The notes beneath the pieces are model-generated. The model was given only the letters and a program-made list of their open reading frames with translations, was not told where the DNA came from and made no database searches. From NCBI GenBank assembly GCA_902766775.1, contig CACXEX010000123.1, positions 1 through 40,550 on the forward strand: a stretch of DNA of 40,550 bases, written 5' to 3'. Positions 1 through 40,550 of the stretch are shown here, one piece after another. Positions within the stretch are counted from its first letter, which is position 1; every line of letters starts with the position of its first letter. Made by a program: the position numbers and the translations under genes. The DNA comes from an uncultured Ruminococcus sp. GTDB lineage: Bacteria; Bacillota; Clostridia; Oscillospirales; Acutalibacteraceae.

Positions 1-123
1 ATGAATGAATACATAAATGTTATCAACGAGGAAAGCTCAAAGCTCAATTCCGGCGATTTAGCCGATGTTTCAAATGAGGAGCTTATGGCATATCTCGATA
101 AAGTAAGGAAAAAGAAACAGTAA
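1..123 (+). CDS. 3' end of upstream gene, probably DNA primase C-terminus (partial)
   Basis: Frame 1 is open from the window edge (..NEYINVINEESSKLNSGDLADVSNEELMAYLDKVRKKKQ*) to TAA at 121-123, 15 nt before rpoD. dnaG-rpoD is the conserved Firmicute order, so identity rests on synteny only. Confidence 0.6.
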   Translation: MNEYINVINEESSKLNSGDLADVSNEELMAYLDKVRKKKQ

Positions 124-138
124 GCGCAGGAAAGGAAA

Positions 139-1248
139 ATGAGTATGGCAGCTACACCTGATAAGAAAACAGTCGTAAGAGAACTTATGGAACTCGGTAA
201 GCAGAAAGGTCAGCTTACCAACCAAGAGATTCTTGATGCAATCGGTGAAATTGACTTTGACCCCGAACAGCTTGAAAAACTTTATGATTCCCTTGCACAG
301 CTTGGCATCGAAATTGTAGAGGATTCAGGTGATATCAAAATTGATGATATTGACCTCGGCTTTGATGAAAACAAAGATGGCGATTCACACGCACACGCAG
401 CAGAAACAGGCAGCGTTTCCGTTGATGACCCCGTAAAAGTTTATCTTAAAGAAATCGGACGAGTTCCGCTTCTTTCTTCTGATGAAGAAATCAAGCTTGC
501 TATCAGAATTGCCGACGGCGATGTTGCCGCAAAGCAGCGCCTTTCAGAGGCTAACCTTCGTCTTGTTGTTTCAATTGCAAAGCGTTATCTCGGCAGAGGT
601 ATGCAGTTCCTCGACCTTATTCAGGAGGGTAACCTCGGTCTTATCAAAGCCGTAGAAAAGTTTGACTATACAAAGGGATTTAAGTTCTCAACATATGCAA
701 CATGGTGGATCAGACAGGCCATTACCCGTGCAATTGCCGACCAGGCTCGTACAATCCGTATTCCTGTTCATATGGTTGAAACTATCAACAAAGTTAAAAA
801 AGTTCAGAGCCAGCTCCTTCACCAGAACGGTCACGAGCCGTCAGCCGATGAAATTGCCGCTGAAATTGATATGCCTGTTGATAAGGTTCGTGAAATTATG
901 CGTGTTGCTCAGGAACCTGTTTCGCTTGAAACTCCTATCGGTGAAGAGGAAGACAGCCACCTCGGTGACTTTATTCCGGATAACGATGCTCCCGCACCTG
1001 CCGATGCCGCATCACACACAATGCTCCGTGAACAGCTTTCAGACGTTCTTTCAACACTCACTCCCCGTGAGGCAAAGGTTTTAAAGCTCCGTTTCGGCCT
1101 TGAAGACGGCAGAAGCAGAACTCTTGAAGAAGTCGGCAAGGAGTTCAATGTAACCCGTGAGCGTATCCGTCAGATTGAGGCAAAGGCTCTCCGTAAGCTC
1201 CGTCATCCTTCAAGAAGCAGAAAGCTTAAGGATTATCTTGATTATTAA
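139..1248 (+). CDS. rpoD: RNA polymerase primary sigma factor SigA/RpoD
   Basis: Region 1.2 [11 protein letters not shown]; region 2 [22 protein letters not shown] and [30 protein letters not shown]; region 4 [37 protein letters not shown] upstream. Confidence 0.98.
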
Positions 1249-1258
1249 TTAAACGCTT

Positions 1259-1630
1259 ATGATTACTTTCGATGAATGTGGTGCAATGCTTGATGAAATT
1301 GCAGATTCAATGCCCTATGAACTTTACAGAGATCTGAACGGAGGAATTTCACTTCTCCCCGAAACAAAGGTTCATCCAAAAGCTCTTAACAACGATTTGT
1401 TTATTTTGGGTGAGTACATACGCAATTCCTTAGGCAATGCAATAGTGTTTTATTACGGGTCAATCGACAGGGTTTACGGCTCTCTTGATAAAGAGGAATA
1501 CCGCAAAAAACTTGTTGGAATTCTTCATCATGAACTTCGTCATCATAACGAGTATCTTGCAGGTTGCGATGACCTTGGCATCTATGACAAGAATCAGATT
1601 GACGATTACCTGATAAAGCACGGAAAATGA
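1259..1630 (+). CDS. Small zincin-like metallopeptidase family protein
   Basis: 123 aa with an HExxH motif (LHHELRHH), preceded by an LGEY...IVFYY strand pattern typical of minimal zincins. Starts 10 nt after the rpoD stop. Confidence 0.75.
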   Translation: MITFDECGAMLDEIADSMPYELYRDLNGGISLLPETKVHPKALNNDLFILGEYIRNSLGNAIVFYYGSIDRVYGSLDKEEYRKKLVGILHHELRHHNEYLAGCDDLGIYDKNQIDDYLIKHGK

Positions 1631-1645
1631 TCAAATAAAATTAAC

Positions 1646-1681
1646 AAAGGACAGCTTTTTAAAACGAAAGCTGTCCTTTTT
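1646..1681. terminator. Bidirectional intrinsic terminator between the zincin gene and the convergent LysM gene
   Basis: Stem AAAGGACAGCTTT (1646-1658) / AAAGCTGTCCTTT (1667-1679) with A and T tracts at the two ends. Confidence 0.85.
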
Positions 1682-1682
1682 G

Positions 1683-1988
1683 TCATCTTACCTTTATAAT
1701 TTGACCCGGATAAATTATATTCGGATTAGCAAGTCCGTTGAGTCGTGCAAGATTGTCAACGGTTGTTCCGTGCATCTGTGCAATTACCCACAGCGTATCA
1801 CCCGGACGGGTAACATGATACTGTGTTTCCGCACTGCCTGCCGGAACTGTAAGAACCTGACCGACAAAAATAGCGTCGGGAGTTTGAATGTTATTATATT
1901 TTAATATGTCATTTACCGTTGTCTGGAAGAACTGTGCAATACCAAAAAGCGTGTTGCCCGGACGAACGGTGTACTGAACCATTTCCAT
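1683..1988 (-). CDS. Tandem LysM-domain protein (2 LysM, no signal peptide), possibly spore-associated
   Basis: YTVRPGNTLFGIA...NNIQTPDAIFVGQVLTV and HVTRPGDTLWVIA...NGLANPNIIYPGQIIKV. SD AAGGAGG upstream. Confidence 0.88.
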   Translation of the reverse strand: MEMVQYTVRPGNTLFGIAQFFQTTVNDILKYNNIQTPDAIFVGQVLTVPAGSAETQYHVTRPGDTLWVIAQMHGTTVDNLARLNGLANPNIIYPGQIIKVR

Positions 1989-2016
1989 ATCTGTCCTCCT
2001 TGGTTTTCATAGTAAC

Positions 2017-2042
2017 AATATATGCCCACGGCAAAAATCCGT
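2017..2042 (-). promoter_or_regulatory. Putative SigK/SigE-type (mother-cell) promoter of the LysM gene
   Basis: Minus strand reads AC-N16-CATATATT, matching the SigK consensus AC-N16-CATAnnnT, just upstream of the SD. Confidence 0.45.
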
Positions 2043-2049
2043 TACTCCT

Positions 2050-2078
2050 GCATAAAATAAACTGTGTATGGAAAAATA
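2050..2078 (+). promoter_or_regulatory. Putative SigG/SigF-type (forespore) promoter upstream of enolase
   Basis: GCATA (2050-2054)-N15-GGAAAAATA, which also reads as GCATA-N17-AAAAATA. No clear SigA promoter was seen in this intergenic region. Confidence 0.3.
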
Positions 2079-2202
2079 ACCTTGGAGTTAACACTTCCTT
2101 TGCATAATTGCAATCTGTTTCAAGGTAAAGCAGAGTGTTGCTCAGATTTAAATATCCGAAAACAGTTTTTGTTTCAAATTTTTAATACGAGAGGGCATAT
2201 AA

Positions 2203-3459
2203 ATGGAAATAAAAATAGACACAATAATCGGCAGAGAAATAATTGATTCACGAGGTAATCCGACAGTTGAGGCAGAAGTTGGACTTTCTGACGGAACTTT
2301 TGCCAAAGCATCTGTACCGTCAGGTGCGTCAACGGGCGAATTTGAGGCGGTTGAACTCCGTGATGGCGACAAGCGTTACAATGGAAAAGGTGTTCAGAGA
2401 GCGGTTGAAAATATCAACAGTATAATTTCGCCGAATCTTTGTTGTGATTCACCGTTTGACCAGTGTGAAATCGACAGCAAAATGATTGAACTTGACGGAA
2501 CGGAAAATAAGGATTTGCTCGGTGCAAACGCAATTCTTGCAGTTTCACTCGCCTGTGCAAAAGCAGCGGCAAAGCATTTAAGATTGCCTTTATTCCGCTA
2601 CATCGGAGGAACATATGCGGTCAGAATGCCTGTTCCGATGATGAATATACTCAATGGCGGTGCCCATGCGTCAAATAACATAGATATTCAGGAATTTATG
2701 ATTATGCCTGTCGGTGCAAAGTGCTTTTCCGAAGGATTGATGCAGTGCTGTGAAATCTACCACACACTTGGCAAAATTCTTAAAGAGAATAATATGTCAA
2801 CAGGTGTAGGTGATGAGGGCGGTTATGCACCAAGTTTGAAAAGTGACGAAGATGCTATTGAGTATATAATTAAGGCGATTGAAAAATCGGGCTACAATAC
2901 CGATGAAATCAAAATTGCACTTGATGCCGCATCGTCCGAATGGTACTCCGGCGGAAAGTATAACCTTCCAAAGAGGGGAGATTCGCTTTCAAGTGATGAA
3001 GTTGTAAAATATTTTGAAAAACTTTGCAGTGATTACCCGATTATTTCGCTTGAAGATCCGCTTTCCGAGCACGACTGGGAAGGCTGGCAGAATATCACTT
3101 CTAAAATCGGAAACAAGGTTCAGCTTGTGGGCGATGATTTGTTTGTTACCAACACGAAAAGGCTTAAAAAGGGTATAGAACTCGGAGCAGGCAACGCGAT
3201 TCTGATTAAAATTAATCAGATAGGAACTCTTACAGAAACACTTGATGCAATTGACACTGCCCACAAGGCAGGTTATCGCACAATTATCTCCCACCGAAGC
3301 GGTGAAACAGAGGACACAACAATCGCCGACATTGCGGTTGCCGTAAATTCGGGTCAGATAAAGACAGGTGCACCGTGCAGAACCGACAGAGTTGCAAAGT
3401 ACAACAGACTTCTGAGAATAGAAAGTGCAATAGTCAATACTTCAACCTACGGATTATAA
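2203..3459 (+). CDS. eno: Enolase (phosphopyruvate hydratase)
   Basis: [22 protein letters not shown]...[43 protein letters not shown] and QIKTGA...[12 protein letters not shown]. Confidence 0.97.
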
Positions 3460-3466
3460 ATTTATT

Positions 3467-3497
3467 TTCCCCGACTGCTGTCGGGGAATACTTTTTT
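3467..3497 (+). terminator. Intrinsic terminator of eno
   Basis: TTCCCCGAC-TGCT-GTCGGGGAA followed by TACTTTTTT. Confidence 0.75.
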
Positions 3498-3810
3498 ATG
3501 GCAAAATTTTATGACTTGACCAAAAATAATTATAAAATTACGATTAACGACAATTTTTATTTGCTTGATAATAAATAAAAAAATAACATTTAAAATTTCA
3601 GCATATTGCACATATTTAACATAGAAAATTCTACAACAATAAAACCTTTATCGGTTGCTATATTCTTAATCGGAATTAAAATATATTGTTTTATATGATA
3701 AAATGAATTAATGAAATGCTAACATTGGAATTCGTATGGACTATTGTAAAACAGTGCTGATTGTGACCTTTGTTTTGCTCATATCCGAATAAGTCAGGAG
3801 GCATTTTTGA

Positions 3811-6672
3811 TTGTTTTTAAAAAAAGTATTGGCAGGAGTAATGACAGCTATGATGATTACAGGAATGTGTGCGGCTGATGTTTCGGCAGCGGAAAAGAAT
3901 ACTACAACAGATTATCAGGCATATGCCGCAAATCTGGACAGAACCACATATTCGGGTGATGATTTGGGTGCAACTTACTCAAAAAAAGCGACTACCTTCA
4001 AGGTATGGTCGCCTAATGCGGCGTCTGTTCGTGTAAATGTTTTTGAGCACGGCAGTGATAATGAGGGAGATGCAGGTTCTATAATGTCAAGGGCCATGAC
4101 GCTCGACAAAGCAACGGGTGTTTGGTCAGTTACAATTAACGGTGACTTGCTTAACAAATATTATACATATTCCGTAACTCACGGAAAAACCACCAAGGAA
4201 ACAGCAGATGTCTATGCTAAGGCCTGCGGTGTGAACGGTCAGCGTTCGATGGTTGTTGACCTTAATTCCACTAATCCCGAGGGTTGGGAAAATGACAAGC
4301 ACGTGCTTGTTCAGAACCAGACAGATGCGTCTGTTTGGGAAATCTCGGTTGCAGATTTTTCTTCGTCTGCATCAAGCGGTGTCAGCGAGGAAAATCGAGG
4401 CAAATACCTTGCCTTTACCGAAAACGGTACAACAGTCAACGGCGTTCAGGGTGCGTCTTCAACCTGCGTTGACTACCTTAAAAAGCTCGGTGTAAAGTAT
4501 GTGCAGATTATGCCGTTCTATGATTTCGGTTCTGTTGACGAAAGCAAAAATATTACGGATCAGTACAACTGGGGTTATGATCCCGTCAACTATAACTGTC
4601 CTGAGGGTTCATATTCTTCAAACCCTAAAAAGGGCGAGGTACGAATCAAGGAATGTAAGCAGATGATTCAGGCACTTCATAACGCAGGAATCGGTGTAAT
4701 TATGGATGTTGTCTATAACCACACCTACACTCCCGATTCGTGGTTCCAGAGAACGGTTCCAAACTACTATTACAGAATGAACAGTGACGGAACTTTCTCA
4801 AACGGTTCAGGCTGTTCAAACGATACAGCAAGTGAACATCTTATGTTCAGAAAATATATGATTGATTCTGTTACATATTGGGCAAGCGAATACCACATTG
4901 ACGGTTTCCGCTTTGACCTTATGGGACTTCACGATGTAACCACTATGAATTCAATCCGTACCGCTCTCGACAATCTTTATGCAGACGGCAGCGGTAAGCA
5001 GATTCTTATGTATGGTGAAGCGTGGGATATGCCAACAAATTCTGACGAAGGCACAGTGATGGCAAGTCAGAAAAATCTCAAGCAGATGAGCGACCGTATA
5101 GGTGCTTTTGACGATACAATCCGTGATGCAATCAAGGGAAGCACAGGCGGTACAGACGGAGCTTTTGTTCAGACAGGTTCACGCAGAGCTAACCTCAAAA
5201 CAGGTATTGCAGGTCAGAGTGACACATCAACCGGTTGGGCCAATGTTCCTTCTCAGTGTGTAACCTATGCATCGTGTCACGATAATCTTTGTCTTTACGA
5301 CAAGCTTGTCGGCTCTGTTTACGGTACGGACAGCGATTACCGCAAGAGATACGAGGACCTCGTTGCAATGAACAAGCTTTCAGCGGCTATCGTTATGACA
5401 TCACAGGGTATCCCGTTCTCACTCGGCGGTGAAGAATTCTGCCGCAGTAAAGACGGTGACGAAAACAGCTATGCATCAAGCAGAAAAGAAAATATGCTTG
5501 ATTGGGAAAATGTAGATATTTACTCCGATGTAATTGAATATTACAGAGGTCTTTATAAAATCCGTGACGCTTTTGCGGCATTCTCCGATTCTACTGCTAC
5601 GACAGCCAACAGCCTTACATATCTTTCAGATGTTCCGAAGGGTGTTACAGGCTACACAATCAATAATACAGAGAGCGGAAAATGGAGTCAGATGTGCGTA
5701 ATATTCAACGGCTCTGATTCTGCACAGAATGTAAACGCAAAAGGCGACTGGGTTGTTCTTGCAGACAACAAAACAGCCGGACTTCGCAACATCAAAAATG
5801 TTACAGACAGCGTAAAAGTTGAGGCCCATTCTGCTGTTATTATGGTTGATACAAAGAGCTACGATTCGGCAGGTATTATGGACGATGAGGGTGCTGTTGT
5901 AATTGATTATTATGATAACAAAACCGAGAAACTTATCAAGTCACAGACACTTACAGGTGAACTCGGTACAAGCTATGATATAACAAATCTTGCGTCAACG
6001 CTTAGCTATGATGTTAAGAAAACCGACGGCGAAATCAAGGGCGTATTTACCGACCAGGTAGGTCACGCAAAGGTTTATGTTGAAGAATATGACGGTGAGA
6101 TGTCAACGGTTACCGTTAAATTTGTTGACGAAACGAATAATACGGAGCTTGAGGATTCATACCTTGTACGCAACAGAAAGGGCGAGCAGTACTACACTCC
6201 CGACCTTCCGTCAATCAAGAACTACAAGCTTGTTCTTGATGACCTTCCTACAAACGGAGCGGGCAAACTTGATTCTGCAAGCAAGACTGTTACATACAAA
6301 TATACCCGTGTAACGGATGACGAGGATAAGACAGTTTGCAGAGTAAATGCCATTTATATGGATGATTCCGGAAAAATTCTTGATACAAAGACAATTACCG
6401 GTGTGACAGGACAGGCGTATTCACTTCAGCAGAATGAATACGAAGACAAGCAGCTTGTGAGCGTTCCCGATAAGGCAAACGGAACCTTTAAGTCGGGCGA
6501 AATCAATGTTGTTTTCAGCTATTCATCAACGCCCGACCCTCTCAAACAGATGTTGCCGTTTGTTTATGTGGGCACCGGACTTATCGTTGCACTTTGTGCG
6601 GCGTCGGTAGTTTACTCTTCGGTTAAACGCAAAAAACGCCTTATGGCAGATCTTGACATTGAAGAGGATTAA
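3811..6672 (+). CDS. pulA: Type I pullulanase (CBM48 + GH13) with signal peptide, three MucBP-like repeats and a C-terminal membrane anchor (R. bromii Amy11-like)
   Basis: TTG start with SD GGAGG; signal peptide ending VSA. TFKVWSP (CBM48), YNWGYDP, MDVVYNH; catalytic GFRFDLMG, YGEAW and SCHDN. Repeats of the form V-x-V-x-Y/F-x-D...TVTYKY. Hydrophobic C-terminal helix followed by KRKKR. Confidence 0.92.
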   Translation: MFLKKVLAGVMTAMMITGMCAADVSAAEKNTTTDYQAYAANLDRTTYSGDDLGATYSKKATTFKVWSPNAASVRVNVFEHGSDNEGDAGSIMSRAMTLDKATGVWSVTINGDLLNKYYTYSVTHGKTTKETADVYAKACGVNGQRSMVVDLNSTNPEGWENDKHVLVQNQTDASVWEISVADFSSSASSGVSEENRGKYLAFTENGTTVNGVQGASSTCVDYLKKLGVKYVQIMPFYDFGSVDESKNITDQYNWGYDPVNYNCPEGSYSSNPKKGEVRIKECKQMIQALHNAGIGVIMDVVYNHTYTPDSWFQRTVPNYYYRMNSDGTFSNGSGCSNDTASEHLMFRKYMIDSVTYWASEYHIDGFRFDLMGLHDVTTMNSIRTALDNLYADGSGKQILMYGEAWDMPTNSDEGTVMASQKNLKQMSDRIGAFDDTIRDAIKGSTGGTDGAFVQTGSRRANLKTGIAGQSDTSTGWANVPSQCVTYASCHDNLCLYDKLVGSVYGTDSDYRKRYEDLVAMNKLSAAIVMTSQGIPFSLGGEEFCRSKDGDENSYASSRKENMLDWENVDIYSDVIEYYRGLYKIRDAFAAFSDSTATTANSLTYLSDVPKGVTGYTINNTESGKWSQMCVIFNGSDSAQNVNAKGDWVVLADNKTAGLRNIKNVTDSVKVEAHSAVIMVDTKSYDSAGIMDDEGAVVIDYYDNKTEKLIKSQTLTGELGTSYDITNLASTLSYDVKKTDGEIKGVFTDQVGHAKVYVEEYDGEMSTVTVKFVDETNNTELEDSYLVRNRKGEQYYTPDLPSIKNYKLVLDDLPTNGAGKLDSASKTVTYKYTRVTDDEDKTVCRVNAIYMDDSGKILDTKTITGVTGQAYSLQQNEYEDKQLVSVPDKANGTFKSGEINVVFSYSSTPDPLKQMLPFVYVGTGLIVALCAASVVYSSVKRKKRLMADLDIEED

Positions 6673-6736
6673 TAAGAGGTAGTTATTTCCGTCAGAGGCG
6701 GAATAGATTATAAAAATAACTAAGGAGGATATATCT

Positions 6737-9700
6737 ATGAGAACTACGAAGAAGATTGTTTCTGCAGTTCTTGCCGTGTGCATGCTTGCATCAACAGCAG
6801 TTGTTTCAAGCTTTGCAGCAACAACCGATGATAGTTCAGCGGTTTCGAGCGACTACGCAAGAGACAATTCTTACACAAAAGCTGCTGAAGATATTGACGC
6901 TGAGTATGCTTACTCAGGCGACGATCTTGGTGTTACTTACACAAAAGAAGCAACAACATTCAAGGTTTGGTCACCAACAGCAACTGATGTAAAGGTTAAT
7001 ATCTATGCAACAGGTTCGGATGACGAGCCAGGTGCACATGACATCGGCACATACACACTTGAAAAAATGCTCGTTGACGGTGAGTGGAACGGTGTTTGGA
7101 CACTCACACTCGTTGGCGAATGGAAGAATTTGTACTACACATATTCAATCACAACAACAGACACAACACACATTGGTTCAGACGTAACAAAGACTTATGA
7201 AACACAGGATGTATATTCAAGAGCAGTTGGCGTAAACGGCAAGCGCTCAATGATTGTTGACCTTGATGATACAGATCCTGACGGTTGGTCAAGCGATAAC
7301 CATGTTCTTCTTGACAAATCAACACAGTCTTCAGTATGGGAACTCCATATCAAAGACTTCTCTTATGACAAGGCTTCAGGCGTAAGCGAAGCTAACAGAG
7401 GTAAGTACCTTGCTTTCACAGAAAACGGTACAACTCTTAACGGCGAGGGCAAGGTTTCAACATGTATTGATTACCTTAAAGAACTCGGCGTAACAACAGT
7501 TCAGCTCAACCCATTCTATGACTTCCAGTCAGTAAATGAGGCAGGTTCTGATTCACAGTTTAACTGGGGTTATGACCCACAGAACTACAATGTTCCTGAA
7601 GGTTCATATTCTTCAAACCCATATGACGGTAATGTAAGAATCAAAGAATGTAAAGAAATGATTAAGGCTCTCCACGATGCCGGCATTTCTGTTGTAATGG
7701 ATGTTGTTTACAACCATACATATTCAACTGATTCATGCTTCCAGCACACAGTTCCGAACTACTATTACAGAATGACAACAACAGGTAAGTTCTCTAATGG
7801 TTCAGGTTGCGGTAACGAAGGTGCAACAGAGCGTGCAATGTACAGACAGTACGTTATCGACTCACTTAAGTATTGGGTAAATGAATATCATGTTGACGGC
7901 TTCCGTTTTGACCTTATGGGTATTATGGATGTTGAAACAATGAATATGGCAAGAGAAGCTCTCGACCAGATCGACCCACGAATCACAATGTGGGGCGAAG
8001 GTTGGGCAGGCGGTGACTCCTACCACCCAACAAACACATGCTCAGGCACAAAGTTCTATCCTGCTACACAGGCTAACGCAGCAAGACTTAGCGACAGAAT
8101 CGCTATCTTCAACGACGGTATCCGTGACGGCGTAAAGGGTAGTGCAATGGGCATCAACAACACAGGTTTCGTACAGGGCGCAAAAACATCTGCAAAAGAT
8201 GTAAGCTACGGTGTTCGTGCTAACAGCTCCGGTACAAACAAGTGGAAGGCACAGGCTCCTTCACAGTGTGTAACATATGATTCATGTCACGATAACGCAA
8301 CACTTTATGATCAGATTCTTGCATCAACAGGTCTTGCAAGCTTTGGCGAAAGAAATTCAGAAGCTATCAAGATGAACAAACTTGCAAGTGCTATCATCTA
8401 CACATCACAGGGTATTTCATTCACACTTGCCGGTGAAGAAATGGCTCGTTCTAAAGACGGTGACACAAACAGTTACAAGTCAGATCCTGAAATTAATATG
8501 ATTAAGTGGCAGAATGTTGTTGACTATGCTGACGTAGTTTCTTACTATGAAGGTATGATGCAGATTAAGTCATCATTCTCACCGCTCACAGCTATGGATA
8601 CATCATATGCTGATAAGTACACATTTACAAACAAAGTTTCTGCACCTACAAACCAGATTTCATTCACAATTCAGAATGACGTTGAAGGTGAATGGAACAA
8701 GATGGCTGTAATCTACAACAACGCAAGCACAGCCGCAGACGTAACTCTTGCAGATAAGTCTGTAACAGATTGGGTTGTTATCGCTAACGGCGAATCAGCA
8801 GGTCTTGATTCACTTGGTGAAGTAACAGGTTCAACATTCACTGTTCCTGCTCGTTCAGCTATCGTAGCTGTTGACAAGGAAGGTTACGAATCAGCAGGTA
8901 TCCATTCTTCAAACGGTAAGGTTAAGGTTAACTATGTTTATGAGTCAACAGGCGAAAAGCTTGAGGATTCAGTAGTTCTTCAGGGACCTGTTGGTTCAGG
9001 TTATGTAACAGTTCCAAGTGCAGGTGTTCCTGATACATACCTCGTAAGCCGTATTGAAGGCAATGCTGAGGGTAAGTTTGATTCTTCTACACAGGAAGTA
9101 ACATACTACTACACAGACTATGTACCGGATTCAATCAAGAACGCTGACTTCAACGGTGACGGTGTTGTTAACGTAATGGACGCTACACTTCTTCAGAAGT
9201 ACATCGTAAATCTTGAGACTCCGACAGCTGACGCATCAGCTCTTGACCTTAACTATGATGGTGTATTCGATATTGAAGATGTAACAATGCTTATGAAGTC
9301 TATTGTAGGTCTTCCTGTTTCTTCAGGTAAGGTAACAGTAAACTACTACTACACAGACGCTAAGGGTGAGCAGAAGAAACTTACTGACTCAATCGTATTC
9401 TCAGGCAGAGCAGGCAGCTCATACGAGTCAAAGGCATTCAAGGTTGTTGGCTACAAAGTTGATCCTGACAGAATGCCGGCAAAGGCTTCAGGTCTTATTC
9501 CTTACGGTGAGGCTGAGGTTAACTACTACTACATTGCTTCAAGCCTTGAAATCACACTTCACGCTAAGCACAATGGTTCACTCACATGGACACCATACCT
9601 CTGGACATGGGGTTCAAACCTTAAGGGCGCAGATTCAGGCAACTTCCAGACAACATGGCCTGGTGATCCTATGACTGCAGGTGAGAATGGCTGGTTTGAT

Positions 9701-9916
9701 TATAGCTTCACATACAAGGGAGCAGGTACTTACAATGTAATCGTATCTGATAATGCTACTAACCAGACAATCGACTACAAGGGCTTTGTAGATAACGAAA
9801 TGTGGATTGTAATTGATGACTCTGCTGTTATGGGCGGTACATACCTTACATTCTACACAGATAACCCTGATACTAACCCTGATGCTCCTATCGCTGAGCA
9901 GGTTAAACTCGGTTAA
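6737..9916 (+). CDS. pulA: Type I pullulanase: signal peptide, CBM48, GH13, MucBP, dockerin, MucBP and C-terminal starch-binding (CBM26-like) module (R. bromii Amy12-like amylosome enzyme)
   Basis: SD AAGGAGG. FNWGYDP, GFRFDLMG, WGEGW and SCHDN. Duplicated Ca-binding loops DFNGDGVVNVMDATLLQK and DLNYDGVFDIEDVTMLMK. C-terminal PYLWTW...WPG.PM...GWF...NVIVSD...QT. Confidence 0.94.
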   Translation: MRTTKKIVSAVLAVCMLASTAVVSSFAATTDDSSAVSSDYARDNSYTKAAEDIDAEYAYSGDDLGVTYTKEATTFKVWSPTATDVKVNIYATGSDDEPGAHDIGTYTLEKMLVDGEWNGVWTLTLVGEWKNLYYTYSITTTDTTHIGSDVTKTYETQDVYSRAVGVNGKRSMIVDLDDTDPDGWSSDNHVLLDKSTQSSVWELHIKDFSYDKASGVSEANRGKYLAFTENGTTLNGEGKVSTCIDYLKELGVTTVQLNPFYDFQSVNEAGSDSQFNWGYDPQNYNVPEGSYSSNPYDGNVRIKECKEMIKALHDAGISVVMDVVYNHTYSTDSCFQHTVPNYYYRMTTTGKFSNGSGCGNEGATERAMYRQYVIDSLKYWVNEYHVDGFRFDLMGIMDVETMNMAREALDQIDPRITMWGEGWAGGDSYHPTNTCSGTKFYPATQANAARLSDRIAIFNDGIRDGVKGSAMGINNTGFVQGAKTSAKDVSYGVRANSSGTNKWKAQAPSQCVTYDSCHDNATLYDQILASTGLASFGERNSEAIKMNKLASAIIYTSQGISFTLAGEEMARSKDGDTNSYKSDPEINMIKWQNVVDYADVVSYYEGMMQIKSSFSPLTAMDTSYADKYTFTNKVSAPTNQISFTIQNDVEGEWNKMAVIYNNASTAADVTLADKSVTDWVVIANGESAGLDSLGEVTGSTFTVPARSAIVAVDKEGYESAGIHSSNGKVKVNYVYESTGEKLEDSVVLQGPVGSGYVTVPSAGVPDTYLVSRIEGNAEGKFDSSTQEVTYYYTDYVPDSIKNADFNGDGVVNVMDATLLQKYIVNLETPTADASALDLNYDGVFDIEDVTMLMKSIVGLPVSSGKVTVNYYYTDAKGEQKKLTDSIVFSGRAGSSYESKAFKVVGYKVDPDRMPAKASGLIPYGEAEVNYYYIASSLEITLHAKHNGSLTWTPYLWTWGSNLKGADSGNFQTTWPGDPMTAGENGWFDYSFTYKGAGTYNVIVSDNATNQTIDYKGFVDNEMWIVIDDSAVMGGTYLTFYTDNPDTNPDAPIAEQVKLG

Positions 9917-9945
9917 TCTGAAACCCACAAACACATATTGCAAAA

Positions 9946-9976
9946 AGAGGGCTGACCTTAATTGGTCAGCCCTTTT
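9946..9976 (+). terminator. Intrinsic terminator of the pullulanase pair
   Basis: AGGGCTGACC-TTAATT-GGTCAGCCCT followed by TTT. Confidence 0.8.
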
Positions 9977-10011
9977 AATCTGAATTATATCAAAATATTA
10001 TTCTATAACAG

Positions 10012-10049
10012 AAAAAATCCCCGACGGTCAATTAAAACTGTCGGGGATT
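10012..10049 (-). terminator. Intrinsic terminator of the acn-icd-rex operon
   Basis: AATCCCCGACGG / CTGTCGGGGATT stem. The A-run at 10012-10017 provides the U-tract on the minus strand. Confidence 0.75.
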
Positions 10050-10059
10050 AATTGGTTTA

Positions 10060-10692
10060 TCAGTTGTTGTTCATTCTGTAACAGAGAGTCATAAGACTGT
10101 CGCTGAGATGAACATTTTCTACCAAAGTATCGTTGTAACGAGCATTAATATCGTAATGACTGAAATTCCAGTAATTCTTGATTCCGTGTGAATAAAGCTT
10201 GTCAAGAACATTCTCAACACAAACACGGGGGATACACAAAAACGCTGTATCAATGTGATTCTTATTGCAGAAATCATCAAGTTCGGTTTCGTTTTTAACC
10301 GTGATTCCGTTGATTTTTGTGCCAACTTTCTGTTCGTTGTTATCAAAGCAGGCAATGAGCTCAAAACCGAGTTTTTCAAAATTCATATGCATTGCCACTG
10401 CTTTACCAAGATTACCCGCACCTATAAGGATTGCCTTGTAATCATTGTTAAGTCCCAGAATATTCTTGATTTCCTCTTTCAGCTGACTGACGCTGTAACC
10501 GTAGCCCTGCTGACCAAATCCGCCAAAACAGTTAAGATCCTGTCTTACCTGTGATGCCGTCACATTCATAATCTGCGCAAGCTTTGTTGAAGAAATTTTG
10601 TCAATGTTCTGGTCATTCAGTTCTGATAAAAAGCGGTAATATCTTGGCAAGCGCCTGATAACCGACATTGAAATACTGTCACTCTTAGACAT
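10060..10692 (-). CDS. rex: Redox-sensing transcriptional repressor Rex
   Basis: IRRLPRYYRFL, ASQVRQDLNCFGGFGQQGYGY (winged helix), Rossmann GAGNLG, IKNYWNF and VENVHLSDSL. Confidence 0.96.
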   Translation of the reverse strand: MSKSDSISMSVIRRLPRYYRFLSELNDQNIDKISSTKLAQIMNVTASQVRQDLNCFGGFGQQGYGYSVSQLKEEIKNILGLNNDYKAILIGAGNLGKAVAMHMNFEKLGFELIACFDNNEQKVGTKINGITVKNETELDDFCNKNHIDTAFLCIPRVCVENVLDKLYSHGIKNYWNFSHYDINARYNDTLVENVHLSDSLMTLCYRMNNN

Positions 10693-10720
10693 TACTCACT
10701 ATGCTCCTTTAATCTTAATA

Positions 10721-11929
10721 TCAGAGAGATGCAACAAGGCGTTCATTGATAGCCTTGAGGAAATCTTCTGTGTTTACTTTCTTTTTGTTCTCAAGTGTTG
10801 AAATAGCGTAGAGGTCGCCTGTCATAACGCCGTCCTCAATTGTCTTGATTGTTGCGGCCTCAAGCTTGTCTGCAAACTTCATAAGATCGTCAAGACCGTC
10901 AAGTTCGCCTCTCTTGCGGAGAGCACCCGTCCATGCAAACAATGTTGCAACAGAGTTAGTTGAAGTTTCTTCGCCCTTGAGATACTTGTAGTAGTGGCGC
11001 TGAACTGTGCCGTGAGCAGCCTCGTACTCATAAATGCCATCTGGAGAAACAAGTACGCTTGTCATCATAGCAAGTGAACCGAATGCAGTTGCAATCATAT
11101 CACTCATAACATCGCCGTCATAGTTCTTACAAGCCCACATATAACCGCCTTCACTTCTGATAACTCTTGCAACAGCGTCATCAATAAGTGTGTAGAAGTA
11201 TGTAATACCTGCTTTTTCAAACTTCTCTTTATACTCATTTTCAAAGATTTCGTTAAAGATATCCTTGAATCTGTGGTCGTAAATCTTGCTGATTGTATCC
11301 TTTGTAGCAAACCAAACATCAAGCTTCTGATCAAGTGCATAGTTAAAGCATGAACGGGCAAATGATGCGATACTCTTGTCAATGTTGTGCATACCCTGAA
11401 TGATACCGTCACTCTTGAAATCGAAGATTGTGCTTCTCTCTTCAGTGCCGTCAGGCTTAGTAACACAAAGCTCTGCCTTGCTTCCTGCTTCAACTCTCAT
11501 CTCTGTGTTCTTATAAACATCGCCGTATGCGTGACGAGCAATGCAGATTGGCTTTTTCCATGTTGGAATGTAGGGAACGATACCCTTAACAAGGATCGGG
11601 CTTCTGAATACTGTACCGTCAAGGATAGCACGGATTGTACCGTTAGGTGACTTCCACATACTCTTGAGGTTGTACTCGGTCATTCTTGCAGCATTAGGTG
11701 TAATTGTGGCACACTTAACTGCAACACCGTACTTCTTTGTTGCGTTAGCACTGTCAACAGTAACCTGATCGTCGGTTTCGTTTCTGTGCTCAAGACCGAG
11801 GTCATAGTACTCTGTCTTAAGGTCAACATAATGTGTGATGAGAATATCTTTAATTTCTTTCCAGATGACTCTTGTCATCTCGTCGCCGTCCATCTCTACG
11901 AGAGGAGTGACCATTTTAATTTTTTCCAT
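10721..11929 (-). CDS. icd: Isocitrate dehydrogenase, type II, probably NADP-dependent
   Basis: Start reassigned to the ATG at 11929 (MEKIKM, SD AAGGAG), 1 nt after the aconitase stop. [42 protein letters not shown], and [11 protein letters not shown] (RH pair typical of NADP users). Confidence 0.95.
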
Positions 11930-11930
11930 A

Positions 11931-13862
11931 TTAGCTGTTCTCCTTTGTGTAGTCAAGCAGACCGCCTGCAATAATAATGTTTCTTGTTCTGTCAGAAAGA
12001 TCACAGTCAGCAACGATTGTATCGCCTGTTGTCTTGTTTACAACAGTAACCTGCTTGCCGTTTGCAATTTCATCTTTAACATTCGGGAGTTCAAGCATAT
12101 CGCCGAGTTTAATCTTATCGTAGTCTTCTGCGTTTACAAATGTAAGCGGAAGAATACCTGCATTGATAAGATTGCTCTTGTGAATTCTTGCAAAGCTCTT
12201 TACGAGTACTGCCTTAACGCCGAGGAAGAGGGGAGCGAGAGCCGCATGCTCACGGGATGAACCCTGACCGTAGTTTTCGCCACCGACAATAATGCTCTTG
12301 CCGAGTGCCTTTGCACGGGCTGGGAATTCCTTGTCGCATACTGTAAAGCAATGCTCGGAAATTTTCGGAATATTTGAACGGAGCGGAAGAATCTTTGCAC
12401 CGGCAGGCATAATGTGGTCGGTTGTAATGTTGTCGCCAACCTTGAGTGAACATGATGCCTCAATAGAGTCTGTGAGCGGATGAGTTTCGGGATAGCTCTT
12501 GATGTTTGGACCACGGAGGATCTCTACGCTGTCCATTTCTTCAACAGGAGCTGGATCAATAACCATATTGTCATTGATAAGGAATTTTTCGGGCATTTCA
12601 ATATCAGCAGCCGCACCGAGACATCTCGGATCTGTGAATACGCCGTTGATTGCTGAAACTGCGGCAGTTTCGGGAGATACAAGGTAAATCTGACCGTCTG
12701 CTGTACCGCTTCTGCCTTCAAAGTTACGGTTGAATGTTCTAAGTGAGATACCGCCGCTGTTAGGTGACTGTCCCATACCGATACACGGACCGCAAGCACT
12801 TTCAAGAATTCTTGCACCTGCCGCAATCATATCACCGAGCGCACCGTTGAGAGCGAGCATATTGAATACCTGCTTTGAACCCGGAGCAATTGCAAGGGAT
12901 ACATTGTCTGCAACCTTTTTGCCTTTGAGAATGTAAGCAACTCTCATAAGGTCGAGATAGCTTGAGTTTGTACATGAACCGATACATACCTGATCAATCT
13001 TCTTGCCTTCAAGTTCTTTGATTGGCTTAACATTATCAGGTGAGTGCGGACAAGCTGCAAGTGGTTCAAGCTCTGAAAGGTTGATTTCGATAACTTCGTC
13101 ATAAACAGCATCGTCATCTGCCTTGAGTTCTGTATAATCTTCCTCACGACCCTGAGCCTTGAGGAACTGTCTTGTTGTTTCATCTGCTGGGAACACAGAA
13201 GTTGTAGCACCGAGTTCTGCACCCATATTTGTGATTGTTGCTCTTTCGGGAACTGTAAGTGTTGCAACACCTTCGCCGCCGTACTCAACAATTTTGCCAA
13301 CGCCGCCCTTAACGCTCATAACACGAAGAACTGCGAGAATAATATCTTTTGCAGAAACCCATGGGCTGAGTTTGCCTGTAAGATTAACTCTTACCATTTT
13401 TGGCATAGTAATATAGTATGCGCCGCCGCCCATTGCAACAGCAACATCAAGACCGCCTGCACCGATTGCAAGCATACCGATACCGCCGCCTGTCGGAGTG
13501 TGGCTGTCAGATCCGATTAAAGTCTTGCCGGGTTTGCCGAATCTTTCAAGGTGTACCTGATGACAAATGCCGTTGCCGGGTCTTGAAAAATAGATACCGT
13601 GCTTTTTACAAACAGACTGAATGAATCTGTGGTCATCGGCGTTCTCAAAACCTGTCTGAAGTGTGTTGTGGTCAATGTAAGCAACGCTTTTTTCTGTTTT
13701 TACTCTCGGAATGCCCATAGCCTCATATTCGATATAAGCCATAGTACCTGTTGCGTCCTGAGTAAGAGTCTGGTCGATTTTAAGACCGATATCACTGCCA
13801 ACGGTCATTTCTCCGCAGACAAGATGATTCTTGATGATTTTCTGCGCAATCGTGTAGCCCAT
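11931..13862 (-). CDS. acn: Aconitate hydratase (clostridial single-chain type)
   Basis: TQDATG, DHN, GICHQ, GSDSHT; Fe-S ligands IGSCTN and ACGPCIG; FNRNFEGR; swivel domain TTDHI...[18 protein letters not shown]. Adjacent to icd. Confidence 0.93.
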
Positions 13863-13925
13863 AATATTACCTCCTAAAAATTAATGCCTATCATAATTCA
13901 GTCCTGCAAAAAAATGCAAAACACT

Positions 13926-13943
13926 ATGTTAATTATATAACAA
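13926..13943. promoter_or_regulatory. Rex operator overlapping the -10 box of acn-icd-rex
   Basis: ATGTTAATTATATAACAA matches the clostridial Rex consensus TTGTTAA-N4-TTAACAA at 12 of 14 positions. Confidence 0.72.
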
Positions 13944-13960
13944 TCTTGAGATATTGTAAA
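13932..13960 (-). promoter_or_regulatory. SigA promoter of acn-icd-rex
   Basis: Minus strand TTTACA (13960-13955)-N17-TATAAT (13937-13932). Confidence 0.75.
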
Positions 13961-14086
13961 GAAAAAATCGCACGAAATGAGCAAAAATCGTTATTTTTTC
14001 ACTAAAAATTATTTTTTGCAGTTTTCTATCGGAAAAATGTTCAAAAAGTGTCGGATATTAGCATAAAAGGTGATGAAAAATATAAA

Positions 14087-14115
14087 TTGAATTTTGTATA
14101 TTGTAGTGTTATAAT
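14087..14115 (+). promoter_or_regulatory. SigA promoter of typA (extended -10)
   Basis: TTGAAT-N17-TATAAT with TG immediately upstream of the -10 (TGtTATAAT). Confidence 0.7.
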
Positions 14116-14167
14116 AAAAACCGTATGCAATAAGATTTAAGTGATTTTAGCAAAACGAGGTATTTTT

Positions 14168-15988
14168 ATGGATGTAAGAGAGAATTTAAGAAATATTGCA
14201 ATCATCGCCCATGTTGACCACGGTAAAACTACTTTGGTTGACCAGCTTTTAAAGCAGAGCGGTGTTTTCAGAGCAAATGAAAATGTAGAAGAAAGAGTAA
14301 TGGACTCTAACGATCTTGAGCGTGAAAGAGGTATTACAATTCTTTCAAAGCCGACAGCCGTAATGTACAACGGCATCAAAATCAACATTGTTGACACCCC
14401 CGGCCATGCCGATTTCGGCGGTGAGGTTGAGCGTATTCTTCAGATGGTTGACGGCGTTGTATTGCTTGTTGACGCATTTGAGGGTTGTATGCCGCAGACA
14501 AGATTTGTTCTTAAAAAGGCACTCGGCCTTGGCAAAAAGCCGCTTGTTGTTCTTAATAAAATCGACCGCCCCGGTGCAAGACCCGAGGAGGTTGTTGACG
14601 AGGTTCTTGACCTCTTTATCGAACTCGGTGCCGATGAAGATCAGCTTGAGTTCCCTGTAATCTACGCATCAGCCCGTGACGGCTATGCGTCTGAGGATTA
14701 TCACGAACCAGGTACAGATATGAAACCGCTCTTTGACGCGATCATCAGAGAAATCCCTGCTCCACAGGGTGACTTTGACGGTGGACTTCAGCTCCTTATC
14801 TCAAACATTGACTCGGATAAGTTTGTTGGCAGAATCGGTGTAGGCCGTGTTGAAAGAGGTACTGCAAAGAACGGACAGGCTGCTGTTCTCTGCCACACAG
14901 ACGGTACAACACAGAATGTAAGAATTGCAAAGCTCTATCAGTTTGAGGGTCTTAAGAGAGTTGAATGTGACACTGCAACAGTTGGTGACATCGTTTGTGT
15001 AAGCGGCGTTCAGGACATTAACATCGGTGAAACAATCTGTTCAACAGATTGCGTTGAACCGCTCCCGTTCGTAAAGATTGACGAGCCTACCGTTTCAATG
15101 AACTTTATTGTAAATAATTCACCGTTTGCAGGTCGTGAGGGTAAGTATGTAACTTCCCGTAACCTCCGTGACAGACTTTTCAAAGAAATTGAAACAAACG
15201 TTGCTCTTCGTGTTGAAGAAACAGACAGTGCAGATACATTCAAGGTATCGGGCAGAGGTGAGCTCCACCTTTCAATCCTTATCGAAACAATGCGCCGTCA
15301 GAACTACGAATTTCAGGTTTCCCGTCCACAGGTTATCACAAAGATGATTGACGGCAAACTTCACGAGCCTATGGAATTCCTTATCATCGAAGTTCCCGAC
15401 ACATATGTTGGTCCTGTAATGGAAAAACTCGGTTCAAGAAAAGGCGAGCTTATCAATATGGGTACTCGTGAAGGCGGTGTTACTCACATTGAATTCAGAA
15501 TTCCGTCAAGAGGTCTTATGGGTTATCGTCCTGAATTCCTTACAGATACAAACGGTAACGGTATTATGAACCATGTATTTGACGGCTATGAGCCATACAA
15601 GGGCGAAATCGTAACTCGTCATCAGGGTTCACTTATCGCTTTTGAAACAGGCGAAACTGTAACATACGGTCTTTATGCCGCTCAGGAGAGAGGCAGACTC
15701 TTTATCGGACCTGGCGTTCCAGTTTATGAAGGTATGATTGTAGGTGCAAGTCCTAAGTCAGAAGATATCACAGTTAATGTCTGCAAGAAAAAGCACATCA
15801 CAAACACCCGTGCATCTGGTTCTGATGACGCTCTCAAGCTTACACCACCGACAGTTATGTCACTTGAACAGTGCCTTGAATTCATCGCTGATGATGAGCT
15901 TGTTGAGGTTACTCCCGAAAATATCCGTATGCGTAAGCGTATTCTTTCAAAAGAACAGCGTATGAAACAGGCATTCCGTAAGAAATAA
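14168..15988 (+). CDS. typA: Translational GTPase TypA/BipA
   Basis: ATG at 14168 with [70 protein letters not shown] and [14 protein letters not shown]. Confidence 0.97.
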
Positions 15989-15996
15989 TTAAAACA

Positions 15997-16887
15997 ATGA
16001 GTTATGTAATTCTTGACCTTGAATGGAACGGTTCATACAGCAAGGTTCTGCACAAATTTGTCAATGAAATAATTGAAATCGGTGCGGTTAAGCTTGATGA
16101 TGAACTGAATGTATGTGATACCTTTACAATGCTTGTTGCCCCGAAAATCGGCAAGAAGCTTTGCAGTAAGGTAAAACAGCTTACTAAAATAACAAACGAA
16201 GAGTTGAAGGATGAGGGCGTCAGCTTTATCAAAGCAATCAGTCTGTTCTCCGAATTTTTGGGTGACGGTGTGCTTATGACCTGGAGCGACTCCGACCTTC
16301 ACGCTCTTATTGAAAATTACAGCTACTATACAGGCAGAACAAGGCTCCCGTTCCTTACACGCTATTGCAATTTGCAAAGCTATTGTGAAGATTGTCTTGA
16401 TTTGCACGATTCATCGTGTCAGCTGGGACTCGGTGCTTGTGCCGAAATGGCAGGTGTTGATTTTTCGGAAGATGATCAGCACAGAGCGCTTGCCGATGTG
16501 TATCTCACATTGGAGTGTATGAAGGCTTTTTACGGTAAGTATCCGTTAAAGCCGTACATTAAGGACGCTGTTTGTGACGAGTTTTATGACAGACTTCTGT
16601 TCAAAAATCATTTTGTCACAGACATTAACAGTCCCGATGTTGACAAAAGCGTTATGCATTTCGATTGCGAAGATTGCGGAAAACCGCTTGTTCAGCTTTC
16701 AAAGTGGCGACTTCACAACAAGTGCTTTACCGCCGAATTTTCCTGTAAATCTTGCAGAAAAAAATTTAACGGCAGAGTATCTTTTAAAAAGAAGTTTGAC
16801 GGTGTTTCGGTAAAGAAAAAGCTCAACGAAAAGGTTGAAAAGAAACCCGAAACAAAAGAACAGGTCAACACTGTTTCGGCAAACTGA
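15997..16887 (+). CDS. DEDDh 3'-5' exonuclease (KapD/ERI-1-like) with C-terminal Cys4 zinc ribbon
   Basis: ILDLEWN, EIIEIGAVK, TWSDSD and HRALAD; C-terminal CEDC...CKSC. Starts 8 nt after typA. Confidence 0.85.
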   Translation: MSYVILDLEWNGSYSKVLHKFVNEIIEIGAVKLDDELNVCDTFTMLVAPKIGKKLCSKVKQLTKITNEELKDEGVSFIKAISLFSEFLGDGVLMTWSDSDLHALIENYSYYTGRTRLPFLTRYCNLQSYCEDCLDLHDSSCQLGLGACAEMAGVDFSEDDQHRALADVYLTLECMKAFYGKYPLKPYIKDAVCDEFYDRLLFKNHFVTDINSPDVDKSVMHFDCEDCGKPLVQLSKWRLHNKCFTAEFSCKSCRKKFNGRVSFKKKFDGVSVKKKLNEKVEKKPETKEQVNTVSAN

Positions 16888-16921
16888 GTGAATGTATTGT
16901 ATATTAAACATTATATTATAT

Positions 16922-16954
16922 AGGGCAGAGCGTTATGTTCTGCCCTTTGTTTTT
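16922..16954 (+). terminator. Intrinsic terminator after typA-exonuclease
   Basis: AGGGCAGAGC-GTTAT-GTTCTGCCCT followed by TTGTTTTT. Confidence 0.8.
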
Positions 16955-17175
16955 GAAGTATAAAATATCGTAATTTAGCATATTCAAAGCCGTATTTTCG
17001 GTTTCTCATAATACACACCAAGTTTTCACATATTATTTTCACGGTTTCAACATTAATTCAGCCGTATTTCATATACTTTTCACTTTGGGGCTTTATTATA
17101 TCTACAACATCAAAAAACAACACCGACATTCGATGAGGTCTTTTGAAAATATAACTTATAATCGGAGGTACAGTT

Positions 17176-18894
17176 ATGAACGATAACTTTGAAAAGAATA
17201 ACAACAGTTATGACGGCTATTCGTCAGAAAATAATACTGCTGAAAACAGCTATCAGGATATTCATTCATCATCAGATTCACAGTCTGCATCAAGCACAGA
17301 AAACACAGAAAGCTCTTATGAATGGAACACAAATTCGACATCAAGCGTAAATTCGGGTGAGTACCGTCATTCATATATAAACGGTAACAACGAGAACGCA
17401 TCACACAACCCTAACCGTTATGAAAGTGCTTATTCGTCAAACACAACATCGGGTACATCTTCACAGAACTACTCGTCAAATTCATACGGTTCACAGTATT
17501 CGTCAAATCCGTATTCTTCACAGCAGTCACAGCAGACTAACAACTATTCATACGGCAATCAGACACAGAACCCATACGGCACACAGTCGGGTTCTCCGTA
17601 TGCAAATCAACAGTATTCTGCTCCAAAGGCAAAGAAAGCTAAAGTTAAAAAGCCTAAAAAGCCGAAGAAACCCGCATCAAAGAGCTTTGTAGCAGCAATG
17701 CTCGTAGCAGCAATCATCCTCGGCGGCGGTGCAGGATTCGGTGGCAGTATGCTCGCATCAACACTTAACAACAACTCTTCTTCAAGTGTAAACATCAAGC
17801 AGGCATCTGCAAACAGCACTTCAACAACAAGCAATGCTGCTCTCAGCGGAACAACTTCTGAAATCGTTAAGAAAACAGCTGACAGCGTAGTTGAAATCGC
17901 TACCGAAAGCGTTGTAACAGGCGGCTTTGCTCAGCAGTATGTGCAGCAGGGTGCAGGTTCAGGTGTTATCATTTCAGATGACGGTTACATCATCACAAAC
18001 TACCATGTAATCGAGGGTGCAGAAAATATCACAGTAACACTCCGTGACGGCACAACCTCATACAAGGCAAAGGTAATCGGCAGTGACGAGGACAATGATA
18101 TTGCTCTTCTTAAGATTGATGCAAAGGGTCTTTCAGCTGCAACAATGGGCAACAGCTCCGATCTTGCAGTTGGTGACTATGTCGTTGCAATCGGTAACCC
18201 ACTCGGACAGCTTGGCGGTACTGTAACAGATGGTATCATCAGTGCACTTGCTCGTCAGGTAACAGTTGAGGGCAAGAGTATGACACTTCTCCAGCACAAC
18301 GCTCAGATCAGCCCAGGTAACTCAGGCGGTGGTCTCTTCAACGCTAACGGTGAACTTATCGGTATTGTAAACGCAAAGGATAGTGCAACAGAAGTTGAAG
18401 GTATTGCATTTGCTATCCCGATTAACAATGTTCTTGATATTATAGATGACCTTAAAACTTACGGCTATGTTAAGGGTAAGGTTGACCTTGGTATGGAACT
18501 TACAGATATCACATCTGATGATTCCGCATTCTACTATGGACTCAGCAACACAGGCTGTTATGTTCTTTCAGTAACAAGCGGTTCTAATGCTGAAAAAGCA
18601 GGATTTATGAGAGGCGATATGATTACCGCAGTAAACGGTACAAGTGTTTCGTCAAAATCAGATATTGAAACAGCTCTCAAAGATTCAAAGGTAGGCGACA
18701 CAGTAACATTTACCGTTACAAGAAGCGGTAAGACTGCAAACCTCAAACTCACTCTTGCAGAATATTCACCGAGCAGCAGTTCTTCTTCAACAAGCAACTC
18801 AAGCACACAGAGCAAGTCATCATCGCAGTCACAGAGCAAAAGCTCCGATAACAGCGACAGCGACTCAATCTGGAACTATATGTTCGGTCAATAA
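17176..18894 (+). CDS. htrA: HtrA/DegP-family membrane serine protease (low-complexity N-terminus, TM helix, trypsin domain, PDZ)
   Basis: SD GGAGG. GSGVII, TNYHV (His), DIALLKI (Asp), AIGNPLG, ISPGNSGG (Ser), PDZ AEKAG...GDMITAVNG, and a Ser-rich tail. Confidence 0.93.
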   Translation: MNDNFEKNNNSYDGYSSENNTAENSYQDIHSSSDSQSASSTENTESSYEWNTNSTSSVNSGEYRHSYINGNNENASHNPNRYESAYSSNTTSGTSSQNYSSNSYGSQYSSNPYSSQQSQQTNNYSYGNQTQNPYGTQSGSPYANQQYSAPKAKKAKVKKPKKPKKPASKSFVAAMLVAAIILGGGAGFGGSMLASTLNNNSSSSVNIKQASANSTSTTSNAALSGTTSEIVKKTADSVVEIATESVVTGGFAQQYVQQGAGSGVIISDDGYIITNYHVIEGAENITVTLRDGTTSYKAKVIGSDEDNDIALLKIDAKGLSAATMGNSSDLAVGDYVVAIGNPLGQLGGTVTDGIISALARQVTVEGKSMTLLQHNAQISPGNSGGGLFNANGELIGIVNAKDSATEVEGIAFAIPINNVLDIIDDLKTYGYVKGKVDLGMELTDITSDDSAFYYGLSNTGCYVLSVTSGSNAEKAGFMRGDMITAVNGTSVSSKSDIETALKDSKVGDTVTFTVTRSGKTANLKLTLAEYSPSSSSSSTSNSSTQSKSSSQSQSKSSDNSDSDSIWNYMFGQ

Positions 18895-18968
18895 TAGCCA
18901 ACAAGCTTTTTAGCTTTTTATATAAATATTCATACAGCCAAAGCTGTACACAAACCTCTCTCTTAACG

Positions 18969-19010
18969 AACAAAGCTCCGTAATCACACGGAGCTTTGTT
19001 TATTTATTTT
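18969..19010 (+). terminator. Intrinsic terminator of htrA
   Basis: AACAAAGCTCCGT / ACGGAGCTTTGTT followed by a T-rich run. Confidence 0.8.
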
Positions 19011-19026
19011 AAATTTAATTTTCAAG

Positions 19027-19066
19027 AAAAGAAAAAAGAACCGTGTTGTAAAAATCACGGTTCTTT
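19027..19066 (-). terminator. Intrinsic terminator of murC
   Basis: AAAGAACCGTG (19035-19045) / CACGGTTCTTT (19056-19066). The upstream A-rich run provides the minus-strand U-tract. Confidence 0.75.
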
Positions 19067-19080
19067 GCTTTGTTTAAAAC

Positions 19081-20478
19081 TTATTTGTTTTCTTCTTTAT
19101 TTTCTTCCATATATTTAAGCTGTTTGTAAATCATATTTGCACACATATATACATTACCGCCGCCCATTGTAAGAATGAGGTCGCCCTCTTTTGCATTTTT
19201 GCAAACATAGTCTGTAATTTCTTCAAATGTGTCAAGACATACAGAACCGGGAACTTTTGCACCGAGGTCTGTTGAGTAGATGTTATATGTGTTAGTTTCA
19301 CGAACAGGGAGAATAGCCGAAATAATTGCCTGATCGGGAATCTTAAGAGCCTCTGCAAAATCGTCAAGGAGCATAGCTGTTCTTGAGAATGTGTGCGGCT
19401 GGAATATTGCCCATACCTTGTTAAAGCCCATTTTCATTGCTGCATTGAGTGTTGCTGTAAGTTCTGTGGGATGATGAGCAAAGTCATCGGCAACAGTAAT
19501 TCCGTCAGGTGTGCCGAGAATTTCAAATCTTCTGTGAACACCGCCGAATTTGTGGAGATTTTCGGAAATCTCCTTCGGAGTAGCACCAAGATAATGTGCA
19601 GTAGCCGCAGCGGCGAGTGCGTTATAGATGTTGTGCTTTCCGGGAACAATAAGCTTAATCTGCGTCAGTTTCTCACCCTTGTAGTAAAGGTCAAACTGCT
19701 CGTGAACACCCTTGTCGGCACTGATGTTTTCTGCTCTGTAATCGCAGTTCTCACCAAAACCGTAGGTGATTTTTTCAATCTCAACATCATTTACGGCATC
19801 AAGAGTGTTTTTATCGTCACCGTTGATAACAAGCAAACCAGTTGTCTGATGAGCAAATTTGTTGAATGACTTCTTGATGTTGTCAAGATTTTTGAAGTAG
19901 TCAAGATGATCTGCGTCAATATTAAGAATAATTGAAATATACGGATTGAGCTGTAAGAATGTGTCAACATACTCGCAAGCCTCACAAACGATTATATCGC
20001 TGTGACCTACATAGCTGTTGCCGCCGATGAACGGTAATTTGCCGCCGATAATAGCTGAAGGGTCAAAGCCACTGCCGATAAGCACCTGTGAGAGCATAGC
20101 AGTTGTAGTTGTCTTGCCGTGAGTACCCGAAACGGCAATGCTTCTTCTGTATCTTCTTGTAACGATACCGAGCATTACACTTCTTTCAATGCAGGGAATA
20201 CCAAGTTCCTTTGCAGCCTGTCTTTCGGGGTTGTTTTCCTTGATAGCCGCCGAGTAAACAACAAGCTCAGCACCCTTAACATTTTCTGCTGCGTGTCCCA
20301 TAAATACGGGAATACCGTAACCTTTGATTCTGTCAAGAGTTTCACCCTCGTTCATATCCGAACCTGTAAGTTCGTAACCCTCGTGGTGAAGAATCTCAGC
20401 CAACGGACACATTCCACTGCCGCCGATACCGATAAAATGTATTCTTTTTATGTTATCCATAAGACTGTCGTAATTCAC
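19081..20478 (-). CDS. murC: UDP-N-acetylmuramate--L-alanine ligase
   Basis: IHFIGIGGSGM, GSD, YSAAI, SGTHGKTTTT, EACEY, NIDADHLD, GVHRRFE, DDFAHHPTE and FQPHTFSRT. GTG at 20478 is preferred (GGAG 9 nt upstream); the alternative is ATG at 20493. Confidence 0.95.
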   Translation of the reverse strand: MNYDSLMDNIKRIHFIGIGGSGMCPLAEILHHEGYELTGSDMNEGETLDRIKGYGIPVFMGHAAENVKGAELVVYSAAIKENNPERQAAKELGIPCIERSVMLGIVTRRYRRSIAVSGTHGKTTTTAMLSQVLIGSGFDPSAIIGGKLPFIGGNSYVGHSDIIVCEACEYVDTFLQLNPYISIILNIDADHLDYFKNLDNIKKSFNKFAHQTTGLLVINGDDKNTLDAVNDVEIEKITYGFGENCDYRAENISADKGVHEQFDLYYKGEKLTQIKLIVPGKHNIYNALAAAATAHYLGATPKEISENLHKFGGVHRRFEILGTPDGITVADDFAHHPTELTATLNAAMKMGFNKVWAIFQPHTFSRTAMLLDDFAEALKIPDQAIISAILPVRETNTYNIYSTDLGAKVPGSVCLDTFEEITDYVCKNAKEGDLILTMGGGNVYMCANMIYKQLKYMEENKEENK

Positions 20479-20696
20479 AATAGTCCACTCCATTCCTGAT
20501 ATGTATATTTGTCTGTCTGAAAAATCATTCCGTTTTACTTATATCAAAATCGGAACACGCATTGCATTGCCTACAAAGAACAACGCACACGACAGATTGC
20601 AACATTTATATTATAAGACGAATGAACAAAAAAATAAATACCTAATTTGATATTTGTGCAATTTTTGTGTATTGTACGGATACTGTGTTTTAATTG

Positions 20697-20725
20697 TTGC
20701 CAAATTGTAGAGTAAATGCTAAAAT
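20697..20725 (+). promoter_or_regulatory. SigA promoter of the rlmD operon
   Basis: TTGCCA-N17-TAAAAT with TG extension. Confidence 0.65.
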
Positions 20726-20776
20726 AAAGGGGAATAGATGATAATTAAAAATACACATAAATGGCAGAGTGATAAA

Positions 20777-22141
20777 ATGACTTTAAAAAAGAATGATATA
20801 GTAAATCTTACAATAACTTCGGCAACTGCCGAGGGCAGCGGAGTTGGCAGAACAGATGACGGAATTGCCGTTTTTGTTCAAGGTTCCGCAATCGGTGACG
20901 AACTCAAGGTGCGTATATTAAAGGTTAAGAAAACCTATGCTTTCGGCAAAATTGAAGAAATTCTTGTTCCGTCAAAGGCGAGAATTACTCCCGACTGCGA
21001 AAATTTTATGAAATGCGGCGGTTGCACATGGCGACATATTTCATATGAAGAAGAGTGCAAAATAAAACAGCAGAGGGTAGAGGACGCCGTAACACGCATT
21101 GGCGGTCTTGACAATGTTGTTTTCAAGCCGATTATTTCGTCCGATAATATCACAAGATACCGCAACAAGGCTCAGTATCCCGTTGGACTTGACCGTGACG
21201 GAAATGTTGTAACAGGTTTTTATTCATTCCACAGCCACCGCATAATCAATTGCACTGACTGTATTTTGCAACCCGAAATTTTTGCAAAGGTAATTGAAAT
21301 TACTAAAGATTTTATTGCAAAAACCAACACGGAAATTTATGACGAAACAACAGGCAAGGGCAGACTTCGCCACATTTATATAAGAATGGGCGAGGTTTCG
21401 GGAGAACTTATGGTCTGCTATGTTGTCAACGCAAACGGTCTTAAACAGGAAGATTTGCTTGTAAAAATGCTCAAATCCGAACTCCCGCAGTTGAAAAGCG
21501 TGATTATTAATTCTAACAGAGAAAAAACAAATGTTATTCTCGGCAGAAAAAACAGAACAATCTACGGAAGTGACCACATTACAGATACGCTTTGCGGATT
21601 GCAGTTCAAAATTTCACCGTTTTCATTTTGGCAGGTCAACAGAAAGCAGGCTGAAAAACTCTACGGCAAAGCCAAAGAATATGCAAATCTCAAATCCGAC
21701 GAAATTCTGCTTGATTTATACTGCGGAACGGGTACAATAGGTCTTACAATGGCGGACTCCTGTAAACAGCTTATCGGTGCGGAGATTGTTGAAGATGCCG
21801 TGAAAGATGCAAATGAAAATGCAAAAGCAAACGGCATTGAAAACGCACGATTTATCTGCGGAGATGCCGCCGCCGCCGCATCACAGCTTGAAAAAGAGGG
21901 CTTAAAACCCGATTGCGTAATCCTTGATCCACCAAGAAAAGGTTGCGGCGAAGAGCTTGTAAAGACAATTTCAAGAATGTCACCGAGCCGTGTAGTCTAT
22001 GTATCCTGCGATCCCGCAACCCTCGCAAGAGATTTAAAATTCTTCACAGAAAACGGCTACACCCCCAAAGAAATCACCCCCTGCGATATGTTCTCCAGAA
22101 CTTCCCATGTGGAGAGTGTGGCATTGATTGAAAGAAACTAA
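20777..22141 (+). CDS. rlmD: 23S rRNA (uracil-C5)-methyltransferase RlmD/RumA
   Basis: TRAM domain, CENFMKCGGC Fe-S motif, YRNK, SFWQVN, LDLYCGTGTIGL, DPPRKG, YVSCDPATLARD and DMF..TSHVE. ATG 20777 is preferred over 20738 because the latter abuts the predicted TSS. Confidence 0.94.
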   Translation: MTLKKNDIVNLTITSATAEGSGVGRTDDGIAVFVQGSAIGDELKVRILKVKKTYAFGKIEEILVPSKARITPDCENFMKCGGCTWRHISYEEECKIKQQRVEDAVTRIGGLDNVVFKPIISSDNITRYRNKAQYPVGLDRDGNVVTGFYSFHSHRIINCTDCILQPEIFAKVIEITKDFIAKTNTEIYDETTGKGRLRHIYIRMGEVSGELMVCYVVNANGLKQEDLLVKMLKSELPQLKSVIINSNREKTNVILGRKNRTIYGSDHITDTLCGLQFKISPFSFWQVNRKQAEKLYGKAKEYANLKSDEILLDLYCGTGTIGLTMADSCKQLIGAEIVEDAVKDANENAKANGIENARFICGDAAAAASQLEKEGLKPDCVILDPPRKGCGEELVKTISRMSPSRVVYVSCDPATLARDLKFFTENGYTPKEITPCDMFSRTSHVESVALIERN

Positions 22142-22159
22142 CATAGATAAGGAATTAAA

Positions 22160-22810
22160 ATGCAAAATACTCTTAAAATTAAACGAACAAAAACAGCTTT
22201 GGCTTTTAACCTTGCAATAATTGCAGGGGAGATTGCCGCAATTATCATCGTATTTTTAAAAATCGGCTACTATCCGCTTGAATATTACACCGAGGACAGC
22301 AACCTGTTTGCACTTGTCGCCTGCGCGGTTATGGCAGGCTTTCAGGTACGCTACCTCAAAAGCGGAAAAGAAATTCCGCACTCGGTTCAGATGTTCAAAT
22401 ATATGGCGGCGGCCGTGCTTTCGGTAACATTTATCGTAGTTCTTGCCGTACTTTCTCCGATGCGTGGAGAGGGCATAAACGGTTGGCTCTATATGCTTTT
22501 TAACAAGGACTTTACATTTTTACATACTTTGTGTCCGATTCTTACAATTTTATCGTTTGTGCTTTTTGAAAAAGAACCTCACCTTGACACAAAGTCAGCT
22601 TTCACGGCAACAATCCCCACATTAATATATGCGATTGTGCTTGTGTTCTTAAACATTATAAGAGCATTCACGGGTCCGTACCCATTTTTGCTGGTGCACA
22701 ACCAACCCGTGTATATGTCGGTAATTTGGTTCATCGTTATAGTAGGCGGTGCATTTTTCCTTGCACTCTTACTTCAGAAACTTAATTCGATAGGAAGAAA
22801 AAGTAAATAG
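22160..22810 (+). CDS. Integral membrane protein, Pr6Pr / FAR-17a-AIG1-like family
   Basis: About six TM helices; motifs YYTEDSN, LHTLCP, P..IY and PYPFL. SD AAGGA. Confidence 0.65.
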   Translation: MQNTLKIKRTKTALAFNLAIIAGEIAAIIIVFLKIGYYPLEYYTEDSNLFALVACAVMAGFQVRYLKSGKEIPHSVQMFKYMAAAVLSVTFIVVLAVLSPMRGEGINGWLYMLFNKDFTFLHTLCPILTILSFVLFEKEPHLDTKSAFTATIPTLIYAIVLVFLNIIRAFTGPYPFLLVHNQPVYMSVIWFIVIVGGAFFLALLLQKLNSIGRKSK

Positions 22811-22858
22811 TATAGATAGTCAGAAAATAGTTAAAAATTTAAGATTGGAGTGATTTTT

Positions 22859-23503
22859 ATGAAATACCACAAGTTGGTGGAGAACGCTAAAAAGCCGAAC
22901 GGCTTTTGGGGCAAAATGATGATTAAGGCGATGAATAAAGGACATTCAAACCTCACCTCATGGGGACTTGAACATATGAATATCGAACGCAACGCAACTG
23001 TGCTTGACATCGGTTGCGGTGGCGGAAAAACCGTTGACCGACTTTGTTCAAAGGTTGCCAACGGCAAAGTTTACGGAATCGATTATTCCGAACTTTCGGT
23101 AAAATCCTCCGAAAAACTCAATTCAAAAAATATTCTTTGCAACAAGGCAAAAATTCTTCAGGCATCTGTTTCGGATATGCCTTTTGATGACAATACATTC
23201 GACAATATCACAGCAGTTGAAACCTACTACTTCTGGCCCGACAAAGAGAATGATGTAAAAGAAGTTTTCCGTGTTCTAAAACAGGGCGGAACGGTTATGT
23301 TGCTCTTTGAAATGCTCAGGACAGATGATGACCCGTTCAAGTGGGAAAAGGTTGAAAATATGCTGAATATCAAGTCGGTAACTCCGCAGGAAATCAGAGC
23401 CGTACTTGAATCGGCAGGTTTTGAAAACATAAACACATACACTAAGGAAGGTACAACATGGCTTTGTGCCACAGCGCAAAAACCGAAGGATGATGAAAAC
23501 TAA
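22859..23503 (+). CDS. Class I SAM-dependent methyltransferase
   Basis: VLDIGCGGG, GIDYS, MPFDDNTFD and EVFRVLKQGG. ATG at 22859 with SD GGAG. Confidence 0.9.
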   Translation: MKYHKLVENAKKPNGFWGKMMIKAMNKGHSNLTSWGLEHMNIERNATVLDIGCGGGKTVDRLCSKVANGKVYGIDYSELSVKSSEKLNSKNILCNKAKILQASVSDMPFDDNTFDNITAVETYYFWPDKENDVKEVFRVLKQGGTVMLLFEMLRTDDDPFKWEKVENMLNIKSVTPQEIRAVLESAGFENINTYTKEGTTWLCATAQKPKDDEN

Positions 23504-24273
23504 TGAAAGCTTTGATTACAGGCGCAAGTTCGGGCATTGGAAAAGAAATTGCCCGTTATCTTGCAGAACTCGGTTATGACCTTATTCTTGCATCACGCTC
23601 AACCGATAAGCTAAATCAGCTGAAAGAGGAACTTTCAAATGTGAATGTCAGGGTACTCACGCTCGATTTTTCACGAGAAAGCGACAGTATGGATTTGTAT
23701 GAGCATATCAAGAATGAAAATGAACAGATAGATTTTCTTGTAAACAACGCAGGATTCGGCGCTTACGGAAAATTTGTAGATGTTCCGCTTGAAAGAGAGC
23801 TTGAACTCATTCACACCAATGTTTCAACGGTTCACATTCTCACAAAGCTTTTTCTTAAGGATATGGTGGAGAGAAACAGCGGATATATTCTCAATGTAGG
23901 TTCAGCCGCAGGATTTCTTGCAGGCCCGACATTTGCAAGCTACTACGCATCAAAGAATTATGTTGTCCGTCTTACTCAGGCAATTCATGAAGAAATGCGT
24001 AGAGATAATAAAAATGTCAAGGTTTCTGTACTTTGCCCGGGACCTGTAAAAACTAACTTCAACAATGTTGCTGATGTTAAATTCTGCATAAGAGGCCTTG
24101 ACCCGAAGTTTGTTGCAAGGTATGCCGTTGATATGACTATGAAAGGCAAAATGATTATCACGCCGGGTTTTGAAATGAAAGCTGTGTCATTTTTCAGACA
24201 TTTTGCACCCGAACAACTTCTCACAAGGATTTCTTACAATGTTCAGATGAAGAAAAACGGTATATCAAAATAA
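23503..24273 (+). CDS. Short-chain dehydrogenase/reductase
   Basis: ITGASSGIG, LVNNAGFG, catalytic S...YYASK and CPGPVKT. TAATG overlap with the upstream gene. Confidence 0.92.
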   Translation: MKALITGASSGIGKEIARYLAELGYDLILASRSTDKLNQLKEELSNVNVRVLTLDFSRESDSMDLYEHIKNENEQIDFLVNNAGFGAYGKFVDVPLERELELIHTNVSTVHILTKLFLKDMVERNSGYILNVGSAAGFLAGPTFASYYASKNYVVRLTQAIHEEMRRDNKNVKVSVLCPGPVKTNFNNVADVKFCIRGLDPKFVARYAVDMTMKGKMIITPGFEMKAVSFFRHFAPEQLLTRISYNVQMKKNGISK

Positions 24274-24303
24274 ATATTATATAGCAACAGGGGAGGTGAC
24301 ACA

Positions 24304-25278
24304 TTGAAAATAAAATCCGCCGACAAGGCAATAAATCTTTACAAAAGAATAACAGGCAGATTTGAACCGTTCACGAGCAAATGTATTCATGATAATATCT
24401 TTGCAATTGCAGGACAGTCGGCGTTCTTTATTATTTTGTCGGCTGTGCCGCTTTCAATGTTCTTTGTGTCACTTTTGCAGAACCTGCACATTCCAATTAA
24501 CTTTGTACATCACGGACTGAGCAGCGTTTTTTCTCCGCAGATAGCAGATGACCTCACATACTTTCTGACATCTGCCTATGAAAGTGCGGTCGGAATTTCT
24601 CTTGTAACGCTCGTAATCACATTATGGTCGGCAGCTCAGGGAATACACGCAATCACAAACGGGCTTAACAGAATTTATGACGCTTACGAAAACAGAAACT
24701 GGTTCTTTCTCAGAATAAGAGCGATGTTCTATACAATTGCGTTGTTCGTAATTTTGCTTGCGTCACTTGTACTTATTGTCCTCGGCTCGACAATTAACGA
24801 GATTTTGTCTCCGCATCTTAAATCCTTGCCTGATATAATCGGAATAATCTATCATCTCAGATATGTACTCATCTTTTTGTTTCTTACCGTACTTTTTGCG
24901 TTGATATACAGAAACTTTCCGAATATTTCGCACAGGGAACACAAAGAATACGGCTTTAAGTCGCAGTTACCCGGTGCATTTCTTTGCACGGTATCTTGGT
25001 ATGTGCTTTCGTTCGGCATTTCTGTCTATGTGTCCGACTTCAACGGATTTTCGGTTTACGGAGGACTTACACGAATCGCCGTAATTATGATTTGGTTCTA
25101 CTTCCTTATGGTTTGTCTTATGGCGTGTGCCGAAATCAACTATGTTTATCATGACAGGATAAAGGCATTCACAGTTGCAAAATTCAAAAAAAGAGTAAGA
25201 ACAAAGGGAACAGAGCTTAATCAGGTGAGAAAAGAAAGAAAAAAGAATAGAAAATCCAATAAATCAAAGAAAAGTTAA
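24304..25278 (+). CDS. YihY/BrkB-family membrane protein
   Basis: AGQSAFFIILSAVP, LWSA...GLNRIY, LIYRNFP, LPGA and YGGL..IAVIMIWFY...AEIN. TTG start with SD GGAGGTG. Confidence 0.88.
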   Translation: MKIKSADKAINLYKRITGRFEPFTSKCIHDNIFAIAGQSAFFIILSAVPLSMFFVSLLQNLHIPINFVHHGLSSVFSPQIADDLTYFLTSAYESAVGISLVTLVITLWSAAQGIHAITNGLNRIYDAYENRNWFFLRIRAMFYTIALFVILLASLVLIVLGSTINEILSPHLKSLPDIIGIIYHLRYVLIFLFLTVLFALIYRNFPNISHREHKEYGFKSQLPGAFLCTVSWYVLSFGISVYVSDFNGFSVYGGLTRIAVIMIWFYFLMVCLMACAEINYVYHDRIKAFTVAKFKKRVRTKGTELNQVRKERKKNRKSNKSKKS

Positions 25279-25403
25279 TAAATTGAAAATAAAACACTTT
25301 CGTTCGGTGATAATAATTACAGATTATAATCGTCCGCATGCTCTGATACTTACAAGCAAAGCAAAAGATTGCGACGATTTAAATACCAACGGAGGTGTTT
25401 TTT

Positions 25404-26132
25404 ATGAAAACAAGGTTTTCAAAAAGGGTAATTTCAATTTTGATTGTTTTTGCGATGCTAATAGGCGGAGCGTGTCTGTCTTGTACAAGTGCAGCGGCAT
25501 TTGACCTCGGATACATTAGCGGAGACGGAATGAAACTTGGTTACAGTATAATCAAAGGTTATTCTAAAATGTCGATGAAAAAGGGACAGTACAAGGACGG
25601 AAAAATTGCCGTTTACTGCGGACTTGATGTGACAAATCTCTATGTTATGGGTTCACTCGGTTGGTTCTATGTGACAAACGGTGTTGACCTTGACCGTGCA
25701 ATGACCGACAACGATTACGCAATGGAGATGATTGCAAAGCTTGATTCACACCTTGAGGGTGCAGGCATAACAAATGATAGGGCAAAAGAGAAGAAAGCCG
25801 AGATTTTGAAGGATGCAAAATATATTTACCAGTGCTTTGATACTGTCGGACTTTATATTATTGATGTTGATGAAAACAGAGCAAACGAACTTATGAATGA
25901 CAGTGAAATTGACTTTGTGCTTGACGGCGGTTGCGTTCCCAAAAATATGAAAGACCTCAACATTGACGGCAAAACAGACGAAAAAGACGCCGAGCTTATT
26001 CAGAAGTATCTTATCAAAGACCTAACCTTTGACGATTATGACGAAAACCAGTATGCACTTTTTGTCTGTGATATCAACGGTGACAAGACGCCAGATATCC
26101 GTGATGTGACAGAAATTATGAAAAAGGCTTAA
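25404..26132 (+). CDS. Secreted dockerin-containing protein of unknown function
   Basis: SD GGAGGTG. Signal peptide MKTRFSKR...SAAA. C-terminal duplicated loops DLNIDGKTDEKDAELIQKYL and DINGDKTPDIRDVTEIMK. Confidence 0.82.
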   Translation: MKTRFSKRVISILIVFAMLIGGACLSCTSAAAFDLGYISGDGMKLGYSIIKGYSKMSMKKGQYKDGKIAVYCGLDVTNLYVMGSLGWFYVTNGVDLDRAMTDNDYAMEMIAKLDSHLEGAGITNDRAKEKKAEILKDAKYIYQCFDTVGLYIIDVDENRANELMNDSEIDFVLDGGCVPKNMKDLNIDGKTDEKDAELIQKYLIKDLTFDDYDENQYALFVCDINGDKTPDIRDVTEIMKKA

Positions 26133-26166
26133 TTGTCATTATTTGTGCAAAATTAATATGAATTTT

Positions 26167-26204
26167 AAAGTGACAGCAGTAATTTTGGCTGTCACTTTTG
26201 CTTT
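26167..26204 (+). terminator. Intrinsic terminator after the dockerin gene
   Basis: AAAGTGACAGC / GCTGTCACTTT followed by TGCTTT. Confidence 0.78.
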
Positions 26205-26247
26205 GTGAAGACAATGTGAAACTTTGAATAATTATTTGTAATTTCTC

Positions 26248-26275
26248 TTGACTTTCAGATTTAAGGTGCTATAAT
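26248..26275 (+). promoter_or_regulatory. SigA promoter of the marR-ABC operon
   Basis: TTGACT-N16-TATAAT with TG extension. Confidence 0.7.
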
Positions 26276-26286
26276 AACTGATACAA

Positions 26287-26321
26287 ATTGTTTTGTATCG
26301 AACTATTCGATATAAAACAAT
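26287..26321. promoter_or_regulatory. Long inverted repeat, putative MarR operator or 5' hairpin
   Basis: ATTGTTTTGTATCGAA-CTA-TTCGATATAAAACAAT: 16-bp arms with one mismatch, lying between the promoter and the SD. Confidence 0.6.
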
Positions 26322-26352
26322 ATCTCATAGGTGCGATTTTGGAGGTGAAATA

Positions 26353-26835
26353 ATGTGCGATGACAAAAGCGTAAAAAGCTGTAAATGCGACAAACGCTTT
26401 AATGATTCAATCGGTCATGAAATCAAGGTGCTTAATCAGGTTTTGCAGAGAAAGTTAATCTATTCCGCCAAGGATAAGGGCGTAGATAAACTCACTCTTA
26501 TGCACGGCTGGATTATTGCATATCTCTATGATCATCGAGATGAAGATGTTTATCAGAAAGATATTGAGAACGCATTTTCAATTGCACGTTCAACTGTTAC
26601 AAGTATTCTTAAACTTATGGAAAAGAAGAATTACATAACAAGAGAGAGCGTTGAAAGTGATGCAAGACTCAAAAAACTTGTCCTTACCGAAACAGGTATT
26701 GAACTTCATTACAAAATCGAAAATATGATAACCAAAAATGAAACTTTGCTTGACAGTCTGCTGACAAAAGAGGAAAAGAAACAATTTCTCTTTCTTGTAA
26801 ATAAAATCCTCAGCGGAATTGAAAAGGCAAATTAA
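26353..26835 (+). CDS. MarR-family transcriptional regulator
   Basis: ATG at 26353 with SD GGAGGTG. YQKDIE.AFSIARSTVTSILKLMEKKNYITR and DARLKKLVLTETG. Confidence 0.92.
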   Translation: MCDDKSVKSCKCDKRFNDSIGHEIKVLNQVLQRKLIYSAKDKGVDKLTLMHGWIIAYLYDHRDEDVYQKDIENAFSIARSTVTSILKLMEKKNYITRESVESDARLKKLVLTETGIELHYKIENMITKNETLLDSLLTKEEKKQFLFLVNKILSGIEKAN

Positions 26836-26852
26836 AACGGAAGGAGATAAGT

Positions 26853-28601
26853 ATGGTAAAAACTTTGGCAAAAAATATCAAAGGTTTCGTCAAAGAATCC
26901 GTCCTGACGCCGTTCTTTATGATACTCGAAGTAGTTGTTGAAACAATTATTCCGTTTCTTATGTCATCAATGATTGATGACGGTATCAACAAGGGCGATA
27001 TGCAGCACATACTCATAACAGGCGGCTATATGGGAGCACTTGCACTTACAGGCTTGTTTGCAGGTATGATGGGCGGTATCTACGGTGCAAAAGCTTCGGC
27101 AGGCTTTGCAAGAAACCTCAGACGCTCAATGTTTGCAAATATTCAGTCATTCTCATTCGCTAACATTGACCGTTACTCAACAGCAGGACTTGTTACCCGT
27201 ATGACAACCGATGTAACAAACCTCCAGAACGCATATCAAATGCTTTTAAGAATGTGCTTCAGAGCACCTGTATCTCTGATTTGTGCAATGGCAATGACAT
27301 TCATTATCAATGCACGACTTGCAAGCATCTATCTTATTGCTACAATTATCCTTTCAATCGTTCTTTTCTTCATAATGAAGGCTACATACAAGTATTTCAG
27401 CCAAGTATTTGAAAAGTACGATGAACTCAATGCAAGCGTTCAGGAAAATGTAACTTCAATCAGAGTAGTAAAGGCTTTTGTTCGTGAAAAGCACGAAGTA
27501 GGCAAGTTCAATAAGGCTGCAAACAATGTATATAGGCTTTTTGTAAAGGCTGAAAATGCAATGGTAACAGTATCACCGATTATGATGGTTACTTCATACA
27601 CATCAATCATTCTTGTAAGCTGGTTCGGCGCAAATATGATTGTCAGCAATGAACTCACAACAGGTGAACTTACAAGTATGCTCACATATTGTATGAATAT
27701 CCTTATGAACCTTCTTATGGTTGCAATGGTGTTTGTAATGCTCACAATGAGCCTTGCAAGCGGCAAGCGTGTTGCAGGTGTGCTCAATGAAAAGTCAACT
27801 CTTAAAAACCCAGAAAACCCGGTATATGAGGTTAAGGACGGCAGTATTGAATTTGACAATGTTTCATTCTCATACAGCAAAACAGCTGAAAAGCCGATTC
27901 TTAACGATATCAACCTCAAAATCAAATCAGGCGAAACAATCGGTATAATCGGCGGCACAGGTTCTTCAAAAACAAGCCTTGTAAACCTTATTGCGAGACT
28001 TTACGATGTAACAGGCGGTTCTGTAAAAGTCGGCGGAAAAGATGTTCGTGACTATGACATTGAAACTTTGCGTGACAAGGTTGCCGTTGTACTCCAGTCA
28101 AATGTTCTTTTCAGCGGTACAATCCTTGATAACCTCAGATGGGGTAACGAGAACGCAACCGAGGAAGAATGTATCAATGCCTGCAAGCTTGCTTGTGCAG
28201 ATACGTTCATCGAGAACTTCCCCGAAAAGTACAACACCAGAATTGAACAGGGCGGTACCAATGTATCAGGCGGTCAGAAACAGCGTCTTTGCATTGCAAG
28301 AGCCTTGCTCAAAAATCCTAAGATCCTTATTCTTGATGACTCGACAAGTGCCGTTGATACTGCGACAGATGCAAGTATCCGTAAGGCTTTCAGAGAGAAT
28401 ATCCCCAATACAACAAAGCTGATTATTTCACAGCGTGTATCAAGCGTTTCACACGCAGACAAGATTATTGTAATGGATGACGGTGAGATAAGTGCAGTAG
28501 GTACTCACGAAGAGCTTATCAATAAGAGCCCGATTTACAATGAAATTTATGTTGCCCAGACAAGCGGCAGCGGTGATTTTGATGCGAAAGGAGAGTTGTA
28601 A
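26853..28601 (+). CDS. Heterodimeric multidrug-type ABC exporter, subunit with degenerate Walker/switch motifs
   Basis: 6-TM domain plus NBD. Walker A GGTGSSKT, signature VSGGQ, Walker B ILDD (D replaces catalytic E) and switch ISQR (Q replaces H). Confidence 0.93.
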   Translation: MVKTLAKNIKGFVKESVLTPFFMILEVVVETIIPFLMSSMIDDGINKGDMQHILITGGYMGALALTGLFAGMMGGIYGAKASAGFARNLRRSMFANIQSFSFANIDRYSTAGLVTRMTTDVTNLQNAYQMLLRMCFRAPVSLICAMAMTFIINARLASIYLIATIILSIVLFFIMKATYKYFSQVFEKYDELNASVQENVTSIRVVKAFVREKHEVGKFNKAANNVYRLFVKAENAMVTVSPIMMVTSYTSIILVSWFGANMIVSNELTTGELTSMLTYCMNILMNLLMVAMVFVMLTMSLASGKRVAGVLNEKSTLKNPENPVYEVKDGSIEFDNVSFSYSKTAEKPILNDINLKIKSGETIGIIGGTGSSKTSLVNLIARLYDVTGGSVKVGGKDVRDYDIETLRDKVAVVLQSNVLFSGTILDNLRWGNENATEEECINACKLACADTFIENFPEKYNTRIEQGGTNVSGGQKQRLCIARALLKNPKILILDDSTSAVDTATDASIRKAFRENIPNTTKLIISQRVSSVSHADKIIVMDDGEISAVGTHEELINKSPIYNEIYVAQTSGSGDFDAKGEL

Positions 28602-28603
28602 TT

Positions 28604-30502
28604 ATGCCCGGACCAATGGGAAGAAGAAACCGAGGACCTGCACAGAAGGTTGAAAATTCAGGACAAATTCTGAAAAGACTTCTCGGTGTTATCTTTAAAA
28701 AATACAAAATTCAGATGATTATTGTTTTCGTCTGTATCCTCATTAGTGTACTTGCAAATGTTCAGGGTTCTCTGTTTATTCAGAATCTTATTGACGATTA
28801 CATCACTCCGATGATTCAGAGCGGCAGCCGTGATTTCGGCCCTATGCTCAGCGCAATTTTAAGGGTTGCAGTTTTCTATGCAATCGGTGCGGCATCCGCA
28901 TTTATCTATGCAAAAATTATGGTTTATGTAACACAGGGTACAATGCGTGACTTGCGTTGTCAGATATTTGAACATATGGAAAGCCTTCCGATAAAATACT
29001 TTGACACACACCCACACGGCGACATTATGAGTGTATATACAAACGATATTGATACCCTCCGTCAGATGATCAGCCAGAGCATTCCGCAGCTTTTCAACAG
29101 CGGAATTACAATCATTGCCGTTCTTGTAAGTATGTTTACTCTGAGTGTTCCTCTCACACTCCTTACCCTCGTAATGGTTGGCGTAATGCTTTTTGTAACA
29201 AAGAAACTTGCTTCAAAAAGCGGAAAGTTCTTTACAAAACAGCAGATTGACCTCGGTGCGGCTAACGGCTACATTGAAGAGATGATGAACGGTCAGAAGG
29301 TTGTCAAGGTATTCAATCACGAGAAAAAGAGCATTGAAGAATTCAATGAACTTAACGATAAACTCTTTGACAGCTCATACAACGCAAATAAGTTTGCAAA
29401 TATTCTTATGCCGATTAACGCACAGATTGGTAACATCAGCTATGTGCTCTGTGCAATCGTAGGTTGTATCTTTGCTCTCAACAACTTCCTCGGCTTTACA
29501 ATCGGTAAACTTGTAAGTTTCCTTACATTTAACAAGAGCTTTACCCAGCCTATCAATCAGGTCAGCCAGCAATTCAACTCAATTGTTATGGCACTTGCAG
29601 GTGCAGACCGTATTTTTAAACTTCTTGACGAAAAGCCTGAGGTTGATGACGGTTATGTAACACTTGTCAATGTCCGCAAAGAGGGCGACAAACTTGTTGA
29701 AACAGAAGAAAAAACAGGTATGTGGGCGTGGAAACATACTCACAGTGCAACAGGCGAAACAGAGTATCGTGAACTCAAGGGTGCACTTGTTATGGACGAT
29801 GTTGACTTTGGCTACACAGACGATAAAATCGTTCTTCACAATATTGATTTGTACGCAGAGCCGGGTCAGAAGATTGCATTTGTTGGTTCAACAGGTGCAG
29901 GCAAAACCACAATCACAAACCTTATCAACCGTTTCTATGATATTCAGGACGGTAAAATCCGCTATGATGGAATCAATATTAACAAAATCAAGAAAGGCGA
30001 CCTTCGCCGTTCACTCGGTATAGTTTTGCAGGATACCCACCTGTTTACGGATACTGTTATGGAAAATATCCGTTACGGCAGACTTGATGCAACAGATGAA
30101 GAGGTTATCGCAGCGGCAAAGCTTGCCAACGCAGACAGCTTTATCAGAAAACTTCCTGACGGCTACAACACTTTGCTTAAGGGCGACGGCGGTAACCTCA
30201 GTCAGGGACAGCGTCAGATGCTTGCAATTGCAAGAGCGGCTGTTGCAGATCCGCCTGCACTTATCCTTGATGAGGCTACAAGTTCAATTGATACCCGTAC
30301 CGAAAAAATGGTTCAGGATAGTATGGATAAGCTTATGCACGGCAGAACAACATTTGTCATTGCTCACAGACTTTCTACAATCAAAAACTCCGATTGTATT
30401 ATGGTTCTTGAAAAGGGCAGAATCATTGAGCGTGGTTCACACGAACAGCTCCTTGAGCAGAAGGGCAGATACTATCAGCTTTATACAGGTAAAACCGCAT
30501 AA
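28604..30502 (+). CDS. Heterodimeric multidrug-type ABC exporter, subunit with consensus Walker/switch motifs
   Basis: TM domain plus NBD. GSTGAGKT, degenerate signature LSQGQ, LILDEATS and IAHRL. The pairing is TM287/288- or EfrCD-like. Confidence 0.93.
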   Translation: MPGPMGRRNRGPAQKVENSGQILKRLLGVIFKKYKIQMIIVFVCILISVLANVQGSLFIQNLIDDYITPMIQSGSRDFGPMLSAILRVAVFYAIGAASAFIYAKIMVYVTQGTMRDLRCQIFEHMESLPIKYFDTHPHGDIMSVYTNDIDTLRQMISQSIPQLFNSGITIIAVLVSMFTLSVPLTLLTLVMVGVMLFVTKKLASKSGKFFTKQQIDLGAANGYIEEMMNGQKVVKVFNHEKKSIEEFNELNDKLFDSSYNANKFANILMPINAQIGNISYVLCAIVGCIFALNNFLGFTIGKLVSFLTFNKSFTQPINQVSQQFNSIVMALAGADRIFKLLDEKPEVDDGYVTLVNVRKEGDKLVETEEKTGMWAWKHTHSATGETEYRELKGALVMDDVDFGYTDDKIVLHNIDLYAEPGQKIAFVGSTGAGKTTITNLINRFYDIQDGKIRYDGININKIKKGDLRRSLGIVLQDTHLFTDTVMENIRYGRLDATDEEVIAAAKLANADSFIRKLPDGYNTLLKGDGGNLSQGQRQMLAIARAAVADPPALILDEATSSIDTRTEKMVQDSMDKLMHGRTTFVIAHRLSTIKNSDCIMVLEKGRIIERGSHEQLLEQKGRYYQLYTGKTA

Positions 30503-30509
30503 TAATCAT

Positions 30510-30542
30510 AAAGGAGAGTCGCAAGGCTCTCCTTTTCTTTTC
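30510..30542 (+). terminator. Intrinsic terminator of the ABC operon
   Basis: AAAGGAGAGTC-GCAA-GGCTCTCCTTT followed by TCTTTT. Confidence 0.85.
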
Positions 30543-30543
30543 C

Positions 30544-30572
30544 TTGAAATATAAATGACTTTATTGTACAAT
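30544..30572 (+). promoter_or_regulatory. SigA promoter of the MBL lipoprotein gene
   Basis: TTGAAA-N17-TACAAT. Confidence 0.6.
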
Positions 30573-30578
30573 AGAACT

Positions 30579-31502
30579 ATGAATTGTGAGGTGTTAAAAA
30601 TTAAAATAAATTCTAAATTAGCAGCAAAACTTGCAGCAATGTTTATTGTAATTTCCCTGGTGCTTTGCTCTTGTTCTCTGAGCATCAACACGGATTCAGA
30701 CACAGAGAGCAAAACAACGCCCACAAGCGGAACGCTCTCTGTTCATTACCTTGATGTTGGACAAGGCGACAGCATATTTATTGAATTGCCGAATCAGAAG
30801 TGTATGCTGATTGACGCAGGTGAGAATATGTATGGCAAAAGCATTACCGAATATATCAATAATCTCGGCTACCAAAAGATTGACTATCTTGTTGCAACTC
30901 ATCCGCACGCCGATCATATCGGTTCAATGGCATATGTTGTAAAGCATAATGATATCGGTGAAATCTATATGCCAAAGGTAGCAACCACGACCAAGACCTA
31001 TGAAAATTTGCTCAATGCAATTTCCGACAAAGGTCTTAAAGTTAAATCGGCAAAAGCGGGAATGAACATTGTTGATGACAATGATTTCAGCATAAACATT
31101 CTTGCTCCCGTTACAATTGAAGAAGACGATTTGAATAACTGTTCGATAATTCTTAAAATGAATTATAAAAGCGACAGCTTTCTATTCCTTGGGGATGCTG
31201 AAAAGAAAGAACTTGAAACCGTTACAGCAGATATGAGTGCCGAAGTTCTGAAAGTCGGTCATCACGGTAGCAGAACTTCAACGACAAAGGCATTGCTTGA
31301 AGAGGTCAATCCAAAATATGCCGTAATATCTCTCGGAAAAAACAACAGCTACGGACATCCGCACAAGAGCACATTAAAGTTGCTTGATGAATTCGGCGTT
31401 GAAACATACAGAACGGATGAGGACGGAACAATTGTGATTTCAACCGAGGGTTCGGGTGTGACAATCAAAACGGGACAAACTTCAATGAAAAGGGATGAAT
31501 AA
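30579..31502 (+). CDS. Metallo-beta-lactamase-fold hydrolase lipoprotein (ComEC/Rec2 C-terminal-like)
   Basis: Lipobox LCSC; LDVGQGD, LIDAG, THPHADHIG, NNCS, GDAE, LKVGHHGS, NSYGHP and RTDEDG. Start uncertain (30579 ATG or 30600 ATT). Confidence 0.88.
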   Translation: MNCEVLKIKINSKLAAKLAAMFIVISLVLCSCSLSINTDSDTESKTTPTSGTLSVHYLDVGQGDSIFIELPNQKCMLIDAGENMYGKSITEYINNLGYQKIDYLVATHPHADHIGSMAYVVKHNDIGEIYMPKVATTTKTYENLLNAISDKGLKVKSAKAGMNIVDDNDFSINILAPVTIEEDDLNNCSIILKMNYKSDSFLFLGDAEKKELETVTADMSAEVLKVGHHGSRTSTTKALLEEVNPKYAVISLGKNNSYGHPHKSTLKLLDEFGVETYRTDEDGTIVISTEGSGVTIKTGQTSMKRDE

Positions 31503-31504
31503 AC

Positions 31505-31723
31505 TTGAAAAAATTTATTGTTGACAGAATAGAAGGGGACAAGGCTGTTCTCGAGTGTGAAAACGGCGATATGGTAAACCTTGAACTCAAAGCATTGCCG
31601 AAAAATATAAAAGAGGGCGATGTAATCAATTTTCAGGAAAACAGCTATTTTCTGAACAGTGACGAAACAAAAGCCAGAAAAGAAAAAATTAAAAATCTGA
31701 TGAATTCACTTTTTGAAGATTAA
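31505..31723 (+). CDS. DUF3006-family small protein
   Basis: IVDRIEGDKAVLE...LP..IKEGDVI...I..LMNSLF. TTG start 2 nt after the MBL gene. Confidence 0.8.
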   Translation: MKKFIVDRIEGDKAVLECENGDMVNLELKALPKNIKEGDVINFQENSYFLNSDETKARKEKIKNLMNSLFED

Positions 31724-31732
31724 CGAAAAATA

Positions 31733-31773
31733 AAAAATGCTCTGTACCAAATTAAACGGTACAGAGCATTTTT
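31733..31773. terminator. Bidirectional intrinsic terminator
   Basis: AAAAATGCTCTGTACC / GGTACAGAGCATTTTT between convergent genes. Confidence 0.88.
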
Positions 31774-31789
31774 ATTTGTGATTATGTAA

Positions 31790-32272
31790 TCAGTGTGCAT
31801 TATCTTCTGCAAGCGACTTTCTGAAAATCTGTTTGAAAATAAATCTGACAATCGGACCTGCAAAAAATAGCTGCCAACAAAGAGCCATAGGAAAGTTGAG
31901 TGCGGTAGTTTCAAGCCATACCGGAATAACCTCAACACCTGCATTTTTGAAAATGAGAGTAGCCGCAAGGCTCATCAGCGGACACATAAAGATAACTGAA
32001 ATTGCAGAAATTGCAAGTACAAGGAAGAATGGATTGTCATTTGCAGGGTTCACAATCTTAAAAGCAAGTTTCTTTGCAATGTGACCAACAACAAAAAAGT
32101 CGATAATAAATGCAATCGGTCCCATAAACGCAAGTTCTTTAAATGAAGAAAGAAAAACTTCATTTTTCATACCGCCAATGTTAAGAGCTGTATTGTAGCA
32201 TATCATGGCATAAACCATAAAGAACACCATAATGATTGTGAAAATTACTTCCTGAAATTTAGTTTTTGGCAT
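31790..32272 (-). CDS. DUF2798-like small membrane protein (4 TM, internal duplication)
   Basis: ATG at 32272 with SD AAGGAG. MPKTKFQEVIFTIIMVFFMVYAMICYN...MCPLMSL...W....NFPMAL..QLFFAGPIVR. Confidence 0.72.
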   Translation of the reverse strand: MPKTKFQEVIFTIIMVFFMVYAMICYNTALNIGGMKNEVFLSSFKELAFMGPIAFIIDFFVVGHIAKKLAFKIVNPANDNPFFLVLAISAISVIFMCPLMSLAATLIFKNAGVEVIPVWLETTALNFPMALCWQLFFAGPIVRFIFKQIFRKSLAEDNAH

Positions 32273-32376
32273 AAAAAAATCTCCTTTGAAAAAATGATAA
32301 ATAAACATACATATAAGTGTTGTTCGTTATCATTTCCGTAAGGAGAAATGTGCGTTTCCAATTAAACCATTATATC
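32273..32376 (-). promoter_or_regulatory. Structured 5' leader with an SD-sequestering hairpin (candidate cis-regulatory RNA)
   Basis: UCUCCUU (32346-32340) is complementary to the SD region AAGGAGA (32286-32280). It encloses AAAUGAUAA (32335-32327) / UUAUCAUUU (32300-32292). Confidence 0.55.
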
Positions 32377-32382
32377 TGCATT

Positions 32383-32411
32383 ATTTTACTATAATTTTTT
32401 TGTTTTGTCAA
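32383..32411 (-). promoter_or_regulatory. SigA promoter of the DUF2798-like gene
   Basis: Minus strand TTGACA (32411-32406)-N17-TAAAAT (32388-32383). Confidence 0.72.
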
Positions 32412-32451
32412 CTTTATAAAATGATTTGTTTTAAAACTTTGATACATACAT

Positions 32452-32519
32452 TTTGTGACACTTTTATTACAATTCCGATTCATTTCTCGGTGGATTTTTA
32501 CATTGAATTTTGGTATAAT
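32452..32519 (+). promoter_or_regulatory. Two-component system promoter with upstream direct repeat
   Basis: TTTGTGACA-N2-TTTATTACA (32452-32471) and extended -10 TGgTATAAT (32511-32519). Confidence 0.5.
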
Positions 32520-32585
32520 GTGTATGATTATGATGAAAATTATGTTTAATGCTTGCAATTTTATTGCAGGAAGGGTACTTTTACT

Positions 32586-33293
32586 ATGGGTGCATCAATA
32601 TATATTGCGGATGACGAAAAGAATATACGAGATCTTATTACAAAATTTCTTGAGAGTGACGGTTACAATGTTACAGCCTTTGAAACAGGTGACGAGCTTA
32701 TGGCAAAATTTCTTGAAAAGCCGTGCGAGCTTGTCATTCTCGATATTATGATGCCCGGAACAGACGGCCTTACAATATGCCGTCAGCTCCGTATGATAAC
32801 CGATGTCCCTATAATTATGCTGACTGCAAAAGATTCGGAGTATGATTATGTGAGGGGAATAACCCTCGGAAGTGACGATTACCTGACAAAACCGTTTAGA
32901 CTTACAACCTTGCTTATGAGGGTAAAATCTCTGTTAAGACGAATGGATATGAACAGCAAAAAGGTTACGGGTCAGGAGCTTTCGGACATAACAATCGGTA
33001 ATTTAAAATTTTCGGCGCAGGAAAATTTGCTTTATTGCAAGGGTAAACCCGTTTCACTTAGCAAAACAGAACTTAAAATGCTTATATATATGTTAAAGGA
33101 TTCTCAAAAGGCTTTTTCAAGAGAAGAAATTCTTGAAGGTGTATGGGGATTCGATACCGAAGTTGAAACCCGTGTAACAGACGAAACTTTGCGAAGAATA
33201 CGCAGAAAATTAAGCCTTGCAGGTAGTAATGTCAGCATAGGTACAATATGGGGATTCGGTTACAGGATAAGCATTGCGGAGGATAAAAAGTGA
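32586..33293 (+). CDS. OmpR/PhoB-family response regulator
   Basis: IADDE, ILDIMMPGTDG (phospho-Asp), PIIMLTAK, DDYLTKPF, and winged helix RVTDETLRRIRRKL...TIWGFGY. ATG at 32586. Confidence 0.94.
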   Translation: MGASIYIADDEKNIRDLITKFLESDGYNVTAFETGDELMAKFLEKPCELVILDIMMPGTDGLTICRQLRMITDVPIIMLTAKDSEYDYVRGITLGSDDYLTKPFRLTTLLMRVKSLLRRMDMNSKKVTGQELSDITIGNLKFSAQENLLYCKGKPVSLSKTELKMLIYMLKDSQKAFSREEILEGVWGFDTEVETRVTDETLRRIRRKLSLAGSNVSIGTIWGFGYRISIAEDKK

Positions 33294-34603
33294 AACATAT
33301 AAAATTCCGTATTCTGATTATTGTATGGGTGTCGATGATTTTACTCTTTTTCGCATTTGCCTTGGTACTCAACATAGTTCTGCCGTCCCACTTTGTAAGC
33401 GAAGCTGAGGACGCTCTTCAATATGAGCTTGACTATCAGGATTACCTTTATGAGGTTGATAATGAATACGGCGAGGAATATTATACCTACGATGATGCCG
33501 ATGAAGATACCGAAAAATCAGACCTTGAAAAAGAATTTGAGGACGGTTATCAAGGTTCGTATTTTAGCTCGGATATTTACTATATTAATATAACAAATGT
33601 CGATAAAGAAAGCGGTACCGCCAAGAGCAATGATTTGGTTGGTTCTAATTCTACATCATCAAAAAGTACATATGAGTTGACCGAGTATGCAAAACACCAT
33701 GACTTAAATTCAGGAAGTATATATACTCTTCAGACTGAAAACGGTTATTATGTTTTTACCGTATATGAAGAAGAACAGGGTACCGATTATTGGAGTGACA
33801 GCAGCGAACCGTCACGAACTTTGATTTATATAAATATTGACCATATCGTAAAATACACCCGTTCACTCAACTGGCTTGTTTCCGCAATTTTTCTTTGTTC
33901 AATTGTTGTGATGAGTATAATCGGTTACAGGCTCGGCGTAAAAATTGAAGAATCGCAGAAAACTCAACGCAGGTTTTTCCAGAATTCTTCTCACGAGCTC
34001 AAAACTCCGCTTATGGCAATTCAGGGCTATGCTGAGGGAATAGAGATGGGCGTTGTTGATTCTCAGAACGCAGCGGGAATAATTATGCAGGAAACCGAGA
34101 GAATGACGGGGCTTGTTGAAGAAATCCTGTCAATTTCTAAAATTGATTCACGACATTTTAAGCTTGACCTTGTAAAGCTTGACATAAAAGAGGTTCTTTA
34201 CGATTGTTTCCGCTCGCTTGACGCTGTTCAGCAGATGAATGGAATAAGCATTGTGCCCGAATTCCCCGATGAAGAAATTTATGTAAAATGCGACGAAGAC
34301 CAAATGGCAAGGGCATTCCGTAACATTATGGTAAACGGTTTAAAATATTCAAAAAAGCAAATCAAGGTTACTTGTGAAACCAATCAGAAATATGTTTATA
34401 TCAGATTCAAAGATGACGGAAAAGGTATCAATCGTGACGATATTGAACATATTTTTGACAGATTCTACAAAGGCAGTGACGGCGGAACGGGTATAGGTCT
34501 TTCACTTGCAAGGGAGATCATACATTTACATAAAGGCACTGTAACGGCGTATAATTACCTTGACGGTGCTGTTTTTGAGGTAAAACTGCCAATTGCCAAG
34601 TGA
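33290..34603 (+). CDS. Sensor histidine kinase with two TM helices and an acidic extracellular domain
   Basis: GTG start overlapping the regulator stop. H-box SHELKTPL, N-box NIMVNGLKY, DDGKGI, IFDRFY and GTGIGLS. Confidence 0.93.
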   Translation: MKHIKFRILIIVWVSMILLFFAFALVLNIVLPSHFVSEAEDALQYELDYQDYLYEVDNEYGEEYYTYDDADEDTEKSDLEKEFEDGYQGSYFSSDIYYINITNVDKESGTAKSNDLVGSNSTSSKSTYELTEYAKHHDLNSGSIYTLQTENGYYVFTVYEEEQGTDYWSDSSEPSRTLIYINIDHIVKYTRSLNWLVSAIFLCSIVVMSIIGYRLGVKIEESQKTQRRFFQNSSHELKTPLMAIQGYAEGIEMGVVDSQNAAGIIMQETERMTGLVEEILSISKIDSRHFKLDLVKLDIKEVLYDCFRSLDAVQQMNGISIVPEFPDEEIYVKCDEDQMARAFRNIMVNGLKYSKKQIKVTCETNQKYVYIRFKDDGKGINRDDIEHIFDRFYKGSDGGTGIGLSLAREIIHLHKGTVTAYNYLDGAVFEVKLPIAK

Positions 34604-34643
34604 TTATTTGTTCAAATTGCCGAAAATATGGATATTTACTCGC

Positions 34644-34689
34644 TTTGTGACAAATTTGTGATACTTTTTGGCGGATTTTATGGTATTAT
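34644..34689 (+). promoter_or_regulatory. Promoter of the dlt-like operon with an OmpR-type direct repeat at the -35 position
   Basis: TTTGTGACA-N2-TTTGTGATA (34644-34663), then extended -10 TGgTATTAT (34681-34689). No consensus -35. Confidence 0.6.
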
Positions 34690-34772
34690 ATAAACGCGTT
34701 TGCAATATAAAACATAAGGCTATTGAATTTATAATTTGATAATTAATATAAGATATTTAATGAGGTGTAGCT

Positions 34773-36293
34773 ATGAACAGCAATGTGCTGGCTTATCTTG
34801 AAAACTCAGCCGAACGCTTTCCCGAAAAGTGTGCGGTAACTGACGAAAGGGTTTCATATACATATTCTGAGCTTATAAAACTCAGCTCATCTGTCGGAAC
34901 TGCCATTTCGGAACTTATCACATCGGGAAATGCGGTAGGTATATATATGGAAAAGTGTGCAGATGCGGTTGTGGCATTTTTTGCAACCGTATATGCAGGC
35001 GGATTTTATTCCGTTCTCAACACAGAACTTCCGCAGAACAGACTTCAGACAACAGTTTCCGTTCTCAATCCAAAGCTGATTGTAACTTCGGAAAGCTTGC
35101 TTGAAACAGCGAAAGAATATTTCCCTGAAAGAAAAATTGTAACATTTGAAAATCTGGCAAAAACAGAACCCGATTACAATAAACTTGACGAAATCCGCAG
35201 TCACAAAATTGATACAGATCCGCTCTATATCAACTTTACCTCGGGTTCAACAGGCACTCCAAAGGGAATTGTTGTGTGCCACAGAAGTGTAATCGACTTT
35301 ATAGATCATTTTACCGAGATATTCGGCATTGATAATAACGATGTAATAGCAAATCAAGCGCCGTTTGATTTCGATGTATCTGTAAAGGATATCTATTCGG
35401 CTGTGAAAACAGGTGCAACACTTGTTGTTGTGCCGAGAAGAATGTTCTCTGCACCTGCCGAACTTATTGACTTTATCTGCGACCGCAAGGTTACGACTAT
35501 GATATGGGCTGTTTCGGCGCTCTGCCTTATCAGCACATTCCACGCACTTGATTACAGAACTCCCGAAACCGTTAATAAGATTCTTTTCAGCGGTGAGGTT
35601 ATGCCTCTCAAGGCACTTAAAAACTTCCGTTCACATCTTCCGAATGCGAAGTATGTCAACCTTTACGGTCCCACAGAAATCACCTGCAACTGCACATATC
35701 ACATTCTCGACAACAATTGTGACTATGCAGACGGTATTCCAATAGGCAGACCGTTCCCGAATGAAGATGTTATTCTTCTTGATGAGAATAATAACAAAAT
35801 TACAGGGATTGGAAAAGTCGGAGAAATCTGCGTGAGAGGTACTGCTCTTGCACTCGGTTACTACTCAAATCCTGAACAGAATGCAAAGGCCTTTGTTAAA
35901 AATCCGCTCAATCCGTACTATCCCGAATTGATTTACAGAACAGGCGACCTTGCAAGATATAACGAAAACGGCGAACTTGTTTTTAGCGGAAGAAAAGATT
36001 TTCAGATTAAATATATGGGACACCGCATTGAGCTTGAAGAAATCGAGCGTGAAATGTCGGCTGTTGACGGTGTTGAGCAATGCTGCTGTATTTTTGACGA
36101 GAAAAAATCAAGGCTTAAAGGCTTTTATGTCGGATCAATTGAAAAGGACGAGCTTGCCACATCAATGTCAAAAGATTTGCCAGCATTTATGATTCCGAGT
36201 ATTATCCGCAAGGTTGATGAAATGCCGCTCACAAAGAACGGTAAAATTGACCGTAAAAAGCTTGCTGAAATTGCAGGAGGCAGAAGAAAATGA
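34773..36293 (+). CDS. Stand-alone amino-acid adenylation enzyme (DltA-like carrier-protein ligase with a non-alanine pocket)
   Basis: A1 YTYSEL, A3 YINFTSGSTGTPKG, A4 FDVS, A5 NLYGPTE, A6 GEICVRG..LALGY, A7 YRTGDL, A8 GRKDFQIKYMGHRIELEEIE and A10 PLTKNGKIDR. SD GAGGTG. Confidence 0.9.
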   Translation: MNSNVLAYLENSAERFPEKCAVTDERVSYTYSELIKLSSSVGTAISELITSGNAVGIYMEKCADAVVAFFATVYAGGFYSVLNTELPQNRLQTTVSVLNPKLIVTSESLLETAKEYFPERKIVTFENLAKTEPDYNKLDEIRSHKIDTDPLYINFTSGSTGTPKGIVVCHRSVIDFIDHFTEIFGIDNNDVIANQAPFDFDVSVKDIYSAVKTGATLVVVPRRMFSAPAELIDFICDRKVTTMIWAVSALCLISTFHALDYRTPETVNKILFSGEVMPLKALKNFRSHLPNAKYVNLYGPTEITCNCTYHILDNNCDYADGIPIGRPFPNEDVILLDENNNKITGIGKVGEICVRGTALALGYYSNPEQNAKAFVKNPLNPYYPELIYRTGDLARYNENGELVFSGRKDFQIKYMGHRIELEEIEREMSAVDGVEQCCCIFDEKKSRLKGFYVGSIEKDELATSMSKDLPAFMIPSIIRKVDEMPLTKNGKIDRKKLAEIAGGRRK

Positions 36294-37468
36294 ACGAAAT
36301 CTTAAAGCAGAACAAAACTGCGTTTTATGTCTTTGATGTAAAAACCCTTAAAGACAGGGTATCATATCTCAGAAAAATGCTTCCAAAAGATGTTGCAATC
36401 TGCTATGCAATCAAGGCAAACACATTCATTACGGCAGAACTTGAAAATGATGTTGACCGCTTTGAAATCTGCTCCCCCGGTGAGGCGGAAATCTGCGATT
36501 TACTTGACATTCCTGATAAAATGATGGTTATTTCGGGCGTGTACAAAACCCCCGAGGTTATGGAAAATATGGTCGCAAACGGAAAATGCGACAGAATATT
36601 CACCGTAGAGTCACTTACACAGTTTAAACTTTTCAGAGAATTGTCTGAAAAATATAAAAAGAAAATTTCTTTGCTTTTAAGACTCACAAACGGAAGTCAG
36701 TTCGGAATCAATTCCGATGAAATCGAAGAAATTATTTCTAAAAGAAACGAATTTGAATATCTTGATATACTCGGTATTCAGTTCTTTTCGGGGACACAGA
36801 AAACTTCTCTCAAAAAACTCAAGAGAGAACTTGACAAACTTGATAATCTTCTTATTCTTCTCAAAGAGAAATATGACTATACCGCAGAAGAACTTGAATA
36901 CGGCACAGGATTTCCTGCAACCTATTTCAAGGAAGATAATATAAATGAGGACGAGCTTATCGGCGGATTTGCACAGCTTTTGAATGAAATGACTTCAAAG
37001 CCGAAAATCACGCTTGAACTCGGACGAAGTATTGCCGCAACCTGCGGTAAATATTACACACATATCGTTGATAAAAAGTGCAATAAAGGGGAGAACTATC
37101 TCCTTGTTGACGGCGGAATGAACCATATTGTGTACTACGGTCAGCATATGGCTATGAAACAGCCGTATCTTTCGGTTTGCGGAAAGGAAACCGAGCCGTG
37201 TACAGACTCATGGAACATCTGCGGTTCGCTTTGTTCAATGAATGATATTATCGCAAAACAGATTTCTTTACCTGATATTGAAATCGGCGATGTAATCTGT
37301 TTTGAAAATACAGGCGCTTATTGTATGACAGAGGGAATTTCTTTGTTTTTAAGCCGTGACATTCCCTCGGTTTATATAAAGAAGGAGGACGGAACATATC
37401 TTTGTGTTCGTGATTCCTTTGAAACATTCAATTTAAACAAACCAAATTACAGAAAGGAAACGAATTAA
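36290..37468 (+). CDS. PLP-dependent decarboxylase, fold type III (diaminopimelate decarboxylase/BtrK-like)
   Basis: YAIKAN (Schiff-base Lys), ICSPGE, SQFG, GTGFP, ELGRS, DGGMNH, GSLCSMND and TGAY. ATGA overlap with the adenylation gene. Confidence 0.85.
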   Translation: MNEILKQNKTAFYVFDVKTLKDRVSYLRKMLPKDVAICYAIKANTFITAELENDVDRFEICSPGEAEICDLLDIPDKMMVISGVYKTPEVMENMVANGKCDRIFTVESLTQFKLFRELSEKYKKKISLLLRLTNGSQFGINSDEIEEIISKRNEFEYLDILGIQFFSGTQKTSLKKLKRELDKLDNLLILLKEKYDYTAEELEYGTGFPATYFKEDNINEDELIGGFAQLLNEMTSKPKITLELGRSIAATCGKYYTHIVDKKCNKGENYLLVDGGMNHIVYYGQHMAMKQPYLSVCGKETEPCTDSWNICGSLCSMNDIIAKQISLPDIEIGDVICFENTGAYCMTEGISLFLSRDIPSVYIKKEDGTYLCVRDSFETFNLNKPNYRKETN

Positions 37469-37469
37469 A

Positions 37470-37700
37470 ATGGGTGAACTTATTGAGATTTTAGAGGACA
37501 TTAAACCCGATGTAGATTACGAAGGTTGCGAAAACCTTATTGACGGTCACTATCTTGACTCTCTTTCAATTATCTCTCTTATTGCCGAGATTGAGGACGC
37601 TTTTGATGTAACAGTTCCTGCTGTTGAAGTTGTTCCTGCAAACTTTAATTCTGTAAAGGCAATGTGGAGTATGATCGAAAGACTCCAAGAGGAGGAGTAA
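37470..37700 (+). CDS. Acyl/aminoacyl carrier protein (DltC-like)
   Basis: 76 aa and acidic, with the LDSL phosphopantetheine site, EIEDAFDVTV and NFNSV. SD AAGGA. Confidence 0.9.
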   Translation: MGELIEILEDIKPDVDYEGCENLIDGHYLDSLSIISLIAEIEDAFDVTVPAVEVVPANFNSVKAMWSMIERLQEEE

Positions 37701-37701
37701 G

Positions 37702-39336
37702 ATGGATCTCCCATCATTACTGATGGCAGGCAGTCTTGACACGCTGACCTCGTATTTTTCGGTAGCGTTTCTTGTGCTGTTTCTGCCTGTTTCAATCGTT
37801 GTGTATGCTGTCATTCCGCAGAGGGCGAGAAAGTATTTTCTGCTTATTGCAAGCTTTGCATTTTTTTGGCTGATAAGCGGTCAGCTCATTGCTTATCTGT
37901 GCCTGATAATAATGGGCATTCATTATTTCGGTTTGTGGCTTGACAGGATTCAAACACAAAAGAGTGCGGCACTCAAGGGCGTTCCAAAAGAGGAGAAAAA
38001 GGCCCTTAAAAAGGTTTATCTTCACCGTAGTCGCAGAGTTCTGCTCTTTGCCGCCGTACTTATGATAGGCGGTCTGCTTGTAATCAAATACTCACCGTTT
38101 TTCACAACAAACATAAATTCGTTGTTGTCGCTTTTGAATGTTCCGATTCAGTTTGATATTCCAAAGTATATAATGCCAATCGGTATTTCGTTCTTTACTC
38201 TGCAGGCTGTATCGTACCTCTTTGATGTTTATAGAGGACTTATAAAAGCAGATGACAACATTTTCAGACTTGCATTGTTTATGTCTTTCTTTCCGCAGAT
38301 TGTAGAAGGTCCTATCTGCCGTTACAGTCAGACAGCCGACCAGCTGTGGAATGTTAAACAAATTAAGTTTGAAAACTTCAAACTCGGTGCAGTCCGTATC
38401 CTTTTCGGTCTTATGAAAAAGCTTGTAATTGCCGACAGACTTAATCCGATGATTAAGCAGATTTTCAGCCATTACGATGACTATCAGGGCGGAATAATCG
38501 CTCTCGGAGCTCTTGCTTATACAATTCAGCTCTATTGCGATTTTTCGGGTACGATGGATGCAGTAATGGGTGTTGCCCAGATTTTCGGCGTTACAATGCC
38601 CGAAAACTTTGAAAGACCGTTCTTTTCAAAATCAATTTCGGAATTCTGGAAAAGGTGGCACATCACACTCGGTACATGGTTCAAGGATTATATTTTCTAT
38701 CCTGTCACTATGTCAAAGCCGATGAAAAACCTCACATCTTCCGCACGCAAAAAGCTCGGCAACCACTTTGGCCCGCTTGTTGCGGGAAGTATTGCGTTGT
38801 TCTGTGTATGGTTCTGCAACGGACTGTGGCACGGTTCTGCGTGGGGTTACATATTCTTCGGTATGTACCACTTTGTGCTTATCCTGTCGGGCAATATAAT
38901 TGCGCCTGCGGTTACCGCATTTAACAAAAAACTTCATATCAATCCGGAGTGCTTTGCGTACAGAGTTTTCCAAATGGTTCGTACAGGCATACTCGTTGTT
39001 ATCGGTGAAATGTTTTTCAGAGCAGAAAGACTTACCACAGGTCTTTCAATGTTCGGAAAAATGGTAACCGACTTTAACTTTTCAAGCCTTAATTATGACC
39101 TTATGGCAAAACTCAAAATTGATATGCACGATGTTATGATTGTGCTCATTACACTTGCGTTTATTTTTGTAATCGGTGTTCTCAACGAGAAGGGAATATG
39201 CGTGCGCGGTGCAATTGCAAAGAGAAATATTGTTATAAGATGGGCGGCTGTTTACGCTCTTATTATGTTCATCATAATCTTCGGTGCTTACGGCAAGGGA
39301 TATGTTGCCGTTGATCCGATTTATGCGAACTTCTAA
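37702..39336 (+). CDS. MBOAT-family O-acyltransferase (DltB/AlgI-like) with fused C-terminal Tyr motif
   Basis: PIGISFFTLQ, FFPQIVEGPI, KKLVIAD, QLYCDFSG, PENF..PF, EFWKRWHITLG.WFKDYIF and GLWHG (catalytic His). Ends PIYANF. Confidence 0.93.
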   Translation: MDLPSLLMAGSLDTLTSYFSVAFLVLFLPVSIVVYAVIPQRARKYFLLIASFAFFWLISGQLIAYLCLIIMGIHYFGLWLDRIQTQKSAALKGVPKEEKKALKKVYLHRSRRVLLFAAVLMIGGLLVIKYSPFFTTNINSLLSLLNVPIQFDIPKYIMPIGISFFTLQAVSYLFDVYRGLIKADDNIFRLALFMSFFPQIVEGPICRYSQTADQLWNVKQIKFENFKLGAVRILFGLMKKLVIADRLNPMIKQIFSHYDDYQGGIIALGALAYTIQLYCDFSGTMDAVMGVAQIFGVTMPENFERPFFSKSISEFWKRWHITLGTWFKDYIFYPVTMSKPMKNLTSSARKKLGNHFGPLVAGSIALFCVWFCNGLWHGSAWGYIFFGMYHFVLILSGNIIAPAVTAFNKKLHINPECFAYRVFQMVRTGILVVIGEMFFRAERLTTGLSMFGKMVTDFNFSSLNYDLMAKLKIDMHDVMIVLITLAFIFVIGVLNEKGICVRGAIAKRNIVIRWAAVYALIMFIIIFGAYGKGYVAVDPIYANF

Positions 39337-39348
39337 GGAGGGCTGATT

Positions 39349-40329
39349 ATGAAGAAAATGATTAAGAGAATTGTCAGCTGCGTCCTGTTCGTTGCAATAC
39401 TTCTCGGATTGCTTGAGGTATCCTCGTTTATCTTTCAACCAAAGTCAAATGACAAGGCGGCGGGTATCCATTACCCAAGGGCAAATGGTGTTCTCAGCGA
39501 ACCCAAAGACAGCCTTGATGCCATATTTATAGGTGACAGTGAGGCGTACCATTCCTTTATTCCGCTCTATATTTGGAAGGATTACGGCATTACTTCCTAT
39601 GCTATTTCATCTCCGGCACAAAAGCTCGTTTATTCAATGGAATTTTTGAAAAAAACTTTTGACAGACAGAGTCCTAAGATTGTATTTCTTGAGACAAATG
39701 CTATTTTCAGAAAATCTTATTTTGAAGATGAGATTACATACAAATCAGAACAGGTTTTTCCTGTGTTTAGATATCACGACCGTTGGAAAAATCTTCAGCT
39801 CAAGGATTTTTCAACTGCTGTTGAATATACAGCAACAGAGAATAACAAAGGCTACCTGTTCACCAAAAAGTGTAAACCTGCGTCTGATAAGGTGATTAAT
39901 AAGTATATGAAGTATTCCGATGTTTCCGCACCGATACTTTCGACCAATCAGAAATATCTTAAAGAAATTGCAAAGTTCTGTAAAAAGCACGGTGCAAAGC
40001 TTGTTCTCATAAGTACCCCGAGCACCAAGAACTGGAACTATCAGCGCCATAATGCAATGGAGACGGTTTCAAAAGACCTCGGCGTCGATTATATTGATAC
40101 AAACCTGCTTCGTGATGATATTCCGATTGATTGGAAAAAAGATTCAAAGGATAAGGGTGACCACCTTAACTACAATGGTGCCGTAAAGGTGACAAAGTAT
40201 ATCGGAAAGTACCTCAACGATACAAAGCTTTTCTCAGATAAGCGAAATGACCCGTCATTTGCAAGCTGGAATACCTGTCTTAAAAAATTTGAAAAACAGG
40301 TAAAAATAGGCAAAAATCAGGAAAGCTGA
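39349..40329 (+). CDS. Membrane-anchored SGNH-like protein (DltD/AlgJ-type periplasmic-face acyltransferase)
   Basis: N-terminal TM anchor, block I IFIGDS and block V DKGDHLN (DxxH). SD AAGGAGG. Last gene of the operon. Confidence 0.78.
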   Translation: MKKMIKRIVSCVLFVAILLGLLEVSSFIFQPKSNDKAAGIHYPRANGVLSEPKDSLDAIFIGDSEAYHSFIPLYIWKDYGITSYAISSPAQKLVYSMEFLKKTFDRQSPKIVFLETNAIFRKSYFEDEITYKSEQVFPVFRYHDRWKNLQLKDFSTAVEYTATENNKGYLFTKKCKPASDKVINKYMKYSDVSAPILSTNQKYLKEIAKFCKKHGAKLVLISTPSTKNWNYQRHNAMETVSKDLGVDYIDTNLLRDDIPIDWKKDSKDKGDHLNYNGAVKVTKYIGKYLNDTKLFSDKRNDPSFASWNTCLKKFEKQVKIGKNQES

Positions 40330-40345
40330 TATAATTAAAAATCTG

Positions 40346-40389
40346 TTTTACCCCTTGCATCGTAATGATGTAGGGGGTGAAAATATTTT
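40346..40389 (+). terminator. Hairpin, probable terminator of the dlt-like operon
   Basis: TTTTACCCCTTGCATC-GTAAT-GATGTAGGGGGTGAAA with G-U pairs valid on the plus-strand RNA. The U-tract is weak. Confidence 0.6.
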
Positions 40390-40410
40390 AGAAAAACTTT
40401 TTAAAAACTA

Positions 40411-40439
40411 TTGACAAATTTACGATTTTACCGTATAAT
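40411..40439 (+). promoter_or_regulatory. Consensus SigA promoter of tRNA-Leu
   Basis: Perfect TTGACA-N17-TATAAT. Confidence 0.88.
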
Positions 40440-40470
40440 CAATACTGCTCTCGAAAAAAGAGAAATAAAT

Positions 40471-40550
40471 GCGAGTGTGCTGGAATAGGCAGACAGGCAC
40501 GTTTGAGGGGCGTGTGTTTCACGACGTACGGGTTCAAGTCCCGTCACTCG
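40471..40550 (+). tRNA. tRNA-Leu (anticodon GAG), last few 3' bases cut by the window edge
   Basis: Acceptor GCGAGTG/CACTCG.., D arm GCTGGAATAGGCAGACAGG, anticodon arm CACGT-TTGAGGG-GCGTG, long variable arm, and T arm ACGGG-TTCAAGT-CCCGT. Confidence 0.95.

What the first reader, a model, noticed from the sequence alone, without database searches (positions are those of the whole stretch)
34773..40329. Dlt-like envelope acylation operon with an inserted PLP decarboxylase: candidate beta-alanyl / 4-aminobutyryl surface modification system
Seen: five tightly coupled genes (4-nt overlap, then gaps of 1, 1 and 12 nt) encoding an adenylation enzyme, a fold-III PLP decarboxylase, a carrier protein (LDSL), an MBOAT (GLWHG) and an SGNH-like protein (GDS...DxxH). 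Established: adenylation enzyme + carrier + MBOAT + SGNH is the dltABCD logic, which has no decarboxylase. Ligase + ACP + PLP decarboxylase trios occur in secondary metabolism, where an acidic amino acid tethered by its side-chain carboxyl is decarboxylated on the ACP (butirosin BtrJ/BtrI/BtrK giving 4-aminobutyryl-ACP; vicenistatin VinN/VinL/VinO). Inference: the operon joins the two logics. It would load Asp or Glu on the carrier, decarboxylate it to beta-alanyl or GABA-yl, export it via the MBOAT and esterify a teichoic acid or wall polysaccharide, adding positive charge without using D-Ala. I do not know of such a pathway being characterised.
Basis: partly seen in the sequence, partly recalled or inferred. 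Interest (0 to 1): 0.9.

Follow-up and report, generated by a model that had tools for sequence, protein, structure and literature searches.

The report
Decarboxylase-fed cell-envelope aminoacylation operon
Ruminococcus bromii and many other gut bacteria carry a conserved five-gene operon that likely hangs an acidic amino acid on a carrier protein, likely removes one carboxyl group there, and would pass the resulting beta-alanyl or GABA group across the membrane onto the cell envelope, a predicted surface modification found in none of the papers searched here.

Summary
There are five intact, tightly coupled genes: adenylation enzyme, fold-III PLP decarboxylase, carrier, MBOAT and SGNH protein. 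All five sit in this order in 72 of 80 GTDB loci; five of the eight misses are contig ends. It is not Dlt: all three Dlt NCBIfam cut-offs are missed, and the tyrosine shuttle is fused to the MBOAT. It is not LysA: the DAP-binding residues are absent, a true lysA lies elsewhere, and the best PDB sequence hit is BtrK. Best reading (0.6): an acidic amino acid is tethered by its side chain, alpha-decarboxylated on the carrier and exported as an ester. Against: the VinN/AfcQ beta-aspartate signature is absent, so Asp versus Glu and the tethering mode stay inferred. For: a second subtype (15 genomes) keeps the decarboxylase, but its adenylation enzyme has lost the amine-binding Asp. A decarboxylase-free sister cassette often sits beside an Asp/Glu racemase. 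The acceptor is unknown; two near-complete carrier genomes lack a TagF-type polymerase. An adjacent two-component system likely controls the operon. This scan noted the same cassette on other DNA at least five times. New variant; interest 0.72.

The parts
34773..36293 (+). Stand-alone amino acid adenylation enzyme. Pocket (GrsA positions 235, 236, 239, 278, 299, 301, 322, 330, 331, 517) = Asp201, Val202, Lys205, Ile244, Leu271, Ser273, Leu297, Cys305, Asn306, Lys491
   Evidence: PF00501; TIGR01733 341 > 317; DltA models 290/560 and 298/476, below cut-off; all pocket positions but 244 conserved in at least 95% of 74 homologs
36290..37468 (+). Fold-III PLP decarboxylase, BtrK-like
   Evidence: Best PDB sequence hit BtrK, E 1.7e-25; Lys42, Glu59, Arg131, Glu243, Arg246, Cys315, Asp319 and Tyr344 in 80 of 80; lysA model 152/298; model pLDDT 87.7, fold hits DAPDC and BtrK tied
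37470..37700 (+). Acidic carrier protein, phosphopantetheine site Ser31
   Evidence: PF00550; Ser31 invariant in 30 of 30 aligned; DltC model 30/68; pI 4.05
37702..39336 (+). MBOAT with catalytic His377, two extra C-terminal membrane helices and a fused acyl-shuttle hexapeptide (Tyr541)
   Evidence: PF03062; His377 in 75 of 75, Tyr541 in 74 of 75; hydrophobic segments 471-501 and 508-533; motif defined in PMC12148441; DltB model 155/375
39349..40329 (+). Membrane-anchored SGNH-fold protein (Ser64, Asp268, His272), predicted final acyltransferase
   Evidence: N-terminal membrane helix; Ser64 and His272 in 71 of 71; fold matches SGNH proteins incl. PatB 7TJB, Z 12.4, rmsd 4.3, 177 aligned
34645..34662 (+). 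Direct repeat of two 7-mers, 11-bp period, 128 nt upstream of the operon; likely response-regulator site. An extended -10-like element is seen by eye at 34681-34689
   Evidence: found in 7 of 19 loci with the orthologous regulator and 1 of 52 others
32453..32470 (+). Second copy of the repeat, in front of the response regulator gene (likely autoregulation)
32553..33293 (+). OmpR-type response regulator (probable start ATG 32586)
   Evidence: PF00072 + PF00486
33290..34603 (+). Sensor histidine kinase
   Evidence: PF00512 + PF02518
40346..40382 (+). Terminator-like hairpin closing the operon, before a separate tRNA-Leu promoter
   Evidence: 17-pair stem; tRNA at 40471

Best explanation
The five genes form one conserved operon whose adenylation enzyme likely activates an acidic amino acid through its side-chain carboxyl and loads it on the carrier, whose BtrK-like PLP enzyme likely removes the free alpha-carboxyl there, and whose MBOAT and SGNH proteins would pass the resulting beta-alanyl or 4-aminobutyryl group across the membrane onto an envelope polymer. 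Steps: (1) the genome's Sfp-type transferase primes Ser31 (inferred; gene present). (2) Loading of Asp (my odds about 3:2 over Glu for this subtype, because the amine-binding Asp201 is kept and the pocket is crowded) by the side chain (inferred). (3) Alpha-decarboxylation on the carrier (inferred from BtrK, VinO and AfcP precedent). (4) His377-assisted transfer to Tyr541 of the MBOAT's own tail, then to Ser64 of the SGNH protein, then to a polymer hydroxyl (inferred from PatA/PatB and Dlt; the residues themselves are shown to be conserved). The result would be a positively charged ester made without D-alanine, likely switched on by the adjacent two-component system. Shown: gene set, order, conservation, folds, catalytic residues, absence of DltA and LysA signatures. 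Inferred: substrate, tethering mode, acceptor, role.
For: Adenylation gene directly upstream in 80 of 80 GTDB loci and carrier in 78 of 80 (both misses at contig ends); all five genes in 72 of 80. The decarboxylase family was never found without an adjacent adenylation enzyme and carrier in unbiased draws: 5 of 300 class genomes and the 5 other strong hits among 401 phylum genomes. It shares BtrK-clade features and lacks DAPDC determinants: aromatic residue for the PLP-stacking His (Phe166 in 78, Tyr in 2 of 80), Ser/Thr316 for the Glu after the catalytic Cys, Tyr282 where LysA has Arg. A separate true lysA exists (TIGR01048 507 > 298). Characterised relatives act on carrier-bound side-chain thioesters: VinO (PMC11284099, passages), AfcP shown in vitro (PMC12186527, passages), BolN proposed (PMC7756342, passages). 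Lys205 at the pocket base is in at least 95% of 74 homologs. Subtype II (15 genomes) pairs the same decarboxylase family with an enzyme that has Ile in place of the amine-binding Asp and Arg at the pocket base. A PLP enzyme needs an amine, so there the amine must lie away from the activated carboxyl. The two subtypes form one side of a branch (SH-aLRT 87, quick tree) next to a decarboxylase-free clade of 21 loci that has an Asp/Glu racemase nearby in 7. All 186 full-length MBOATs in these loci end in the Tyr-x-x-Phe/Tyr motif. Neither PanD nor PanC was found in the 95%-complete genome, so free beta-alanine for pantothenate is an unlikely purpose.
Against: The VinN-type signature for beta-carboxyl activation (loop after the A5 core shortened by one residue, Arg331, bulky residue at 236; PMC11253843, passages) is absent. 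The loop aligns without a shortening gap to three DltA structures, whereas the control enzymes from an afc-like cluster and the TIGR03098 family do show the short loop with Arg. Asp235 plus Lys517 with a full loop is the ordinary alpha-amino-acid arrangement. One truncated locus (L149, 73%-complete genome) has the subtype I pocket followed by a GNAT, with no decarboxylase seen. Three loci (L116, L155, and L013/L023 as a pair) lack an adjacent MBOAT; the latter two genomes hold the 66% ortholog elsewhere, but the best MBOATs in the genomes of L116 and L155 are only 41% and 37% identical. The fold search does not separate BtrK from DAPDC. The acceptor is open: no polysaccharide or teichoic acid genes recur beside the cassette, and 7 of 30 carrier genomes have no TagF-type match. 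There is no biochemistry.
Confidence: 0.6

Rival explanations
1. Asp or Glu is loaded normally through its alpha-carboxyl, and the PLP enzyme does something else on the carrier: beta-decarboxylation of aspartyl-carrier to (D-)alanyl-carrier, or epimerisation. The envelope would get alanyl or D-aspartyl/D-glutamyl esters.
For: Alpha-type pocket: Asp201, Lys491 and a full-length loop. The sister clade has a free-standing Asp/Glu racemase where this one has the PLP enzyme. Fold III includes alanine racemase (PF01168 hit).
Against: The invariant Cys315/Asp319 pair and the BtrK-clade residues are those of alpha-decarboxylases. Subtype II has no amine-binding Asp, which does not fit ordinary alpha-loading. 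The characterised relatives read here decarboxylate side-chain thioesters.
Confidence: 0.15
2. The decarboxylase works on a free metabolite and the adenylation enzyme loads the product, or the tethered substrate is a larger diacid such as aminoadipate or meso-DAP.
For: Most fold-III enzymes act on free substrates, and DAPDC ties with BtrK in the fold search. The pocket code cannot name the substrate.
Against: The residues that bind the distal amine and carboxylate of DAP, Orn or Lys are absent. Strict linkage to the carrier. A Lys or Arg at the pocket base implies the loaded species still carries a second carboxylate. AfcQ was shown not to activate free beta-alanine (PMC12186527).
Confidence: 0.12
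3. The cytoplasmic chemistry is as in the best explanation, but the acceptor is a glycolipid, lipoprotein or small secreted molecule rather than a wall polymer.
For: No polymer-synthesis genes recur beside the cassette. The same adenylation-decarboxylase-carrier trio pairs with quite divergent MBOAT/SGNH modules (L115, L271-L273). TagF-type genes are missing in two near-complete carrier genomes.
Against: Every MBOAT/SGNH pair listed in PMC12148441 (Discussion read) acylates an envelope polymer. TagF-type genes are in 23 of 30 carrier genomes against 75 of 300 in the class draw (kin are not independent).
Confidence: 0.1
4. A divergent but ordinary dlt operon (D-alanylation) with an unrelated lysA paralog inserted.
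For: DltA structures are among the best hits for the pocket region. No other DltA was found in the genome.
Against: DltA, DltB and DltC models are all far below cut-off and there is no DltD hit. The pocket has Lys239 and Ser301 where DltA has a neutral residue and Cys. The decarboxylase tracks this pocket type across the tree. A real lysA lies elsewhere.
Confidence: 0.03

Closest known systems
Dlt pathway (DltA, DltC, DltB, DltX, DltD): D-alanylation of teichoic acids
   Same: Adenylation enzyme, carrier, MBOAT, tyrosine shuttle and SGNH protein; the only characterised carrier-fed MBOAT/SGNH system according to PMC12148441.
   Different: Adds a PLP decarboxylase; different pocket; all family cut-offs missed; shuttle fused to the MBOAT instead of a DltX microprotein.
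PatA/PatB, AlgI/AlgJ/AlgX, PatA1/PatB1, CcsH/CcsI: MBOAT-SGNH O-acetylation systems
   Same: Long MBOAT with two extra helices ending in the shuttle hexapeptide; membrane-anchored SGNH partner (PatB Z 12.4).
   Different: These use acyl-CoA and lack a carrier (PMC12148441). Here a carrier, a ligase and a decarboxylase are co-encoded. The first residue of the hexapeptide is Pro, not Phe.
BtrJ/BtrI/BtrK (butirosin), VinN/VinL/VinO (vicenistatin), AfcQ/AfcK/AfcP (AFC-BC11), BolO/BolC/BolN (bolagladin)
   Same: Ligase, stand-alone carrier and PLP decarboxylase acting on a side-chain-tethered acidic amino acid; BtrK is the best PDB sequence hit.
   Different: Those feed antibiotics or siderophores, not an MBOAT. 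The ligase here is neither ATP-grasp (BtrJ class recalled; BtrK-like genes beside ATP-grasp genes seen in L168, L171, L173) nor VinN-type.
TIGR03098/TIGR03099 exosortase-A-associated ligase and decarboxylase
   Same: Adjacent ligase and fold-III decarboxylase among glycosyltransferase genes (S. meliloti pSymB); closest family to the decarboxylase outside the cassette (30%).
   Different: Below both cut-offs (215/592, 173/478). Their ligase has the VinN-type short loop. No MBOAT among the 12 annotated genes of the region read.
LysA, meso-diaminopimelate decarboxylase
   Same: Same fold and PLP residues; automatic annotations name these proteins so.
   Different: Cut-off missed; substrate determinants replaced; only 22% identical to the genome's own lysA.

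Membership tests
Dlt pathway | DltA ligase (TIGR01734/NF003417 cut-off; Cys at pocket position 301) | tested here: not met
   290/560 and 298/476 bits; Ser273 and Lys205 in the pocket
Dlt pathway | DltC carrier (NF003464 cut-off) | tested here: not met
   30/68 bits; it is a carrier with Ser31
Dlt pathway | DltB-type short MBOAT (TIGR04091) with a separate DltX microprotein | tested here: not met
   155/375 bits; 544 aa with fused shuttle motif
Dlt pathway | DltD-family SGNH protein | tested here: inconclusive
   No PF04914 hit at E 0.001; SGNH fold confirmed, DltD not among the 50 rows listed
Dlt pathway | Transfers D-alanine to teichoic acid | not testable with these tools
   needs biochemistry
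PatA/AlgI-type MBOAT-SGNH systems | Catalytic His and C-terminal hexapeptide with invariant Tyr on two extra helices | tested here: met
   His377 in 75 of 75, Tyr541 in 74 of 75; helices; first motif residue is Pro
PatA/AlgI-type MBOAT-SGNH systems | Separate membrane-anchored SGNH partner with catalytic Ser and His | tested here: met
PatA/AlgI-type MBOAT-SGNH systems | No carrier protein (acyl-CoA donor) | tested here: not met
   Carrier gene directly before the MBOAT in 76 of 80 loci; the donor itself is untested
Carrier-dependent fold-III decarboxylases (BtrK, AfcP, BolN) | Fold-III PLP residues intact, with BtrK-type replacements of the DAPDC determinants | tested here: met
Carrier-dependent fold-III decarboxylases (BtrK, AfcP, BolN) | Encoded beside a ligase and a stand-alone carrier | tested here: met
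   80 of 80 and 78 of 80
Carrier-dependent fold-III decarboxylases (BtrK, AfcP, BolN) | Acts on the carrier-bound, not the free, amino acid | not testable with these tools
   needs an enzyme assay
VinN/AfcQ-type beta-aspartate adenylation enzymes | Asp at 235 and Ser/Thr at 301 | tested here: met
   Asp201 in 74 of 74, Ser273 in 74 of 74
VinN/AfcQ-type beta-aspartate adenylation enzymes | Loop after the A5 core shortened by one residue, with Arg331 | tested here: not met
   Full-length loop, Asn306; positive controls L269 and L270 show the signature
LysA (DAP decarboxylase) | TIGR01048 cut-off; PLP-stacking His, specificity-helix Arg, Glu after the catalytic Cys | tested here: not met
   152/298 bits; Phe166, Tyr282, Ser316
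TIGR03098/TIGR03099 exosortase-associated pair | Family cut-offs | tested here: not met
   215/592 and 173/478 bits

The most novel reading that the evidence does not exclude
Gut Clostridia run a family of carrier-fed MBOAT/SGNH cassettes in which a swappable adenylation pocket and tailoring enzyme choose the acyl group. This subtype puts beta-alanyl esters, and subtype II puts GABA esters, on the cell wall through a new mode of side-chain activation. That would make antibiotic-type carrier chemistry a stress-regulated surface-charge system in the keystone starch degrader Ruminococcus bromii and its relatives, with peptidoglycan as a possible acceptor.
Probability: 0.35. Interest if true: 0.87.

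Novelty: new variant of a known kind. Interest (0 to 1): 0.72.

Why it matters
A 2025 paper states that MBOAT/SGNH pathways other than Dlt lack a carrier (PMC12148441). This operon is a widespread exception, and it adds a tailoring step known only from natural-product assembly. If right, abundant gut commensals carry a cationic, non-alpha-amino-acid ester on their surface that could affect resistance to antimicrobial peptides, phage binding and immune sensing, and that annotation hides under 'DltA' and 'diaminopimelate decarboxylase'. It also predicts an adenylation pocket that activates a side-chain carboxyl without the VinN solution. A cultured strain (R. bromii ATCC 27255, 97% identical decarboxylase) makes it directly testable.

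Tried and rejected
Complex prediction of two decarboxylase chains with the carrier: no answer, score 0.04 against a mark of 0.32; no evidence either way. Sequence search of the SGNH family against the PDB found nothing; the Atlas gave only unnamed or 'SGNH/GDSL' clusters; DltD is not listed in the fold search, which does not exclude it. A genome-wide scan for the promoter repeat gave 23 sites with up to 2 mismatches against about 16 expected, so no wider regulon can be claimed. RNA control: run X1 has no cover over 20640-30599 but high cover over the HtrA gene; parts without cover prove nothing, the run was picked as a holder of the operon, and the likeness thresholds differed (90 versus 97). 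Runs X4-X8 hold small shares and were not used. In one search the afc-like adenylation protein was read in the wrong frame; those rows were dropped and the comparison redone. The tree is the quick tree; it left out proteins under 450 aa (L142, L149) and includes loci chosen by the decarboxylase, so the clustering is not an independent test. A microcystin paper (PMC6562525, passages) gave no code for side-chain-activating domains, so that comparison was dropped. The VinN structure paper and the 2023 Dlt mechanism paper are not held; a neighbourhood survey in the latter or its supplements could bear on novelty. PMC1569441, PMC12419801 and the epsSMASH preprint (supplements closed) were searched by passage and do not describe the cassette. 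A role in pantothenate supply was rejected. A LysA role was rejected.


Full report
1. Observation. A 17-pair hairpin follows at 40346-40382 and then a tRNA-Leu with its own consensus promoter. Pfam identifies four of the proteins. The fifth has no Pfam or NCBIfam hit, but its model (pLDDT 96.9, 43-row alignment) matches SGNH/GDSL proteins by Foldseek and by the wide structural search, where PatB (Z 12.4, rmsd 4.3, 177 aligned) and OatA (Z 11.8) are among near-tied rows. The host is a close relative of Ruminococcus bromii ATCC 27255 and Ruminococcoides intestinale (97% decarboxylase identity).

2. Conservation. A GTDB scan with the decarboxylase kept the best 80 of 92 confirmed loci (47-98% identity). 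The adenylation gene lies directly upstream in 80 of 80, the carrier follows in 78, the MBOAT in 76 and the SGNH gene in 72; all five occur in 72. Five of the eight misses are contig ends. L013 and L023 lack an adjacent MBOAT but hold a 66% ortholog with an SGNH gene elsewhere. L057 lacks the SGNH gene. In the best 80 of 558 metagenome loci, 54 have all five, and most misses are short contigs; many of these are near-identical R. bromii-like copies. Unbiased draws show a patchy distribution: 5 of 300 class genomes have a strong decarboxylase match, all beside an adenylation enzyme and carrier. Among 401 phylum genomes, the 5 other strong matches all carry the five-gene cassette, one with a frameshifted decarboxylase; the 5 weaker matches (E 1e-46 to 1e-54) do not. 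Coriobacteriales also carry it (L075-L080). A protein search gave 5201 hits at E 1e-10 among 7996 scored candidates, not all of this family.

3. The decarboxylase. The best PDB sequence hit is BtrK (E 1.7e-25), ahead of DAP decarboxylases; by fold they tie. The PLP residues are invariant in 80 of 80. Three LysA determinants are replaced: the PLP-stacking His by Phe or Tyr (as in BtrK), the Glu after the catalytic Cys by Ser or Thr (Thr in BtrK), and the specificity-helix Arg by Tyr (the roles of these positions are recalled, the alignment to the genome's own LysA is computed). BtrK-like genes in clostridial biosynthetic clusters share the first two features in 6 of 6; at least three of them sit beside ATP-grasp ligase genes. 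The genome has a true lysA on another contig, 22% identical. Neither PanD nor PanC was found in the 95%-complete genome.

4. The adenylation enzyme. It misses both DltA cut-offs, and no other DltA was found in the genome. The pocket is Asp201, Val202, Lys205, Ile244, Leu271, Ser273, Leu297, Cys305, Asn306 and Lys491, conserved except at 244. A basic residue at the pocket base points to a second carboxylate. VinN uses a loop shortened by one residue, Phe231, Ser299 and Lys330/Arg331 (PMC11253843, passages), and AfcQ uses the same Arg (PMC12186527, passages). Only the Asp and the Ser are shared. The loop is full length against three DltA structures, while the S. meliloti TIGR03098 ligase and an afc-like Burkholderia enzyme, identified by synteny, show the short loop with Arg. 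This is the main evidence against the reading.

5. Two natural comparisons rescue most of it. Searching 300 class genomes with the adenylation enzyme and reading 40 neighbourhoods showed a family of carrier, MBOAT and SGNH cassettes with different pockets. Four loci have this pocket (three with the decarboxylase, one truncated with a GNAT). Twenty-one have a roomier pocket with Asp235 and Lys or Arg239 and no decarboxylase; 7 of these have an Asp/Glu racemase nearby, which ties a basic residue at 239 to acidic amino acids. A second subtype, in 14 of 36 genomes of the own genus plus one of the family, keeps the decarboxylase (35-38% identity, same catalytic residues) in the order adenylation, carrier, decarboxylase, MBOAT, SGNH; 14 of 15 have the last two in the region read. 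Its adenylation enzyme has Ile in place of the amine-binding Asp and Arg at 239. Because PLP chemistry needs an amine, that substrate must carry its amine away from the activated carboxyl, which is what side-chain activation of Glu would give. The two subtypes form one side of a branch (27 rows, SH-aLRT 87, quick tree) beside the racemase-associated clade. My inference is Asp giving beta-alanyl for this subtype and Glu giving GABA for subtype II. The assignment is soft.

6. Export. The MBOAT has His377 (75 of 75), two hydrophobic segments beyond the DltB core and a C-terminal hexapeptide with Tyr541 (74 of 75). All 186 full-length MBOATs in the fetched loci end this way. PMC12148441 (passages and Discussion read) shows that this Tyr is acylated in PatA and hands the group to the SGNH Ser, and says that MBOAT/SGNH pathways other than Dlt lack a carrier. 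This operon combines the PatA-type fused shuttle with a carrier, so it belongs to neither described class. The genome also has an ordinary second MBOAT with a DHHW/AlgX protein and an Sfp-type transferase.

7. Acceptor. No polymer genes recur beside the cassette. The genome has one TagF-type gene next to an AT3 acyltransferase. TagF-type matches occur in 23 of 30 carrier genomes against 75 of 300 in the class draw, but 11 of the 30 are one family, and G128 (one contig, 99% complete) and G364 (locus on a complete chromosome) have none. A teichoic-acid-like polymer is plausible, not obligatory; peptidoglycan or a wall polysaccharide remain open.

8. Control and expression. A response regulator and histidine kinase lie upstream here, and members of the kinase cluster lie within the fetched region in 33 of 80 loci. 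A direct repeat with 11-bp period sits at 34645-34662 and again at 32453-32470 before the regulator. Of 71 loci with enough upstream DNA, it is in the operon promoter in 7 of 19 with the orthologous regulator, 0 of 9 with another regulator and 1 of 43 with none, and before the regulator gene in 13 of the 16 orthologous cases that could be read (kin are not independent). Direct control is likely. Contigs of a bovine gut RNA run (X1) cover all five genes without differences and bridge all four junctions; contigs cannot show transcription or a single transcript.

9. Literature. Ten searches (listings seen) found no paper on this cassette or on beta-alanyl or GABA esters of wall polymers. The library lacks most subscription papers, including the 2023 Dlt mechanism paper. 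Earlier notes of this scan describe the same cassette in other genomes with the same reading; they are not independent support, and my reading was recorded before I saw them.

10. Verdict. A real, conserved, uncharacterised operon that works like Dlt downstream and like BtrK/VinO/AfcP upstream, and is a member of neither family. Confidence in side-chain tethering, on-carrier decarboxylation and export is 0.6. New variant of a known kind; interest 0.72.

Noticed in passing
L117-L132, L135, L137, L138, L142, L148 (21 loci): Decarboxylase-free sister cassette (adenylation enzyme, carrier, MBOAT, SGNH). It often lies beside transglutaminase-like Ig-domain surface proteins (a single-linkage cluster in 18 loci that also holds L,D-transpeptidase/carboxypeptidase proteins), an Asp/Glu racemase (7 loci) and in one tested case an asparagine synthase. 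It suggests carrier-fed export of D-Asp or D-Glu, perhaps for wall cross-linking; worth its own study.
   Followed up: partly
L136, L154-L167: Subtype II: adenylation enzyme without the amine-binding Asp, paired with the same decarboxylase family, in 14 of 36 genomes of the own genus. L136 has two MBOAT-SGNH pairs around it.
   Followed up: yes
L133, L134, L139, L141, L265, L268: Cassettes whose adenylation enzyme has Ser at position 235 (likely a non-amino acid), with carrier, MBOAT and SGNH.
   Followed up: no
L143, L145-L147: Two or three tandem adenylation enzymes with different pockets, one carrier and a short DltB-sized MBOAT, followed by a weakly DltD-like gene.
   Followed up: no
L140, L149, L150, L266: Cassettes with a GNAT-domain gene directly after the adenylation gene; L151 and L152 have ketoacyl-synthase III and (L151) short-chain dehydrogenase genes instead.
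   Followed up: no
L061:11034-15023: Four tandem SGNH paralogs after one MBOAT; L042, L045, L047, L055, L065 and L067 have two.
   Followed up: no
G000:C11:347-7693 (L081): A 2448-aa two-module NRPS resembling aureusimine synthetase AusA (1225 bits, below cut-off) in the own genome.
   Followed up: no
G000:C18 (L257:3118-6874): TagF-type glycerophosphotransferase fusion next to an AT3 acyltransferase; candidate acceptor-polymer locus.
   Followed up: partly
window 17176-18894: HtrA-type protease with the highest contig depth in RNA run X1 over the stretches laid; depth cannot rank expression.
   Followed up: no
window 3811-9916: Two pullulanase-type GH13 genes with MucBP domains, one with dockerin and CBM26, typical of the R. 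bromii starch system (attribution recalled).
   Followed up: no
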